Shown one piece after another: positions 1 through 52,935 of a stretch of DNA of 52,935 nt (positions are counted from its first letter, which is position 1; each line of letters starts with the position of its first letter). Origin of the DNA: a virus (lineage: Duplodnaviria; Caudoviricetes). The DNA lies in IMG/VR virus record IMGVR_UViG_3300034082_003237, positions 1-52,935 of that record; one strand, written 5' to 3'. Position numbers and translations under genes: made by a program. The notes under the pieces were generated by a model, which was not told the DNA's origin, searched no databases, and saw only the letters and a list, made by a program, of their open reading frames with translations.

Positions 1-25
1 AAGGTAAATGAGTAATAACAGGTAC

Positions 26-55
26 ATACTAGCCAAACCGATATCAGATTTCCAA
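26..55 (-). promoter_or_regulatory. Conserved early promoter copy 1 (TTGGAA-N18-TAGTAT); its gene lies left of the window
   Basis: -35 at 50-55, -10 at 26-31, spacer carries ATCTGATAT shared with other copies. Confidence 0.8.
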
Positions 56-191
56 AATACCAGCCAAACCCACTTACGGGGCTTACGGGCCATATTGACT
101 GGCATAAGTCAAACCTTTCTTAGGTAAAGCGCGAGCTGGAGCCCCGCATTTTATTTGGGCCGCAGTTGTGACGGGGCCTTTGACAAACAAA

Positions 192-219
192 AGAGCGCCA
201 CCATTTCCGATGACGCTCT
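192..219 (-). terminator. Intrinsic terminator after 224..523
   Basis: AGAGCG...CGCTCT stem followed by a T-tract on the minus strand. Confidence 0.6.
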
Positions 220-223
220 CTTG

Positions 224-523
224 TTAGTTTTTGTTCAGCACTTCTGCAAGGCTGTCAAGAACTTCAAGAACCTTTTGCCTGTTTCCGCCTCTGCACACGC
301 AATCCCAAGCACGGCTAACAGCGTCTTGAACTTCAAAGCTACTTTCAAAGTCATCTTTCCAAATTGTGTCCTTGGAAAACAGAAATATGTTTCGCAACTT
401 AATCCACTCGTCAAAAGTGGTGAAGGTTGCGTAATCATTCCTGAACTTGGTTACCTGCTCAGAGGTAGAGAACACCCTTCCCGTCCAAACCCAAACACAA
501 TCTTTGTCGTCATAGATAAGCAT
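224..523 (-). CDS. Hypothetical early protein, 99 aa
   Basis: ORF with GAAAGGG RBS and its own promoter. Confidence 0.8.
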   Translation of the reverse strand: MLIYDDKDCVWVWTGRVFSTSEQVTKFRNDYATFTTFDEWIKLRNIFLFSKDTIWKDDFESSFEVQDAVSRAWDCVCRGGNRQKVLEVLDSLAEVLNKN

Positions 524-551
524 AATTACCCTTTCAGTAGTAGATATATAT

Positions 552-581
552 ACCTTATCAGACCCAATATCAGATTTCCAA
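552..581 (-). promoter_or_regulatory. Conserved early promoter copy 2 (TTGGAA-N18-TAAGGT)
   Basis: -35 at 576-581, -10 at 552-557. Confidence 0.8.
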
Positions 582-667
582 ATTCAGTTTTAGCCCCGCT
601 TCGACAGCTCAAGCGCTGGGACTTCAGGCCAAATTTCAGCCTGTGCTCCGGGCTGAAACTCGAGCGC

Positions 668-922
668 TCACCAGTTCGAGATATCGACTGCGCCGTGAGG
701 GAAGTTTTCGACGAAACCGGTGGTCCAAATCGAGTTGCCTGTTGGGCACCTGTATGTGTCGAGCTCTCCAAGCCTGTCGAGTATGTGCACCGCGACCTCG
801 TCGCCTTCGACTGCGACCAGGGTGACATGGCCCTCGTGAACCCTGTACGCGCTGTCTCCGGCGCTGATGTATGTTCCAACACGCAGTTTCTCTGCGTCTA
901 CGAGCTGTGGCGTGTACTTCAT
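668..922 (-). CDS. Hypothetical early protein, 84 aa
   Basis: ORF with GAAAGGGG RBS and promoter upstream. Confidence 0.8.
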   Translation of the reverse strand: MKYTPQLVDAEKLRVGTYISAGDSAYRVHEGHVTLVAVEGDEVAVHILDRLGELDTYRCPTGNSIWTTGFVENFPHGAVDISNW

Positions 923-960
923 TTTGTGCCCCTTTCAGTTGGCCTTGCTTCCTGTACAAC

Positions 961-990
961 ACACTACACCACCGGATACCAAATTTCCAA
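961..990 (-). promoter_or_regulatory. Conserved early promoter copy 3 (TTGGAA-N18-TAGTGT)
   Basis: -35 at 985-990, -10 at 961-966, spacer ATTTGGTAT. Confidence 0.8.
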
Positions 991-1005
991 AATGGCCAAG
1001 CCGGG

Positions 1006-1019
1006 CGAACATGTGTTCG
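1006..1019. promoter_or_regulatory. LexA (SOS) box CGAACATGTGTTCG
   Basis: Matches the Gram-positive/actinobacterial CGAAC-N4-GTTCG consensus; 15 bp upstream of the -35. Confidence 0.75.
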
Positions 1020-1077
1020 TACGTGACCGGCAGCCCCGGCTATCCGGTGCGAGCGGCGGGGCTTGCAAAAAATTTTA

Positions 1078-1116
1078 AGGGGTGTAACAGAGTTTTTATT
1101 CTCTGTCACACCCCTT
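1078..1116 (-). terminator. Intrinsic terminator after 1123..1332
   Basis: AGGGGTGTAACAGAG...CTCTGTCACACCCCT hairpin, T-rich tract nearby on the minus strand. Confidence 0.65.
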
Positions 1117-1122
1117 CTGGTT

Positions 1123-1332
1123 CTATTTTTTGGTGATATAGATACTTTCACCTTTTTCCGAAAGAACCAGCGAGAGTTCTTGGCTCTCGGTGTAGTACCA
1201 GATAGTTACATACTTTCCATCAACCTCTAGGCTACGAACCGTTCCAATTTGCTGCTCGGTGTCTCCGCCGCGTGTGAATACAATCTTTTCACCCTCTTTG
1301 AGTGTCTGGACTTCCTTCTCTCTTAGTATCAT
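1123..1332 (-). CDS. Hypothetical early protein, 69 aa
   Basis: ORF with GAAAGGGG RBS and promoter. Confidence 0.75.
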   Translation of the reverse strand: MILREKEVQTLKEGEKIVFTRGGDTEQQIGTVRSLEVDGKYVTIWYYTESQELSLVLSEKGESIYITKK

Positions 1333-1368
1333 GTGCTTCCCCTTTCAAAGGAATCGTTTACAAACACA

Positions 1369-1398
1369 ACTCTACACCACGAAATACCAAATTTCCAA
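1369..1398 (-). promoter_or_regulatory. Conserved early promoter copy 4 (TTGGAA-N18-TAGAGT)
   Basis: -35 at 1393-1398, -10 at 1369-1374. Confidence 0.8.
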
Positions 1399-1413
1399 AA
1401 TACAAAATCAAAG

Positions 1414-1427
1414 CGAACAAGTGTTCG
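1414..1427. promoter_or_regulatory. LexA (SOS) box CGAACAAGTGTTCG
   Basis: CGAAC-N4-GTTCG, again 15 bp upstream of the -35. Confidence 0.75.
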
Positions 1428-1457
1428 TATAGCCCCGGTATGCGGCCAAAAAAAATT

Positions 1458-1494
1458 GGGGGTGTAACAAGGTTTTATCCCTGCCACACCCCCT
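1458..1494 (-). terminator. Intrinsic terminator after 1501..1818, paralogous to 1078-1116
   Basis: GGGGGTGTAACAAGG...CCTGCCACACCCCC hairpin with a T8 tract on the minus strand. Confidence 0.65.
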
Positions 1495-1500
1495 GGGAGT

Positions 1501-1818
1501 TTAGAACTCGTAGGAGTAGTAGTACCTGCGACCGCTCAGGTGAAGTACGGCCCAACTATCCAACGAATCACCAATCTGAACCCACCTTCCGTTTTTGCGG
1601 AGTGTAAAGCAAGCGGTTGGGTTGTTTGGGTTTGGTGTAATTTCCCATTTGTTGCTGTAAGGCTTCGCCCCTTCGGCTGGCTTGACATCATCGCGCTGAA
1701 CGATAATTTTCTTGCCGTTTTCACTGACGAAAACAATCGTTACTGAGTGGGTGTCCACTCCGTTGCTTACGTGTGCGCCGTTTCCGACTACTGGCTTTGT
1801 TTTCTCTTTGGTTTCCAT
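1501..1818 (-). CDS. Hypothetical early protein, 105 aa
   Basis: ORF with AAAAGGGG RBS and promoter. Confidence 0.8.
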   Translation of the reverse strand: METKEKTKPVVGNGAHVSNGVDTHSVTIVFVSENGKKIIVQRDDVKPAEGAKPYSNKWEITPNPNNPTACFTLRKNGRWVQIGDSLDSWAVLHLSGRRYYYSYEF

Positions 1819-1853
1819 TGCGTCCCCTTTCGTGGAACTCGTTTACAAATGAA

Positions 1854-1883
1854 ATCTTACTACACGAAATACCAAATTTCCAA
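1854..1883 (-). promoter_or_regulatory. Conserved early promoter copy 5 (TTGGAA-N18-TAAGAT)
   Basis: -35 at 1878-1883, -10 at 1854-1859. Confidence 0.8.
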
Positions 1884-1954
1884 AATCAGAATTTTTTTAT
1901 ATAGCCCCGGTACACCTCTTTGTAAAAAATTTATGCCGGGGCTTGCAACAAGAA

Positions 1955-1993
1955 ATACCGGGTAGCGTTTGGCTGCAAACACTCTCCGGTATT
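1955..1993 (-). terminator. Intrinsic terminator after 1997..2284
   Basis: ATACCGG...CCGGTAT stem flanked by A/T tracts. Confidence 0.6.
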
Positions 1994-1996
1994 TTT

Positions 1997-2284
1997 CTAG
2001 TAGATGACTACCGAGGCCTTCGTCCACTTGGTGAATGAGTGGATACCGGGGACGCCGTCAATAGTAAGCACGAGGAACTTCCCTGAGTTGCTCCACTTCT
2101 TATTCTCTGCTGCAATCTTGGAAATTGTTCCAGTTGCGTATCCCCACGCTTGCCTCTCACGGGCCGTGGTGTTCTTTCCGAACAGGTGGGCCTCAGTCTC
2201 GCCCGTCACCGTGTTGGTGATATAGCCAACCAGTATCTGGTCGCCGACTTCTAGGTCGCTTATTTTCACCCTTGTTGTTTCCAT
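1997..2284 (-). CDS. Hypothetical early protein, 95 aa
   Basis: ORF with GAAAGGGG RBS and promoter. Confidence 0.8.
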   Translation of the reverse strand: METTRVKISDLEVGDQILVGYITNTVTGETEAHLFGKNTTARERQAWGYATGTISKIAAENKKWSNSGKFLVLTIDGVPGIHSFTKWTKASVVIY

Positions 2285-2312
2285 TACTATCCCCTTTCAG
2301 TTGGATAGGCCA

Positions 2313-2342
2313 ATGGTACAACATCAGATACCAAATTTCCAG
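2313..2342 (-). promoter_or_regulatory. Conserved early promoter copy 6 (CTGGAA-N18-TACCAT)
   Basis: Spacer ATTTGGTAT conserved; -10 at 2313-2318. Confidence 0.7.
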
Positions 2343-2345
2343 ATT

Positions 2346-2510
2346 TCAGCTAAGCCCCGCCCTGGGCGCGACCGAAGCACTTTCTTTCGTCATCAAGTGA
2401 AGCCGAATGTCAAGAAGCAAGTCTTGCATTTCGCTTGACGCGACAAGTTCACGGCTAGAGATGCTTACTAGTGCCTTGTCAAGAAGGGTAATTACGTCTT
2501 TTTCGTTCAT
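2346..2510 (-). CDS. Small hypothetical protein, 54 aa (MNEKDVITLLDKAL...DLLLDIRL), absent from the ORF track
   Basis: ATGA overlap with the stop of 2507..2689; translated by hand. Confidence 0.65.
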   Translation of the reverse strand: MNEKDVITLLDKALVSISSRELVASSEMQDLLLDIRLHLMTKESASVAPRAGLS

Positions 2511-2689
2511 TGTGGGCAGTCCTCGTATGGGTTGTCGTTTTCCTCGTTGTCCTCGCAGGAACAGAAGCCAAACAATTCTACCTGGGTTTCGTGGGTAAGT
2601 TCAGTCAAGTCCTCGTATGACGGCGAGCCACCGAGTTGGTCTATGACAACACTCCAGAAGTCCACGAATAGTTTCTCTTGCGCGTTCAT
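2507..2689 (-). CDS. Small acidic Cys-containing protein, 60 aa
   Basis: ORF packed tightly in the operon. Confidence 0.7.
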   Translation of the reverse strand: MNAQEKLFVDFWSVVIDQLGGSPSYEDLTELTHETQVELFGFCSCEDNEENDNPYEDCPQ

Positions 2690-2692
2690 TGC

Positions 2693-2863
2693 TTACCCGA
2701 ACACGGCGTCATTGTAGATTTCGTCCATATCTTCTTCTTCGTCCTCGTCCTCGTCCTCGTCCTCGTAGTCGGGCTCTACGATATCCAGTTCGGATATCTC
2801 GCCTGCGCTACGGGCTTCATCTGCCATTTCCCATTCAATTCCACTGTCAAAGTAATTCTTCAT
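2693..2863 (-). CDS. Very acidic 56-aa protein (MKNYFDSG...EDEDEDEDEEED), absent from the ORF track
   Basis: GAAAGGGG RBS, first gene after promoter copy 7; translated by hand. Confidence 0.75.
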   Translation of the reverse strand: MKNYFDSGIEWEMADEARSAGEISELDIVEPDYEDEDEDEDEEEDMDEIYNDAVFG

Positions 2864-2899
2864 TTTGTGTCCCCTTTCGTGAGACTTGTTGTTGGTTCT

Positions 2900-2929
2900 A
2901 TCTTAGTGCAGGCGTTAGCAGATTTCCAA
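2900..2929 (-). promoter_or_regulatory. Conserved early promoter copy 7 (TTGGAA-N18-TAAGAT)
   Basis: -35 at 2924-2929, -10 at 2900-2905. Confidence 0.75.
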
Positions 2930-2953
2930 ATCGCCCATAAGCCCCGGGGTGTG

Positions 2954-3286
2954 TTATGCGCACTCTTCCATTACTTCGCCACCGTCAGTAATGCGCAATT
3001 CGCAAGTGTTGTGCGTAGGAAGATAGATAATGTCGCCGATAGCGAGGTCAGTTCCGTACAACCTCACAAGTCTGTTCACTACTTCCATAGTGTTGCCTTC
3101 GCAATTTGTTCGGGCTATCCAATAAAGAGTATCGCCGTCCTTCACTGTTACCGATGCGCCGTTACAAAAGAACTCGGCGTCATCTCTGTTCTGTTTGTTC
3201 AAGTACCCGAATGCGAATACTGACGCAAGTGTTATTGCGATGGTGATGAGTATGGTCTTTGCTGTTCTGTAGGTATGTTCGTTCAT
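2954..3286 (-). CDS. Membrane-anchored LysM-domain protein, ~110 aa
   Basis: N-terminal TM helix; VKDGDTLYWIA...LAIGDIIYLP LysM pattern; RBS before MNEHTY. Confidence 0.8.
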   Translation of the reverse strand: MNEHTYRTAKTILITIAITLASVFAFGYLNKQNRDDAEFFCNGASVTVKDGDTLYWIARTNCEGNTMEVVNRLVRLYGTDLAIGDIIYLPTHNTCELRITDGGEVMEECA

Positions 3287-3312
3287 TGTCTGCCCTTTCG
3301 GTAGGTGATTCA

Positions 3313-3341
3313 AGCATAACCAGTCCAATATCAAATGTCAA
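3313..3341 (-). promoter_or_regulatory. Consensus sigma-A promoter TTGACA-N17-TATGCT
   Basis: Canonical hexamers and spacing upstream of the LysM gene. Confidence 0.7.
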
Positions 3342-3379
3342 CGATACCCGTGCGGGGCTATTTCGAGGTAATTCCCGAT

Positions 3380-3409
3380 TTGGAAATTTGGTATTTGGTC
3401 TTGTATGCT
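3380..3409 (+). promoter_or_regulatory. Conserved early promoter copy 8 (TTGGAA-N18-TATGCT)
   Basis: TTGGAAATTTGGTATTT on the + strand, drives the rightward operon. Confidence 0.8.
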
Positions 3410-3438
3410 TGTCTTATCCACGAGAAAAGGGGAAAGAA

Positions 3439-3555
3439 ATGAAAGTATCTACTAAAGCAAAGTGCGTAGAGTGTGAGCGAGTTTTTGACCTGATGGACGA
3501 AGAGCAGGCAGGCGAGTTTTACTACGGCCACGATTGCGAAAGCGAAGGGCAATGA
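3439..3555 (+). CDS. Small Zn-finger-like protein, 38 aa
   Basis: AAAAGGGG RBS; CxxC...HxC motif. Confidence 0.65.
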   Translation: MKVSTKAKCVECERVFDLMDEEQAGEFYYGHDCESEGQ

Positions 3556-3719
3556 GCAAGAACATCATCTGCCCTACCTGTAGTGGCTTTATTCCTAACG
3601 GACACACACCAGGTTTATATCCAGGTGCCATCTCTAGGAAAGACAACAAAACAGAGATTTGTTCTCAATGTGGCGATAACGAGGCAATGGAAGATTTCTT
3701 CCGTATGATGAAGAAATGA
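3552..3719 (+). CDS. Small Zn-ribbon protein, 55 aa
   Basis: CPTC...CSQC; ATGA overlaps at both ends. Confidence 0.7.
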   Translation: MSKNIICPTCSGFIPNGHTPGLYPGAISRKDNKTEICSQCGDNEAMEDFFRMMKK

Positions 3720-4090
3720 GCGACACACCTAACAAGCAATTTAACGATGTATTCGTAGGCAAAGAATATGACCATTGGAAAGAGATAGGGGAACAGCGAG
3801 GCTGGGAGAGCGGGGCTAAAAGCGCCACCCGTGCCGATATTCAGCAAGCACTTGAGGAGATGGACGAAAGCACTTTGCTTATGGATGGCTTTGACGAAGC
3901 CTTTATCGGTTGGTCACGCCGTATCAACGAGCCACTACTTGCCGTCTATTCCTATGACGGACTAATTAAGGTTTGTACCGAGCGAGATGGTATGAGTTTT
4001 GAGGAAGCCGTTGAGTATGTGGACTACAATGTCGTAGGTGCTTGGATTGGCGAGCAGACACCAATTATCGTGATGCCGTTTATTCACTAA
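3716..4090 (+). CDS. Conserved phage hypothetical protein, 124 aa
   Basis: DGFDEAFIG...EEAVEYVDYNVVGAWIGEQTP pattern familiar from aquatic phages. Confidence 0.8.
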   Translation: MSDTPNKQFNDVFVGKEYDHWKEIGEQRGWESGAKSATRADIQQALEEMDESTLLMDGFDEAFIGWSRRINEPLLAVYSYDGLIKVCTERDGMSFEEAVEYVDYNVVGAWIGEQTPIIVMPFIH

Positions 4091-4107
4091 TCTACTATTG
4101 AGGTAAA

Positions 4108-4422
4108 ATGACAGCATTAGCAGTAAGAGTTAGCGCACCACCGACAGGCGATATCCCCTGTAGCGGGAAACAGTATTTGTTCTACGGCAAGAATGCGGAG
4201 AGACCGCAGTCACGAGTCCGCCGTGAAGAAAAAGCAAAGAAAGTTTGCTCTAATTGTCCGCAAATTATTTTGTGCCGTGATTACGCCCGTAGCAACAACG
4301 AGATTTTTGGCGTTTGGGGCGGAGAGACGGAGATAGAAAGATACAACGCAGGTTTTATGAAAGACTTGCCGCAACACCTGAGCAGAAACAGCGGTATTCT
4401 GAAACGCAATGAGCACTTATAA
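4108..4422 (+). CDS. whiB: WhiB-family Fe-S transcription factor
   Basis: C-x(n)-CxxC-x5-C and GVWGG. Confidence 0.9.
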   Translation: MTALAVRVSAPPTGDIPCSGKQYLFYGKNAERPQSRVRREEKAKKVCSNCPQIILCRDYARSNNEIFGVWGGETEIERYNAGFMKDLPQHLSRNSGILKRNEHL

Positions 4423-4633
4423 CGAGTTTCTAGCGATGGTTTCTATCTACTATGAGCGACAACTAGTAGAGGGTGGAGATTTGCGCTATGGGCAGATGTA
4501 TATGAATCACCTGTGGGATGTCAAGCCTCGCATTGCGGAGAAACTAAACGGCTCTCTACTTGACCCGTTCTATAGAGACAATTGCCCGCCGAAAGTTCAC
4601 GAGTTCGTAGAACAACTTTGGTCTAGCGAGTAG
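4409..4633 (+). CDS. Hypothetical protein, 74 aa
   Basis: LRYGQ...DPFY motif; overlaps the whiB end. Confidence 0.75.
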   Translation: MSTYNEFLAMVSIYYERQLVEGGDLRYGQMYMNHLWDVKPRIAEKLNGSLLDPFYRDNCPPKVHEFVEQLWSSE

Positions 4634-4769
4634 GACAGCAAGAAGAGCGGCGTGGTTTCTGAACAACCCGTGCAGGCTTTTCTTCCTCTTTCTTTTTCTT
4701 TTTATCGTCAGTATCCATACACCAAGGATACACCTTGCGTTTGATAGCAAGCCCCGCTAAGATAGTGGT

Positions 4770-4967
4770 ATGAGCCTTCCACCACTTTTTGAGTGCGTTG
4801 TATGCGGTTTCTCAATAGACCCAAACGCCAACAACTCTCTTCGCTTGGCTACTGTTTGGCTAAAGGGTGGAGGAAAGACGGTTCATGCGGTTGAATCTGA
4901 GGCTTTCCGGTACAGGCACAACTTTTGCAACCTGAGCGGTGATTTCAACCAAGACAGTTTGTTCTAG
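4770..4967 (+). CDS. Small Zn-finger-like protein, 65 aa
   Basis: CxxC...HxxC. Confidence 0.6.
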   Translation: MSLPPLFECVVCGFSIDPNANNSLRLATVWLKGGGKTVHAVESEAFRYRHNFCNLSGDFNQDSLF

Positions 4968-5206
4968 CCAAGCCTCATTGAACCGAGTGGCTGATTGGTC
5001 TCGCCAAGTGTCTTGCCAGCAGTATTGTTTGTGACAGCAACCCGAGCGTCAAGGTTGTTGAGTATCACCTGAACTGCGTCAAGTTTCTTATTTATTTCAT
5101 CAACGGAGTTCATTACCGACTTCATTGCTTGTTCTAAAGATGCATCTATTTCCATAGCGCCCAGCCTAGCAAGTATGATGAGCCAGTGAGACTTTATCTT
5201 GACCAC
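4964..5206 (-). CDS. Hypothetical coiled-coil protein (true start probably the internal MEIDAS)
   Basis: Heptad-like ORF convergent with 4770..4967. Confidence 0.5.
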   Translation of the reverse strand: MVKIKSHWLIILARLGAMEIDASLEQAMKSVMNSVDEINKKLDAVQVILNNLDARVAVTNNTAGKTLGETNQPLGSMRLG

Positions 5207-7108
5207 GACCTACTAGCCCTTGACTTTCCGTACGACCCAGCGCAGGTGGCTGAGGTTAAAGCTATAGCCGGGGCTGCGTGGGACAAGGTGGACAAACTGT
5301 GGAAGGCACCCGTGGCCTCGATTAACGAGGTGCGAGCATTCGCTATGAAGCACGAGTTTCAGATAACAGACGAAGTGCTTAGGTTTACTGCGCCAAAGAG
5401 AGCATCACGAAAGGGTGTATATGTAAAGGGCGATTGGACATACATCCAATTCCCATACGACAAGGTTGTACTCAAGGCGGTGAAGCAAATTCCCGGAATT
5501 ACTTGGGATAACAAGGAGATGGCGTGGAGAGCGCCACTTACCTCATCCAGTGAGGCGATTGCGTGGGCTAACTCATTTGACGTGCTTGTATCGCCGGAAG
5601 TTCACGGTGTTTCTGCGTCAATAGGCAAGAAGTTAGACGAACTTAAAGAAGCATCACGCTCGACAGACGCTGACATAGAAGTGCCCTTGCTACAAGGAAC
5701 GCTGCTGCCCTATCAGAGAGCAGGCGTGGAGTATGCGTCTAAAGCCCGTAGAAGTTTTATCGCAGACGAGATGGGGCTTGGAAAGACAATACAGGCGATT
5801 GCGACACTGGAGTATTCGTCAAAGGACAGCGAGGTGTACCCAGCAGTCGTTGTCTGCCCACCATCTCTTGTCCTCAACTGGAAGTCGGAGTGGAATAGAT
5901 GGCTACCCCACAGACGGGTTGCTGTTGTAACCAACCGGCGAGAGATACCTGAGCCCCGGACGTACGATGTGCTGGTTGTCGGCTACTCAAACATCCCTCA
6001 CTGGGAAAAGCAACTGCTTGCGCACAATTCTTACATATTCGACGAATCACATTACGCAAAGAGCCCAACGGCGCAGCGTACTAAGTCGGCTATCAAGATG
6101 GCAAAGAGCGCACCAAAACATGGAATAGTTTTATGCCTTACCGGGACACCCGTAACGAACAGACCGGCAGAGTACGCCAGCCAATTAGACATAATCGGAA
6201 AACTCAAAGAGTTCGGTGGGCTGTGGGGTTTCTATAGAAGGTACTGCTCTGCCTTCCAAGACCGGTTCGGGCAGTGGAACATCAATGGGCATTCACACTT
6301 GGATGAACTCAACGACCGGCTTCGTGGAACTTGCTACATCAGACGCACCAAATCACAGGTGCTATCCGAACTGCCACCGGTAATACACAGCCAACTCGTT
6401 GTTGAGGGTACTGAGGCGGGGCTCAAGGAATACCGCAAGGCAGAACAAGACATCATAAAGTACATAACCGACAGAGCCAAAGAGATAGCGATAGAACTCG
6501 GTGAGAGCCCGTACTCGGCGGCCGTTGTGGCGAGAATAAAAGCAGAAAGTAACGAACATCTCGTTAGGTTGTCTGTTTTGAGGAGACTGTCAGCGAAAGC
6601 AAAGATGCCGATGGTTGAGGAGTGGGTTCAGTCACGCATTGACGACGGCAAGAAGGTGGTAGTCGCCGCTCACCACAGAGACATTGTTGACGAATTGGCA
6701 AGAAAGTTCGGCAACTTGCGTATTCAGGGCGGAATGTCGGTTGAGGAGGTAGAAGCACAGAAGGCAAGGTTCCAAGATGAACCCGTAGAGACTGCGCCAG
6801 TCATTGTGTTGTCTATTCAGGCAGCCAAGACAGGGCACACGCTCACTTCAGCACAGGACATTTTGTTCGTGGAATTACCGTGGACACCATCCGACTTAGA
6901 CCAAACATTTAGTCGCCTACATAGAATTGGTCAAAAAGGAAGCGTCACGGCTACTTATATGCTTACTGACAACACGATAGACCAAGAGATTTATGCACTT
7001 ATTGAGAAAAAACGCAAGGTAGTGAACGCTGCGACAGAAGGTGGGGAGTTTGCTGCTAGTGGTGGCGCTACACAATTAGTGCTTGACTTGCTCAACCGAC
7101 ACAGATAA
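5186..7108 (+). CDS. SNF2-family helicase with two N-terminal HARP-like repeats
   Basis: DEMGLGKT Walker A, DESH box, TGTP, helicase C motif (SRLHRIGQ); repeated FPYD...K.I.G..WD...W. Confidence 0.9.
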   Translation: MRLYLDHDLLALDFPYDPAQVAEVKAIAGAAWDKVDKLWKAPVASINEVRAFAMKHEFQITDEVLRFTAPKRASRKGVYVKGDWTYIQFPYDKVVLKAVKQIPGITWDNKEMAWRAPLTSSSEAIAWANSFDVLVSPEVHGVSASIGKKLDELKEASRSTDADIEVPLLQGTLLPYQRAGVEYASKARRSFIADEMGLGKTIQAIATLEYSSKDSEVYPAVVVCPPSLVLNWKSEWNRWLPHRRVAVVTNRREIPEPRTYDVLVVGYSNIPHWEKQLLAHNSYIFDESHYAKSPTAQRTKSAIKMAKSAPKHGIVLCLTGTPVTNRPAEYASQLDIIGKLKEFGGLWGFYRRYCSAFQDRFGQWNINGHSHLDELNDRLRGTCYIRRTKSQVLSELPPVIHSQLVVEGTEAGLKEYRKAEQDIIKYITDRAKEIAIELGESPYSAAVVARIKAESNEHLVRLSVLRRLSAKAKMPMVEEWVQSRIDDGKKVVVAAHHRDIVDELARKFGNLRIQGGMSVEEVEAQKARFQDEPVETAPVIVLSIQAAKTGHTLTSAQDILFVELPWTPSDLDQTFSRLHRIGQKGSVTATYMLTDNTIDQEIYALIEKKRKVVNAATEGGEFAASGGATQLVLDLLNRHR

Positions 7109-7127
7109 GCCCCGGCCGTCTAGTACT

Positions 7128-7157
7128 TTGGAAATTTGGTATTTGGTGTACTAAGCT
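7128..7157 (+). promoter_or_regulatory. Conserved early promoter copy 9 (TTGGAA-N18-TAAGCT)
   Basis: TTGGAAATTTGGTATTTGGT identical to copy 8. Confidence 0.8.
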
Positions 7158-7195
7158 TGCGTTGCCGCAAGGCAAACAAGCCCAAATGAAAGGGG

Positions 7196-7381
7196 GTGAG
7201 CAAAATGGAAGAGTGGCAAAAGGAGGGTTTCGCTTCAGAGGAGGAATTCTTTGAGTTGCAGCGAAGCATCTGCGAGCAGGAACAGCGGGCGGAATTCATT
7301 ATGAGTTACGTCGCTGGTGGTGGCTTGTCAAGCGAAGCTCAAATCGCTTGGTTTCACCACAACCACTCGTGGGGCGAGTAA
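7196..7381 (+). CDS. Small acidic hypothetical protein (likely start ATG at 7205)
   Basis: GAAAGGGGG RBS downstream of promoter copy 9. Confidence 0.65.
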   Translation: MSKMEEWQKEGFASEEEFFELQRSICEQEQRAEFIMSYVAGGGLSSEAQIAWFHHNHSWGE

Positions 7382-7442
7382 CCCACAGAGGCGGGGGCTG
7401 GGGCTGGCAACCCTTGCCCCTCGCCTGCGCGTGTGGCGGGGC

Positions 7443-7865
7443 TTACTCGGTTTTTTGGGTTGGAACTCTGCCCATTAGTTCGTCAGCAATTAGTTTTGCG
7501 TACTTTCTGCGTAACTTCCAAATCTTTTGATTCATTTCGGCCATTGCGCTTGTGCTCCGTGCCTTTTTTATTGACTCAATGTCGTAAACACCGTACTTTT
7601 TGAAGAGAATGTCGTCAATGTCGTTGTTTTCTATCAGAATGTCGGAAATCCAGTGGCCACGCTTATCTATGCTCATCAGCATTTCGCAGAGACCTTCGTA
7701 ACCGAACTCGTCATAGACACGATTAGTTACTAAGTCGCAGAAGTGGGCGCGATACATTGTTTCTGCTTCTGCGGTGTGGGTCATGAACTCGCTCAGCCAT
7801 ACAGCAAGCTCTTCCCTTGAGGGGATATCGCCGTCTTCGCCATCAAACTCAAAGTCTTCGTCCAT
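7443..7865 (-). CDS. Hypothetical protein, 140 aa
   Basis: ORF, acidic N-terminus. Confidence 0.75.
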   Translation of the reverse strand: MDEDFEFDGEDGDIPSREELAVWLSEFMTHTAEAETMYRAHFCDLVTNRVYDEFGYEGLCEMLMSIDKRGHWISDILIENNDIDDILFKKYGVYDIESIKKARSTSAMAEMNQKIWKLRRKYAKLIADELMGRVPTQKTE

Positions 7866-7921
7866 AAGCCTGCCTTCCGCTATACCGGGGCTCTAGTAGT
7901 CAATGATACTTGCGACAACTG

Positions 7922-8947
7922 TCAAGCCAGCGACAGGATAACTTCTTGTGCTAATACTTTCTTTTGCGTCACCCATGAATTGTTATTCATTGAAGCGAGC
8001 GCGCGCTCATCTGCTTTTGCATCACGATAATGGTCAAGGTATTCAGCAATAGCGTTGTATGCACTCCATCCGTTGTACCCGTAGCCACCGGCATTTCGCT
8101 CATTGTCATAGACTCCACGAACAAGCGCTACTACTCCATCACGGTTTTTCTTTTGTCTATCCGTACCGTTTGATTCTCCCGGAAACACCTTGTCAAGTAT
8201 CGTTGCTAGTTGCGCACTTCGTGGTGGAACCTTTACGGCTAGCAAACGATTCGCTGTCAGTTGGAATGACTTAGCCCACTCAGTTGATATTTCTAGAACT
8301 TTTTGCGATTCCTCTATAGCGCTATCTGCGTTACGAGTATGCCGGGCGGTGAACACCCGGCGAGCAGATGCCTGACCGGCAATTACCGTGTTCTTACATA
8401 CCGCACGAATTGAGGTATTGGCAAACGTAATCGCTGTCTTGCCATCGTGACCATTGCGAACCAGTAGGTAACGGTCTATCTTGTCGTTGATACCCGTGGG
8501 GTCAATGACGAGAGCGCCCAAGTCAAGCGAACTAAAGAACTCTCTGCCTTCGTCAAGCACGCCACAAGTGTCCACTACTGCGTCTCCCTTGGAAGCCCCG
8601 ACTATTGCGAGGGCGTAGTCCAAGCACTCACGGTTTTGCTGTACCACATAGCGAGTGCCTACGGTGGCCAGTCCGTCAAAGGTGCCATCAGGGTTCACTC
8701 TTACTGTCGCTCGGCTGTCTTTGATGAGAATCGGTGTGCCGTCAGGATTTCTAATCAAACTGCCATCAGCGTCAACGACTGCGACCTTCGTTGTAACCAC
8801 GTCAAAGTCAGCCTGCGCTGCCTGAAGCATCGCCTCTGCTGTCTGCAAGCCCTTCATAGGCACTCCTAGGCGGTGCCATGGCACTTCACGGTCTGCATAA
8901 GCCATCTTTGCTACGCCCTTAGTGTCTGTCTCCAGCATATGCGCCAT
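7922..8947 (-). CDS. DUF932-family phage/plasmid protein
   Basis: MAHMLE...PWHRLG, Y.VVQN, NGHDG, IRAVCKNT, W.AYNA..EY.DH motifs. Confidence 0.9.
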   Translation of the reverse strand: MAHMLETDTKGVAKMAYADREVPWHRLGVPMKGLQTAEAMLQAAQADFDVVTTKVAVVDADGSLIRNPDGTPILIKDSRATVRVNPDGTFDGLATVGTRYVVQQNRECLDYALAIVGASKGDAVVDTCGVLDEGREFFSSLDLGALVIDPTGINDKIDRYLLVRNGHDGKTAITFANTSIRAVCKNTVIAGQASARRVFTARHTRNADSAIEESQKVLEISTEWAKSFQLTANRLLAVKVPPRSAQLATILDKVFPGESNGTDRQKKNRDGVVALVRGVYDNERNAGGYGYNGWSAYNAIAEYLDHYRDAKADERALASMNNNSWVTQKKVLAQEVILSLA

Positions 8948-9052
8948 AACTTCGTGCCTCTCGCTCTTACTTCCAGTTAGATTTATCTAAAGGAAAGCAT
9001 ACACTCACCCTCCGCTCTATAGTGGATGGCGGGGCTGCATCGACACAGCAAA

Positions 9053-9078
9053 AGGGGCAGGCTGTGATACCTGCCCCT
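9053..9078 (-). terminator. Intrinsic terminator after 9092..9310
   Basis: AGGGGCAGG...CCTGCCCCT hairpin with a T-tract on the minus strand. Confidence 0.6.
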
Positions 9079-9091
9079 CGCTCTCGCTGTG

Positions 9092-9310
9092 TTAGATGTA
9101 TTCGTTATTCAGCCAGTCATCATTCGACTTGGTGGCTGTGAACTCACCAAACAATTGGCGAGCATATGGGGCGACAATCTCAGCACCTCGCTTTACCGTC
9201 TGAAACTGCGTTACCTTTCTGCCTGCCTTGTATCCAATGGCACTACCTGCGCCAAAGGATACGACCGCTGTGAACATCATCAACACCATCGTTACCAATA
9301 TCGTGGTCAT
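9092..9310 (-). CDS. Small membrane protein, 72 aa
   Basis: Hydrophobic N-terminus; GAAAGGGAG RBS. Confidence 0.75.
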   Translation of the reverse strand: MTTILVTMVLMMFTAVVSFGAGSAIGYKAGRKVTQFQTVKRGAEIVAPYARQLFGEFTATKSNDDWLNNEYI

Positions 9311-9349
9311 TTTTTCTCCCTTTCAGTTGAGAACTTCCTTACACCTGTA

Positions 9350-9378
9350 AGTATAGGGACATTTGTAGTCCCTGTCAA
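9350..9378 (-). promoter_or_regulatory. Consensus sigma-A promoter TTGACA-N17-TATACT
   Basis: Canonical hexamers and spacing. Confidence 0.7.
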
Positions 9379-9390
9379 GTCACCCGTAGG

Positions 9391-9663
9391 CTACCCGTGG
9401 AACCTTATTTCTTGCCCCACTTGGATTACTTGACCGTACTTCGCTACTAGGTCATCGGTTGCCTTCAGCGTGTTGCCTTGACACCACTTGACTGCGAGAC
9501 CGCTTAGCGTGTCGCCTTCTTGGGCAATCACTCGGTCAATATCGCAACGATAACTCTCATCGCCTCGCATTGCGACAATCATTGCGAATATCACAACGAG
9601 AAACACCAACGGGAGTGTGATTAGGTCACGCCTGTTTGTTCGGTTTGTGTGGTACTTGTTCAT
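9391..9663 (-). CDS. Membrane-anchored LysM-domain protein, paralog of 2954..3286
   Basis: TM helix; QEGDTLSGLA..C.GNT...L...YG..I.VG. Confidence 0.8.
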   Translation of the reverse strand: MNKYHTNRTNRRDLITLPLVFLVVIFAMIVAMRGDESYRCDIDRVIAQEGDTLSGLAVKWCQGNTLKATDDLVAKYGQVIQVGQEIRFHG

Positions 9664-9850
9664 TGCCTGCCCCTTTCAGTAGGTACTAATTACACTAGGG
9701 TAGTTTGTGTCACAGGTCAAGCATTTGCGAGCCTTATGGGCATTGGGTTTCACCCGTAGGGCTACCCGTGGGCACTGCGCCAACTTCATAAGCATTGGTA
9801 GGTGGCAAGGTGGGTGTGCTATGACACTGTATGCCGGGGCTTATGGCCTG

Positions 9851-10210
9851 CTATTGCTTAGGTGCGACTATCCACTCTCCACCACTAGCAAACACTGTCT
9901 CTCCCTCGAGCGTGCTTGACCATGCGTAGTTACAGCAAGGCTTCGCTTCGTATGGACTATGGTGACCGCCACTCTCTATCGACTTGGCTAGCAGTGGGAA
10001 GGTATCAAGAAACTTCACAACGCAATCGTGGCAGATACTCCATGACCTCGGCTCATCATCAGCCATCAACGCTTCGAGGTTGTCAGTGAAACCAGCATAG
10101 AAACCAAAGTGTTCATAGGGCAAGTACCAGCCACCATCTATCGTTTTTGCTGTAGGCATACTGGCCTGCCTCGCTTGACCACAAGCGTCACACTTCACTG
10201 CGTTGCTCAT
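9851..10210 (-). CDS. Cys-rich hypothetical protein, 119 aa
   Basis: CDAC...CHDC; overlaps the upstream stop. Confidence 0.75.
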   Translation of the reverse strand: MSNAVKCDACGQARQASMPTAKTIDGGWYLPYEHFGFYAGFTDNLEALMADDEPRSWSICHDCVVKFLDTFPLLAKSIESGGHHSPYEAKPCCNYAWSSTLEGETVFASGGEWIVAPKQ

Positions 10211-10500
10211 AGTGCGTACTCTCCTCGCTTCATTCGGTAGTGCGCCACTAGGTCATCACTACTGTTACTGCAAGGTGACCACACTACGTCTGCTTCGGTG
10301 AAGGTATCATCGAGCCTCAAGTGGACTACGACATAGTCGAGGGCATCGTCAGCGTGCCATGCGATATACCTCATGCAACCAACGAGGGTAGAGCGATACT
10401 CGAAGTGTTCAGGTAGGTCATAGCGACACATCGACCATGCATCACCATACGAGGGACATTCCACTACTGCGTACCTGCGTGTATCTTTCTCTACTCTCAT
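10207..10500 (-). CDS. Hypothetical protein, 97 aa
   Basis: ORF in operon. Confidence 0.65.
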   Translation of the reverse strand: MRVEKDTRRYAVVECPSYGDAWSMCRYDLPEHFEYRSTLVGCMRYIAWHADDALDYVVVHLRLDDTFTEADVVWSPCSNSSDDLVAHYRMKRGEYAL

Positions 10501-10634
10501 GGGGTAGGCGTATCTCTTGACGCCCGTATGCCACCCGTGCGCCTTGCGTTAGTCATTGTCTCTCAACTTCATAGCAAAGTACATCAGTGCCAATGCCACT
10601 AGGCACATAAGTTCCAAGACTCTATCGCCGTTCA

Positions 10635-10820
10635 TCACTCATAATCTACTGCGTCATCGTTGCTGTTAGCGAGGCTGAACTTGGGCATAACGAATAGCGT
10701 GTTGCCTATGCTGTAGGCGTTACGACTTGCGTTGTAGATAGCGTCAGGGAACAAGCGAACCAAGTCAATCGCTGTCAATGGCGTATCGCTTAGGTGAACT
10801 ATGTTTCGTATTCGTGCCAT
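10635..10820 (-). CDS. Hypothetical protein, 61 aa
   Basis: ORF in operon. Confidence 0.55.
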   Translation of the reverse strand: MARIRNIVHLSDTPLTAIDLVRLFPDAIYNASRNAYSIGNTLFVMPKFSLANSNDDAVDYE

Positions 10821-10837
10821 CGTCGTTGTCGTTCGCT

Positions 10838-11062
10838 TTACTTGGTGCTAGCGACTACGTTTGCGTAGTAAATGTCATCGCACCACTCGGACAACTTAGC
10901 CAAGTCGGCAACCAACGAACCTTGAGTGTCGAGCAATACCCGCAACCCATCGGGCAGCGTTTGCGAATTGCTGTCACCATTGCGCGCTATGCGCTGTATC
11001 GCCCTTGCTAGTTCCCAAGCGAATTTCGATACGTCAGTGAAGTTGTTTGGATTAGATACCAT
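10838..11062 (-). CDS. Hypothetical protein, 74 aa
   Basis: AAAGGGG RBS; first gene after promoter copy 10. Confidence 0.7.
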   Translation of the reverse strand: MVSNPNNFTDVSKFAWELARAIQRIARNGDSNSQTLPDGLRVLLDTQGSLVADLAKLSEWCDDIYYANVVASTK

Positions 11063-11091
11063 AATGTCCCCTTTGTGTAGTAGTTATCACA

Positions 11092-11121
11092 ATACTAGCA
11101 CATCGAATACCAGATTTCCAA
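11092..11121 (-). promoter_or_regulatory. Conserved early promoter copy 10 (TTGGAA-N18-TAGTAT)
   Basis: -35 at 11116-11121, -10 at 11092-11097. Confidence 0.8.
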
Positions 11122-11139
11122 AGGGGTAAGCGGGGCTCT

Positions 11140-11154
11140 TCGAACACCTGTTCG
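11140..11154. promoter_or_regulatory. LexA (SOS) box TCGAACACCTGTTCG
   Basis: CGAAC-N4-GTTCG about 19 bp upstream of the -35. Confidence 0.75.
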
Positions 11155-11209
11155 CCCTTGGTGAGCACCCGTTTACCAAATTTTTAGGATTGCCGTATCT
11201 TAAATAGAT

Positions 11210-11842
11210 TTATCTAAAGCGGCTCTTAGAGGTCTTCTTCTTGGCTTTTGACGCCAGGTAGGCATCCATGTCGTCTATGCGTGTCACAAGCTCTCGTATG
11301 CTCGTCCAGTCAGCCTTATCGCCTAAGTGCATGGCCGCCGTTTTAAGCTCCCAGCGCATGTCTGAGTCGAATCCCATGTCGATGAGTTTGATATGAATCT
11401 TGTTGAGGTCGTATATGACGATTGGCGATGAGGTGCCGTATCTAAAGTGCTCTCGTATTTCGCTAGATAGTTCTGCATAGTTGCCCTGCACATGTATGAC
11501 CTGCTCCGGATTCATGAGGTCCATTGCTATGTATCCATATGGCTCATCCATCTTGCTGAGAACGACTGGCATGAGTCCCCTCATTTTCTGGGCACCAAAA
11601 CCAGCTTCTTCTAACTGTCCAAGGAGTAGAACAATGAAGCATCCTTCATAGGTGAAGCTTCTGTCATAGCCTGAGACACCTGTCTGTATGTAGGCAGGGG
11701 GGATAAACCCTTCTTTAATCCAGTTATCGAAAGTCTTGAACTGAATCTCGGTGTAAAAGGAGAGCTCTTGCAGTGTGAGTGTAAGAGTTTGTTTCTTTTG
11801 TAGATGGAGAGCTTTGATTCTCTCTGTTTCCATTAGTGCCAT
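11210..11842 (-). CDS. MerR-like HTH DNA-binding protein, 210 aa
   Basis: LTLQELS...TFDNWIKEGFIP...G..RSFT pattern. Confidence 0.65.
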   Translation of the reverse strand: MALMETERIKALHLQKKQTLTLTLQELSFYTEIQFKTFDNWIKEGFIPPAYIQTGVSGYDRSFTYEGCFIVLLLGQLEEAGFGAQKMRGLMPVVLSKMDEPYGYIAMDLMNPEQVIHVQGNYAELSSEIREHFRYGTSSPIVIYDLNKIHIKLIDMGFDSDMRWELKTAAMHLGDKADWTSIRELVTRIDDMDAYLASKAKKKTSKSRFR

Positions 11843-12038
11843 TGTGTTGTTCCTCTAGGTGTAAATATAACAGATGCCTTGGAAATCCAGGATAAATTTA
11901 ACTAGAAAGTGCGCGCCGTTTTTATGCCAGTTCGGATTGCTGGCTGGCTATAAATATAGCGCAAGTCGTTAATGCTGTTTAAATTTATCCAATAGAGGGC
12001 TAAAAATAAAAAAATCGCGGGGAAAGCCGTCGCCTAGA

Positions 12039-12395
12039 TTACAGGGTTGCGGCGGCGTTTCGGTTTAATTTACGTAATACTCGGGACATTTCACTGCCGG
12101 TCTTTCCAATTTGAACAAATCGTTCATATTCTGACTCTTTGCGGATAACGCCCAGTTTTTTTAATTCCAGAAGTCCATGTTCGTTGATTTTGTATTCGGT
12201 TTTACCGTTTGCTGTATTGATGTCCAGAAATCCATACTTTTGCAGTGATGTGAAGTTGCGTTCGACATCTTTAATGAAAGCAGTTCTGTTCATTTGGAAA
12301 TTGCGGTAATCATTTACTGTAAACCACTTATTGCGAGTCTTTGCATAACAAAGAATCACATATGAGCGAGAGTCCTCTTTAATAACTGATTTCAT
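12039..12395 (-). CDS. Hypothetical protein, possible winged helix
   Basis: L.KYGFL...YKINEHG wing-like pattern. Confidence 0.6.
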   Translation of the reverse strand: MKSVIKEDSRSYVILCYAKTRNKWFTVNDYRNFQMNRTAFIKDVERNFTSLQKYGFLDINTANGKTEYKINEHGLLELKKLGVIRKESEYERFVQIGKTGSEMSRVLRKLNRNAAATL

Positions 12396-12447
12396 CGATT
12401 TCCTTTGCGGTTTGTGTTTGGCGATTGAGCATACCCAAGAACACCTA

Positions 12448-12684
12448 TCACTTGTCTGTGAATTTAAACCTTGATGGCTCGATGGTTCCGCCAGAAAAAT
12501 CTTCGCTGTAGTCGTAGCGGACAGATACTCCGTCCCATGGGGCTGGTGTCTCGTCCACTATCTTCCCGCACACGCTGCAGAAAAGGACCCCAGCCGCTTG
12601 ACTGCCTAGGAAGGTCTGCCAGTTCTTGCACTTGTGGGGTAGGCGGGATTTTAACCAATACCAGGAAAATGTGATGTAGTTCAT
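12448..12684 (-). CDS. Small Zn-finger-like protein, 78 aa
   Basis: HKC...CSVCG. Confidence 0.55.
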   Translation of the reverse strand: MNYITFSWYWLKSRLPHKCKNWQTFLGSQAAGVLFCSVCGKIVDETPAPWDGVSVRYDYSEDFSGGTIEPSRFKFTDK

Positions 12685-12717
12685 TTAGTCATCATAGCGA
12701 GCCATGTGAATAAATAC

Positions 12718-13242
12718 TCAGCCGTCAATTGGAACTAGCTCCGTATTGAAGCCAACCGTGGAGCAGAGTGAATAATAACCCTGTGTGAACAGCTTAATCT
12801 GTGAAGATAGAGCTTGATACGAAACATTCAGCTGTGCTAAAGAGTATGTAAATTGTCCAGAAAAATCATTTCTGTAAATTGTCCAATACGACACATCTTC
12901 TATGAGGGCGTCAACATGGGCATCTAGCCTGGAGTTGTCTAAACGTGCATATCCAACCACATTGCTATTTTCGTAATATTGAAAATCCAGACTATGCATA
13001 GTGAGCTTAATGTCTGTCAAATTTTTTGAAGCGATGGAAAAATTATCGGCGACAAATTCCGAAACAAACTTTTTAAACGAAGAATTAATCTTGGCGATAT
13101 TGATATCAATATCCGAACTTCTACACGCAGGAACCCCATTTCCGACAGCCAAGTAAACCTGGTCTGCTGAGCTCGTGTCGGCGGAGCTTCCAGAACCACA
13201 GGATGCCAAAATAATAGACGTGAGGATTAACAGTTTTTTCAT
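12718..13242 (-). CDS. Putative lipoprotein, 174 aa
   Basis: MKK + hydrophobic stretch + LASC lipobox. Confidence 0.7.
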   Translation of the reverse strand: MKKLLILTSIILASCGSGSSADTSSADQVYLAVGNGVPACRSSDIDINIAKINSSFKKFVSEFVADNFSIASKNLTDIKLTMHSLDFQYYENSNVVGYARLDNSRLDAHVDALIEDVSYWTIYRNDFSGQFTYSLAQLNVSYQALSSQIKLFTQGYYSLCSTVGFNTELVPIDG

Positions 13243-13253
13243 TTACTAATTGT

Positions 13254-13283
13254 AGTGGGCCAATGGGGATTGAAACCACGACC
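13254..13283 (-). repeat. Degenerate duplicate of the 3' end of the tRNA(CAT)
   Basis: agtgggccaatggggattgaaaccacgacc vs agtgggcccggtggggattgaacccacgacc (13533-13563). Confidence 0.8.
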
Positions 13284-13510
13284 TAGCAGTGTTTTTCGTA
13301 TGCACGGTAAGCAATTCTATTCACTTCATCGCTTAGGCGGTCAGCGACACTACCAGGATTATCCCAGCCAAGTTCATCCATGAGCATCTCAAACAGGTCG
13401 TAAACGGCACGCTCTAATAGGGCTACTTGCTTTTCCGGTGACCTTGGGATAGGACCCAGCTTGTATTTTCCGGTATCCCATTCGCTGTATGTGGTGTATG
13501 TATATTCCAT
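13283..13510 (-). CDS. Hypothetical protein, 75 aa
   Basis: AGGAG RBS; lies between the tRNA and its partial duplicate. Confidence 0.7.
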   Translation of the reverse strand: MEYTYTTYSEWDTGKYKLGPIPRSPEKQVALLERAVYDLFEMLMDELGWDNPGSVADRLSDEVNRIAYRAYEKHC

Positions 13511-13534
13511 TATTTCTCCTTTTGTCTGTTTGAG

Positions 13535-13597
<63 letters not shown>

Positions 13598-13607
<10 letters not shown>

Positions 13608-14350
13608 TCTTTTGCAAATTCTATAGATGTTTTGATTAGCCTGGAAAACTGTTCTATGCCCATCCAACTTAAACTTATCCTTTGATTGCAAAAATCATTT
13701 AACACTCGGTAGCTGAGTTCTTTATCCGACTCCCACCAGGATGTATCAATTGCTTCTTTTGAAAAAACACACTCCTTGGGCCCCCATGATGAAAAATCGT
13801 TATAGAAAACTTTTACATTCAACAATGTTGTTGGGGGGAATTTACGATAAATCTGCCAGCGAAATTCATCGTTGCTCGACTCGTTTAAATTACAGGAGTG
13901 GCACAATAGCCCTCGTATAAGTCCGCTTTCGTGGCAGTGGTCCATTACGATTTTAGAGTCATCGAATCCGCACATCGCACAGCGGTTTTCTTGCCAGCCC
14001 CATAACTCGTCCAAACCTTCCGAGCCCTCTAATAGCGAAGCTTTTTGGTCCCATCTTTCAGTATTGTGCTGCCATTGCAAATAAGCTGGTTGCGGTCGGT
14101 CGGTCGGTCGAAGATGTTCGGCATGTTTAAACTTTTTTTCTGTTTCATACAACCCTGCCATTGCACCATAATTCGAGTAATCACCCAGTGAGGAAATACG
14201 GTTTTTATTTTTTTCCCTATACTGCAAAGCCTCAAATAAGCTTGCTTCTTTTTTGGTTCTAAAAGTTTTAGCGATTTGCTTTCCGCTCGTATCGCGATAC
14301 TTAACTTGATAGGAGGTTCCCCGTTTGCCTACGCGCTTGTGAATACTCAT
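13598..14350 (-). CDS. Integrase Arm-type DNA-binding domain fused to an endonuclease VII domain
   Basis: MSIHKR...YQVKYRD..GKQ..KTF.TKKEA; Q..RCAMCG...DHCH.SG.IRGLLC.SCN. Confidence 0.8.
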
Positions 14351-14391
14351 TTTAGTTTTCGCCTTTTCTCACTGGGTTGCAGGCCCTTCGC

Positions 14392-14673
14392 TTATAAGTC
14401 TCTTGGCGGTATCGGCATCCCGCCACCAGCCATTTTTAGAAATGTTTTCTCGTCAATAACCTCAAATGACCATGCATCTTGGGTGAATCCATTATTTATT
14501 TCGTGGGGTCTTCTATCGATTAGCGACACCAGCCTGCATCTAGCCAATTTCCCGCCAATTTTTGAATTGACATACCAAGTCTTAACCGGGTCTCTGGTTT
14601 GCCAAATTACATAGATACAAGAATCTGTTTTACCGGCTTTGGTTATTTCTCCAATTGTACCTTTTTGCGACAT
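14392..14673 (-). CDS. Hypothetical protein, 93 aa
   Basis: ORF in operon. Confidence 0.6.
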   Translation of the reverse strand: MSQKGTIGEITKAGKTDSCIYVIWQTRDPVKTWYVNSKIGGKLARCRLVSLIDRRPHEINNGFTQDAWSFEVIDEKTFLKMAGGGMPIPPRDL

Positions 14674-14674
14674 G

Positions 14675-15076
14675 TCACTCCCCTTCTCCCTGCTTGACTA
14701 CTTTGTATTTTGCGTAGTGTAGATTTTTGTCAGCATACTCAGGATTTAGCGTTTTGTACCATCCGCCGATTGATTTCATGAGCACGCCAGGCCCTCCTGT
14801 TGCCTCGCATGTGCGCGCCGCAATTTCTTCGTATTTGGAGATTATCTTCCCGAGTGCTTTTGGCTCACGGCACGAATCTGATATCTCGATGTAGTACCTC
14901 AGACCGCCAAATTTTTCCTTCACTTGAAGTGGTATATAATTTGGGTCGATAGCAAGAAGTTCTTTGTGACAGTCAAGGACGATTTGATGCCACCCCTCAT
15001 CGATGTCGATGTTTTTCCACCAGCCATCTTTGATTCTTTGGGCGAGTTCTTTTATCTCCGTGCTTTTGTTGTGCAT
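14675..15076 (-). CDS. Conserved phage hypothetical protein, 133 aa
   Basis: GW...QVKEKFGGLRYY...TCE..G.PG motif. Confidence 0.8.
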   Translation of the reverse strand: MHNKSTEIKELAQRIKDGWWKNIDIDEGWHQIVLDCHKELLAIDPNYIPLQVKEKFGGLRYYIEISDSCREPKALGKIISKYEEIAARTCEATGGPGVLMKSIGGWYKTLNPEYADKNLHYAKYKVVKQGEGE

Positions 15077-15107
15077 GATGTGAATTTTCTTACCAATCTG
15101 GGTATTG

Positions 15108-15380
15108 CTACCCGCGTCTTCTGGTCTTATGTTTTGTCACGGCAGACGAATACTTCTCGGCATATTCCGGGTCTGTGTATTCCATCCTGACAACGTCGTA
15201 TAGTTCGTCAGCTAAGTCGCGCTCTTTTTGATAATCGTTTCTCCAGTTGTCTCTATCGAGACGAATTAAAACCATGCTGTCTCGTAAGGCTTTTATTTCA
15301 TTTATTACTGTTTGGGCAAATGGGCTAGGGCTTTTTTTGAGTTCTTCAATTATGTCCAGTTGGTCTTGTTCTTCCGACAT
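15108..15380 (-). CDS. Hypothetical coiled-coil protein, 90 aa
   Basis: ORF in operon. Confidence 0.7.
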   Translation of the reverse strand: MSEEQDQLDIIEELKKSPSPFAQTVINEIKALRDSMVLIRLDRDNWRNDYQKERDLADELYDVVRMEYTDPEYAEKYSSAVTKHKTRRRG

Positions 15381-15384
15381 TTAA

Positions 15385-15843
15385 CTATCCTTGCTCGTCA
15401 TATTTTGGGTTAATCATCATATCTCGGACGTCTTCGGGCATGAGAAGAAAACCTTTCGCAGGATTGTCCGCCCCACCAAGATTCATCTTATTGGATGCGT
15501 TAAATCTTTCTGGAAATGCTCGCAAATATCTTTTTAGCCTGTCAACCGAGACAACAACAAATGCGCCCTCAGGGGAAAAAATATAAACCCACCACTTTGC
15601 GGTAGTTATGTTTATTCCGCTTTTATTCCAGACCTGTACCCCATTGACGTCCCTGTATCCGCGTGGATTTTGGTCCGTTTCGACGACCATGCGACCATTC
15701 CTATACCTGTCGCTTTTTACTTCAAAGGAGCCGTCAGAAATGTCGTCAAGGAAGGTTGATACGAGTGATTCGCCCTGCTTGCCATATGCGAGGTCTTTTT
15801 TAAAATCAAATTTTCGTGCTGGGATATCAAATTCTGCAACCAT
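15385..15843 (-). CDS. Putative PD-(D/E)xK nuclease-like protein
   Basis: FKKDL.YG..GE...EVKSD....G.M.VE...SGI..T.A.WW. Confidence 0.65.
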   Translation of the reverse strand: MVAEFDIPARKFDFKKDLAYGKQGESLVSTFLDDISDGSFEVKSDRYRNGRMVVETDQNPRGYRDVNGVQVWNKSGINITTAKWWVYIFSPEGAFVVVSVDRLKRYLRAFPERFNASNKMNLGGADNPAKGFLLMPEDVRDMMINPKYDEQG

Positions 15844-15880
15844 CCACTAATCATGCCAGCGCTAAATTCGATTCACAACC

Positions 15881-16594
15881 TTAGTTCTCGTACACTCTCC
15901 AATTGCCGAGCTTGCCCTGAGAGTTGTCCATAATCCATTTTGCGAACTTGACATTACAGGAGACATCTTTCAGCCCGTCCATCCTGTTGTCAATTGCCTT
16001 TTCCCCGCAGACCATTGCAACCTTGGACCTCCAGGATGAATTTATTTGAAGGAGGCCAGTGTCGTAGGACTTGTCTTTATTGAGGGCATAGGTCATATTC
16101 CCATTTGCATCCCATTTGGCATTTTGGGCAGCTGGGTTGCACCCGCTCTCGCGCCATGCGATGTAGGAAAATACCTCTACAGGCTCTAGTCCTACATCTT
16201 GAAATAGCGATTCCCATTTAGGGCAACGCTTGGATAAATCGGATGGAATGTTGTACACGGAGCTCATTGGAGGAGAAGGAACATTATTCGTCGGGAGGTT
16301 TAGTGATTTAAGTTTTTCAATGTGTTCACGGCGAGTAATGGAGCCATAATCTCCGTCAACCCTGACGCTTCCGATTGCTCTTTGGAGGTTCATGACTCGT
16401 TTACCTTGCTCGCCAAATGAGTAGTTATCCAGTAATAACTGCTTGGTTTTGGCGTCCTCCATCCTGTCTGGGGTTATCATCGAGACGGCTGGTTGAGGAG
16501 CCAGCATGGCTACCTCCGCCTTTGTCCCACCCGGGATAGAAATCCCTAGGGCTCCAAAAAGTATAGAAATAGACCATCCTGTGATTTGCTTCAA
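15881..16594 (-). CDS. Secreted lytic transglycosylase (SLT) with a PG-binding-like segment
   Basis: Signal peptide; V..LQRAIG...DGDYG..T; IAWRESGC.P.A.N...D.GLLQIN. Confidence 0.85.
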   Translation of the reverse strand: MKQITGWSISILFGALGISIPGGTKAEVAMLAPQPAVSMITPDRMEDAKTKQLLLDNYSFGEQGKRVMNLQRAIGSVRVDGDYGSITRREHIEKLKSLNLPTNNVPSPPMSSVYNIPSDLSKRCPKWESLFQDVGLEPVEVFSYIAWRESGCNPAAQNAKWDANGNMTYALNKDKSYDTGLLQINSSWRSKVAMVCGEKAIDNRMDGLKDVSCNVKFAKWIMDNSQGKLGNWRVYEN

Positions 16595-16732
16595 TTTTTT
16601 TCTCCTGAACTCGGCGGATAGGGCAACAGGTTGTAGTAACTAACCTGCCTATGTCAGTATCGGGTACTTCAATATTACCAAATTATTTGGCGGTTGCAAC
16701 CTCAGCGATTGTTTAACTCTTGACGAGTATCC

Positions 16733-17002
16733 CTAATCCCCAATAACCGTACGGGATTGGAGGCTCGTAATAAATTTTTCAAAATCTTCTAAATTGACTG
16801 AAGTTTTGAATGAATTTTCGGAAACAACGTCGTAAATATCAAGATTTAGCGACTGAACAACAATGCTGGCAATGTCACCACAGTTGTTCGATGCTTCTTC
16901 GACATCGTCGTCACTCATGTCGTCATCTACGTAGAAATACAAAAGGACCCCTGCTATATGCTCAACCAGGTTTAGCCGTGCTTCTTCTTTTGTTGTTGTC
17001 AT
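16733..17002 (-). CDS. Acidic hypothetical protein, ~89 aa
   Basis: Start taken at MTTTK to avoid overlap with ssb. Confidence 0.6.
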   Translation of the reverse strand: MTTTKEEARLNLVEHIAGVLLYFYVDDDMSDDDVEEASNNCGDIASIVVQSLNLDIYDVVSENSFKTSVNLEDFEKFITSLQSRTVIGD

Positions 17003-17084
17003 AAGTTGCATTCTATCACCAGCGGTGCTAAAGTTGCACTTGTCGCAGTCGTCCGACTTCGGCACACGTAAACCAAGGAGAGAA

Positions 17085-17561
17085 ATGAACCCAGCACCAA
17101 CGGTGATTATCGGCAACGTTACGGCGGAACCGGAACTCACTTTCACATCAAATGGACAGGCACGCCTGTCGTTTTCAGTAGCCGCAAACTATGTTTGGTA
17201 CGACCAGGCAGGCGAGAAGCAGGAAAAGGTGTCCTTTTTCAATATCGTCGCATGGCGCTACACAGCAGAAAATGCTGCAAAGACACTGGAAAAAGGAATC
17301 GGCGTAATCGTGACTGGACGCCTAGAGCAGCGGTCATGGGAAGAAAAAGAAACGGGCAACAAGCGCTCAACTGTAGAAGTTATTGCGGATGAAATTGCAA
17401 TTAACACTCGCAGCATTGAGGAAGTTACTCGACGCACCAAGCAGGACGGCGCTCAAGCACAGGGCGGTTCATCTGCTCCGGCTCAACGTCGCTCAAAGCC
17501 AGCATCCGCTAGTCGTCAGCCAGTTGGCGTCGGCGCTGATGGCGAATCAGAACCATTCTGA
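17085..17561 (+). CDS. ssb: Single-stranded DNA-binding protein
   Basis: IIGNVTAEPEL...GRLEQRSW OB fold; acidic EPF C-terminus; AAGGAG RBS. Confidence 0.95.
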   Translation: MNPAPTVIIGNVTAEPELTFTSNGQARLSFSVAANYVWYDQAGEKQEKVSFFNIVAWRYTAENAAKTLEKGIGVIVTGRLEQRSWEEKETGNKRSTVEVIADEIAINTRSIEEVTRRTKQDGAQAQGGSSAPAQRRSKPASASRQPVGVGADGESEPF

Positions 17562-17582
17562 TTCATTTTTTTTAAATAAACA

Positions 17583-17627
17583 AACCCTCGTTAAATCTGC
17601 GCCGAGACGCAGAAACGGGGGTTTTTT
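17583..17627. terminator. Bidirectional terminator after ssb
   Basis: AACCCTCGTT...AACGGGGGTT stem + T7. Confidence 0.7.
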
Positions 17628-17808
17628 ATTTTCTCGACTTATTCAACATTTTTGTTAAGGCATCTCCATCGAATGGTATTGCCATTGATTCAAGCTGATT
17701 TTGTGCATCCAGCAACATATCTATTACGCTCTCCACGGATATGGTTGATTGTGGTTCTTCAACTAGGCGCTTTGAGAGTAGGTTAAGGTTTTCGTCTATT
17801 GAGTTCAT
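17626..17808 (-). CDS. Hypothetical protein, 60 aa
   Basis: ORF; DMLLD motif resembles 2346..2510. Confidence 0.6.
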   Translation of the reverse strand: MNSIDENLNLLSKRLVEEPQSTISVESVIDMLLDAQNQLESMAIPFDGDALTKMLNKSRK

Positions 17809-17915
17809 GTGTCAAGTATATGCAGAAATATTGACCGGTGGGTTGCAAATATAATTTTTAGTCACTAATGTCTAAGTCGACCTACAAATAGACGGACATA
17901 AAGGAGTTATTACTA

Positions 17916-18125
17916 ATGTCTGAATACAATAAACTTAAAGACAACGGCCTCAGTCGAGGTCGACGAAAACTGAGTGAAGAAGAACGAGTTCTGCGAAAGC
18001 AAATGAACTCAACCAGACAAGAGGCGCGGAGACGCACACACCTTGTCCTACAGCATCGCCACCAAGATGAATACGATGAAATTTTTGAACAAGAATTCAA
18101 GTCCCTTATCAAAAAGGGCTATTAG
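17916..18125 (+). CDS. Basic hypothetical protein, 69 aa
   Basis: AAGGAG RBS; hairpin follows at ~18137-18177. Confidence 0.7.
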   Translation: MSEYNKLKDNGLSRGRRKLSEEERVLRKQMNSTRQEARRRTHLVLQHRHQDEYDEIFEQEFKSLIKKGY

Positions 18126-18233
18126 ACACATTTCTGACCAGCCGAGTCATCATTTATTTTGTTGGCTTCGGCTGGTTGGACATCATGAACTAGTTCGCCT
18201 GTTTTGAATCTAAAAACAATTTGCGGGGGCTCC

Positions 18234-18434
18234 TCAGGGGTATTCAATGTTCCCACTTTTCATTGAGCCCTTACCCTTTTTTGACGGCTTCATTACCTTG
18301 GACCTGGAATTGCCATAGACGGATTCTAGCCACTCATCGAAATCCTCTACCTCGCCCTGCTTGGAGATGACGTACTTTTCGTATTGTTTTATTAAGCCAA
18401 CCAGCTCGTCATCTTCTTCATCAAATTTTGGCAT
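18234..18434 (-). CDS. Hypothetical protein, 66 aa
   Basis: ORF in operon. Confidence 0.6.
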   Translation of the reverse strand: MPKFDEEDDELVGLIKQYEKYVISKQGEVEDFDEWLESVYGNSRSKVMKPSKKGKGSMKSGNIEYP

Positions 18435-18436
18435 GG

Positions 18437-18946
18437 CTAGTTAGACTTTCGTGCACTTCTTCCAGCCCTTGCCGCTCTTGCAGTATTCGGAACAAATTGA
18501 TTTCCTCTTCTACTGCCCATTATTTTTTTTCTGTTTGTTGCTTTCCTCTGGGCTGGTGTGAGTTTTTCCCATGCTGCGGCAGGAAGGTACCTACGCATCC
18601 CACCAGTTCTGTTCGCCGGTTTTCTATCACTAGTAGTCCATTTTTCTTTGGTCCACTTCTTTAACGACCTTTGAGTTTTGCTGAGTCCTCCGCGATAGCC
18701 GCCTCCAGCTTTTCTGTATTGCACGGCAAGAAGCTGGGCCTTTCGAGCTGACCATTGGCCTGGTTTTCCTCCGTCAGAGCCAGCCAAAATGCGAGACTTA
18801 ATTCGCTCCCTTAATTCCGGCTTGGTATAGGAGCTGTTCGCAGATTTTTCCATAAAACCAGAGTCAAAACTTGCCAAAAATTCACCAACAGAAGCTTCAA
18901 CCCATTCTGGGCCGTATGCTTTTGATTTATCGTTTCTATTTGACAT
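18437..18946 (-). CDS. DUF5872-like basic phage protein
   Basis: YTKPELRERIK...GGKPGQWSARKAQ...Y...GGGY motif. Confidence 0.8.
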   Translation of the reverse strand: MSNRNDKSKAYGPEWVEASVGEFLASFDSGFMEKSANSSYTKPELRERIKSRILAGSDGGKPGQWSARKAQLLAVQYRKAGGGYRGGLSKTQRSLKKWTKEKWTTSDRKPANRTGGMRRYLPAAAWEKLTPAQRKATNRKKIMGSRRGNQFVPNTARAARAGRSARKSN

Positions 18947-19000
18947 TTGTTTCTCCGAATAAAATAATAGGTGATAAAAACGTGGAGAGGTGTTAAGTGT

Positions 19001-19300
19001 TTATTGCAGTCTTTGACCGCATTTTAGACAAGTAACAGACCACGGGTATTTTCTAACCGAAGGGTGTTCGCATTCAAGAAGCGTCTTCGCCTTGGCGTTC
19101 AGAACTTCACGTATCCACGCAGACATTGTCTTCCCATCAACCTCGGCGGCCTGTCTCCATCTTTCTCTAACCTCGCCCGTAGTCCTTATAAGTACAGAAG
19201 TATTGGTTGGGCCGTCGTCTTCTTTTTCTATGGGTCTAACGGACATGTCGTCAGAATCGGCAACCGCCTTCATTGCAGCTTCAAGATTGCTGTCACTCAT
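19001..19300 (-). CDS. Ribbon-helix-helix-like protein with a C-terminal Zn ribbon
   Basis: VLIR...RERWRQAA...TMSAWIRE; CEH...CLKCG. Confidence 0.7.
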   Translation of the reverse strand: MSDSNLEAAMKAVADSDDMSVRPIEKEDDGPTNTSVLIRTTGEVRERWRQAAEVDGKTMSAWIREVLNAKAKTLLECEHPSVRKYPWSVTCLKCGQRLQ

Positions 19301-19934
19301 GTTCGTCCTGCTCCTCGGTTGGTTCCTCTATGGATACTATCTCAGCATCCTCGATGTCTGCTTCCCCGAGCATTTGGCGAACAGCGCTCTCTGGAAGAAC
19401 GCCAGAAATGCCCATTAATTGAAGCAGCTGTCTAGCTTCTGATTCTGGGTCAAATGTGTTTCCTATTTGTTTTAATTGGTCAGAGCCAGCAAGCGTGGCT
19501 TTTATGGTTTCGCTGGTTTTGTTGCCAACATCCATTTGTACGCTGATGTTTGTTTGGTCCATGCCAAGAAGTTTTGTTCTTCTGTCCATTATCGAAAGAA
19601 CTTGCTGTATCGCTTTGAGGTCTGGCTCAACGGCAACCTCTGTACCGTCATCCATGACCTGCCTGCGGTGCTGTGTGAGTGGCCAGATTGCCTGTTGTAG
19701 GCTGTCGAGCCTCTCAAGCTCTAGGCGAAGAACCTCAGGATAAGCCATGAGGGTTTCTCTGTTCATTTTTTCAAGCTGCCTAGATATTGCTTTGGATACT
19801 GCGCTTGTGGTCATTCCAAAACGTCGCGCTATTTCTGACGTCGATGTTCCCGCTTGGCGAAGTTTGAAAATACGCATGTCCCTTTCTCCGAGGAATTCAC
19901 GCGTTGCAATTTTATTGCTTTTGTCTTCGCTCAT
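19293..19934 (-). CDS. HTH DNA-binding protein (possibly terminase small subunit-like)
   Basis: LRQAGTSTSEIARRFG HTH; LERLD.L...RR.KLLG.D. Confidence 0.7.
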   Translation of the reverse strand: MSEDKSNKIATREFLGERDMRIFKLRQAGTSTSEIARRFGMTTSAVSKAISRQLEKMNRETLMAYPEVLRLELERLDSLQQAIWPLTQHRRQVMDDGTEVAVEPDLKAIQQVLSIMDRRTKLLGMDQTNISVQMDVGNKTSETIKATLAGSDQLKQIGNTFDPESEARQLLQLMGISGVLPESAVRQMLGEADIEDAEIVSIEEPTEEQDEHE

Positions 19935-19954
19935 TTCCCTATCTTAGTGAGTTA

Positions 19955-21796
19955 TTAGTCAACTTTCATGAACTCAATCACTTCGAATGGGAATATCTTG
20001 CCCCGTTTGATTTTTAGAGGCCACTGACGCTGGTCCCTGGCGCCCCTAAAGTGCCGTACGTCGTAAACATACGGCTCATTGGCTGTTGGGTCGGGTTGCA
20101 AAGATATACCAAATTCCGGCCAGCGCGACCAAACCGCAGAACCAAATGGACGAAGCTCGCGTGTTGTGACCGTTGTTCCGAGCGGAGCATGATGCTCAAG
20201 CCAAAGCGCACAGCCGTAAACTGTTCTAATCGTGTCAAGATATTTTGCCACCTCAACCGCGATTGCTTCAGACGTTCTTCCACCTGGGTCAACAAATGCT
20301 TTATACAGAGGACCCATAACTAGAATGTCTGGCTTAACACGCTCAATCGCTTCTTCTAGAATCAGTCTGTCCTCTGGTTTGAGCAAGTCCATTCCAGAAG
20401 GCTTGGTTAAAACCTCACCATAAATCCGCGCTACATGGCCTCTTCGCATGGCCTGTGTGACAATTGCAGAGGACGCTCTTCTGATGATTCTTTCTGGGTT
20501 TTCAAGGTCAACTGTAAGTGTGGTTACTGGTTTCATTTGTCCGTAGGTGAATGGATGAACTCCTGCGGCGGCGCAAAGCGCGACCTGTCTCGCAAGCATC
20601 GTTTTTCCGACACCTTCCGCGGCAACAACGATTACTCGCTCCCCTCTTTCTAGGAGACCAGGGATAACCCAGTCGTAGGAATCATCAACCTGCTCTGAAA
20701 TAAAATCATTCCACTGAACGAGTCTGCCCGGGTCGGTTATTTGTTTGGATGTTGTTGCCGAGAGAATCATCGACACCTTGGAAATAATTTGACCAGAGCT
20801 GAGGTCATCTCTTACAAAAAGGTCTTGAATCTTTGTTAAAGCAGAGTCATATATCGATTCTGTTTTTTCTTCAACCGGTTCGTTGTTATCTTTTGGACCA
20901 TTCTCAATATTTTCGGCGTTGTCGATACCATCAATGTATTCAGAGGACGGTTCTGACGTTGGAGAAAATGCTACGAGCGTCTCAAATGTTTCTCCAGAAT
21001 TGAGGTGGTCGGTAATATCTTTTTTTTCTGGGCAAATCCAGGCCTGAACATCGCATCCAGCAATGGTGAGAACATTAAGCAACTTCGCTGCATGCTCCAA
21101 TCCGGGCGAGTCGTTGTCTGCAACGATGTCAACGACAGCACCAGCAAGAGCTTCGGTGTGTATGTCGAGCCAGTGCCCAGCCCCACCAGGCATTGTCGTG
21201 GCGACATAGCCGAGAGCCGTGAGTGTGTCTACATCCTTTTCGCCTTCGACAACCCATATTGGAGTTCCAGACTCTTTCGCAGCAAGAACTGCTGGCAGGT
21301 TGTAGAGAATTTTAGGAACTTCCGAAAGCGAGTATGACCATCCACCATTCTCAACTGGTTTTCTCTGTCGAAAAGTCTTGACTCCATCTTGATTTACGTA
21401 TCTGACTTTTTGAAATAACAATTCACCGGATTCGTCAATGTAGTCATAGGAACAGACAAATTTAAGGTCATCTTTGACAATCGGTTTTGGTGCTTGCTTT
21501 GGCGTTTGCTGTTTGTCTTTTTTTACAATCGACTTTTCATAAATTGTGCTCGTGCCATTTTGCGGCATTATGTCAGATATGGAAAGACCTACCGACGCGC
21601 ATATTTCTGCAGCATCGCACCCATTACCTCTGTGGCAATGAACGAGTACTCGGCCATCAGTCCCCTCGCTGACAGAGAGGGACGGGTTGTTGTCATCGTT
21701 GCGGCACGGGCAGCGAGCCATGAAGTTGCCACCGCTTTGGCGTACACCGTCAAGCCGGTCTAAGAAGTTTTGGACAATTGGCCCGGGAGCATTCAT
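19955..21796 (-). CDS. Primase-helicase (Zn-binding + TOPRIM + RepA/AAA_25 helicase)
   Basis: CPC..D..PSL...C; VEGEKD, ADND..G; AAEGVGKT; DLEN; EHH. Confidence 0.9.
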   Translation of the reverse strand: MNAPGPIVQNFLDRLDGVRQSGGNFMARCPCRNDDNNPSLSVSEGTDGRVLVHCHRGNGCDAAEICASVGLSISDIMPQNGTSTIYEKSIVKKDKQQTPKQAPKPIVKDDLKFVCSYDYIDESGELLFQKVRYVNQDGVKTFRQRKPVENGGWSYSLSEVPKILYNLPAVLAAKESGTPIWVVEGEKDVDTLTALGYVATTMPGGAGHWLDIHTEALAGAVVDIVADNDSPGLEHAAKLLNVLTIAGCDVQAWICPEKKDITDHLNSGETFETLVAFSPTSEPSSEYIDGIDNAENIENGPKDNNEPVEEKTESIYDSALTKIQDLFVRDDLSSGQIISKVSMILSATTSKQITDPGRLVQWNDFISEQVDDSYDWVIPGLLERGERVIVVAAEGVGKTMLARQVALCAAAGVHPFTYGQMKPVTTLTVDLENPERIIRRASSAIVTQAMRRGHVARIYGEVLTKPSGMDLLKPEDRLILEEAIERVKPDILVMGPLYKAFVDPGGRTSEAIAVEVAKYLDTIRTVYGCALWLEHHAPLGTTVTTRELRPFGSAVWSRWPEFGISLQPDPTANEPYVYDVRHFRGARDQRQWPLKIKRGKIFPFEVIEFMKVD

Positions 21797-22185
21797 TGTG
21801 TTTCTCGTAACGCTCTTTTTATGGCAGCGTCCTTGAGCCTGTAATTTCCTTTGTAGGCATATCCGTTAGCGTTCCTTCGACCTATCCCTGGAAGAAAGAT
21901 TCGCGCTTCGCGAGAAAGGGTAATTCCCTCATTGCTTCTGATTAGGGCTCTTTCCGATTCTGTTTTCCCACCCCAAATACCGATTGGCTCATGTCTCAGT
22001 GAGTACTCAAGGCAGTGTTCTTGACTGGCGCATGAGTTGCATAACTCAATGGCTTCTTTTGTATCAGCCCTGTATTTCTCCCACTGCCCGCGCGGTAGTC
22101 CCTTTTCGATTATCGGAAACCATTTGTCAACATCGTGCCCTTTGCAATTTCCTTCGGCTGGTGGCGCATCGCAGTTTTGCAACAA
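21793..22185 (-). CDS. whiB: WhiB-family transcription factor (second copy)
   Basis: C...CNSC-x5-C and GIWGG. Confidence 0.85.
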   Translation of the reverse strand: MLQNCDAPPAEGNCKGHDVDKWFPIIEKGLPRGQWEKYRADTKEAIELCNSCASQEHCLEYSLRHEPIGIWGGKTESERALIRSNEGITLSREARIFLPGIGRRNANGYAYKGNYRLKDAAIKRALRETQ

Positions 22186-22194
22186 TTTGACTCC

Positions 22195-22617
22195 TTAGGT
22201 CGGGTTAGGTTTGGTTATCCTAGCGACGTCGGATGAGGAAAGAAATACCAGAGCGTGTTTTACTACAAGATTTCCAGAGATGTCTGTTGCAACGATATCG
22301 ATTGCTTCCAAGGGTATTTTAAACCTTGAAGCAATTGCTGCTTTCATTTTGCTTATATCGATTTCTTCTTCAACAAATTTTATATTGTCGTCGATGTTTG
22401 CTAGGACGGCCCCAGCTGTCAGAGCCTTCATTACTCCATCTTTTTGAACTGCGCGAAGACACCATGCGCAAGCTAATTTTGGGGTCGATGCAGCACGTGC
22501 GCGAGTTTCTGTATGCCCGCATGAAAGCAGGTGTCTATATTCGACTTTTCCCCATGCACCCTCGCGGGTGATTTGGACCACGTCTTGGCGTGGTGCTTTG
22601 CGATGTTCGGTTGTCAC
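22195..22617 (-). CDS. Zn-finger hypothetical protein, 140 aa
   Basis: LSCGH...CAWC. Confidence 0.7.
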   Translation of the reverse strand: MTTEHRKAPRQDVVQITREGAWGKVEYRHLLSCGHTETRARAASTPKLACAWCLRAVQKDGVMKALTAGAVLANIDDNIKFVEEEIDISKMKAAIASRFKIPLEAIDIVATDISGNLVVKHALVFLSSSDVARITKPNPT

Positions 22618-22644
22618 AGCCCACCATTATGGTGGAAAACTAAG

Positions 22645-22905
22645 TTACTTTGAGAGACCCTTAAAGAACTTTCGCAACCATTTTTTTACGCCACGAGCAT
22701 CAACGGAAACCTGTGACGGAATGCTGTCGATTAACTTCTCGATTTTGTCTGCATGCTCGGCAATTTGCTTAGCTGCAATTTCTTCAACGAAATCCTCCGC
22801 TTTGGAGAAAGTGCTTTTTGGCGCAGCCTTTTTTGCAGCTGGCTTTGCAGCAGTCTTTTTAGCAGGAGCCTTCTTTGATGTTGTCTTTTTCTTTGATGTT
22901 GCCAT
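22645..22905 (-). CDS. Protein with a histone H1-like Lys/Ala-rich N-terminus
   Basis: KKAPAKKTAAKPAAKKAAPK. Confidence 0.7.
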   Translation of the reverse strand: MATSKKKTTSKKAPAKKTAAKPAAKKAAPKSTFSKAEDFVEEIAAKQIAEHADKIEKLIDSIPSQVSVDARGVKKWLRKFFKGLSK

Positions 22906-22980
22906 AGACTAAACACTAGCAAACCCTCAACGGCGACAGCGTAACTACCTCCCCTGCCGCGAGGCGGCCCAGCGTAGGCT

Positions 22981-23634
22981 GTGAAGGTGGAAGGTTCATA
23001 TGACAACGATTATAGTAAAATTGCCCTTGCTATAACGGCGGCCCAATTAGCCAAATCCACCAGCGTGAAAGAGTTTGGCATCGGGGAGGACCTTTCAATC
23101 AACTTCTTTGGCTGGGAGCGTGACGAACTGGTGATTGTGTGCCAAATGAGGCAGGATTTGATGAAGATAGACCCAGAGGAGCGTTTGGCCCGCTGTGCGG
23201 AGCTCTGCGCCGTTCTGAGGCGATACTGGGGCGTGTCGTCGATAACCATGGTTGCTGAGGGGTACTGTTCTGCGGATATGGCAGAGACGGAAGGCCTAGC
23301 TCTATCCGACGCCTTTTTGGATGCTTCAAAGCCGGTAAAAGAGTGCATTACCGTAACCAACGTAACCCTTGATAAAAAGGCCGTAAATGACAACGGTTTT
23401 GTGACAACCATTCTTGCCGTCCCCTACTCCTACGAGCTTGGCAGAACCTTGAAGTGGTTTGACACCCTTATCTATACAAACGGCGGGGGAAAGAATTTTA
23501 GGAACTCAAAATACCCTCAGTCAATGAGACGGGCACTAAAGAACAAAATCGTTGAAGGTCTTCCAAATGAGGCCTACGATGAGCTAAGGGGCCTAATAAA
23601 AATGAATGGATTTCATATACAGGAATTTTATTAA
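22981..23634 (+). CDS. Hypothetical protein, 217 aa
   Basis: Long ORF with GTG start. Confidence 0.7.
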   Translation: MKVEGSYDNDYSKIALAITAAQLAKSTSVKEFGIGEDLSINFFGWERDELVIVCQMRQDLMKIDPEERLARCAELCAVLRRYWGVSSITMVAEGYCSADMAETEGLALSDAFLDASKPVKECITVTNVTLDKKAVNDNGFVTTILAVPYSYELGRTLKWFDTLIYTNGGGKNFRNSKYPQSMRRALKNKIVEGLPNEAYDELRGLIKMNGFHIQEFY

Positions 23635-23650
23635 AGTATAATTATCGCAT

Positions 23651-23989
23651 ATGCCATTTTATGACAACTCCTACGACGACATGTATGGTCGTTCGCGAAA
23701 CCTTTTTGATAATGTAACAATTCTCCCTGCGGACAGGAGTCCTTGCCTCGTGTGCGGTCACCCAACAGGGGATTGCGCTGGTGGCGATTCTTCGCACACA
23801 AGGATATCTGGATTTGGGTTATCTGACTCCCTCAAGGTTGTCCAAACCTATCTAGTTGAAGAGGACATCCACGAAGAGAGACAAATAACACCATCTATAA
23901 AAACAAAAGTTCTGTTGCACAAGAAGGGCAAGCAGATACCATATGCCGAAGCCGAGAGACTTGGGTTAATTAAAAACTGGTCAAAATAA
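23651..23989 (+). CDS. Hypothetical protein with a CxxCGHxxxxC motif
   Basis: ORF in operon. Confidence 0.7.
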   Translation: MPFYDNSYDDMYGRSRNLFDNVTILPADRSPCLVCGHPTGDCAGGDSSHTRISGFGLSDSLKVVQTYLVEEDIHEERQITPSIKTKVLLHKKGKQIPYAEAERLGLIKNWSK

Positions 23990-24080
23990 GAGCAAAGTTA
24001 CTACGACTTTAGACCCTTTCAGTATTCTCGGTTAAGTTAAAATCGATACCTACTCAAACCACTATCACACAGGAAAAATC

Positions 24081-26006
24081 ATGACTTCGCTTGACCAATC
24101 GTTCGTAGATTCGTATTCCCAAAAACAGGCTCCATGGGGCTTTAACGGCATGGGAGAAATCGTTTTTCTCCGCACATACAGCCGCAAAAAAGAAGATGGC
24201 AACAACGAAACTTGGACAGAAACTCTTCAGCGAGTAATCAACGGCGCGATGGAGGTCGGTGTTGATTACACAAAAGAAGAAGCGGAAGCGCTTTTTGACC
24301 ATTGCTTTAATCTTCGTTGTTCTTTTTCGGGCCGTTCGCTTTGGCAACTAGGAACACCACTTGTTCAGAAGTTCAACGCAACTTCGCTAAATAACTGCTA
24401 CTTCACCAACATCGAAAAAATTGAAGACTTCGAACTCTTGTTTGAATACCTCATGCTCGGTGGCGGTGTGGGTTTCTCTGTAGAGCGTTCGAAGATTCAC
24501 GACTTACCAAAGGTTAAGTTGGGTGTAACAATCACACACGAACGTAGTAACGATGCAGACATTATTGTCCCTGACTCGCGTCAAGGCTGGAAGCGACTTC
24601 TTCACGCAGTATTGAAGTCATACTTTGATACGGGCAAGTCGTTCTCGTATTCAACAGTTCTCATTCGTGAATATGGCGCACCGTTGAAGACATTTGGCGG
24701 CACCGCATCTGGTCCTGGAGCACTAATTGATGGAATTGCGGATATTGCGAAAGTAATGCAGAACCGTGAGGGCAAGAAACTCCGTTCGATTGATGTGCTC
24801 GATATTTGCAACATCATTGGCCGCATTGTCGTCTCTGGTTCATCACGCCGTTCAGCGCAGATTGCAATGGGCGACCCGGATGACGTTCTTTTCCTTCGTG
24901 CAAAAAATTGGGCATCTGGGAATATTCCAGCATGGAGAGCCAACTCAAACAACTCCATTTACGCCGACCACTACGACGAAATTATGACCGAACTCTGGAA
25001 GGGGTACGACGGAACCGGCGAGCCTTACGGTTTGTTGAATCGTCGACTTGCTCGCAAGTTCGGAAGACTTGGTGAGGCCAAGCCTGACAACTCAATTGAG
25101 GGTTTTAATCCATGTGCAGAAATTGCGCTAGCAGATGGAGAGTCGTGCAACTTGGCAACCATATTCTTGCCTAACGTTGAGTCGCTTGAGCAATTTAAAG
25201 AAATCTCTCGTTTGCTTTACAAGACGCAAAAACAAATTACTCGCATGGCGTATCCGTACGAGAAGACCACAAGTATCGTCAGCAAGAACGCGCGACTCGG
25301 ACAGTCGGTAACAGGAATCCTCCAGTGTTCAGAAGAACAGGTTTCGTGGCTATCTCCTGCCTACGAGTACCTGCAGGAATTTGACAAGCAGTACTCAGCA
25401 GAGCGCGGATGGCCAGCATCGGTTCGTTTGACGACGGTTCAGCCATCAGGAACGCTTTCATTGCTTCCTGGAGTAACTCCTGGAATCCACCCTGCATTTG
25501 CTCCGTACTATGTGAGACGTGTTCGCTTCGGTTCGTCTGACCCGCTTGTCGAGGCTTGCCGCAAGCGTGGATACAAGATTCAGTGGGATATTGGGATTGA
25601 TGGTCGAGAGGACCACACTCGCTATGTTGTGGATTTCCCATGCATGTCGCCAGAGGGTTCGGTGCTCGCCTCAGCAATGACGGCAATCGAACAGCTTGAA
25701 TGGGTTAAGAAGATGCAAACAGAGTGGGCAGATAATGCCGTATCTGTGACCGTCTATTACCGCAAAGAGGAACTTGGGGAAATCCAGGAATGGCTTTCAA
25801 AGAACTACGACAAGAGCGTTAAGTCAGTTTCGTTCTTGTTGCACGTTGACCATAACTTCTCGTTGCCTCCATATGAAGAAATCACCAAGGACGAGTACAA
25901 CAAGATGCTTGCCAAGGTTGATTTCTCCACACCACTGCAAGATGTGACTTTTATGGGTGATTTAGACCTCGACAATTGCGCAACTGGTGCCTGTCCGATA
26001 AAGTAA
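24081..26006 (+). CDS. nrdJ: Class II (adenosylcobalamin-dependent) ribonucleotide reductase
   Basis: RTYSR, NNC, NPCAEI, CNL, TTVQPSGT, C-terminal CATGACP. Confidence 0.95.
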   Translation: MTSLDQSFVDSYSQKQAPWGFNGMGEIVFLRTYSRKKEDGNNETWTETLQRVINGAMEVGVDYTKEEAEALFDHCFNLRCSFSGRSLWQLGTPLVQKFNATSLNNCYFTNIEKIEDFELLFEYLMLGGGVGFSVERSKIHDLPKVKLGVTITHERSNDADIIVPDSRQGWKRLLHAVLKSYFDTGKSFSYSTVLIREYGAPLKTFGGTASGPGALIDGIADIAKVMQNREGKKLRSIDVLDICNIIGRIVVSGSSRRSAQIAMGDPDDVLFLRAKNWASGNIPAWRANSNNSIYADHYDEIMTELWKGYDGTGEPYGLLNRRLARKFGRLGEAKPDNSIEGFNPCAEIALADGESCNLATIFLPNVESLEQFKEISRLLYKTQKQITRMAYPYEKTTSIVSKNARLGQSVTGILQCSEEQVSWLSPAYEYLQEFDKQYSAERGWPASVRLTTVQPSGTLSLLPGVTPGIHPAFAPYYVRRVRFGSSDPLVEACRKRGYKIQWDIGIDGREDHTRYVVDFPCMSPEGSVLASAMTAIEQLEWVKKMQTEWADNAVSVTVYYRKEELGEIQEWLSKNYDKSVKSVSFLLHVDHNFSLPPYEEITKDEYNKMLAKVDFSTPLQDVTFMGDLDLDNCATGACPIK

Positions 26007-26013
26007 AGGACAT

Positions 26014-26086
26014 GCGTCGGTGGCCAAACGGATAAGGCAACAGACTTCTAATCTGTAGACTGTAGGTTCGAGTCCTACCCGACGCG
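26014..26086 (+). tRNA. tRNA-Arg(TCT)
   Basis: Cloverleaf; anticodon arm ACAGA-CTTCTAA-TCTGT; GGTTCGAGTCC. Confidence 0.92.
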
Positions 26087-26107
26087 CACTAGTATTAGTT
26101 AAACCAC

Positions 26108-26194
26108 GGAACGGTGGCAGAGTGGACAAACGCATCCGCCTTGAAAGCGGACGGCTCAAAAGGCCCGGGGGTTCGAATCCCTCCCGTTCCTCCA
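26108..26194 (+). tRNA. tRNA-Ser(TGA)
   Basis: Long variable arm; TCCGC-CTTGAAA-GCGGA; encoded CCA. Confidence 0.92.
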
Positions 26195-26195
26195 C

Positions 26196-26271
26196 GCCCT
26201 TGAAGCATAATTGGCAATGCACCTCACTTGTAATGAGGAGAGAGTGGGTTCGAATCCCACCAAGGGCTCCA
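26196..26271 (+). tRNA. tRNA-Thr(TGT)
   Basis: CCTCA-CTTGTAA-TGAGG; encoded CCA. Confidence 0.92.
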
Positions 26272-26294
26272 GGTGGGGTAGAATATATCATGCC

Positions 26295-27095
26295 ATGGGC
26301 ATAACTATTTACAGAAATCATAAAGTTGGCGAAATACCGCCGACCCCAATGACGTCGATGGTCGACGACTCATTAACCCCAGATAGCATAAAAGTACTAA
26401 AAGAGTATGGCTCCATGCTCGGTTATCCAGTTTCGTATTTGCAGGAGCAGGAGGGTCGGCTAATACAGAATCTTCTGCCCGTGAAAAAGACCGAAAATCA
26501 GCAGATTTCTACATCATCCAAGGTTGAATTGGAGATGCACACAGAATCATCATTTCACCCATATAGACCGTCTTATGTTCTCTTGCTTTGCCTGCGTGGC
26601 GATGATGCTGTAGCTACAACATACGCAGATGATTTCGACATAGTCTCGAAGTTGAGCCGAGAAGCTATTTCCATCCTTCAGAAGAAATGGTTTACCACGC
26701 AAATAGACCAAAGCTTTAGGTCTGAAGGGCAGCCAGACTTGCACGTGGCTACGCCGATACTGGAAAAAATAGGACTAGACAATGAGAACAACTGGAAGAT
26801 AACTTACGATTCCTGGTTCATGAAAGCAGTTGGAGAAGGATGCGATGACTCGCGCCTACAGGCTGCAAGCGCACTGCAAGATATGCGTGACGCTGTGAAT
26901 TCCTCAACAAGAGAAGTTGTCCTGAAGACTGGAGACTTGCTTGTTATAAATAATGACCGTACGGTCCACGGACGAAAGCCGTTCAAGCCAAGATACGATG
27001 GAACCGACAGGTGGGTGCAACGGATGCTTGTGGTTCGTGATATGCCCCCTCCAGAGCATTTCAATGGGCACATGATTACAACAGTGTTTGAGTGA
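26295..27095 (+). CDS. TauD/TfdA (clavaminate synthase-like) 2OG-Fe(II) dioxygenase
   Basis: HTE...LLCLR...GDLLVINN...HGR...RW.QR; start moved to ATG 26295, downstream of tRNA-Thr. Confidence 0.9.
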   Translation: MGITIYRNHKVGEIPPTPMTSMVDDSLTPDSIKVLKEYGSMLGYPVSYLQEQEGRLIQNLLPVKKTENQQISTSSKVELEMHTESSFHPYRPSYVLLLCLRGDDAVATTYADDFDIVSKLSREAISILQKKWFTTQIDQSFRSEGQPDLHVATPILEKIGLDNENNWKITYDSWFMKAVGEGCDDSRLQAASALQDMRDAVNSSTREVVLKTGDLLVINNDRTVHGRKPFKPRYDGTDRWVQRMLVVRDMPPPEHFNGHMITTVFE

Positions 27096-27415
27096 TGAGG
27101 AAATTCAATCCCTTCAAAATGGATTTTAATGTGATGTTCGAGCCAAGATACGACCTATACCCTGTTGCGGTTTTTCAATCTAGATACAGCGGCATATACG
27201 AAGGTGGGGAGTGGTTCGCGATTGGTAATTTTAAAAGTTTCGACGAAATAGGGATTTCAGAATACCTATTCGGCGGTGATTGCGACGCTGTTGATTTTTG
27301 GATGTCTGAAAAATCAGAAATGATTGGAGTTGGGAGTACACCAGACGCTGCTGTAAAGAATCTCTACGAGCGGTATGAGGAAAAAGGTGGCCCTACTCAA
27401 ACATCTCCGGATTAA
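27092..27415 (+). CDS. Hypothetical protein, 107 aa
   Basis: YPV.....RY.G.YEGG.W motif; GTGA overlap. Confidence 0.75.
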   Translation: MMRKFNPFKMDFNVMFEPRYDLYPVAVFQSRYSGIYEGGEWFAIGNFKSFDEIGISEYLFGGDCDAVDFWMSEKSEMIGVGSTPDAAVKNLYERYEEKGGPTQTSPD

Positions 27416-27539
27416 TAAAACTCAATTTATTCCACATCTTTTTTACAAGAGGAATTGAAGTTATCGCGACGAATAGCGCAAAAACAATGGTGACTATAAA
27501 AGAGTTATTTTTACCAATTTTTGGTCTATTTACATTCAT
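27393..27539 (-). CDS. Small membrane protein, 48 aa, absent from the ORF track
   Basis: MNVNRPK...FIVTIVFALFVAITSIPLV; AGGA upstream. Confidence 0.45.
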   Translation of the reverse strand: MNVNRPKIGKNNSFIVTIVFALFVAITSIPLVKKMWNKLSFINPEMFE

Positions 27540-27614
27540 GATTGTTCCTATCTATTTTAGAGATACTTTGTGTATGTTCATCTTATAACAAGATTAAACG
27601 CCATAATAGACATC

Positions 27615-27761
27615 ATGACACTAATCGCTCTAATCGCTTCATTTGCCCTACTAGCCGCTGCACACCGCTTCGTCATGAATTCCGTAGAATCATATGACGG
27701 ATACGGAGCTGGCACAACCCGTGAGTGGAGGCAGTTTGAGAAGGAAAAGCTCGGCTTCTAG
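27615..27761 (+). CDS. Small membrane protein, 48 aa
   Basis: MTLIALIASFALLAAAH hydrophobic N-terminus. Confidence 0.55.
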   Translation: MTLIALIASFALLAAAHRFVMNSVESYDGYGAGTTREWRQFEKEKLGF

Positions 27762-27762
27762 A

Positions 27763-28371
27763 CTACTTAACGTAGATTCCAGCTCTTTCAACGTAGGTTC
27801 CTTCGTCGCTGATAAATCTATACCCTTCAGGCTTTGGGTCTGCTTCATCTTTCCATGCAGGAATTACAGACGTATTGCCGTAAGCAAAGTCTGGATTTCC
27901 TCTTAGGTGAATTTCAATTAGTTTTCCGCCAATAAATTCGCAGTTTATTGTTCTGTATTGAAGCGGGATTAACCCTATGAACTGGGGTAGTGGGTGCCAT
28001 TTGTCCGTTTTTTCCCACTTGGCAAACCTCTGGTATGGCTTTTCTTTATGCTTTGTACCAACCACTTTCAATGTGGGCTCATACTTTGTGTAATCGATAC
28101 TTAAATGTTCACCCTCGAATACTTCACACCAAAATTCCCCCGGATGCAGAAGTTCAACTGTGTTTTTTTCTAAATAAACTTTTCTAGCCTTTTCACCCAT
28201 ACCCTCTATGTTCACCACCGGCTTCACAAAGTACTCGCCTGGCTTTGGAACTGGAATACCACGTGGCCCGCAGATATGCCCAGAAAGCCGGGAAATTATT
28301 AGTTTGTCAAATATCCAGAGATGTTTTGGGTTGCAATCAAGCCACGCCTTGGCTTCTATCTGGAGCTCCAC
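27763..28371 (-). CDS. ATP-grasp-like phage protein
   Basis: VKPV.N..GMG..A; FWCE.FEGEHLSIDY; INCEFI..KLIEIHLR.N. Confidence 0.7.
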   Translation of the reverse strand: MELQIEAKAWLDCNPKHLWIFDKLIISRLSGHICGPRGIPVPKPGEYFVKPVVNIEGMGEKARKVYLEKNTVELLHPGEFWCEVFEGEHLSIDYTKYEPTLKVVGTKHKEKPYQRFAKWEKTDKWHPLPQFIGLIPLQYRTINCEFIGGKLIEIHLRGNPDFAYGNTSVIPAWKDEADPKPEGYRFISDEGTYVERAGIYVK

Positions 28372-28373
28372 CT

Positions 28374-28619
28374 TTACGGCTCAATAAAGATGCACTCACC
28401 AGGGCATTCTTCGGCAGCTTCAATTACGTCAGATAGTCTTTCGTCTGCGAAAGAAGCCATTCCTTGGGCTCCTTCGGGGTTTCCCACAGAAGAGGCAAAT
28501 ATCTTGTCCCCTTCTTTGACGTACGCCAAACCATCTGGCATCATCGTAAACACATCTGGTGCTATTTCCGCGCAAAGGCCATCTCCAGTACATAGGTCTT
28601 GGTCAATCCAGACTCTCAT
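28374..28619 (-). CDS. Ferredoxin, actinobacterial type, 81 aa
   Basis: MRVWIDQDLCTGDGLCAEIAPDVF...ECPGECI. Confidence 0.9.
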   Translation of the reverse strand: MRVWIDQDLCTGDGLCAEIAPDVFTMMPDGLAYVKEGDKIFASSVGNPEGAQGMASFADERLSDVIEAAEECPGECIFIEP

Positions 28620-29065
28620 TATTTTTCCTTTGTAATTGGTCCACCAGCAACCCATGCTCGACAGGTGCGCTTGGATGCGCACTTGAAATCAAATGCTTCA
28701 CAGTATCCGAGTTGACCAGCGGCATCGATAGCCGCCCATTCATCCTGTCTTTCACCACCAGTGACTCCTGCGTTAATACAGTCCTTCATTTCTGGGGTGA
28801 CAATGAATAGTGAGCAATTGCCGCACAGCTGCTTTTTGGCCTGCGCTTCAGTTGTGTCCCATTCTTTTGCGAGCTTTGACCAGTATTCAGTGTTTTGTTC
28901 TGCTGGATTGAGCGGTCCGTACATGGCGGTATCGATAGCTTTTTTTCTATTGCGCAGGTTTACAGCAATGTCTTTTGTCGCTTTTGGACAGCTCTCTAAA
29001 GCTGCTTTTGACAAGAACCTAAATCCTTTTATGTTTCCGGAAAAGTTTCCCCATGTCTGTGTCAT
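28619..29065 (-). CDS. Conserved Cys-rich phage protein
   Basis: CP.AT...YGPLNP...CGNC..F...GYC...FKC...RTC..W. Confidence 0.8.
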   Translation of the reverse strand: MTQTWGNFSGNIKGFRFLSKAALESCPKATKDIAVNLRNRKKAIDTAMYGPLNPAEQNTEYWSKLAKEWDTTEAQAKKQLCGNCSLFIVTPEMKDCINAGVTGGERQDEWAAIDAAGQLGYCEAFDFKCASKRTCRAWVAGGPITKEK

Positions 29066-29469
29066 TTTGTTTCCCTTTTGAATTCCGACCATGTTTTATC
29101 GCCAACTCCATAATACTCTCTGGCGTAACCTGATTGAATGATGTCTTTGTTTAGACATGCGGTAGACGGGTCGTCTATTTTTTCCGAGCTATATATTCTT
29201 GCAAGAACACGCCCGTACTTGTCATTTTTGTCTGGAATTGTATTTACAAAAACCCACTTGTGATTAGTTAGCCAATCCTTGGTAAAAGATTTAGCCTTTA
29301 ATCCCAATTCCTTTTCTGCAAGGTCTTTGGTTCTTGATTCAGGAGTGTTCACTCCATACAAGCGAACACGAATCTTGTGATGAACACTGAACCCCAGGTC
29401 GACCATCAGGTCCACGGTGTCTCCGTCTACGACATTAAGGACCGTAGCCCCATACCAAAACCGCTCCAT
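29062..29469 (-). CDS. Thermonuclease (SNase-like)
   Basis: VVDGDTV...RVRLYGVNTPE...DKYGRVLA. Confidence 0.9.
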   Translation of the reverse strand: MERFWYGATVLNVVDGDTVDLMVDLGFSVHHKIRVRLYGVNTPESRTKDLAEKELGLKAKSFTKDWLTNHKWVFVNTIPDKNDKYGRVLARIYSSEKIDDPSTACLNKDIIQSGYAREYYGVGDKTWSEFKRETK

Positions 29470-29471
29470 TA

Positions 29472-31085
29472 TTAGCGTGCTGTTCCGGTGTTTTTATCTG
29501 GTGTTCTTTTTGGAGCAGGAGGTCCGACCTGTGGCTTTGGTCTAAAGAATCCTGGGTCTGGATTTTTGTCCTTGTCAACTCGTGGGCCTCTTGCCGGACC
29601 ACTTGCCTGCTCTGTTCTGTCAGCACCAGGGCGCGTTGCAGAAGGGTTGCTGGTTTTTGGATACCTATCGGCTGGTTTTTGGTCGCGCGGACTAGATGGA
29701 GACGGCTTTTGGCCCGGTGGATACTTCTTGCCTGGCTCTGGGTACCTGTCCGCTGGTTTTTGGTCGCGTGGCTTCGATGGGGAAGGCTTCTGACCTGGTG
29801 GGTATTTCTTCTCTGGGTTTGGGTATCTGTCTGCTGGTTTACCTGGCTCGTAACCCTTTGGATATGGAGGATTTGGCTTGGGCTTTTTGGGTGGTTCTGA
29901 ACTAGTTGCTGGTTTTTTTGATTCTCCAGCACGAACCCTTCTATCGTATTCAGCTCTTGCTGCCCTGCGGGCTGCACGTTCTTTTTCATCACGGTCTTCT
30001 TTTTTGGCGTTTGCCGTAATTCCTTGTTTTTTCAACTGATTACGGACAAAACGCTTTCTGTCTTCATCCTGATTGAACTTTTCTCTTGCCGCAGCTCTTG
30101 CGTCTCTTTCTTTTTCAGGCCTGTCGTAAATCTGATTCTGAATCTGACCTTTGTCGTCCTCTTCTGGAACAATTCTTCCCATTCGTGTCGGTTTTATTCC
30201 TTGCCTTGCTAATTCACGTTGAACTTCTCGTCTTCTTCGTTTTTCAAGGAATGAGTTACTCAGTTTCTTGTACGGCTCTCTTTGTTTTTTGGGCTTGGCC
30301 TGTTCATTTTCTGTGCCGTCGAAAATCTTTCCATCACCATCGCGGTCGACTTCATCTTCTGGGTTGCTTCCTGGAGGGGGCGCACCGCCGGAACGCTGTC
30401 CTATCGATTGCCCAAGAGCAGATTTATCGTCTTTTATCTTTAGGCCATAGAATTCTTCTGACTTCTTTTTTGAATTCTCATATCTTTCAAGAAGTTTTCT
30501 TCCTTTTGCTGCCAATGCAGCAGCATCTTCTGCATTCTTTGGAACTCTCTCGCCCCATGCAGTAGCAGAAAGCGCCAAACGTGTTGCTCTACCTTTTTCG
30601 TCAACCATTGGGCCTGATGGATTTGTAAAGAATCTTGTAAGGAATGAACCCTTTCGACGCATCTTCTCTGGTGTATCAGCAGCACCCTTTACTCCTGGTT
30701 TTAGATTTGAACCTTCAGTTCTATTAAAGTACGCTCTACCGGCTGCAGTCAGACCACCCTTCGGGTCTTTTAGTTTTGGCTTTGCAGATTTTCCATCAAC
30801 TGGAACACAGTTCGGAACCTTTTTGCCGCTCTTGCCAATCTTCATTCCAACTTGTTTGTATCCAGGCCAACACGGACCATCCGATGCCTTGGTGTTTAAA
30901 TCATCTGGTAAACCAGAACCGTCCATATAGCTATCAAAAACTTTTGACGAGAAGTACTCATCGTAGATAGGCATTAAATCTGCCTCGTCGATGTCGGATG
31001 CTACTTCTACCTTGAGGTTGAGTAGTTCTTCGAAAAGTTGTTCGTCATCTAGTTCGTTCATTACGTAATTCTCCCATATTTTCAT
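29472..31085 (-). CDS. Modular head-region protein: CWPGY motif, DUF6321-like domain, DxDGDG motif, Pro/Lys-rich repeats (start uncertain)
   Basis: CWPGYKQVG...VPNCVP; KDPKGGLTAAGR...RRKGSFL.RF; DRDGDGKIFDGT. Confidence 0.8.
   Translation of the reverse strand: MKIWENYVMNELDDEQLFEELLNLKVEVASDIDEADLMPIYDEYFSSKVFDSYMDGSGLPDDLNTKASDGPCWPGYKQVGMKIGKSGKKVPNCVPVDGKSAKPKLKDPKGGLTAAGRAYFNRTEGSNLKPGVKGAADTPEKMRRKGSFLTRFFTNPSGPMVDEKGRATRLALSATAWGERVPKNAEDAAALAAKGRKLLERYENSKKKSEEFYGLKIKDDKSALGQSIGQRSGGAPPPGSNPEDEVDRDGDGKIFDGTENEQAKPKKQREPYKKLSNSFLEKRRRREVQRELARQGIKPTRMGRIVPEEDDKGQIQNQIYDRPEKERDARAAAREKFNQDEDRKRFVRNQLKKQGITANAKKEDRDEKERAARRAARAEYDRRVRAGESKKPATSSEPPKKPKPNPPYPKGYEPGKPADRYPNPEKKYPPGQKPSPSKPRDQKPADRYPEPGKKYPPGQKPSPSSPRDQKPADRYPKTSNPSATRPGADRTEQASGPARGPRVDKDKNPDPGFFRPKPQVGPPAPKRTPDKNTGTAR
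29660..29842 (-). repeat. Coding tandem repeat, 81-bp/27-aa unit, ~2.3 copies
   Basis: KPADRYP x3, KKYPPGQKPSPSxPRDQ x2. Confidence 0.85.
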
Positions 31086-31112
31086 CGATTTAGAGGACAA
31101 CAAATGATAACA

Positions 31113-31646
31113 CTAGCTAGCGTCAACAATCATATGAATCCTGTGAGTGGAGCCATTGTTGTCGACTTTGTGAACCCTGTTGGTGTTGTCTATCACCCAA
31201 ATCTCCCCTGGTTTTAAATTCTTAGAAATACCACCAACCGTGAATGTGCAGGAGCTATTTGTGACAATAGGTATGTGTATTCTGTGAGTGTTTCTGGTGA
31301 CCACTCCCTGGTCTTTGTGCGGCTTAATAATCCCTCCAGGGTTCATCCTTGTCAACATCGAGGACGTTTCTGAAACTTGACCAATGGATTCTCCGACAAT
31401 TTTGCATATTTCCATTATGTCCGAACTGAATTGTTCGTAATGTTGGTGCTTTTCTGGATTGTACTCATTGGACTTTGGAGAATACTTCAACGGGATTGTC
31501 TCGGTGTGATAACTGGCTATCCCCCCTGTGTTTTTTCTACCCCTATATTCACTCCAATCTAGGTCATTGAAGGATAAAACCTTATTCAGTAGATTCTGAA
31601 AGTCTGGGAAAATTCCCACATATCTAAATGCTTCATTTTCTTTCAT
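31113..31646 (-). CDS. Aspartyl/asparaginyl beta-hydroxylase-like 2OG-Fe(II) oxygenase
   Basis: PGG.IKPHKD...RIHIPI.TN...GEIW..DN...H.V.N.G...RIH. Confidence 0.85.
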   Translation of the reverse strand: MKENEAFRYVGIFPDFQNLLNKVLSFNDLDWSEYRGRKNTGGIASYHTETIPLKYSPKSNEYNPEKHQHYEQFSSDIMEICKIVGESIGQVSETSSMLTRMNPGGIIKPHKDQGVVTRNTHRIHIPIVTNSSCTFTVGGISKNLKPGEIWVIDNTNRVHKVDNNGSTHRIHMIVDAS

Positions 31647-31661
31647 GAAATCATCCTATAT

Positions 31662-31710
31662 AAAGCAAAAACCTCACGCCCCCATTGCTGGAAACGTGAG
31701 GTTTGCTTTT
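31662..31710 (-). terminator. Terminator after the major capsid gene
   Basis: AAAGCAAAACCTCACG...CGTGAGGTTTGCTTT long inverted repeat. Confidence 0.75.
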
Positions 31711-31722
31711 ACTTGGTTTGAA

Positions 31723-33099
31723 TTACGCTTCTGGAGCTCCGTCGAAGTCAATCGAAACGAACGCTTCTGGACGCTTGACAGCCAGAGCAAGTCTCTGTTC
31801 TGCAAGAATCACGATTGCGTTGCGCACGAAGAAGTCTGAGTGCTGTTCCGAAATTCGGATTGAAGCCTGCTCGCGGTCGTACAGCTGTGCAGCAGTACCG
31901 AAAGCACCGACGAGGCCGGTTCCTTCTGTCATTGCTGGAGTGTCGATAACTGGCATTCTCCAAACGCGTGGCTCGCCACCCATTGCAACCGAAACTGCGA
32001 TGAGGTATTGACCCTGCTCGTCCTTCGTCAACTCGATGTCTTCCCAGTCGTTCGGGTGCAATACAACGCCCGATGGCTCGTAGTAAGCCAAGAAGGACAG
32101 TGTTGCAGCACGACGGATTGCGTCAGCCTTGGTGTCCACCACTGGAAGTGTTGCACCGTCTGACCATGCGTACGTCTGGATGTTTGGTGTCTGCAAAACG
32201 CCCAAGAGGTTCTCGCCAGCGCCATCGCCGTTAAGAATTTGGTTGTCTTCCAGCAAACGAAGTCCGTACATCAACTCGTTGTCGATGATTGAACGCAGCT
32301 GTGGCTCATCGGCAAGGACGTTGCGGTGTGCAGCTTCCCAGTGTGCCAATGTGCGAACAGGTGCCTGCTCACCAACGAATGAGAACGATGACTGTGGCTT
32401 CAACGCAAATGCGCTGTTTCCACCGTTACGCTCAGCAATTGTTGAAGCTGAGTTGACACCAGCAGCGAAGCCGTAACCCTCCTGGATAGGAGTGGTGAAG
32501 CCGAGCTGACGGAAGTATTCGATAACTGCTGCAGTTGTTGTGCGAACTGGGAACAAGTCACGAACACGCTTTGTGCGCATTGGCTGTGTAACCATTGCAT
32601 CGCGCTGTACTGAACCGAACGAACCGATTCGGCTGTTTGTTACGTCAGTGCCAGGAAGTGCTGAGTAAACATCTTTTACGTTGTACGAGCCAGATGTGAA
32701 CGAAGCCTTTACCTGCCATGGTGCAACCATGTTTGCGCCATTGCGGCCATTTGCGAGGGTCTTGAATTCAGCTGAATCCAAGAACATTTCGCCGATTGAC
32801 TTGATTTCACGGCTTGAAAGCTGTGAAACTTCTGCACTTGCTGCAGCAAAAGAGCCTGCAACACTTTCTGCTGGCTGTGAAGCCCATGAATCAACGCTAT
32901 TCATTGTCTGCATACCGTCGATGAGGCTCTTGATTTCCTTGATGTCTGACATGTTCTTGTCGAACGCTGTCTTCTGCTCAGGGGTGACGACAACTGTGCC
33001 GTCTTCTACACGGAATGAATCCGCGATGGCCTTATTGTCGGCCATCTTTCCACGAAGTGCACCTTGCAGTTCGTTTAATCTTGAATTGTCTTGCGACAT
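31723..33099 (-). CDS. HK97-fold major capsid protein with an N-terminal delta domain
   Basis: TLAHW...DEPQLRS.ID..L.YG...EDNQILNGDG...LHP.DW...FVRNAIVILAEQR...RPEAF; AGGAG RBS. Confidence 0.95.
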   Translation of the reverse strand: MSQDNSRLNELQGALRGKMADNKAIADSFRVEDGTVVVTPEQKTAFDKNMSDIKEIKSLIDGMQTMNSVDSWASQPAESVAGSFAAASAEVSQLSSREIKSIGEMFLDSAEFKTLANGRNGANMVAPWQVKASFTSGSYNVKDVYSALPGTDVTNSRIGSFGSVQRDAMVTQPMRTKRVRDLFPVRTTTAAVIEYFRQLGFTTPIQEGYGFAAGVNSASTIAERNGGNSAFALKPQSSFSFVGEQAPVRTLAHWEAAHRNVLADEPQLRSIIDNELMYGLRLLEDNQILNGDGAGENLLGVLQTPNIQTYAWSDGATLPVVDTKADAIRRAATLSFLAYYEPSGVVLHPNDWEDIELTKDEQGQYLIAVSVAMGGEPRVWRMPVIDTPAMTEGTGLVGAFGTAAQLYDREQASIRISEQHSDFFVRNAIVILAEQRLALAVKRPEAFVSIDFDGAPEA

Positions 33100-33244
33100 A
33101 TTTTGCTCCTGTTTGGAATTGAGGGTTGGATTATTTGCTTTGCGGCTCAGGTAAGCACCCAGCCCTAGTTATATAAAGTAACAGATATTTACACCCTCCA
33201 GTGGAACTACTTTATTTGCAAACAAAAGTGTGTAAATAATTAAA

Positions 33245-33964
33245 TTAATCTTGTGTCAGTTCTTCTTGTATTGATTTTTTTCTTTTGAGTTTTCCTAGCT
33301 CTTCCCGAAGAACGGTTCGTATTGCATTCCTTTGTTCTGATGCGCGACCCCTTCTTCCAAGAGAGGTTGAGCCTGACAATCTTGCGTAATCGCTCATGTT
33401 CGTGCATGGCATCCAAACAGCTCTTCCGGTTTTGGATATTCTTCGACTTATCCCAATACAGCCCATCTGACGCGAACGAGCGCGGGCTGATTCTGGGTCT
33501 GTAAAAACATCTGGGTCATTGTCCCTTACATATTCCGGACCAGCCATTGAGGCCTTCGCAGAACTTGCACCGAACATGTTCATTGTTGGACCGCCAGAAA
33601 CAGCAGAACCACTTGACACGCCAGAGCCAATATCCTGTGGTGCTGCGAATTGGCTTGGTCCAGAAGTTATTCCAGGACCAGAGCCGATTAGCCCCTGTAT
33701 TGGTCGTTCCCGAAGTTTTTCCCACCCGTCTCTTTTCCTCTTTCGCTTTTTACGACCGATTTGTTCTCTTTTGAAGGAGTCTTCATCTGTGGACTTTGCT
33801 TTCCAATCGGCAGTTTCAGCGCTATTGGAAATCCGCTCCAGAGACTCTTGGGATGCACAGGGCATCCAGTTTCCATCTTCATCCTTGTGCGCCCCACTGC
33901 AGCCAATCATCTCCGCGACACGCAGAGCTTCAATTTTTTTAACCAACTCTTTTTTCTTTGCCAC
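33245..33964 (-). CDS. Head-region protein with two DUF3721-like repeats
   Basis: A..IGCSG.H....WMPC and AR..S..MGC.G....WMPC. Confidence 0.75.
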   Translation of the reverse strand: MAKKKELVKKIEALRVAEMIGCSGAHKDEDGNWMPCASQESLERISNSAETADWKAKSTDEDSFKREQIGRKKRKRKRDGWEKLRERPIQGLIGSGPGITSGPSQFAAPQDIGSGVSSGSAVSGGPTMNMFGASSAKASMAGPEYVRDNDPDVFTDPESARARSRQMGCIGISRRISKTGRAVWMPCTNMSDYARLSGSTSLGRRGRASEQRNAIRTVLREELGKLKRKKSIQEELTQD

Positions 33965-33965
33965 G

Positions 33966-34691
33966 CTAGAACCTTTTTATTTTCTGCTCAATAGCTTTGT
34001 CGATTCTGTTTGCGGAGACTGATTCCGTTTGTTGAGATAGTGATTTTACTCTTCTTAGGGAGCGATTGTTGCTGCATCCAACCCCGGTTTTTTCATCTAT
34101 AAAACGGGATATTTTTCTAGAGAATCCGAATCCGGACAATTCCTGCATCTTCATGGACTCAAAAGATTGCTTGTATTCCGAGCGAAGGTCAATGAATTTT
34201 CCAGATTTTGTATCGATAGATACTTTTCGGTTTTTTGCTTCTTTTATCAAGGAAATCTTTTTAATTTTGTTCTTAAATGATTTTGCTCTATAGTCAAGCG
34301 CGGAAAAAGATGAAGAATCTTTATCTATTTTTTTAGGTTTTGTCTGAACCGATAGATTCTTGCTAAATACTGTCCTTCCTGCAAAAACTGTTTTTAAGGA
34401 AAATGTCTTCTGGATAACCTTTTCTGCAAACTGGTCTAATTGAATTTTTCCTGAGAATGTTTGGCTGATAATCGATTGGGCTGCATTGTCGCTGATTTGC
34501 TTAAACCTCGTTGATTCAGTCCATTCTGGCGCTTTTATGTCGGACTCAGAAATTACTGTCTTTTGAGCATTGTCCGCCCAAGTTGAGCCCATCTCGTGAA
34601 ACCCGTAAAAAGAAAAAGTTTCATCGTTTTTTAGAACTAGCGCGAATGGCGTGTCTCTGACTGCATCTTTAATTACTAGTATCTCAGGCAT
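33966..34691 (-). CDS. Lys-rich hypothetical head-region protein, 241 aa
   Basis: Long ORF coupled to its neighbours. Confidence 0.75.
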   Translation of the reverse strand: MPEILVIKDAVRDTPFALVLKNDETFSFYGFHEMGSTWADNAQKTVISESDIKAPEWTESTRFKQISDNAAQSIISQTFSGKIQLDQFAEKVIQKTFSLKTVFAGRTVFSKNLSVQTKPKKIDKDSSSFSALDYRAKSFKNKIKKISLIKEAKNRKVSIDTKSGKFIDLRSEYKQSFESMKMQELSGFGFSRKISRFIDEKTGVGCSNNRSLRRVKSLSQQTESVSANRIDKAIEQKIKRF

Positions 34692-36714
34692 CTTGCCCTC
34701 CTGTCAACATTTCTACGATACTCCTCTTGCTGTTCGAGAGTGTATCTAGTCTGTTTTTGTATAGTGTTTCCACGATTGCAAGGTGAGTTTTTTCGCCAGA
34801 CGAAAGACCGTCTAGTTCAAACCTTTTGCGGAGTTCGTTCATCTTGAATGAGCGCGCTCTTTTAATTAGCGACTCAATATATTTTCTAAATACAATTTGC
34901 TGGTTTTGTTTTAAATTGTTGTAATATTCCGAATATCCAGGACCACCAGAACCCTGGTAGAAACCAGCGATGGTCATTTTTGTTCTCTTGGATATTTGAA
35001 TTTTGTCAAGGTCGACCAAGCCGGATGTTACATTTTGAGCGAGCATTGGGACTGCGCCTTCTGGAGTTTCCAGTGGGTATATTGAGGAACTGGGTCTTTC
35101 CCGTTGGTCTGTAAGGAAATCAGAAACCATTATTTTTGCAACATCTTCCGGCTTGAGTTCTGAAAACTTTACATCAGGGCTAAATTTTGCACCCCTGAGC
35201 GCTGTTTCAACATCTTGTCGGATGTACTTTCTCTTGTCGGACGGCTTGTCGGCGAAGATTACATCCGGAGACTGAAGACCCAGATGTTGCTGTACATCTG
35301 ACGCAAATCTTTCAGCTAAGTGCTGATATTTCTTTGGAGAAGAGTATAGAAAATACTTATCTGCGCCAATCGTTAAAAGAGACTGATTGTCTGCAAGTTT
35401 TCTTTCTTGCACGAGTTTACTGTTTGCTAAAAGCTTTGGCATTAGTTCTGCCGAAATCATAGATATCGAGCCGCCTGAAGCAAGATGCTCAATTGCAGCC
35501 TCAAGAGATGTTATTTTCTTCCCAGTTTGAGCATTTGATGATGACTCTCTCGCAACAGTTTCGCTCTCTCCAGCGGGTGTCTTTGGTCTTCTCTTGCCAG
35601 AGAAGGCTTCTGCCGCCCAACGAAATTTACCTTTTACTATTTCGTTAGGGTTTTTTATGCCAATAAAGTTTTCTGCATATCTGATTCCGTCGCCAGTCTC
35701 GTCTGCAACCATCTTCAATTTTGATGCAGGGTCGGATGTCGACCGTGACTCAATCGCAGTGTTGACTGTTCGACCAAGCTTTCTTCTCTCGCCGACTGAA
35801 AGCTTCCTCGCCTTTTCAAGCGTAATTGTTGAGCCACCAGGTAAAACATACACAAGAGACTTGACACCTGTGTTTGACAGAAGCCCAAGTTCTTCATTAC
35901 CTATGTCGGCGGGTGATAAAGCGGAGAGAATATACGTTGCACCCTCCATGTCCCTGTTGTCCGGAATTGCCCTAAGAACCTTTGCAGGAACCACCGGCTC
36001 TAGAACGAATCCATCTCTTCTAACCATTCTTGTTGCATTGCCGTTGTACCCACCAATTTCTGAAATCATGCCCTTTACCTGTTCCGCGGCAGAGCGTGGA
36101 TTATCGAGTGAAACTTTTGGAATCTGCGGCTTGCGTGATTCAATCAGGTTCCCAGGAAGGTCGCCGCCGGTAAGTGGCTTACCTGTTACTGGCTCTGGTT
36201 TTGCTGGTCCTCTTCCTGCGCGTCGCAGGGCTGCAGCAAGCATTCTTAGTGGGGATGGAATATCAAAGAGTTTCGCGCCACATGTAGACAAACGCGAGTC
36301 AGTAAATCTCCCACCGTATTGGTAGCCCTCTGGGCATCTGTAGCCACGGCCCTCCCCTGGTTTCGAACCACCAGCGCCACCTGGCTTGCCTGGCGTCAAC
36401 GCTCTGTAAACCGCAGAGCGCACAGGAGAGCGAATTGGGTCAGAGTCCCCCGGCACAGCCAGGCTCATAAGAGTTGAGCCTAGGCGCGAACGTTTTGTCT
36501 GTATTTCCACAGAGTCAAACGCGCTCTTTCTAAGAATTCTGTCTGTTCCGTTGCGCTTGGACATGGCCTTGAACGACACTGCGTTTTCGGAAAGCTTTAT
36601 TCTTGAGCGTGCAACATTGTGTAGGTTCTTTGCTTCGATATCTGCAATTACGATACGAGCGACAACTACGGTGCGTTCAGGGCAGCATGGCAATGAGCCA
36701 TTAATCTCACTCAT
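34684..36714 (-). CDS. Head-region protein with an RCPxG..FTD motif and a C-terminal degenerate HipA/PI3K-like kinase fold
   Basis: AERFASDV..HLGL.SP.V; DFLTDQRER where active members have D.L..N.DR. Confidence 0.7.
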   Translation of the reverse strand: MSEINGSLPCCPERTVVVARIVIADIEAKNLHNVARSRIKLSENAVSFKAMSKRNGTDRILRKSAFDSVEIQTKRSRLGSTLMSLAVPGDSDPIRSPVRSAVYRALTPGKPGGAGGSKPGEGRGYRCPEGYQYGGRFTDSRLSTCGAKLFDIPSPLRMLAAALRRAGRGPAKPEPVTGKPLTGGDLPGNLIESRKPQIPKVSLDNPRSAAEQVKGMISEIGGYNGNATRMVRRDGFVLEPVVPAKVLRAIPDNRDMEGATYILSALSPADIGNEELGLLSNTGVKSLVYVLPGGSTITLEKARKLSVGERRKLGRTVNTAIESRSTSDPASKLKMVADETGDGIRYAENFIGIKNPNEIVKGKFRWAAEAFSGKRRPKTPAGESETVARESSSNAQTGKKITSLEAAIEHLASGGSISMISAELMPKLLANSKLVQERKLADNQSLLTIGADKYFLYSSPKKYQHLAERFASDVQQHLGLQSPDVIFADKPSDKRKYIRQDVETALRGAKFSPDVKFSELKPEDVAKIMVSDFLTDQRERPSSSIYPLETPEGAVPMLAQNVTSGLVDLDKIQISKRTKMTIAGFYQGSGGPGYSEYYNNLKQNQQIVFRKYIESLIKRARSFKMNELRKRFELDGLSSGEKTHLAIVETLYKNRLDTLSNSKRSIVEMLTGGQDA

Positions 36715-37366
36715 AGTCCCCACCGCAGCACTCTGCTGACTTTCGACCTTCCGGAATCTCGAACTTCATTGTATTTCCGTCTTCGTCTTCGCCTTCCATT
36801 TCCCAGTTGCTTTCATCTCTGAGGAATTTGGAGAACTTCGGCTCCATCTCGATGAAGTCACGCAAAACGCTAAAAGCGTGAAGAATGTCTGATTCGGTTA
36901 CTACATCCTTTGGGTTCTTATCATTAGCACCCTTGAACTCGTGGAAGAATACATCGTCCTCGTAATACGAGTCGTTTAAGGACTTCTTTGCGGTTCGCTT
37001 TGCGGCATTACGAAGGTGGCTAGCAAACTCCATGTTCGTCCAATTGTTTTTCTTGAGTTTCCCGCGGCAATTCTTCATGCCTGGATGATGGCATCCCTCA
37101 TTTGGCCAAAGACCAGTTGTCTCGTGATGCAACCATGCGCAAATATTGTTCAATGGGTATAGCTCTGGGTGATTTGCAAGAATCACTCTGCAACGACGGA
37201 ATCCGCCAGGCTTGCGCATGATTGGTCTCCAGTAGCGTAAAAGCCTTTCCAGGTTTCCACGACGGGGGCCGTATCCACGAAGCAGGTCGCCGGTGACTAG
37301 TTCTTGAGGAATTATTCCGCCAAGAGGGTCGAGTTTCACTTCGTTATTTTCGAATTCAGAACTCAT
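36707..37366 (-). CDS. Head-associated protein with the L.RYW...PG.F.RC...CAWLH...G.WP domain of actinophage head modules
   Basis: Motif recognised by eye. Confidence 0.7.
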   Translation of the reverse strand: MSSEFENNEVKLDPLGGIIPQELVTGDLLRGYGPRRGNLERLLRYWRPIMRKPGGFRRCRVILANHPELYPLNNICAWLHHETTGLWPNEGCHHPGMKNCRGKLKKNNWTNMEFASHLRNAAKRTAKKSLNDSYYEDDVFFHEFKGANDKNPKDVVTESDILHAFSVLRDFIEMEPKFSKFLRDESNWEMEGEDEDGNTMKFEIPEGRKSAECCGGDYE

Positions 37367-37790
37367 TGCCGTCCTTGTGCTTGTTCGCAGAATTGTCTAC
37401 CTTATAATCTACCATTTTAATGAGACTCTTATTATTTATAAAGTCGATTGCTCGCGCATTCTTTTTTTCTAACTTGACTTTTGTTTCACCAACTGTTGAC
37501 AGTGTTGGGGCACCATCAAGAAGCGCTTCGTCAACTTCTGTTTCTTTTTTAATGAAAGTCTCATACCACTTCCCCTTTGTTGGATTCTTGGGGGCATCCC
37601 ATAGAGAACGATGAAACTTACTGTTTCTAATCTTGTTTAATCCTTGCGCTTTAGAAGCCCATGAAAAAAAGTAAATCTTCACCGAAGAGCCATCTGGTCT
37701 AACGATTTCTCCATCTTTTTGCCCGGCTTTTGCGTCTATATCGTAATAGACCTTGTTGCCATCGTACGTTCCTACAAGTACGGCTTTCAT
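37356..37790 (-). CDS. Hypothetical protein, 144 aa
   Basis: ORF coupled to its neighbours. Confidence 0.75.
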   Translation of the reverse strand: MKAVLVGTYDGNKVYYDIDAKAGQKDGEIVRPDGSSVKIYFFSWASKAQGLNKIRNSKFHRSLWDAPKNPTKGKWYETFIKKETEVDEALLDGAPTLSTVGETKVKLEKKNARAIDFINNKSLIKMVDYKVDNSANKHKDGNEF

Positions 37791-37792
37791 GG

Positions 37793-40700
37793 TTAGTCGA
37801 CCATCAAATCTAATTGTTCGCTTTTTCTTATGCTGTCAAGTGTTTTCTTTAGTTCTGCTTCAACTTCTAAATCGATGTTTCTCTTAAGTATCTCATCAAC
37901 CTTGGTTGTTGGGCTGGCTGTTTTGTCATACGAACGAGGATTCTCGATATTTATGCCTTGTGGGTGGGCGAACTTAACATATCCAACGCCCATACCTTCA
38001 TACTTTTCTTTAATCTTCTTGGCGGCACGATACTCCTTGAGCTTGACCATGCTTGCGGTGTTTAGGGGCTTACCTCCAGATATTGAATAGAAGTAAGCAA
38101 CCTCTTCTGGGGTGAATCCAAGTTTTTCAAGTTTTGAGGCAAGCGACCCGTCGTTTACAACATCTGAGATATCTTCTGATTCAGCAATCTTGGCCACCTT
38201 CGAATACGGGTAGTGAATTCCCTCAACTTCGTTCTTCTTGAATCCACCAAGTATTTGGGCCTCAAATGGTTCGTGACCTCGGGTCGAAGAGTCAACAGCG
38301 CCAACTGGCGCCATCCTGCCATTTTCATCCATTGAAGCATTGACGGATGAGAAGTTCTTATCCATCTTTGCTCCAAGCAGATGCAGCATCGCTTCGGTGT
38401 TTTGCTTGCTTGAAGCAATTCCATCGGCGTTCATGATTGCGTCAGCTATGTCGTCAGGGTCGTTGGAGTTCATCGCTACTGGTCTGTGCGCCGACTGTAG
38501 AGCCTCTCCACGCCCATATGCGGTGCGATTAGACACTTCGGGCTTGAGGATGACCTCTATCTCCCCGAGCGCTGTAAGCCCGTCTCCAACCAAGTCGTTA
38601 TCACCAATTTCAAAGATTGCATCGCTGCCAATGTTTCCCTTGCCCGATGCGGCGATTCTTCGTTTCTTCTCTTCGTTGTGGGAACGATGCACGACATATC
38701 CACTTACTGGTTTTGCAGAGTTTGGAGTTGATTTGCTAATACCGATTCTGCTGTTGTATTCATTCCTGAGCACATCAGAAGAACGACCAGCCCTTCTTCC
38801 AGAGCTGAATACTGCATCGAAGTCATCAAATTCGGTCTTTGCTGGCTTGGTGTTGTTTATCTCAAACCCTGCAAATGGGTCATCGTATTCATTCGACATT
38901 GGAGTTTGCGAAGGAATCGATGTTATGTCAAAATCTCCAAATGGGTCAGTTTCTGATGGCTTATTCTTACCCCTGCCAAATCTCTTGCCTATCTTTTCGC
39001 GAGCAGAACCAATCACTTGTCCTGCATTCTCAACCAACTCCCCGCTTCCGGCTCGTATGGTATTGCCGAATTCGTCTAGTCTCTGCCTGTTTTCATCTGT
39101 GACGACTCGCTCATCAATGAAATCTGAAGCAATGGTCCAAGCGTCTGCAAGCTTATCTACCACTGGGTCTGGCAGGCCATTTGGTGCGACTCGGTCAACA
39201 GCAGACATTGCTACATCCATCTGGTTTTGGCTTATTCTGCCTCTTTGTACCGCTTCTTCCAACCCTCGTTCGGCAATTTCCCGTCCTGCTCTTCGCGCAG
39301 CATCTACAGCTATCGCGGTGGCGAATCCGACTGGACCACCAGCCGCCAGAGCACCAGCCATATTCACTCCGTACTTAACGCGTTCACGAGTGTCTTCGTC
39401 CGCTCCAGAGCGCTTAAGAACTGCGTCCAATACTCTCCCCGTTGCGCGACTGCCAGCAATACCGGCAACTCTCTGTGTTCTACTAGGGCCGCTTCTTGCA
39501 CCAGAAGAAAGACGACCTGAAGAACCAGTCCCACTTGCAAATAGTTCTCCAAGTTCGCTCAACTTGGACGAGTGATTGATTTTTTCTGAGCCAATATTAT
39601 ATTTTTCACCTAGTGCGAGCATCAACTTGCCGTGGCCACGACGGTGGTAGTCCTCAGGCACGAGTATGTCCGAGATGGTTAGTTCTCCGCGATTCCCAAG
39701 CTCTCCGCCAAGGTCTGTGCGCGCGTGAAGAACTCCAACCTCAATCCCGTTAGACCTCATTCTTACTGTAATGTTCTGTTCCTCGGTATCATCAAATCGA
39801 GTCTTTAATTCTGATTCTATAGATACCTTTATTGCATCTCCATTTTTATCTTTTACAGTCAGCTGTACGTCTCTATTTTTAAGGCGATTCGATTCTTTAG
39901 AAACAGATAGTTTGTCTTTGTCTACCGCTATGGAAACTGAATCAATGTTGAGCTTGACCCTATTCTTCTCTATTCTGTCGATTACCTTGTTGAGGTAATC
40001 CCAGCGACGACCACCAGAACGTTCCGCGTCGCCCACGGTTGAGTATGGGGTCAGGTCTCTGTTGATAACCTCCCACAAATCGTCATTGATGGATATTCTT
40101 GCTTTTGGTAGTTTGCCAAGGGCATAGCCAGTACTGCCATTCTTCTTTAGCAGTTCGATAGCTTCTTCTTCTGAGGCAACCACCCCAACGTCATGGAAAT
40201 CAATTTGTGTTAAGTCATCGATATCGTTGAGGATTGTTGCTATTCTCTTGAATTCTGGAACATCGTAGTAATTGTCTATTGATTCATACGTGTCACCCTT
40301 GTTGAACCATCCACCTCTATCAACAAATCGTTTGAACTCCCTGTCAAATATTACATCCGATTTTCCAACACCAAAAACTGGATACCATTTCCCTACCGGA
40401 TTTTCTTTCCCGCCTTTACCCGTGCTCTGATAGAACGGTATTCTTATTCCGTTTACGTCAACCAAGACCATTGGTCTGCCAGCAACTGAAAAAATTGGCG
40501 ACTTTTTCTGCTGGCCCGTTTCTGAATCAATCAAATCAACTTCTGTTATTTGCAAATCCAGATTTCTTAAATAGTTTTCTGCATCATTAACCTTTTTAAG
40601 CTGTATTTTTCTTTGTTTTGGCGAAACTCTTGCGCCGGAAGACAATCTTCCGGACGATGCGTCAGGGTTGCTGCTTGCTTGACCAGCTCTGCGACCAGAC

Positions 40701-43700
40701 GAAAATTCATCGTCTACCATGACCCCTGTTGTCCCAGTAAATTTGTCTGATATACCAACGCTCTTTTGGGCATTTTTGCTCATTCGCGCTAGTTCTTGTG
40801 GCCACAGTTCAAGTGTTGGCGGTCTGCCTAACTGCTCTTCTGTCCCTGAAGCATTCATTTCAATGTATGCATGTGGCATATTTGAATGCATTTGATAATT
40901 AAATCCTTCGCCTTTTGCGATTCTTCTCACGGCCGATTCCGCTCCAGTGGATGAGCTGTACTCTCCTGGTTCAAAGAAGTGTTTTGCACCAAGTTCTTTC
41001 AGTGCTGTCCTCACCATTTCATTTGAATCACCGTCTTCTGTTGTTTTCACAACCTGAAAACTACCCTTTGGCATCTTTATCCCGCCACCTGGCTTAGGTG
41101 TTAAGACGGTGTCAACTGGGAAAAGAGAATCTACGCTGTCTGGATTATTTTCCAATACATCTCTAAGTCGAACAACTATTACATTTGAACCTGGTTTTTG
41201 TTGGCGAGCAATATGACCACCAGCAATATGGTTAAGCGCAAAGTGTATCGTGTGTCTTTGGACGGTTACTTTTTCTCCTGAATCAGAGGTCAATTCATAG
41301 GCGCTAAGTGGTTTAAGTATTATGTTTCCGTCAGCGTCCAGTGGTGGGTCGTACTGAGTTTCGTGAACCAAGTACAAATCATCCACACCAATTTTGTCTA
41401 GACCCTCTTTTCGTTCTTGCAAAAGGTCGTCCTCAGAGAAAGATATTCTTTCAATAGATTTTTCTCTTTCTTCAGCAATAAGCTCCAAACCAATTTCAGA
41501 AAGCCTGTCGAACTCTTTTGCTGCGTCATCATCACCACGAACAGACGCATAAAACAGTGCGTCAACATCTGTTGACTTTCCAGGATTTCCTCCTTCGCTG
41601 AGGTACGCGGCGCGGGCAGCTACCCACTTCTCGGCAAGTTCCTGCCCTTTCTCACTTGTTCTATCAAGACCAGTTATGGCGTAAGGATTTATCGGTACAT
41701 TTTTTATCTTAGCGTCCGACTCCATTTCAAAATCATTGGTCGGGCCACCGAATACGACAGACTCCCCTCCAATGTCGTAAACATCAAATGCTTTTCTTTC
41801 TTCGCCAAATCGTCCGTCTTTTTTTGCAAATCCTTGAGTTGGAGATTTTTTGAGGTCTCCAGGTTTTAGCGTTCTCTCTATTGCCCCAGATGAAAGTTTT
41901 TCTGGTTTTTCAGAAATTTCTTTTCCTCTTTTTATCCCAAGCTCATCCTCGTTTTGAAAGGTTTCAGCTCGTTCAAGTTTTCTGTATATTTTTGCTCCAG
42001 ATGACAGTTTTGGAGCTGTGCGCCTTGTTTTTGGGTTTAACCGTCTTTCAAGCCTGCGACCAATCGCGCCGCTTTCAAGCACAACATCGTCTGTCTCGGT
42101 TGGCAGAAACTCGCCATCATCAGCAAATTTTGTTAATTGATTCTCTGTCATTCTTACGCGTGGACGCTTGTCTATCCCTGCGTGGAATTCAACTGCTGCA
42201 TCTTCAACGTCTTTAATCAAAGCTTCAGGAGATTTTCGTGCGATTTCGTTAGCCACAACAGAGTCAAGTGAGTCCCTTGACATATCGTTCATTACGTCTT
42301 TTGGACTCTCTCCAGCCATGACGCGCTTAATATCTTCAAATGTCATATTTGCCCTAGTGGCTCTTGCGACTTTTCTTTCTTCGCGCGTCTGTGGAACACC
42401 AAGAACTTCACGTCCTGATGTTGGGTCCGATACGGAACCAGCTGACGTCTTGTATGGTGCTCGCTTGCCAGTCCCCGGTATATAGTCTTGGTCAAATTCT
42501 GGCGGTTGCGGGAGGTTTGTAATTATTTCTCCACGCTTTGCAAGTTCGTCGTCAAGAGATTTCAGGGTTGCCCTGTCGGTTCCTTGAAAACCTTTTTTGT
42601 CGTTTGCATAATCAGGCTCAAGTAATCGCAAATATGTGGCGGCTCTTCTGCTTAGAAGCTCGCCAACATTCATTCGATTAACTGTCTTCATTATTGGACG
42701 ACCAGTTTGTGGGTCGACCTGGTCTGGCTTGATATCTGCTTCGGCGGGCTGAATAAGTGGAGACTTGCCAACTTCTGCCACGTAGTCCTCAGAAGGTGGT
42801 TCGCCAAATGAACCGCCAGCGCTGATTACTTCCCGTTTTGCCTCTATGTTCCTATCTTCGATTTCCACCTCACGCTTCGGTCTTGACGGGGTAGACGGTA
42901 GACCATTCTCTCTTCTTTGAGCAACATACTTGTTGGCGATTCTGTCAATCTTCTTTTTTGTACCCTTTGCGTGCTGCGATGCACTGGGCCCCTCTTGCCC
43001 GATTGACGACGAAACCCTGTCTAAAACATCAACAACATTGTCCTGCTCTTGGACGCGGAGAACGATTGTTCCGTCAGGTCTTACATCAACAACTTTCATT
43101 TTGCCTGGAGGAAGAACTAGTGAACCCTCTTCGCCAAGAACTGTTTCGTTCGTTCTAAATAGTCCTTTATCGCCTTTTGATACCTGCACTATGACGCGAG
43201 ACTTTTCCTTGCCAGCTCGAGTGACAATTTCTCCGTTGGCATCACGAACCTCACCTGGCTTGTGAGGTGATTCATCAGTGATAATCCGACCGCTTACAAA
43301 ACTCTGATTATCAAAGTTTTCGTTTATCGTTTTGAAACCGTTTTGTACATCAAAGTACATCTCGGCTTCGACCTCAATGTCGTCTGGGATAGATGATTCA
43401 TCTATCGCTTCCATCGCTGGAATAAGAACTTTCTCAATTTGGTCTTCCAGTGCTGCAGTCTCGCTACTGGGTGAAAGGTCACCAGCGCTTCTTTGCGCTC
43501 TTCTGTAACGACGATTAATGTTCTTTATGGCAACAACATTGCCGTCTGGGTCAACTAGATTGCCAATATCGGTCAAGGATGGGTCACCAAGTCGTTCTAC
43601 TGCTGCAGCTTGCTCGCCTGTCATTGCATATGATTCATCTTTTTGAATCTTTTTTGCATAGCTGGCACCAGACTTATCGGTCTTGACCTTCTTCGTTTTC

Positions 43701-46501
43701 TTTAGCGCTTGTTGTCTTGGTGGATTCACGAGTTCATCAACCCTTGTGTCAAGCTCACGTCTCTGCTTTGACCAAACCTTTGGGTCTTCGGAGCCATCAA
43801 GTTTTGATTTGTATATTGCCCGAACAATTTTTTCGTCTTCAAGAAGAACCGATTTGGAATCTGCGGATAGTCCTGGCTCTTTTAGCGATGTTCGAATATC
43901 AGCAAGCTTCTGTATTGCATCATCTGGAGACATGTCTTCGGCTTGTTTTGTAAGGTTCTTTATTTCCTCTTGACGAGAACGTGCAGCCATCTCTTCTGGC
44001 CTCAGAATTCCTTCCGAGAACATCTTTTCACGTACCGATTCGCGCATTTTCTTTACATCGCTGCGTCGTCTTTCCTTATCTTCACTGCTGAATCTGCTGG
44101 CCCACTTCTTTTCAATTAAAGCAATCTTTGCATTGTTTTCTTTAATTTTTCTATTTAGCTCTTTAAATTTAGGGGAGTCCTTGCTCTCTCCACTTGCCTC
44201 AAGATTGTCAAACGAGTCATTGTATGCTTCCCTATTGTATTCAAGACCAGTAAGGGCATCAATAAAGTCATCGTTTGTTTTTGATGAATCGTCGGTCCAT
44301 CTCTCAATCTGAGACAGCTCCTTTTTGTGCTCTATGGCAAGTCTTTCTTTAACTTGCGCAATACTGTTGCCTGATAGTTCTGGGTCTGGACCAAGGTTCT
44401 CGTAGTAGCGAGACTCTATTTCTCTCAGTCCATCCGCATCAGACCTTCTTCTGATGTCGACGTACCTACCGTCAGAAACATCATCCATCCATTCGAGGGC
44501 AGCGTCTATATCGTCACCATAGATAAGTCCGAGGTCCCTAAGCGCCCAAAGCTCAGCGGTTGCTTCTAGCGCCCACCACTCTGCTCCCTTGTCATCGTTG
44601 AAATACATTTTTGGATATTCTCCAGCGAGAAATCCAACAACATCAGTCCTTGATAGGGCGTTTTTAAGTGACTCAAGGTCTATCCCATCACCAGACTTTT
44701 GCATAAGCCTAAATACCATCCCGCTATTGAGGTCCCTAATATCATCGACCTTTACCGTCTCACCCTTGTCGTTGATGGCCATAATAAAACCATTAGTTCT
44801 AATCTGTCGTTCTGCTTCTCTGTTGAAAGCTTGCAACTGAATTGTGTGAGCAATTTCGTGTTTCATAATATGTCGTGCGAATGCACGTTCTTCAACCATT
44901 GCCGCTAGTTGTTTTGAATGCCCGTCAACAGTGACCAAGAAGTCAGTTAGGGCCGTTGCTCTTTCGGAGTCAGTCTTTCCACCAACAAAATCTATTCGCA
45001 TTCTTTCGCCTGGGGCGAGACTCGGTATTAATGCTTCCTGATTATTCATTATCTCAGGAATATCAACATTTATAACGCTCATCACGCGCTTGCTGTCGGG
45101 AGATGTGTAGCCACCGGTAGAAGCTTCGTCCATCTGCGGGTCATTCGGACTCTTGACTTCAAAATTAATCTTTGAAATCGTCCTCATGTGTTCTGGGTCA
45201 GCAATGAATGAATCAAGAGCTGATTCAAGTAGCGCTCTTTCGGTTGTGTACCAGCGCTCTGTGTCTGCTGCAATCAAGCTCTTCTGGCGCTCTGGTGAAA
45301 GACCCGAAAATCCTGGAACGTGCGCAAGTCTTGCCTTGACTATTTTGTCAACGTCCTCTGCGGAGAGTCTTGTGCTTGTATCTATCGTCCATGCACCGCT
45401 GTCTCTCAGCTTCTGAAAAACCTCAAATACGTCGTCGTTTGTCTTTCTTTTTTCATCTGTTCTAATTACGCCAAGCGAGTCCATAAGGCTTGCAATGTTT
45501 ATATCTTGTTGCGCGAGCTTGTCCTGCGCGCGAATCATTCCATCAACGAATACTCGGCTTCTTCCGTCCTTATTGGCTTCGCGCCATTTCTTGATGTTGC
45601 GTATTCTTTTGCCGTTTGGGTCTCTCCATACGGTTCTTCCAAGTCCTGGTATTCCACCGTTATCAACAAATGAAATGAATTCAAACAGTTTTTTTGTGGT
45701 GTTCTTTACACGCGTGCCATCGCCCGTATCGATGCCGCTAGCCATTCTCTTAGCAAAGTCAAATATCTCCGATGCGGAGATACCAAAGCAGTTGGCGCCG
45801 GTGCTGTCGGTAAATTGGTTCGCAGCAGGAGTTCCTGGTGGGCATCTAAATTTTCCGTTTTCATCAACGAGTATTCCAAATGCGCTAGCTGCTCTTGCAA
45901 TGAGCGACCTGCCTCTTTGTCCGATTGTTTTTCCTGGAAGTCGCTTTTCGCTATAACCAGAAGAGTTTACCGTCTTGTCTCCGTTGAGGCTGAATGGGTC
46001 AAGAGTCTGTTCCGACTCCTCGATAATCTCGTCAGTCTTTTGATTGACTTTGTATTTCCTTATTCGCAGTTTTGGTTTTGCTGCGAGGACCTTTGCATAT
46101 TCGTCGGCCGAAACAGAACGTGGCTCATCAACCCATCCGAAGTTTGGTTTCTTTACAGCAGATTTGCGCGACCTAATTGATGGAAAAAGTTGAAGAACTT
46201 TACCCTCTTCCCACTTTTGGCTAGCAACATAGTTGTAACCATTGGGAAGTTCAACCATTCCGGGAGTTCCTCCCTTGTTGGTTCTTTTCTTCCCATCAGT
46301 GTCTTTATATGTTTCACTGCCAGTGGCGACATCAAGCGCCTTAACCGACAGTCCTGCATTTAGAGTCGACCTTGTTATTGACTCGACTACAGCCTTTTTA
46401 AACGCAATTGCTGCGTCGTTTAAGTCTCTTCTGCCGACGAGTGGCGATACAAGCCTCTCAGATGTGATTGTACGTGTTTTGTAGAACGGCTTACCCGTCA
46501 T
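37793..46501 (-). CDS. Giant polyvalent protein (~2900 aa): zincin HExxH, degenerate ART-like, GNAT, split DUF3626-like domain, SSG-delimited modules
   Basis: HEIAH...EATAE; SFVSG...LVLPPG; VPEDYHRRGHG; EAQILGG; start at MTGKP avoids overlap with the upstream gene. Confidence 0.85.
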   Translation of the reverse strand: MTGKPFYKTRTITSERLVSPLVGRRDLNDAAIAFKKAVVESITRSTLNAGLSVKALDVATGSETYKDTDGKKRTNKGGTPGMVELPNGYNYVASQKWEEGKVLQLFPSIRSRKSAVKKPNFGWVDEPRSVSADEYAKVLAAKPKLRIRKYKVNQKTDEIIEESEQTLDPFSLNGDKTVNSSGYSEKRLPGKTIGQRGRSLIARAASAFGILVDENGKFRCPPGTPAANQFTDSTGANCFGISASEIFDFAKRMASGIDTGDGTRVKNTTKKLFEFISFVDNGGIPGLGRTVWRDPNGKRIRNIKKWREANKDGRSRVFVDGMIRAQDKLAQQDINIASLMDSLGVIRTDEKRKTNDDVFEVFQKLRDSGAWTIDTSTRLSAEDVDKIVKARLAHVPGFSGLSPERQKSLIAADTERWYTTERALLESALDSFIADPEHMRTISKINFEVKSPNDPQMDEASTGGYTSPDSKRVMSVINVDIPEIMNNQEALIPSLAPGERMRIDFVGGKTDSERATALTDFLVTVDGHSKQLAAMVEERAFARHIMKHEIAHTIQLQAFNREAERQIRTNGFIMAINDKGETVKVDDIRDLNSGMVFRLMQKSGDGIDLESLKNALSRTDVVGFLAGEYPKMYFNDDKGAEWWALEATAELWALRDLGLIYGDDIDAALEWMDDVSDGRYVDIRRRSDADGLREIESRYYENLGPDPELSGNSIAQVKERLAIEHKKELSQIERWTDDSSKTNDDFIDALTGLEYNREAYNDSFDNLEASGESKDSPKFKELNRKIKENNAKIALIEKKWASRFSSEDKERRRSDVKKMRESVREKMFSEGILRPEEMAARSRQEEIKNLTKQAEDMSPDDAIQKLADIRTSLKEPGLSADSKSVLLEDEKIVRAIYKSKLDGSEDPKVWSKQRRELDTRVDELVNPPRQQALKKTKKVKTDKSGASYAKKIQKDESYAMTGEQAAAVERLGDPSLTDIGNLVDPDGNVVAIKNINRRYRRAQRSAGDLSPSSETAALEDQIEKVLIPAMEAIDESSIPDDIEVEAEMYFDVQNGFKTINENFDNQSFVSGRIITDESPHKPGEVRDANGEIVTRAGKEKSRVIVQVSKGDKGLFRTNETVLGEEGSLVLPPGKMKVVDVRPDGTIVLRVQEQDNVVDVLDRVSSSIGQEGPSASQHAKGTKKKIDRIANKYVAQRRENGLPSTPSRPKREVEIEDRNIEAKREVISAGGSFGEPPSEDYVAEVGKSPLIQPAEADIKPDQVDPQTGRPIMKTVNRMNVGELLSRRAATYLRLLEPDYANDKKGFQGTDRATLKSLDDELAKRGEIITNLPQPPEFDQDYIPGTGKRAPYKTSAGSVSDPTSGREVLGVPQTREERKVARATRANMTFEDIKRVMAGESPKDVMNDMSRDSLDSVVANEIARKSPEALIKDVEDAAVEFHAGIDKRPRVRMTENQLTKFADDGEFLPTETDDVVLESGAIGRRLERRLNPKTRRTAPKLSSGAKIYRKLERAETFQNEDELGIKRGKEISEKPEKLSSGAIERTLKPGDLKKSPTQGFAKKDGRFGEERKAFDVYDIGGESVVFGGPTNDFEMESDAKIKNVPINPYAITGLDRTSEKGQELAEKWVAARAAYLSEGGNPGKSTDVDALFYASVRGDDDAAKEFDRLSEIGLELIAEEREKSIERISFSEDDLLQERKEGLDKIGVDDLYLVHETQYDPPLDADGNIILKPLSAYELTSDSGEKVTVQRHTIHFALNHIAGGHIARQQKPGSNVIVVRLRDVLENNPDSVDSLFPVDTVLTPKPGGGIKMPKGSFQVVKTTEDGDSNEMVRTALKELGAKHFFEPGEYSSSTGAESAVRRIAKGEGFNYQMHSNMPHAYIEMNASGTEEQLGRPPTLELWPQELARMSKNAQKSVGISDKFTGTTGVMVDDEFSSGRRAGQASSNPDASSGRLSSGARVSPKQRKIQLKKVNDAENYLRNLDLQITEVDLIDSETGQQKKSPIFSVAGRPMVLVDVNGIRIPFYQSTGKGGKENPVGKWYPVFGVGKSDVIFDREFKRFVDRGGWFNKGDTYESIDNYYDVPEFKRIATILNDIDDLTQIDFHDVGVVASEEEAIELLKKNGSTGYALGKLPKARISINDDLWEVINRDLTPYSTVGDAERSGGRRWDYLNKVIDRIEKNRVKLNIDSVSIAVDKDKLSVSKESNRLKNRDVQLTVKDKNGDAIKVSIESELKTRFDDTEEQNITVRMRSNGIEVGVLHARTDLGGELGNRGELTISDILVPEDYHRRGHGKLMLALGEKYNIGSEKINHSSKLSELGELFASGTGSSGRLSSGARSGPSRTQRVAGIAGSRATGRVLDAVLKRSGADEDTRERVKYGVNMAGALAAGGPVGFATAIAVDAARRAGREIAERGLEEAVQRGRISQNQMDVAMSAVDRVAPNGLPDPVVDKLADAWTIASDFIDERVVTDENRQRLDEFGNTIRAGSGELVENAGQVIGSAREKIGKRFGRGKNKPSETDPFGDFDITSIPSQTPMSNEYDDPFAGFEINNTKPAKTEFDDFDAVFSSGRRAGRSSDVLRNEYNSRIGISKSTPNSAKPVSGYVVHRSHNEEKKRRIAASGKGNIGSDAIFEIGDNDLVGDGLTALGEIEVILKPEVSNRTAYGRGEALQSAHRPVAMNSNDPDDIADAIMNADGIASSKQNTEAMLHLLGAKMDKNFSSVNASMDENGRMAPVGAVDSSTRGHEPFEAQILGGFKKNEVEGIHYPYSKVAKIAESEDISDVVNDGSLASKLEKLGFTPEEVAYFYSISGGKPLNTASMVKLKEYRAAKKIKEKYEGMGVGYVKFAHPQGINIENPRSYDKTASPTTKVDEILKRNIDLEVEAELKKTLDSIRKSEQLDLMVD

Positions 46502-46517
46502 GGCGGGCCGCGCTTTC

Positions 46518-47969
46518 TTAGATTGTGTCGGTTTCTGCTTCGAGCAACTGGAACTCAACGAGCGACTTCATGAAGTCTCCATCCATTGTTTCTTCGTTCT
46601 TCTTGCTCATGCCTTCTCCGCCAGCAACCCAGCCCGCTGGGATGAGGCTTTCTTTTCCAAGTTCTCGAGCACGCTTCATGATGTGACGCTTTGCTGCTTC
46701 CTTGTCCTTTGCGCGACCGAATGCTTGAACGGCATTTCTTAGGTCAGACTCATTCGCGATTGGGAAAGAACCATCTGGAAGTGCATTTCCTTCTTTGGCC
46801 ATAGCATTGCGCTGCTCTTCTGTGAACGCACGCTTAAGAGCAATTTCTGCTGCTTCTGCCTCAATCTCTTCTGCCTCTTCCGGCTCATACTTGTCGTATC
46901 CAAGTACCTCTCCGTCCAGGGCGACGAATACGTCATAAGACTTTCCATCGAATCCTTCAATTTCTACGGCGTATGAGTCGATTCCTTCGAAGCTGTCTGG
47001 TTCAACTGCAACAACGTGACCATCAATTGACTTGACGGCAATCTCCGCTGCATCGGTGAAACTAATCAGATTAAGTTCATCGATTGCTGCCTTCTGCTCA
47101 AATACGCTTTCGTCGAGTTTGTGCCAGCCCATAACCTCGGCTGATGTACCATCGATAAACACTTCGATTGCCTTGCCATCCTTTGCCTGCACATCAATAA
47201 CGAACATGTCTGCATCTGGAGAGTAACCAGAATCGATAACTTTTCCGTCGAACATATCTTCGGCCATGCCTTCAACATGAAGAAGTCCGGGCATTCCTTT
47301 TTCTGCGATACATCCACCAGGGCAGTTCTCGCATACAGAAGTTGTTCCAGAATATGATTTACGCTCAATGGCGCAAACATATCCATGCTCGCCGATGTCT
47401 TCTGATTTAATTCCCATTGAGGACATTCTTCTCTTTTTAAACTTGTCCATCATGGCGTTTACTTTTTCCGCATCGGCCATGTCCTCTTCGTCTTCTGAGT
47501 CCATTTCCTCATCGTCGTCCCCTAGGCCCATTTCGTCATCATCGTCGACTTCTGCTTCGAACTCGTCTTCGTCAGACTGTGGAACGCCCTTCTCTTCTTC
47601 GTCTTCGTCTTCTTTTTTCTTGAACTTGTTCATGGCGGTGTTGATTTTCTCTTCATCATCCATCATGTCTTCTTCTTCCATGTCATCCTCTTCGGACTCC
47701 ATGTCTTCTTCCATGCCCATGCCCTTCATTGGCTTCTTCTTTGGCATCATGCCGTACATCTTTTGCATGTCCTCTTCGGTCATGTCCTCATCCGCAATAT
47801 CCAGGTCGGTAGCAGGAACCATTTTCATCTCTACCGGCATTGCACCGCACTTGCCACAAACCTTCGCTCCTGGGGTAAAACCGCACTCAGAAGCCTCGAG
47901 CCCCTTGGCGCACTTGAGCACAGCCCCTTCGCTGTCGATACTCACTGTTGCCTTGTCGTCGTAAGCCAT
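46518..47969 (-). CDS. Acidic protein with Cys clusters, PepSY-like repeats and a C-terminal DUF6582-like domain
   Basis: ISFTDAAEIA...G.V..VE....YAVEI...G..YDV.V..DGEVL; ALPDGSFPI....L.NA..A.GR; AAGGAG RBS. Confidence 0.8.
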   Translation of the reverse strand: MAYDDKATVSIDSEGAVLKCAKGLEASECGFTPGAKVCGKCGAMPVEMKMVPATDLDIADEDMTEEDMQKMYGMMPKKKPMKGMGMEEDMESEEDDMEEEDMMDDEEKINTAMNKFKKKEDEDEEEKGVPQSDEDEFEAEVDDDDEMGLGDDDEEMDSEDEEDMADAEKVNAMMDKFKKRRMSSMGIKSEDIGEHGYVCAIERKSYSGTTSVCENCPGGCIAEKGMPGLLHVEGMAEDMFDGKVIDSGYSPDADMFVIDVQAKDGKAIEVFIDGTSAEVMGWHKLDESVFEQKAAIDELNLISFTDAAEIAVKSIDGHVVAVEPDSFEGIDSYAVEIEGFDGKSYDVFVALDGEVLGYDKYEPEEAEEIEAEAAEIALKRAFTEEQRNAMAKEGNALPDGSFPIANESDLRNAVQAFGRAKDKEAAKRHIMKRARELGKESLIPAGWVAGGEGMSKKNEETMDGDFMKSLVEFQLLEAETDTI

Positions 47970-48107
47970 AAAATAGAGCTCCTTGCGCCTAATGGTATGC
48001 AGAAGGCAAAACAGCCAACTGTTTATTAAATTATTTGTTTGTAAAAGTATAACCTACCATAGCGCCGCTATGGGAAGTATTAATAATAACGCTTTTTTAA
48101 TTATCTA

Positions 48108-51100
48108 TTAACGTCTTCTCTGTGAGTTGTCACGAAGCTGAAGAAGCTTGGTCCACTGAGATGGACTCAGAAATCCACTAGCTTCGAACTGGGACAAAAC
48201 GCTTTGCGCAAATCCACTCCACTTGGCATTTTTTGCCCAGCCGATTATTTCGTTTTGCATCCTTGGCGTTATGTTCTCTGGGGCTCCATTGTTCTCTCGG
48301 CCAGCAGACAATTTTTCAACTGCGTCCTGGCCAGAGGTGGATATCCTGCGGGCGGCTCTACGCCCACTACTCATGGAGCCACCGCTCTTTATCGACTCAA
48401 CCGTTTCGCTCAGGTCGTACTTTTTGTTGAGCCTGTCAACTATTTTCTGAACCTCATCATCGGTATAGCGAAGCGCCTTTCCTGTGTTTTTGCTAAATTT
48501 TCCTTCTTTTCCTGCCTCAAAAGCTCGAAGTCTCGTCTGAACTTTGGTTGCTCCAACCACTTCGTCCAGCTCTCTGCCTTTTACTCTTTTCCCTTTTCTG
48601 GCAAGAGTGTCGGCGATATTCTTCCAAAGGTCAAATTGCCTTATTGAGTTGTCGAATTTGACTCCCTCTTCCCCAAAAACATCTCCAGCGCTTGGGATTA
48701 TTCCATTATCCACCAACTGCTCAATGATGGACGTCGGAACGCCTTCACTTTTCCACTTTTTGAGCTGAATTGCGGTTGGCGTAATCGTCTCGCCGTCAAC
48801 CTCAAATGTAATGGCTTCCGCCAGTTCGTCATCAGACTCGACACCGAGCGACTCCGCAAGAGCAGAGACCGGGAAGGAACTCTTTGAAATTTCCCTAGCA
48901 ACAAACTCATCAGGCAGTTCGAAGTCGGTCGGGTAGAACTGAGGGGCCATCGCTATGCCCTCTTCTTTGTAATCCTCGTATTCCGCTCTGCTTAATTGGT
49001 TTCCTCTTCGTCGGTCATACCAGTAGGGGGCTGCATCAAAGCCCCAAATTGCCTCAAGCGTCTCATACGACCTGCCTGGGTCTCTGCCGCCGAAGAATGC
49101 CCTGTCAATAAATTCGTAAGCATCTATTTCAGATATTCCTGCCCCATCTTCGAACATCTTTTCAATTTCTGCTTGACTTACGCCAAGGAACTTTGCACTC
49201 TGCTCCATGCTCAAAGGGGTTCCATCTTCGTCTTTAAGAATTTGCTCAAGTTTTTTGGCGTCAAGCATCCATTTACCATCTGGGGACCTGTCGTTATTCT
49301 CTGACATTTTGCCAAATTTGATTTTGACTTTATCCTCAAGGTATCTGCCGACATTGTTTCTTGCTTCACTGTCGGGGAATCTAAGCCGCCCAGAGCTAAG
49401 TCGGTCATTGCCGAATTCATTTTTGCTTGGCCCTGGTCTCTTCTTCCCTGGGATTGTCGCCGCTCTTTGTCTTACCCCATCAGCAAATGCTTGTCTGTCG
49501 GCATCTGACATCGGTCGGCGCTTTGAGCCTTGAGTCCTGGTCTTTTTACCAGAGCTCAACCTGTTTCCATCTGCAGCATTCGCAACACTGGCAGTACCAG
49601 AGCCACTCGGCGCCAGAATATCCTCAGGAAGGTCTGGCGCATCGGTTTTGTATCTATCTAAGCTGACCCCGTTTTTCTCAAAATCACCTTGGATTCTGAA
49701 CAGGTCGCTCAACTCTTGGTCAAGTTTTTTCATAGTTGACGAATAAAAGTTACTCAGTTTTGCTGCAAAATCTTGAGGAGTTGTTGTTTCGTCCACCTCA
49801 TTGATGATGTCCTCTATCCCGTCTATTTGAGTCTTCAGCGAGCTGACGTCCGGCTCATTGCGACTTTTGCGATAAAAGTTATCAACTTCTTTTAACGTAG
49901 CTTCAATGAAATTTGCGTCAATTAGCATCGAATCCAGCGCTTCGGCATCATCCCCATCGGAATTATCAATGTGGAGCTGCATAGCAGTATCAAAATCTAA
50001 TCTCCGGAGTCTATTGTCGGGGTCAAAATGCATTCGTTCCAGGTCGCTAATATTTTCACGCAGATAATCAGTCTGTTCGTTGACCCATTCAAGTAGTTCC
50101 TCGTTTGATACCAGCCCTTCCGTTATTCTGTTAATCGCCATCGACAGGTCGTCCACAAAATCAAAATCATCCTCAGACATGTATTCAAACAAGTCGCCTA
50201 CTCTCGGGAAGTAGTTATCTTTAGGAGTAATTTTTTTTCCATCAAGAACAGAGCGAATAAATTCATATTTTGCCGACACCAACTCATCAACCCCTCTTAG
50301 GGCGTCTCCATGTTGTTCTATCGGAAAGAACATACTGTTTCGGCTGCGGGTAGCCCTCGGATTTCTTATTTCATCCAGAGCGGCTTTTACTATTGTATTG
50401 TTGCTTTCAACCCTGTTAGCAAAATCGGATTTAATGTCTTCTGGAGACCTTCCGGAGCTTAATCCGCGGTCGCCTGAGACCCTGTCGGAGACTACATTCC
50501 TTGTTCTCTGCGCAGAAGAACGAGGAGCGCCCTGTGGGACACCAGGTTGCGTCGGGTTGTATGGGGCATCAGCACCATCGATTATCCCGTCAATCTTGTG
50601 GAGGCTAAAGCTTCTGTACTGACCCGACTCTTCGTCAAGTCCAATAAAATAAACCCCTCCGCCCTTCTTCGTCATCATTCCAGTTGGGTAAACCATTCTT
50701 GGCTTGCCGTTATAACTGAATGAAATGACTTCTCCGTTTCTTCGTATGGCGTCAAAGTCGTACTTCTCAACAGGAACCATGAGTAGATTTGAAGCGATGT
50801 GTCTTGCGTTTGAGCCAGCTTCATCGGTTCTCTTTAGAGCATCTGACACCAAACCAATTTCCTCAACTGGCTTGTCGTCGTATCTCGAACGCATGCCAGA
50901 TGAAAGACGAGAGTTTTCTCTCGAAAGCTCCATCTGAATATCGCTGGCTTCGTCAGCCCAGTCATCCATCGTCCAGTCAAGGCGTGATTCATTTATGTCG
51001 GCAATCATTCTGACGTATTGCTGCCTGTCTGAACGCTCTCTTGAAATCCTTGCGTAGTCTTGGTACTCTGCGTCCCTACGAGCAAGCTCTTCGTCGAGCA

Positions 51101-52934
51101 TGATTGATATTTTTTCAACATCTTTTTCTTGTTTGAATTTTTTAGACCATTCTTGGCGTGTGGATTCATAGCTGGCAATCCACTTGGCCGCATCTTCCGG
51201 ACTCTTAAATTCATCACTTATCAATCCGCCTGGCTCACGCTCGGTGTAACCGTTGCCAAACTCAAGGCGAAGAAGTTCAGCACTCCAGTTACCGAACTCA
51301 TCCTCGGAAATATTCCACTGGTTGGGTGAGCGTGACTCACCAAGGTCTGCGTAATCCTCAAACCAATTCCTATCACCATCACGAGGCCCTTGTGCCATTT
51401 GGAATCTTGTTAGCAGCTCGTCACCAAATGCCCCCATCTCATCGGCAAGAGTTCTAATCGTTCCTTCTGGGTTTCTTACGTATCTATCGCGTGCTCCAGA
51501 AGACAGCGAAGGAGTAATTTCTCCATATTCTCCGTCGTTATTGCCAGGGATGGCCCCTGCTTCGGCAACCTTTTTGCCAAGCTTCTTGCTCATTGATGGA
51601 GACTTCGATATAGCAAAGTCGTGTGCTTTCTGCGCTTCGCCAAAGGCCTTCTTCATTGCATCAGGGTCTGATTTAAGTCTCTTCAACCAACCAGCAAGAT
51701 ATTGAGCGTGGTCTTCTCTTGGCTCTGGTGTTAAACCGTGTGCGGCCATAAAGAACGCAGAGGCTATCTCTGCAATCAATTCTTCCTGTGCGTACTCAGG
51801 GCTTCCGAAGTCGCCAAGGTGGTCTCTGTTAAGACGTGACGAGTGCCCTGTCCAGTGCATTAGTTCGTGGGCGAATACTGCGTAATATCCTTCTTTGCTC
51901 TTGAATGAAGCAAAAGGGGGCAGTGTAATCTCGTCTGTCGACGGTCTATAGAAAGCTCTATCCCCACCGTGATTTACAACCGCTCCAACCTCGGACAGTG
52001 CTTGCTCAAGTTCGGCAACTCTCTCTGCTTCTGGAAGCTCTGCAATCTTAAACTTATCCTTATCAATTCCATCAATTTGGTCAATATTGAATACATGGCC
52101 AGTCTTAAAAAATATTCCACCAGATGAGGCGATTTCTTTGCCGTCGGCATCTTTCTTCTTTGGAAGGACGGTCGGAATCATTATCATGGTTCCCTTCTCG
52201 CCCTTTCGAACTGTTCCGCCCTCTTTCTTCCACTGGTTGAATCCAGCCCAAAGAGGAGTTTTGTAGCCCATTGAGTCTTGCTTAAACATGAGCATCATGC
52301 TGTTGATACCACTGTATGGACGGTTATTGTTTGTTACGTTCTTTGGCAGTGCGGTCTTGTGCCAAGGGAACTCCCATTTTCCGTCGCCAGTCTCCTGGAT
52401 TTTTTCTATCTGTTCAATGAGTTTTTCTTGAACGCTTCTGTATACCTCGTCCATTTTCCCAGATGAAAGTTTTTGGCCAGGCTCCATCCCCTCAAGCGGG
52501 CTAACGTAGTCCCTCTCCGACCGTGGAGGACCCTGGTCTCCCGAAGAGCGACGAACAGAAACCCTAGAGAGGAATTCCTCTGCTGCGGCATCTTCTGCCT
52601 TTAGGAAATCTATGTGCGAGTTGTTTCTAGCTCTGACCTGTTCTTTGCTTATTGACAATTCCTTGGCAACCGCATCCAGTGAGGCACCAGAAGAAATCTG
52701 TTCGTTTATATACTTATTTAGAGCTTCGTCTGCTGCGTTCTCTTCAGCCATTCGATATTGTTCTTGACGGTAAGCCTCAGCGTCATCTGCATCAAGGGTA
52801 GACAGGGTTCCCCTCATCCTCGCCATATGACGCTTTTCTGCTTGCGCAACCTCTTCGCGCCTAATACCGAGAGCTGTAGCCGTTTCGGCCAGTGACTCTC
52901 CACCCATTCTTCTTTCGAATATCTCTCTATCCGA
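48108..52934 (-). CDS. Giant polyvalent protein, 5'-truncated (>1600 aa): sigma70-r4-like HTHs, ArdC (ssDNA-binding + zincin), WYL, HTH, SSG-delimited modules
   Basis: Frame stays open to the window end (SDREIFERRMGGESLAE...); W.FPW...Y.GIN...QW...G..VRKGEKG...VFN..Q; HELMHWTG...YA.EEL.AE; F.Y...RMVYP...YRSFSL.KI. Confidence 0.9.
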   Translation of the reverse strand, partial: SDREIFERRMGGESLAETATALGIRREEVAQAEKRHMARMRGTLSTLDADDAEAYRQEQYRMAEENAADEALNKYINEQISSGASLDAVAKELSISKEQVRARNNSHIDFLKAEDAAAEEFLSRVSVRRSSGDQGPPRSERDYVSPLEGMEPGQKLSSGKMDEVYRSVQEKLIEQIEKIQETGDGKWEFPWHKTALPKNVTNNNRPYSGINSMMLMFKQDSMGYKTPLWAGFNQWKKEGGTVRKGEKGTMIMIPTVLPKKKDADGKEIASSGGIFFKTGHVFNIDQIDGIDKDKFKIAELPEAERVAELEQALSEVGAVVNHGGDRAFYRPSTDEITLPPFASFKSKEGYYAVFAHELMHWTGHSSRLNRDHLGDFGSPEYAQEELIAEIASAFFMAAHGLTPEPREDHAQYLAGWLKRLKSDPDAMKKAFGEAQKAHDFAISKSPSMSKKLGKKVAEAGAIPGNNDGEYGEITPSLSSGARDRYVRNPEGTIRTLADEMGAFGDELLTRFQMAQGPRDGDRNWFEDYADLGESRSPNQWNISEDEFGNWSAELLRLEFGNGYTEREPGGLISDEFKSPEDAAKWIASYESTRQEWSKKFKQEKDVEKISIMLDEELARRDAEYQDYARISRERSDRQQYVRMIADINESRLDWTMDDWADEASDIQMELSRENSRLSSGMRSRYDDKPVEEIGLVSDALKRTDEAGSNARHIASNLLMVPVEKYDFDAIRRNGEVISFSYNGKPRMVYPTGMMTKKGGGVYFIGLDEESGQYRSFSLHKIDGIIDGADAPYNPTQPGVPQGAPRSSAQRTRNVVSDRVSGDRGLSSGRSPEDIKSDFANRVESNNTIVKAALDEIRNPRATRSRNSMFFPIEQHGDALRGVDELVSAKYEFIRSVLDGKKITPKDNYFPRVGDLFEYMSEDDFDFVDDLSMAINRITEGLVSNEELLEWVNEQTDYLRENISDLERMHFDPDNRLRRLDFDTAMQLHIDNSDGDDAEALDSMLIDANFIEATLKEVDNFYRKSRNEPDVSSLKTQIDGIEDIINEVDETTTPQDFAAKLSNFYSSTMKKLDQELSDLFRIQGDFEKNGVSLDRYKTDAPDLPEDILAPSGSGTASVANAADGNRLSSGKKTRTQGSKRRPMSDADRQAFADGVRQRAATIPGKKRPGPSKNEFGNDRLSSGRLRFPDSEARNNVGRYLEDKVKIKFGKMSENNDRSPDGKWMLDAKKLEQILKDEDGTPLSMEQSAKFLGVSQAEIEKMFEDGAGISEIDAYEFIDRAFFGGRDPGRSYETLEAIWGFDAAPYWYDRRRGNQLSRAEYEDYKEEGIAMAPQFYPTDFELPDEFVAREISKSSFPVSALAESLGVESDDELAEAITFEVDGETITPTAIQLKKWKSEGVPTSIIEQLVDNGIIPSAGDVFGEEGVKFDNSIRQFDLWKNIADTLARKGKRVKGRELDEVVGATKVQTRLRAFEAGKEGKFSKNTGKALRYTDDEVQKIVDRLNKKYDLSETVESIKSGGSMSSGRRAARRISTSGQDAVEKLSAGRENNGAPENITPRMQNEIIGWAKNAKWSGFAQSVLSQFEASGFLSPSQWTKLLQLRDNSQRRR

Positions 52935-52935
52935 T

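Follow-up and report, generated by a model that had tools for sequence, protein, structure and literature searches.

An invariant AGCCCCG heptamer array in a gene block of an actinobacterial phage, most plausibly a set of DNA-level protein-binding sites

The heptamer array in the window

The left part of the window (the whole 52,935-nt stretch analysed, which is a complete record yet a genome fragment) carries small genes, a helicase gene, a DUF932 gene and, between and within genes, the heptamer AGCCCCG (Table 1). The source is a large lake phage of actinobacteria. Exact matching gives 23 copies, 11 on the plus and 12 on the minus strand, all within 77–11137, and no copy on either strand in 11138–52935. 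The recount agrees exactly with the number and coordinates in the original prediction and with the confinement claimed there. Dinucleotide shuffling of the whole window (100 shuffles) yielded a mean of 4.01 copies (sd 1.83, maximum 9), equivalent to roughly 0.85 per 11.1 kb, and AGCCCCG is the most region-specific 7-mer in the window (23 vs 0), in line with the predicted enrichment. Words with one mismatch show no enrichment in the array (9 of the 64 in the window fall within the first 12 kb), and the word is therefore razor-sharp.

After sites less than 100 nt apart were merged, the coefficient of variation of the gaps was 0.39 vs 0.77 ± 0.15 under random placement, and none of 5000 simulations was equally regular, which bears out the proposed non-random spacing. 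The inverted pairs 1032/1057 and 1903/1937 are present as described, and the gene calls place the copies at 3811, 5269, 5952, 6417 and 8594 inside genes. What does not hold is the 'first 11.2 kb' as a biological region: the left contig end truncates the array, so this limit reflects the assembly rather than the biology.

Table 1. Heptamer copies, putative regulatory elements and candidate binder genes in the window
Feature	Position	Strand	Remarks
Putative promoter box TTTGGAAATYTGRTAT-N9-TAnnnT	24–58	-	
Heptamer	77–83	-	Everted pair with copy at 140; upstream of box 24–58
Heptamer	140–146	+	One-mismatch partner 22 nt downstream
Putative promoter boxes, leftward copies	550–584, 959–993, 1367–1401, 1852–1886, 2324–2349, 2898–2932, 11090–11124	-	
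Heptamer, single	592–598	+	17 nt (start to start) upstream of -35, box 550–584
Palindrome GCGAACAnnTGTTCG (SOS-box-like)	1003–1019; also 1413–1429, 11141–11157		Between heptamer and promoter
Convergent pair 1032+/1057-, 18-nt loop	1032–1063		Between terminator 1116–1077 and SOS-like box plus promoter 959–993
Canonical intrinsic terminator, 16-bp stem and T-run	1077–1116	-	Ahead of heptamer pair on transcribed strand
Heptamer, single	1431–1437	+	Between terminator 1493–1458 and SOS-like box plus promoter 1367–1401
Second intrinsic terminator	1458–1493		
Convergent pair 1903+/1937-, 27-nt loop	1903–1943		Upstream of promoter 1852–1886
Heptamer, single	2353–2359	+	17 nt upstream of variant box 2324–2349 (hand count)
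Heptamer, single	2940–2946	+	17 nt upstream of box 2898–2932 (hand count)
Heptamer, single, between divergent promoters	3353–3359	-	18 nt from TTGACA at 3341(-), 27 nt from box at 3379(+)
Putative promoter boxes, rightward copies	3379–3411, 7127–7159	+	
Heptamer in gene 3716–4090	3811–3817	-	Codons AGC GGG GCT; kept in four closest relatives
Heptamer in spacer of putative leaderless promoter TTGCGT-N17-TAAGAT	4750–4756	+	Gene 4770–4967; predicted from sequence
Gene for 65-aa CxxC...HxxC protein	4770–4967	+	Second candidate binder; ahead of helicase in all clades
Heptamer in helicase, offset 83	5269–5275	-	Invariant in 10/10 orthologues
Heptamer in helicase, offset 766	5952–5958	+	In 8/10 orthologues
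Heptamer in helicase, offset 1231	6417–6423	-	In 9/10 orthologues
Heptamer overlapping helicase stop codon	7108–7114	+	20 nt upstream of -35, box 7127–7159
Heptamer as 3' arm of hairpin plus T-run	7437–7443	-	Between convergent genes
Heptamer, intergenic	7886–7892	-	Just upstream of gene 7443–7865; 5 relatives keep heptamer, flanks diverge
Heptamer in DUF932 gene	8594–8600	+	Codons GTC GGG GCT; in 4/10 orthologues, synonymous loss in rest
Heptamer, intergenic	9030–9036	-	Upstream of gene 7922–8947
Heptamer, intergenic	9835–9841	-	Between genes 9851–10210 and 9391–9663
Heptamer, last	11131–11137	-	16 nt upstream of -35, box 11090–11124; adjoins SOS-like box
Gene for 210-aa protein, N-terminal MerR/excisionase-like HTH	11210–11842	-	Candidate binder at array boundary

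Conservation, promoter coupling and in-gene selection

Of 33 helicase-linked loci, 30 carry AGCCCCG; their helicases are as little as 67% identical and their G+C ranges from 43 to 62%, and clades that share the word have different promoter boxes. Among 284 distinct sites from 11 loci, further information is present at position +8 only (C or G, 84%). The complete relative G004 (160,449 bp) has 57/57 copies within 78,805–113,001, one internal block of ~34 kb, divided 28/29 between the strands, and its 27 promoter boxes span 78,864–107,226, the same block. G008 has 27/27 copies in the final 17.4 kb of its 100 kb and G011 has 56/56 in 10.2–42.3 kb of 90 kb, and confinement to one block is true in every relative examined. 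Since the G004 array is internal, the window array continues beyond the left end and is not shown to be terminal; with the array at 78.8–113.0 kb of 160 kb in G004, the proposed link to a genome terminus or first-step-transfer DNA loses its basis.

The intergenic heptamers stand after an intrinsic terminator and before the promoter that follows it, which belongs to a phage-specific family as far as promoters can be assigned from sequence, and they are tightly coupled to this family. All 8/8 regex-matched window promoters have a heptamer 16–48 nt upstream of the -35 hexamer, and among 106 promoters in four clades a heptamer lies at most 140 nt upstream in 91 and at most 75 nt in 83. The distances from heptamer to promoter anchor cluster at 15–16, 23–26, 34–37, 46–47, 55–57 and 67–68 nt, classes that are ~10.5 bp apart in three clades. 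Phasing at 10.5 bp gave a Rayleigh R of 0.83 (69 distances, three clades) vs a null maximum of 0.41, for distances that are not independent, the cassettes being paralogous and the relatives sharing ancestry. Spacers within one length class are just 33–42% identical, thus length is conserved and sequence is not. A fourth clade (L026) fits the phasing more poorly (14 distances of 22–23, 30–31, 34 and 41; R 0.65), and the high-G+C fifth clade (L029) has no distance classes, its pair lying 64–90 nt from the -10. The heptamer had been taken for a DNA-level signal rather than a promoter element; the DNA-level, sequence-specific part of this view stands, but the 8/8 coupling and the phasing in three clades speak against the second part.

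Orientation is independent of transcription direction: on the coding strand, the 17 unpaired window sites read CGGGGCT in 10 cases and AGCCCCG in 7 (hand count). The suggested analogy to stoperators fails on this point, as do those to Chi and KOPS.

Within the helicase gene, the heptamer at offset 83 is kept in every orthologue, while just 37 of the 1913 7-mers show no variation and third positions are ~50% identical. The residue before it varies (Ala, Ser, Pro) but its codon always ends in C, and where a clade lacks this copy, Gly-Ala is encoded by other codons. The codon patterns show selection on the in-gene copies, held via codon choice while neighbouring synonymous sites diverge, and the conservation at synonymous positions that the original prediction asked for is borne out in the helicase.

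Alternative explanations

The array is most plausibly one of protein-binding sites, acting at the DNA level. More specifically, we propose, with a probability of about one half, that a sequence-specific protein binds the dispersed AGCCCCG copies in duplex DNA as upstream sites or operators and so controls a gene block for host takeover.

The word could instead be a non-transcriptional mark, read by an enzyme or motor, that sets the takeover block apart from the rest of the genome. An enzyme might modify or nick the DNA at this site or recognise it in a restriction-like way, or the word might load or guide a translocase or nuclease. This explanation, which takes in the earlier parS, Chi, KOPS and first-step-transfer ideas, is unlikely. 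It draws on the absolute invariance of seven positions without near-variants, typical of enzyme recognition words, on the codon choice that preserves in-gene copies, on the regular density, and on an apparent avoidance of the word outside the G004 block (0 heptamers vs 3.4–8.3 expected, Markov orders 0–4). The genome also has a DUF1599 nucleotide-modification-associated domain (E 5.7e-5, below Pfam's cut-off) and encodes a polyvalent protein with an ArdC domain. However, a mark of this kind does not predict helically phased promoter distances in three clades, the balanced orientations (11/12 in the window, 28/29 in G004) argue against a polar signal of the Chi or KOPS kind, the G004 array is in the middle of its record instead of at an assembled end, and no methyltransferase or nickase is tied to AGCCCCG.

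Somewhat less likely still is a hairpin AGCCCCG-loop-CGGGGCU, as RNA or cruciform, that would serve as back-up terminator, insulator between tandem units or RNA-stability or processing element, with the single copies as decayed remnants. Convergent pairs do predominate in relatives, 13 of the 14 pairs of L029 have exactly 17 nt between the arms, the L029 pair is followed by short pyrimidine tracts, pairs at gene ends adjoin terminators, and the copy at 7437 is itself a 3' hairpin arm followed by a T-run. The arms, however, never covary and are invariant across clades of 43–62% G+C, and the 65 distinct loops (17–79 nt) fold no better than shuffled ones (mean z -0.18), 38 of them without a base pair beyond the arms. 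In low-G+C clades the T-run comes ahead of the pair on the transcribed strand. Fifteen of the 17 unpaired window sites have no partner of <2 mismatches in the 90 nt downstream, which is the background level, and yet all 17 are exact; remnants should have left many one-mismatch variants, which is not so, and single in-gene copies are selected. Because orientation splits 10/7, terminators precede heptamers and loops fold no better than shuffled ones, the signal would act on DNA rather than RNA.

An improbable explanation is a site borrowed from the host, read by a conserved actinobacterial transcription factor or RNA-polymerase-associated factor so that its early promoters are active immediately on infection. 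Such promoters have to function while phage proteins are still absent, centres between about -40 and -92 on a single helical face would suit an activator meeting RNA polymerase, and an identical word across phages of 43–62% G+C would fit a factor conserved among hosts. Yet in the one actinobacterial genome counted the heptamer is not over-represented (362 vs 675 for a control word), and the N17 pair occurs once each in 4 of 61 actinobacterial genomes vs 7 of 61 for the control, none of them known as host; AGCCCCG is not a host-genome feature in the genomes searched. One of the four genomes with the pair is the unpublished G028. A related phage (G005) shares many genes, lacks the heptamer and has a different promoter box, which a phage-borne reader explains better.

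Least probable is a role in cassette shuffling, with the heptamers as points of crossover or recognition (T4 PeSL- or integron attC-like) in a hyperplastic region kept uniform by recombination: terminator–promoter cassettes around small, poorly conserved genes match PeSL regions as described (PMC4122927), most small genes of 224–2863 have no homologue in sister clades, and contigs from other runs link one promoter copy to another (991 to 1371, 3405 to 7125), but the sides of these joints are <30 nt and flagged unreliable by the tool, homologous exchange needs more than seven bases and has likelier substrates in the longer promoter boxes, and neither in-gene copies nor helical phasing is predicted.

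A proposed operator array and its closest systems

Under the operator reading, a dedicated sequence-specific duplex-DNA protein, probably phage-encoded, would recognise AGCCCCG. The boundary MerR-like gene is one candidate: it lies at the array edge in two clades with its HTH conserved, and no copy was found in the single relative that lacks the heptamer yet covers the syntenic position. Its product has no match in Pfam, PHROGs or PDB, and the link to MerR_1 comes from Atlas only. The 65-aa CxxC...HxxC protein is a speculative second binder.

Several observations count against operators. Seven positions without a tolerated variant are sharper than most transcription-factor sites and recall enzyme recognition sites, independent monomer binding does not predict the excess of convergent over everted pairs (about 65 to 4, loci partly redundant), and the copy at 8594 is lost synonymously in 6/10 orthologues, so not all copies are strongly held. 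In-gene copies and the promoter-distant 9835 and 9030 would need an auxiliary role.

Class I activator sites offer a parallel to the phasing: CAP acts from -61.5, -71.5, -82.5 and -92.5, and the small zinc-finger activators of the P2 Ogr type act near -55. Such sites are likewise upstream, on one helix face only and in steps of about 10.5 bp, but they are dyad-symmetric and degenerate. Ogr exemplifies one conceivable kind of reader, a small zinc protein encoded by a phage; the 65-aa protein of the array, however, matches nothing in Pfam at E ≤ 1. The layout is shared with KorB operators, which are next to promoters, distant from them or inside genes.

As described for plasmid RK2, a dozen or more near-identical KorB sites answer to one regulator in co-ordinated control of a mobile element's genes, but each site is a 13-bp palindrome bound by a CTP-dependent clamp of the ParB type (PMC11790492). 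By analogy, the array may belong with the conserved-repeat arrays known in actinophages. Cluster O mycobacteriophages carry 17-bp repeats, TGTTCGG-NNN-CCGAACA, whose function is given as unknown in the cited account (PMC4351075). These too have two invariant 7-bp inverted arms in dozens of copies, many intergenic and about a third in coding regions, with uneven density along the genome and orientation untied to transcription. Unlike their arms, fixed at 3 bp, those of the present array are 17–79 bp apart, about half of its copies are single arms, and it occupies one block with copies positioned by the promoter family. The stoperators and operators of Cluster A mycobacteriophages, whose reader is a monomeric HTH repressor, similarly form arrays of >20 asymmetric, highly conserved sites within short gaps between genes, but the cited account describes them as 13 bp, genome-wide, strictly transcription-oriented and in the path of elongation (PMC9283540), whereas the heptamer is 7 bp, orientation-free (10 vs 7) and upstream of promoters in one block. 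The PeSL cassettes of T4-like phages resemble the layout as composite terminator and early-promoter modules between small variable genes of a plastic region; unlike the heptamer array they are described as recombination substrates, and an invariant short word, in-gene copies and helical phasing are not mentioned in that account (PMC4122927).

We propose that the word labels a block of small, individually transcribed genes, ~34 kb long in G004 and with its last 11 kb in the window. Each cassette would run from a gene through an intrinsic terminator, one heptamer or inverted pair, a family promoter and a strong ribosome-binding site to the next gene. The promoter-proximal copy would be on one helix face, centred near -40, -50, -60, -71, -81 or -92 relative to the presumed start, where an activator or co-regulator could touch RNA polymerase; for the effect on transcription we lean to activation or recruitment. 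Extra single copies in long genes would hold the density at about one per 450–700 bp. With site density maintained, the bound protein could act cooperatively across the block, switching it on or off as a unit.

Sharpness and extent of the heptamer array

The heptamer AGCCCCG occurs 23 times in the window, 11 times on the + strand and 12 times on the - strand, and all copies lie inside 77-11137. Each of the 23 coordinates first read by eye holds an exact match, and the confinement proposed for them was borne out, with no copy in the rest of the window. Whole-window dinucleotide shuffles contained a mean of 4.01 +/- 1.83 copies with a maximum of 9, and AGCCCCG is the most region-specific 7-mer of the window (23 copies in the array region versus 0 outside). 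One-mismatch variants showed no enrichment (9 in the first 12 kb and 64 in the window) and all seven positions are effectively invariant; beyond them, the sole added information is a C or G at +8 (84%; 284 distinct sites, 11 loci). The spacing is non-random, as the original prediction held: after merging of sites less than 100 nt apart, the gaps had a CV of 0.39 compared with 0.77 +/- 0.15 for random placement, and none of 5000 simulations was as regular. Among 40 variant places listed (with 81 further places), none fell inside a heptamer, a comparison that has no power with 0.6 expected by chance; the copy at 77-83 has variant places on either side, at 75 and 85.

The window record is a single 52.9-kb contig in which an ORF runs past the right end; it is a fragment, and the array extends beyond its left end. 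When the helicase encoded at 5186-7108 was used as a query against viral contigs, 33 related loci were retrieved, of which 30 carry the heptamer, at helicase identities down to 67% and G+C contents of 43-62%; it is missing from L030, L031 and L032. The relative G004, whose helicase is 93% identical to that of the window, is a complete record of 160,449 bp with a 127-bp terminal overlap, and all 57 of its heptamers lie within 78,805-113,001, i.e. in 34 kb. Position 1 of the window is syntenic with about 90.7 kb in G004, and thus about 22 kb of the array lie to the left of the window and are missing from it. An array at the genome terminus, analogous to first-step-transfer DNA, had also been suggested; this found no support, given the fragmentary window and the position of the array in the 160,449-bp record of G004. 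Outside its array G004 contains no heptamer, against 3.4-8.3 expected with Markov orders 0-4 and 1.0 with order 5, which suggests, short of proof, that the word is avoided there. The positions of the heptamers in four fragments of other relatives (G008-G011) are listed in the table.

No near-identity DNA match to window positions 1-12000 was found in cultured phages, and all relatives found in protein searches were below 60% identity. A scan of viral contigs for heptamer pairs with 17-18 nt between the arms gave mostly single chance matches and a few further array-bearing fragments, all of the same phage group. The sequencing runs that hold window sequence were all lake-water DNA (20/20), with no RNA run among them. 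The summed depth of contigs from other runs rises sharply at 2640-3016, chiefly 2730-2770, reaching 712 and 154, and loose ends are numerous there; contigs of unrelated organisms seem to be drawn to a short coding stretch with acidic repeats.

Coordinates of features in the window and of heptamers in related genomes
Feature	Position	Strand	Remark
Putative promoter boxes	24-58, 550-584, 959-993, 1367-1401, 1852-1886, 2324-2349, 2898-2932, 11090-11124	-	
Putative promoter boxes	3379-3411, 7127-7159	+	
Block genes, leftward	224-3286, 7443-11062		
Block genes, rightward	3439-7381		
Palindrome GCGAACAnnTGTTCG	1003-1019, 1413-1429, 11141-11157		between heptamer and promoter; also in relatives
TTGACA-17-TATnnT promoter	3313-3341	-	heptamer 18 nt upstream
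TTGACA-17-TATnnT promoter	9350-9378	-	no heptamer upstream
Candidate reader, 65-aa CxxC...HxxC protein	4770-4967	+	
Candidate reader, 210-aa MerR-like protein	11210-11842		
Endonuclease VII domain protein	13598-14350		downstream of array
SLT lysozyme-like protein	15881-16594		downstream of array
Ribonucleotide reductase	24081-26006		downstream of array
Last ORF, C-terminal ~1,600 residues of polyvalent protein	48108-52934	-	cut by contig end
Word in helicase gene	offset 83		10/10 orthologues; Gly-Ala always GGG GCT
Word in helicase gene	offset 766		8/10 orthologues; with word Glu-Pro-Arg, without word Glu-Ser-Gly and others
Word in helicase gene	offset 1231		9/10 orthologues
Heptamers in G008	last 17.4 kb		27/27; record 100 kb
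Heptamers in G009	31.9-55.3 kb		26/26; record 58 kb
Heptamers in G010	0.5-21.5 kb		37/37; record 31.6 kb
Heptamers in G011	10.2-42.3 kb		56/56; record 90 kb

Cassette setting and promoter phasing

Ten boxes of about 35 nt, TTTGGAAATYTGRTAT-N9-TAnnnT, are found in the window upstream of most small genes and probably act as promoters, with TTGGAA as -35, an 18-nt spacer and TAnnnT as -10. G004 has 27 copies of this box in a span, 78,864-107,226, that is its heptamer block. The 16 conserved bases of the box well exceed what a -35 element needs and therefore a phage-specific factor may read the box too. Upstream genes end in strong canonical terminators with stems of 15-16 bp followed by T8 or more. 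On the transcribed strand, a gene is followed by this terminator and its T-run, then by a heptamer or heptamer pair, sometimes by an SOS-box-like palindrome, and then by the promoter, the ribosome site (GAAAGGGG, common to many block genes) and the next gene. The palindrome resembles GAAC-N4-GTTC, the SOS (LexA) box known from actinobacterial and Gram-positive hosts, and in one relative it stands within the loop of a heptamer pair. The window also holds near-consensus TTGACA-17-TATnnT promoters outside the box family.

What matches the PeSL modules of phage T4 is the cassette in which the heptamer stands and not the word as such; in the part of the published account covered here, these modules combine a terminator and an early promoter between small variable genes (PMC4122927). 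For PeSL cassettes, indel breakpoints would be expected at the cassettes. Contigs from other lake runs join promoter boxes at 991/1371 and 3405/7125, skipping 379 and 3719 bases with sides below 30 nt; these joints may reflect either the loss of a cassette or a jump of the assembler from one repeat to another. Many of the block proteins are small and lack homologues, and Pfam and PHROGs gave no match for most small array proteins. The block also encodes WhiB, LysM proteins, the Snf2-type helicase and DUF932, and its part beyond the window encodes DUF3846, DUF1281_C and an AAA_5 ATPase. WhiB points to an actinobacterial host, and the genes as a whole would fit an early region for host takeover or anti-defence.

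For all eight window boxes matched by regular expression, a heptamer precedes the -35 hexamer by 16-48 nt (start to start), and at the variant boxes 2324-2349 and 2898-2932 it stands at 17 nt (hand count). Promoter boxes differ from clade to clade; with four clades pooled, a heptamer precedes 91 of 106 promoters by no more than 140 nt and 83 by no more than 75 nt. The original prediction took the heptamer for a spacing signal rather than a promoter element, and the counts at window boxes and pooled promoters do not bear out this separation from promoters.

Measured to a fixed anchor in the promoter, the heptamer distances of three clades fall into classes of 15-16, 23-26, 34-37, 46-47, 55-57 and 67-68, which put the heptamer centre at about -40, -50, -60, -71, -81 and -92, and heptamers of either orientation fall in the same classes. 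The Rayleigh R was 0.83 at 10.5 bp for 69 distances from the three clades, compared with at most 0.41 for random distances, and values of 0.82-0.94 at 10-10.5 bp were obtained in the three clades; since the cassettes are paralogous and the genomes related, these statistics overstate independence. Spacers of the same length class are only 33-42% identical, and thus their length is conserved and their sequence is not. The pattern is weaker in the L026 clade, which has distances of 22-23, 30-31, 34 and 41 with R values of 0.65-0.69 (0.65 at 10.5 bp). Lastly, the heptamer pair of the high-G+C L029 clade lies 64-90 nt from the -10 without distance classes, and another conserved box stands in between. 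For an upstream activator site of class I type, the permitted positions relative to the promoter would be spaced by about one helical turn, a pattern that is clear in three clades, weaker in L026 and absent in L029.

Proposed binding sites, hairpins and known repeat systems

The best reading of the heptamers is an array of protein-binding sites, to which we assign a probability of about 0.5. This agrees with the core of the original prediction, with the amendment that the array is coupled to promoters and not independent of them as claimed. Alternatively, heptamer pairs may be structural hairpins or elements acting at the RNA level. Pairs in the relatives are mostly convergent, AGCCCCG-loop-CGGGGCT (65 convergent versus 4 everted in 11 partly redundant loci), and in 13 pairs of L029 the arms are exactly 17 nt apart; many arms are single, and the loops of 65 distinct pairs span 17-79 nt. 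A structural hairpin is disfavoured on several counts. Covariation of the arms was never seen, the 65 loops fold no better than shuffled ones (mean z -0.18) and 38 of them add no base pair beyond the arms. Furthermore, for 15 of the 17 unpaired sites of the window the 90 nt downstream contain no partner with fewer than two mismatches, a result at the background level, yet all 17 sites are exact, and they occur in both orientations on the coding strand (10 CGGGGCT versus 7 AGCCCCG, partly counted by hand). Heptamer pairs as intrinsic terminators were rejected, as their loops are at least 17 nt long and the T-run is part of another hairpin, located upstream of the heptamers, site 7437 being the sole exception. 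If the heptamers are protein-binding sites, simple binding of monomers does not account for the predominance of convergent over everted pairs, which may point to a dimer whose reach is flexible or to an ancestral cassette that was already paired.

In the clade with 62% G+C (L029, L028), each cassette has two further conserved boxes: AATAAAGATAGC is present in 22-27 copies upstream of a strictly N17 heptamer pair, and GAATAGGTGGCGAGACAGC lies between this pair and a GCTAACA...TGGTAnGCT promoter. Several genes of this clade look leaderless.

Of the 23 heptamers, five are located within genes, and one more overlaps the stop codon of the helicase. The conservation of the helicase copies was examined in ten orthologues with 79-100% protein identity and 46-63% identity to the window at third codon positions, among which only 37 of 1913 7-mer windows are invariant. 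As the original prediction required of a DNA-level signal, the helicase copies are largely retained (see table); the copy in the DUF932 gene is kept in 4/10 orthologues and was removed in the rest by a synonymous change. The residue preceding the Gly-Ala at offset 83 varies (Ala, Ser, Pro) with a codon that always ends in C, and clades without this copy encode the same Gly-Ala as GGA GCG, GGC GCT or GGT GCA. Three in-gene copies share this device of a C-ending codon followed by Gly-Ala. Judged from codon choice, the in-gene copies are selected, though not all are equally firmly held. In G004, greedy ORF calls gave too many in-gene sites, and their count is left out here.

The closest described case appears to be the 17-bp repeat of Cluster O mycobacteriophages, which, in the portion of the account covered, has two invariant 7-bp inverted arms and more than 30 copies, about one third of them in genes, with function unknown (PMC4351075). 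The heptamer pairs likewise have two invariant 7-bp inverted arms, with a different arm sequence; unlike the fixed 3-bp spacer of the 17-bp unit, their loops measure 17-79 nt and many arms are single. The stoperators of Cluster A are described, in the text covered, as sites of 13 bp whose orientation follows transcription and whose reader is a monomeric repressor (PMC9283540). Heptamers as stoperators were rejected on length, orientation rule and distribution: they have seven informative positions plus a weak +8 instead of about 13 asymmetric ones, the unpaired window copies are split 10 versus 7 between orientations, and the G004 copies occupy 34 kb of 160 kb whereas stoperators occur genome-wide. 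The parS and KorB-type operators are 13-16-bp palindromes read by a ParB-family protein, whereas the heptamer is non-palindromic, 7 bp long and variable in its pair spacing. The dispersed heptamers do recall the KorB operators of RK2, which are dispersed and act near, far from and inside genes, and a further parallel is offered by the early region of phiC31 with its conserved inverted repeats. The analogy to polar Chi or KOPS-type signals, which have a strand or orientation bias along the replicon, fails on the even orientations in the window (11/12) and in G004 (28/29). In the portions of the phage literature covered, no description of an AGCCCCG array was found. Relative to known repeat arrays, single-arm usage, confinement to one block, promoter phasing and codon-level selection appear to be new.

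Candidate readers and biological meaning

The pair with N17 occurs once each in 4 of 61 actinobacterial genomes (G028 among them), compared with 7 of 61 for a control word, and the host may lie outside this sample; in one actinobacterial genome that was counted, which is not known as a host, the single heptamer was not enriched. The related phage fragment G005 (L032) has many block genes in common and no heptamer, and upstream of its small genes it carries another box, AATCCGGAGAA-N3-CGCA-N6-TAAGAT, in at least 20 copies, often as divergent pairs. The absence of the heptamer together with another box favours a phage-borne reader that would co-vary with its sites.

Firstly, a candidate is the MerR-like protein. 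In the Atlas it neighbours clusters with MerR_1 in 23-40% of members, its HTH is well conserved (overall identity 42%), and in two clades its gene lies at the edge of the array. No counterpart was found in G005, where the syntenic place is covered, and this presence-absence pattern is common to many other genes. Searches of Pfam, PHROGs and PDB sequences gave nothing relevant, and a profile search for distant homologues returned the two already known clades and no others. Neither this protein nor the polyvalent HTH segment was found in G008, G009 and G010, which is uninformative because these contigs cover the other side of the array. Secondly, the CxxC...HxxC protein may be the reader. Its gene lies ahead of the helicase in every clade, the heptamer-less one included, and a TAAGAT 7 nt before its ATG suggests a leaderless mRNA. 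The heptamer lies in the spacer of this putative leaderless promoter in the window and its two closest relatives, and just upstream of the gene in L016, L171, L026 and L033. The third candidate is a sigma-region-4-type HTH (sigma-70 region 4; 25.0 bits versus a cut-off of 24.1) in the 3563-aa polyvalent protein of G004 (L162, 33055-43746), which has an N-terminal prohead protease S78 and UvrD, ArdC-N, zincin peptidase and WYL domains. In G011, repeated HTH modules occur in the polyvalent-protein frame.

A bolder and rather unlikely view is that the heptamer serves as a genomic address label, gathering about 34 kb and about 30 promoters into one cooperative nucleoprotein domain. Copies of the label would be maintained every 700 bp or less, within genes too, with the rest of the genome avoiding the word, and the gathered genes would be those for host takeover and anti-defence. 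Its reader, possibly the sigma-region-4-type HTH of the capsid-targeted polyvalent protein, may arrive with the DNA, and the whole block would be fired, and later silenced, as a unit. Such control, if real, would work on a chromatin-like level for which no phage example is known to be described.

Together with its reader, a word of seven bases would also provide actinobacterial genetics with a compact orthogonal switch. To our knowledge, the large uncultured actinophages of lakes are known almost solely as gene lists. The array gives a concrete and testable regulatory grammar of their early programme, made of cassette, terminator, invariant word and phased promoter, in a block rich in genes of anti-restriction or establishment type (WhiB, DUF932, DUF3846 and the ArdC-bearing polyvalent protein). 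Several clusters of actinophages have dispersed, invariant repeats without an assigned function, and the promoter phasing, the codon-level selection inside genes and the apparent avoidance elsewhere offer first clues to the way in which such repeats might work.

Follow-up and report, generated by a model that had tools for sequence, protein, structure and literature searches.

A recurrent [LFM]SSG peptide in two giant head-module proteins of an uncultured phage: candidate processing sites of putative cargo polyproteins

Introduction

Why would two giant proteins encoded among the head genes of a phage be punctuated, again and again, by the same four-residue peptide? The window analyzed here, a stretch of 52,935 nucleotides (IMG/VR record IMGVR_UViG_3300034082_003237; Caudoviricetes), would be a 53-kb piece of the genome of an uncultured phage of roughly 160-170 kb, and it encodes two such proteins, P0001 and P0002. 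An initial annotation had proposed that they are packaged in the head and cut at [LFM]SSG linkers into separate injected effectors. Processing of this general kind has been predicted before: Iyer, Burroughs, Anand, de Souza and Aravind (2017; PMC5512222) proposed that polyvalent proteins are packaged, injected and released by embedded peptidases, and drew the analogy with RNA-virus polyproteins, although the main text of that study describes no inter-module cleavage motif. Below, we examine where the peptide occurs, what it separates, how it is conserved and which protease might read it.

Results

The giant proteins and the head genes

All features described here lie on the minus strand. P0002 (48108..52934) is a 1608-aa ORF that is truncated by the contig end, where it remains open; it appears to be the C-terminal part of a cargo polyprotein of about 3200-3600 aa headed by a prohead protease, and that head would fall beyond the window. 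P0001 (37793..46558) has 2921 aa and consists of a motif-free body of 1517 aa followed by six motif-delimited units. Ten loci are related to P0001, but no Pfam or PHROG family matched it, and a tblastn search against cultured phages gave no match. Between the two lies P0003 (46518..47969), an acidic protein of 483 aa without any [LFM]SSG, which over its C-terminal 92 aa shares 52% identity (E 4e-26) with the end of the capsid maturation protease of Gordonia phage ChisanaKitsune; judged by this similarity, P0003 is a probable scaffold-like remnant of an ancestral protease-scaffold gene. The major capsid protein (31723..33099) has the HK97 fold with an N-terminal delta-like region (Pfam Phage_capsid, E 1.4e-40) and is 36% identical to HK97 gp5 (E 3e-57).

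The head genes follow the order portal, protease fusion, acidic P0003 and, further on, capsid protein, the portal being seen in relatives and the capsid protein in the window. The order that we propose would be portal, a fusion of the S78 prohead protease with about 3,300 aa of cargo (P0002), acidic scaffold-like P0003, the second giant cargo protein P0001 and the major capsid protein. By content and by neighborhood P0002 is a polyvalent protein: it combines Sigma70_r4-like, ArdC-N, MPTase and WYL-like domains in one chain, to which full-length homologues add an S78 protease and a UvrD helicase, and it has a Phage_portal gene directly upstream in relatives and the HK97-fold capsid gene downstream in the window.

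The motif is enriched and selected as a peptide

We confirmed 13 [LFM]SSG sites, and each position given by the initial annotation proved to be the low end of a 12-nt site. In P0002, LSSG is found at 52458..52469 (residues 156-159), 51495..51506 (477-480), 50895..50906 (677-680), 50451..50462 (825-828), 49548..49559 (1126-1129) and 49389..49400 (1179-1182), MSSG at 48363..48374 (1521-1524), and a variant site, LSAG, with its low end at 48300. P0001 carries LSSG at 41996..42007 (1518-1521), 41885..41896 (1555-1558), 40634..40645 (1972-1975, with a second SSG five residues upstream) and 39500..39511 (2350-2353), and FSSG at 40694..40705 (1952-1955) and 38798..38809 (2584-2587); the LESG at 42068 is present as well, but it lacks basic flanks.

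These counts far exceed expectation. Among 1000 shuffles of each protein, P0001 (six sites) gave a mean of 0.21 and P0002 (seven sites) a mean of 0.11, with a maximum of 2 in both cases, so that neither observed count was ever reached; the 13 sites compare with about 0.3 expected, an enrichment of about 30-60-fold over shuffles. When R, K, A or M is required after the glycine, the observed and shuffled values are 6 and 0.06 for P0001, and 7 and 0.03 for P0002. The rest of the window (all six frames of positions 1-37792; 15,707 aa in 84 stop-to-stop frames of 100 aa or more) contains two [LFM]SSG, neither of them followed by R, K, A or M. Within the window the motif is thus essentially confined to the two giant ORFs, and the shuffles rule out a chance low-complexity run as its origin. 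The codons bear out the claim that the peptide is what is kept: the first serine is encoded by TCA, TCG or TCT at eight sites and by AGC or AGT at five, a mixture of TCN and AGY that points to selection on the peptide and rules out a DNA-level repeat.

The flanks are also biased. Among 98 distinct homologue instances, the residue before the motif is R in 30, K in 26, S in 15 and G in 9, and the residue after the glycine is R in 40, A in 20 and K in 19, followed by R in 44 and K in 18. The other SSG tripeptides of P0002 (ISSG at residue 81, RSSG at 130, and ASSG at 270, which falls within ArdC-N) do not carry a hydrophobic residue of the [LFM] set and are missing from four of the five aligned homologues.

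The sites lie between modules

The initial annotation held that the motifs bracket an ArdC-like unit, a WYL unit and a unit ending in a GNAT domain, and the first two were indeed found between sites, the WYL-like one at a sub-cutoff score. At the truncated end of P0002, a module fragment (52470..52934) resembles the helix-turn-helix of sigma-70 region 4 (Pfam Sigma70_r4, E 4.9e-07, 29.6 bits when scanned alone). It is followed by a module of 321 aa (51507..52469), flanked by two LSSG sites, in which ArdC-N (residues 163-282, Pfam E 6.4e-26) and an MPTase-PolyVal zincin (308-430, E 8e-43) lie between the sites at 157 and 478; HELMH, encoded at 51855-51869, corresponds to residues 356-360 and is the HExxH of the MPTase. 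This unit matches PHROG 7245, an anti-restriction protein (E 8.7e-83), and the module recurs in 103 of 120 family proteins. By its domain order, ArdC-N and then MPTase zincin, it is an ArdC-type anti-restriction unit of predicted activity.

Next come a 200-aa module (50907..51506), present in 30 of the 120 relatives and without a Pfam match, and a WYL-like module of 148 aa (50463..50906), whose match (Pfam WYL, residues 732-783, E 1.3e-3, 19.1 bits, below the 21.8 cutoff) sits between the sites at 678 and 826 and recurs in all four full-length homologues. A 301-aa module (49560..50462) is predicted to be all-helical: most 10-residue blocks of residues 392-654 of the AlphaFold model have a mean pLDDT of 72-90, with short dips, and Foldseek found no PDB match for this unit at E<=0.001 with the model of P0002 residues 440-1240. 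Segmentation by the sites divides the remainder (48111..49559) into a basic spacer unit of 53 aa, a 342-aa module, which is the second most widespread (102 of 120 relatives), and a C-terminal unit of 88 aa.

In P0001, the 378-aa cassette (39512..40645) is the one to which a GNAT domain had been ascribed. This call did not hold up, the only match being Acetyltransf_10 with 12.5 bits (E 0.15), where the cutoff is 23.6, and no ART domain was detected by Pfam either. An RRGHG stretch was seen by eye in this unit, and GNAT stays a lead. The AlphaFold model of P0001 residues 1500-2650 has a mean pLDDT of 31 and is uninformative on domain borders or the GNAT. The body of P0001 contains HIMKHEIAH (44846..44872; H563, H567, E568, H571), an HExxH motif and a possible second zincin. 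It is invariant across eight homologues, down to 32% identity; no protease family matched the region, and a putative metalloprotease cluster came up only as a weak lead in an atlas search with residues 200-760 (score 0.90, with recognition lower than usual). A profile of the body against the PDB returned one marginal integrase match (E 0.005), which we disregarded.

None of the seven sites of P0002 in the window, and none of the 14 sites of its homologue in L018, falls inside a Pfam envelope. The N and C halves of the helicase are not split by sites, nor is ArdC-N separated from MPTase. In the usable AlphaFold model (P0002 440-1240), all five sites covered, those at 477-480, 677-680, 825-828, 1126-1129 and 1179-1182, are in coil with pLDDT below 50; half of this model is below 50, so that such a placement has a chance probability of about 3%.

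Conservation in a large family

The P0002 family comprises 271 proteins at E<=1e-3, and 557 of 599 candidate IMG/VR stretches encode a relative, so that the family spans at least 557 such stretches. Among 120 members, LSSG is the commonest or joint commonest non-homopolymer 4-mer in 106, and 113 carry at least four hydrophobic-SSG sites; the spacing between sites has a median of 138 aa (quartiles 60-292), 143 of 1143 spacings being shorter than 30 aa. Close full-length relatives of P0002 have 14-18 motifs. The peptide is still conserved in proteins with only 46-50% identity over the N-terminal 660 aa.

Aligned relatives keep the individual sites (six sequences for P0002, ten rows for P0001). 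In P0002, the four sites from 156-159 to 825-828 are present in six of six homologues, as is the site at 1126-1129 (as L or F) and that at 1521-1524 (as M or L), while the site at 1179-1182 is kept in five of six (LGSG in L019). In P0001, the site at 1518-1521 is found in nine of ten rows, the tenth, L010, having a fused junction copy; that at 1555-1558 is found in six of ten, and those at 2350-2353 (as L or F) and 2584-2587 in all nine rows that reach them. Members that lack the MPTase by Pfam still carry sites (13 in P0109, 10 in P0112, 9 in P0073 and 9, in the form LASG, in P0080), and the giant ORFs of L021 and L077 are likewise without it; MPTase was not seen in the records of L021, L024 and L077, which are fragments of 30-45%. 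In these sequences, then, the motif is independent of the MPTase zincin. No recurrent motif was found in a subclade with short protease proteins (1143-1269 aa), and IMG/VR yielded no match when a relative with the GLASG variant (P0085) was sought.

The residue in front of the motif, which may be G, K, S or R, is specific to the lineage and is common to both giant proteins of one phage. GL accounts for 10/10 and 4/6 sites in the giant proteins of L021 and for 8/11 and 5/6 in those of L024, and it occurs 10, 3 and 6 times in those of L030, whereas L077 has LR at 2/2 and 5/8. Such a common flank fits a single trans-acting reader per phage.

The suggestion that gain and loss of modules happen precisely at the motif held for the P0001 family. 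There, both edges fall within seven columns of a site in five of nine large gap events (399-1393 columns), and the five largest indels run from motif to motif. The site at 1952-1955 is the edge of a 399-column deletion in L007, L008, L009 and L011; the 378-aa cassette is missing motif-to-motif in these four and in L005 and L010, and at the junction in L010 the flank on the upstream side of site 1 meets the one on the downstream side of site 5. By contrast, in the six-sequence alignment of the P0002 family, 6 of 44 gap edges lie within six columns of a motif against 9.5% at random, which is no enrichment. The support in this family is therefore carried by BLAST block ends: 16.4% of 27,247 lie within 5 aa of a site compared with 4.3% of random positions, with a median distance of 32 aa compared with 101 aa. 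No HSP at E<=1e-5 linked the P0001 modules to any of the 120 P0002-family proteins, and cassette exchange between the two giants was thus not found.

A prohead protease heads the full-length homologues

All four full-length homologues of P0002 (3190-3567 aa) begin with a Peptidase_S78 (HK97-type) domain at residues ~25-184, with E values of 1.9e-9 to 6.5e-9 and 36.6-38.3 bits against a cutoff of 21; HK97 gp4 itself scores 105 bits on this model. The head is assigned to P0002 through these homologues, which are 62-76% identical to it over the shared part, and in relatives the protease-headed gene directly follows the Phage_portal gene. H68, S132 and H164 of the S78 head, candidates for the catalytic His and Ser, are conserved in 118 or more of the 122 sequences. 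A sequence search of the head against the PDB gave no matches. The closest cultured matches of the protease domain are the annotated capsid maturation proteases of those Gordonia and Brevibacterium phages that are also nearest in capsid protein, and no other protease candidate was found among the eight head-region ORFs scanned. That full-length homologues start with what is predicted to be the phage's own HK97-type prohead protease is the strongest support for processing.

The capsid protein contains motif-like sites

Capsid residues 143-150, DVYS|ALPG (32650..32673), resemble the linker motif and align with K103|S104 of HK97 gp5, the position of the HK97 maturation cut. The same position reads DVFSS|GLG in ChisanaKitsune, IYS|GLL in GMA6 and VFS|GMP in L100; it is [YF]-[ST]|[GAT] in nine of nine aligned relatives, and exactly FSS|G in ChisanaKitsune. 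A second motif-like site, QLSSRE (residues 93-98; 32806..32823), lies in the delta-like region and is conserved as QL[ST]SRE in nine relatives. It is deleted in L102 and L103, whose phages lack the canonical hydrophobic-SSG form, one of them having LRSSG. The variation of capsid sites among motif variants is suggestive, in a sample that is small and phylogenetically confounded. The capsid protein of the window itself has YSAL and LSSR and no exact hydrophobic-SSG.

Discussion

On balance, and with modest confidence, we judge it probable that [LFM]SSG marks prohead-protease processing sites that release packaged anti-host modules. Judged from their sequences, both giants are probably cargo polyproteins that are cut apart inside the capsid. 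The initial interpretation is in this respect partly upheld, by the enrichment of the motif, its location outside domains, its conservation and the motif-to-motif indels of P0001; its GNAT and ART assignments are not. We infer that cleavage takes place, by which protease and at which bond, and likewise that the proteins are packaged and injected. In the proposed mechanism, the protease head would carry its cargo into the procapsid, which P0001 would enter by another route. During maturation the serine protease would cut at (G/S/P/D)-(R/K/S)-[L/F/M]-S-S-G-(R/K/A)-(R/K) linkers, yielding about eight products from the window part of P0002 and, from P0001, the 1517-aa body and six units. The products would include the ArdC-N/MPTase anti-restriction unit, a UvrD-type helicase unit (in relatives), the HTH/sigma-r4 and WYL units, and many others without assigned function; they would stay in the head and presumably enter the host with the DNA. 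With the same joint on each cassette, insertion, loss and swapping would be possible without breaking processing.

Several observations speak against processing by the prohead protease. P0003 and the capsid protein, canonical substrates of such proteases, lack the exact motif. The C-terminal domain that follows the protease in the Gordonia phages lies in a separate gene here, which leaves the procapsid targeting of a 3,500-aa fusion unexplained. The conserved HExxH of the P0001 homologues is an alternative protease candidate, found wherever examined, and both the short-protease subclade and the 1633-aa fusion of Gordonia phage DalanDe are without a recurrent motif.

These points lead to the alternatives. 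Zincins have an S1' pocket that suits a hydrophobic residue, and the hydrophobic start of the motif would fit it. The sites might thus be cut, in the head or after injection, by the MPTase-PolyVal of P0002 (E 8e-43) or by the HExxH domain in the body of P0001, which is invariant in eight homologues; autoprocessing by MPTase has indeed been predicted (Iyer et al. 2017, PMC5512222). We nevertheless regard a zincin as unlikely, since the motif persists in all four scanned MPTase-free members and in L021 and L077, the HExxH region of P0001 has no protease-family match and only one weak lead, and motif-like sequence occurs at the capsid maturation site, a substrate of the prohead protease. Quite unlikely, in our estimate, is that the motif stays uncut and serves as a docking or tethering peptide (for the capsid interior, scaffold, portal or a chaperone) or as a site of serine phosphorylation or another modification in a flexible linker. 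Predicted disorder and basic flanks are compatible with this, lineage-specific flanks would equally suit a binding partner, and PMC5512222 reports that ArdC and the N4 virion RNA polymerase are delivered without processing. However, redundant cut sites better account for one peptide that recurs at nearly every boundary, with copies in tandem at intervals of 5-20 aa, and the protease fusion and the motif-like capsid maturation site point to proteolysis.

A further possibility, that the phage delivers intact giants whose sites are cut by a host protease after injection, strikes us as very improbable: disordered linkers are compatible with it, and nothing supports it directly, whereas a flank that varies by lineage yet is common within one phage indicates a phage-encoded reader, and a folded chain of 3,500 aa would need to traverse the tail intact. 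Least credible of all is that the motif is a by-product of cassette exchange, a recombination joint at the DNA level without function in the protein. The motif-to-motif indels would agree with such a joint, but the Ser codons alternate between TCN and AGY, and those of Leu between CTN and TTR, without a conserved DNA word, and the peptide is maintained even where the N-terminal 660 aa have diverged to 46-50% identity.

Returning to cleavage by the prohead protease, we put forward a wider proposal tentatively, as possible rather than probable: that a large clade of uncultured phages of 150-170 kb uses a true polyprotein strategy, in which an HK97-type protease, as first module of a 3,000-4,900-aa chain, would bring at least a dozen anti-host modules along into the procapsid and free them, together with the modules of the second giant, at the hydrophobic-SSG joint. 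The flank would co-evolve with the lineage, and the joint would be a universal plug-in standard that lets cargo cassettes come, go and change places freely, any joint-flanked domain being packaged and delivered.

If the motif is a prohead protease site, the published prediction of embedded peptidases becomes a directly testable hypothesis at residue level. Substrate specificity would be defined for one branch of HK97-type proteases, and thousands of giant metagenomic phage proteins could be split automatically into functional units, most of them without known function and candidate anti-defence effectors. It would also account for the evolution of giant proteins by cassette gain and loss, and suggest a design rule, taken from nature, for the loading of phage heads with proteins.

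Comparison with known systems

The nearest cultured relatives are Gordonia phages ChisanaKitsune, GMA6 and DalanDe and Brevibacterium phage Cantare (capsid protein 46-49% and protease domain 36-42% identical), whose capsid maturation proteases are protease-scaffold fusions. Between portal and capsid, ChisanaKitsune encodes cargo-like proteins (RNA ligase, ADP-ribosyltransferase, HNH); in these phages, with genomes of about 85-93 kb, the cargo consists of separate genes. The protease has 485-501 aa in GMA6 and ChisanaKitsune and 1633 aa in DalanDe, where S78 lies at about residues 1118-1300 and hydrophobic-SSG repeats are lacking.

Apart from the case proposed here, the polyprotein strategy is known from RNA viruses and from a few DNA viruses of eukaryotes. 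The enzymes that cut ASFV pp220/pp62 (Gly-Gly-X) and adenovirus polyproteins ((M/I/L)xGG-X) are clan CE cysteine proteases. There, as is proposed here, a virion protease cleaves structural or core polyproteins at a short consensus that contains Gly, but the likeness is operational only: an adenovirus-type cysteine protease domain appeared in none of the Pfam scans, and the analogy is not needed.

T4 gp21-type proteases cut after Glu, with the motifs L/I-x-E and S/A/G-x-E. The internal proteins of T4 are processed by its prohead protease at short motifs, and so are ejection or inner-body proteins in phiKZ and in SPN3US (for SPN3US, PMC5694885, PMC7411985, PMC10052503). In these systems, head-packaged, host-directed proteins are trimmed at a short consensus that is found in the capsid protein too; however, they are encoded by separate genes, each with a propeptide, and the protease is of the T4 gp21 type, whereas here one chain has a dozen or more hydrophobic-S-S-G sites and the protease would be HK97-type. 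In phage P1, the Dar proteins DdrB and DarA are head-packaged anti-restriction proteins, one of which is proteolytically processed before packaging, as summarized in PMC5512222; they are separate genes without a repeated site motif or protease fusion.

Literature searches on LSSG in phage found nothing relevant, those on S78 cleavage specificity and phage polyproteins found nothing on such a motif, and those on a prohead protease fused with ArdC found only Iyer et al. 2017 (PMC5512222). That embedded peptidases do the processing was already predicted; no mention of the site motif, of the S78 fusion at the N-terminus or of the clade was found in the literature searched. The polyvalent proteins of Iyer et al. 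are among the closest parallels, being giant and multidomain, encoded beside portal and head genes, and endowed with ArdC-N, MPTase zincin, helicase and HTH domains; what sets the present proteins apart from that description is an S78 protease that is N-terminal and a motif that is independent of the MPTase.

Results

The initial annotation had noted a recurring [LFM]SSG motif in two giant reading frames of the head region, and our analysis confirmed this observation. All 13 [LFM]SSG sites, plus one LSAG, were recovered at the coordinates originally listed: six lie in P0001 (2921 aa; 37793-46558, minus strand) and seven in P0002 (48108-52934, minus strand), the C-terminal 1608 aa of a predicted protease-headed protein whose reading frame is open at the contig end. 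None of 1000 shuffles of each protein reached these numbers (mean 0.21 for P0001 and 0.11 for P0002; maximum 2). The long frames in the rest of the window (15,707 aa) contain two [LFM]SSG, neither followed by R, K, A or M, and none is present in P0003, an acidic protein of 483 aa encoded between the two giants (46518-47969, minus strand). As had been claimed, serine codons vary, the first serine being encoded by TCN at eight sites and by AGY at five; because the leucine codons vary as well (both CTN and TTR), it is the peptide that is conserved. The consensus from 98 distinct homologue instances is (G/S/P/D)-(R/K/S)-[L 74, F 17, M 5, I 2]-S-S-G-(R/A/K)-(R/K).

The sites were also said to fall at domain borders, and this was largely borne out: none of 7 sites in the window, and none of 14 in a homologue (L018), lies inside a Pfam envelope, and two-domain units (ArdC-N plus the zincin MPTase; helicase N plus C) are left undivided. 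In an AlphaFold model of P0002 residues 440-1240 (mean pLDDT 53.8) pLDDT stays below 50 at all five sites, each of which is in coil, and one of them is a few residues ahead of a well-predicted helical domain; this is modest support, because half of the model is below 50. The model of P0001 residues 1500-2650 was unusable (pLDDT 31). The median gap from one site to the next is 138 aa (quartiles 60-292), and the 143 of 1143 spacings under 30 aa indicate tandem sites. A comparison of 119 family proteins placed 16.4% of 27,247 BLAST block ends within 5 aa of a site, versus 4.3% of random positions, and the median distance from block end to site is 32 aa versus 101 aa. Of nine gap events in the P0001 family, the five largest (399-1393 columns) agree with the proposal that modules are gained or lost at the motif, both edges of each being at most 7 columns from a site; in one relative (L010), for example, the upstream flank of site one is fused straight to the downstream flank of site five. 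The proposal did not hold for the other four gap events, nor for the six-sequence alignment of the P0002 family, where 6 of 44 gap edges are within 6 columns of a site versus 9.5% at random, which gives no link.

P0002 is cut off by the contig end, and its homologues measure 3190-3567 aa. All four full-length homologues carry an N-terminal Peptidase_S78 domain (HK97-type prohead protease) at residues ~25-184, with a Phage_portal gene as immediate upstream neighbour. The domain is strongly conserved, H68, S132 and H164 being retained in at least 118 of 122 sequences, and its closest cultured matches are annotated capsid maturation proteases of Gordonia and Brevibacterium phages, which also hold the capsid protein nearest to that of the window. 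The region that separates the protease domain from the first LSSG (residues ~185-660; L018 3044-5023) contains a Pro-rich stretch and a conserved Cys-rich element (C-x2-C ... C-K ... C-R-F), retained across the P0002 family; this region is a candidate for procapsid targeting.

The first 660 residues of the full-length homologues have 271 protein matches at E<=1e-3, which are 1961-6243 aa in length. A relative is encoded by 557 of the 599 IMG/VR stretches that were candidates, which gives at least 557 relatives, and cultured phages all fall short of 80% coverage of this 660-aa region. Motif counts were taken from the 120 proteins listed of the 271: LSSG is the commonest, or co-commonest, non-homopolymer 4-mer in 106 of them, 113 have at least four hydrophobic-SSG sites (~0.1 expected each), and the modules of the window, taken singly, are present in 22 to 103. 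Three family proteins (P0080, P0085 and P0089) have the variant GLASG, and L077 has LRSSG, with two sites in its protease protein and five in its second giant protein. The short-protease subclade (L044, L047, L057, L080, L081 and L087), whose capsid proteins are without a QLSSRE stretch, shows no recurrent motif in its proteins of 1143-1269 aa; L077 belongs to this group and has LRSSG instead. In L030 the protease polyprotein is encoded by two overlapping frames, 9917-17446 (2510 aa) and 17434-20745 (1104 aa), the second of which encodes ArdC-N/MPTase; the split may reflect genuine gene fission, a frameshift or an error in sequencing.

The 52,935-bp fragment is the whole record; IMG/VR relatives reach 160-172 kb, one with terminal repeats. 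The listed TTG start of P0001 overlaps P0003 by 41 nt (46502-46558, minus strand), and residue 20 (AMTGKPFY), the first invariant Met in its homologues, may be the real start. Minus-strand frames of 144, 219, 679, 241 and 239 aa follow, in that order, up to the HK97-fold major capsid protein (31723-33099, minus strand; Pfam Phage_capsid, E 1.4e-40; PHROG 10). The capsid gene is preceded directly by the gene for the 239-aa protein (33245-33964, minus strand), in which two DUF3721 repeats (Pfam, E 3.5e-10) flank a Gly/Ser-rich centre with VSSG. Directly downstream of the capsid gene, an Asp/Asn beta-hydroxylase-like protein of 177 aa (31113-31646, minus strand; PF05118, E 1.4e-15) is an unusual head-module neighbour. 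A DUF6321 protein of 543 aa (29472-31103, minus strand) is rich in Pro and Lys in its C-terminal half, where near-tandem repeats occur (KPADRYP...KKYPPGQKPSPS.PRDQ). Genes for tRNA-Arg(TCT), tRNA-Ser(TGA) and tRNA-Thr(TGT) (26014-26271, plus strand) are clustered just after the ribonucleotide reductase gene; tRNA-Met(CAT) stands apart (13534-13607, minus strand).

Discussion

The interpretation originally offered, that both giant proteins are cut at SSG into packaged, injected effectors, is partly supported. On balance we lean slightly towards the view that the two giants are packaged cargo polyproteins and that the prohead protease of the phage itself would cut them at these sites.

Presence of the motif does not depend on the MPTase: all four scanned family members without this domain retain 9-13 sites. 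The giant frames of L021 and L077 have no MPTase, and it is absent from what the records of L021, L024 and L077 contain (30-45% fragments). Each lineage has its own residue ahead of the motif, and separate giant proteins of one phage have it in common (flank GL in L021, L024 and L030; LR in L077), which fits a single phage-encoded reader acting in trans. Among lineages the site takes the forms GLSSG, KLSSG, SLSSG, RLSSG, LRSSG and GLASG, or is missing. The capsid proteins provide a further indication. That of the window shares 36% identity with HK97 gp5 (E 3e-57), whose maturation cut lies between K103 and S104, and the aligned sequences (slash at the cut position) are VYS/ALPG in the window, where YS/AL occupies residues 145-148, VFSS/GLG in the cultured Gordonia phage ChisanaKitsune, where FSS/G occupies residues 154-157, IYS/GLL in GMA6 and VFS/GMP in L100. 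A second motif-like site, QLSSRE (capsid residues 93-98, with LSSR at 94-97), is conserved in relatives with LSSG. It is deleted in both examined relatives whose phages have no canonical hydrophobic-SSG; one of these two has LRSSG instead. Taken together, MPTase independence, shared flanks and capsid sites favour, though indirectly, the S78 protease as the putative reader; the HExxH conserved in the body of P0001 marks an alternative candidate enzyme.

The first half of P0003 is extremely acidic, and Cys-rich stretches occur twice in the protein (CxxxxxxC...CxxC; C...CxxCxxxC). Over its final 92 aa, P0003 matches the C-termini of Gordonia phage capsid maturation proteases (ChisanaKitsune: 52% identity, E 4e-26), and it looks like a scaffold-like piece parted from its protease domain. 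It therefore appears that an ancestral protease-scaffold gene was pulled apart, such that the protease domain now heads a cargo of ~3,300 aa and the acidic tail forms the next gene.

The protein class and the general idea of processing are already known. The main text of Iyer et al. 2017 (PMC5512222) describes polyvalent proteins, predicts that embedded peptidases, for the most part MPTases, release their domains, and draws the polyprotein analogy; it describes no inter-module site. In the open-access literature searched we found no LSSG-type site, no N-terminal fusion of a prohead protease to ArdC, and no account of this clade. New here are the joint as a defined element, its proposed tie to the capsid protease, the lineage specificity of its flanks and its part in bounding indels. 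Gordonia phage DalanDe encodes a 1633-aa "capsid maturation protease" (gene 27; L108 10425-15326) with zero hydrophobic-SSG sites, in which S78 lies at ~residues 1118-1300 after ~1100 aa of unannotated sequence; this may be a cargo-protease fusion that arose independently, with the protease at the C-terminal end. According to the same main text (PMC5512222), assemblin-like peptidases are always C-terminal, whereas in the P0002 homologues the S78 domain is N-terminal.
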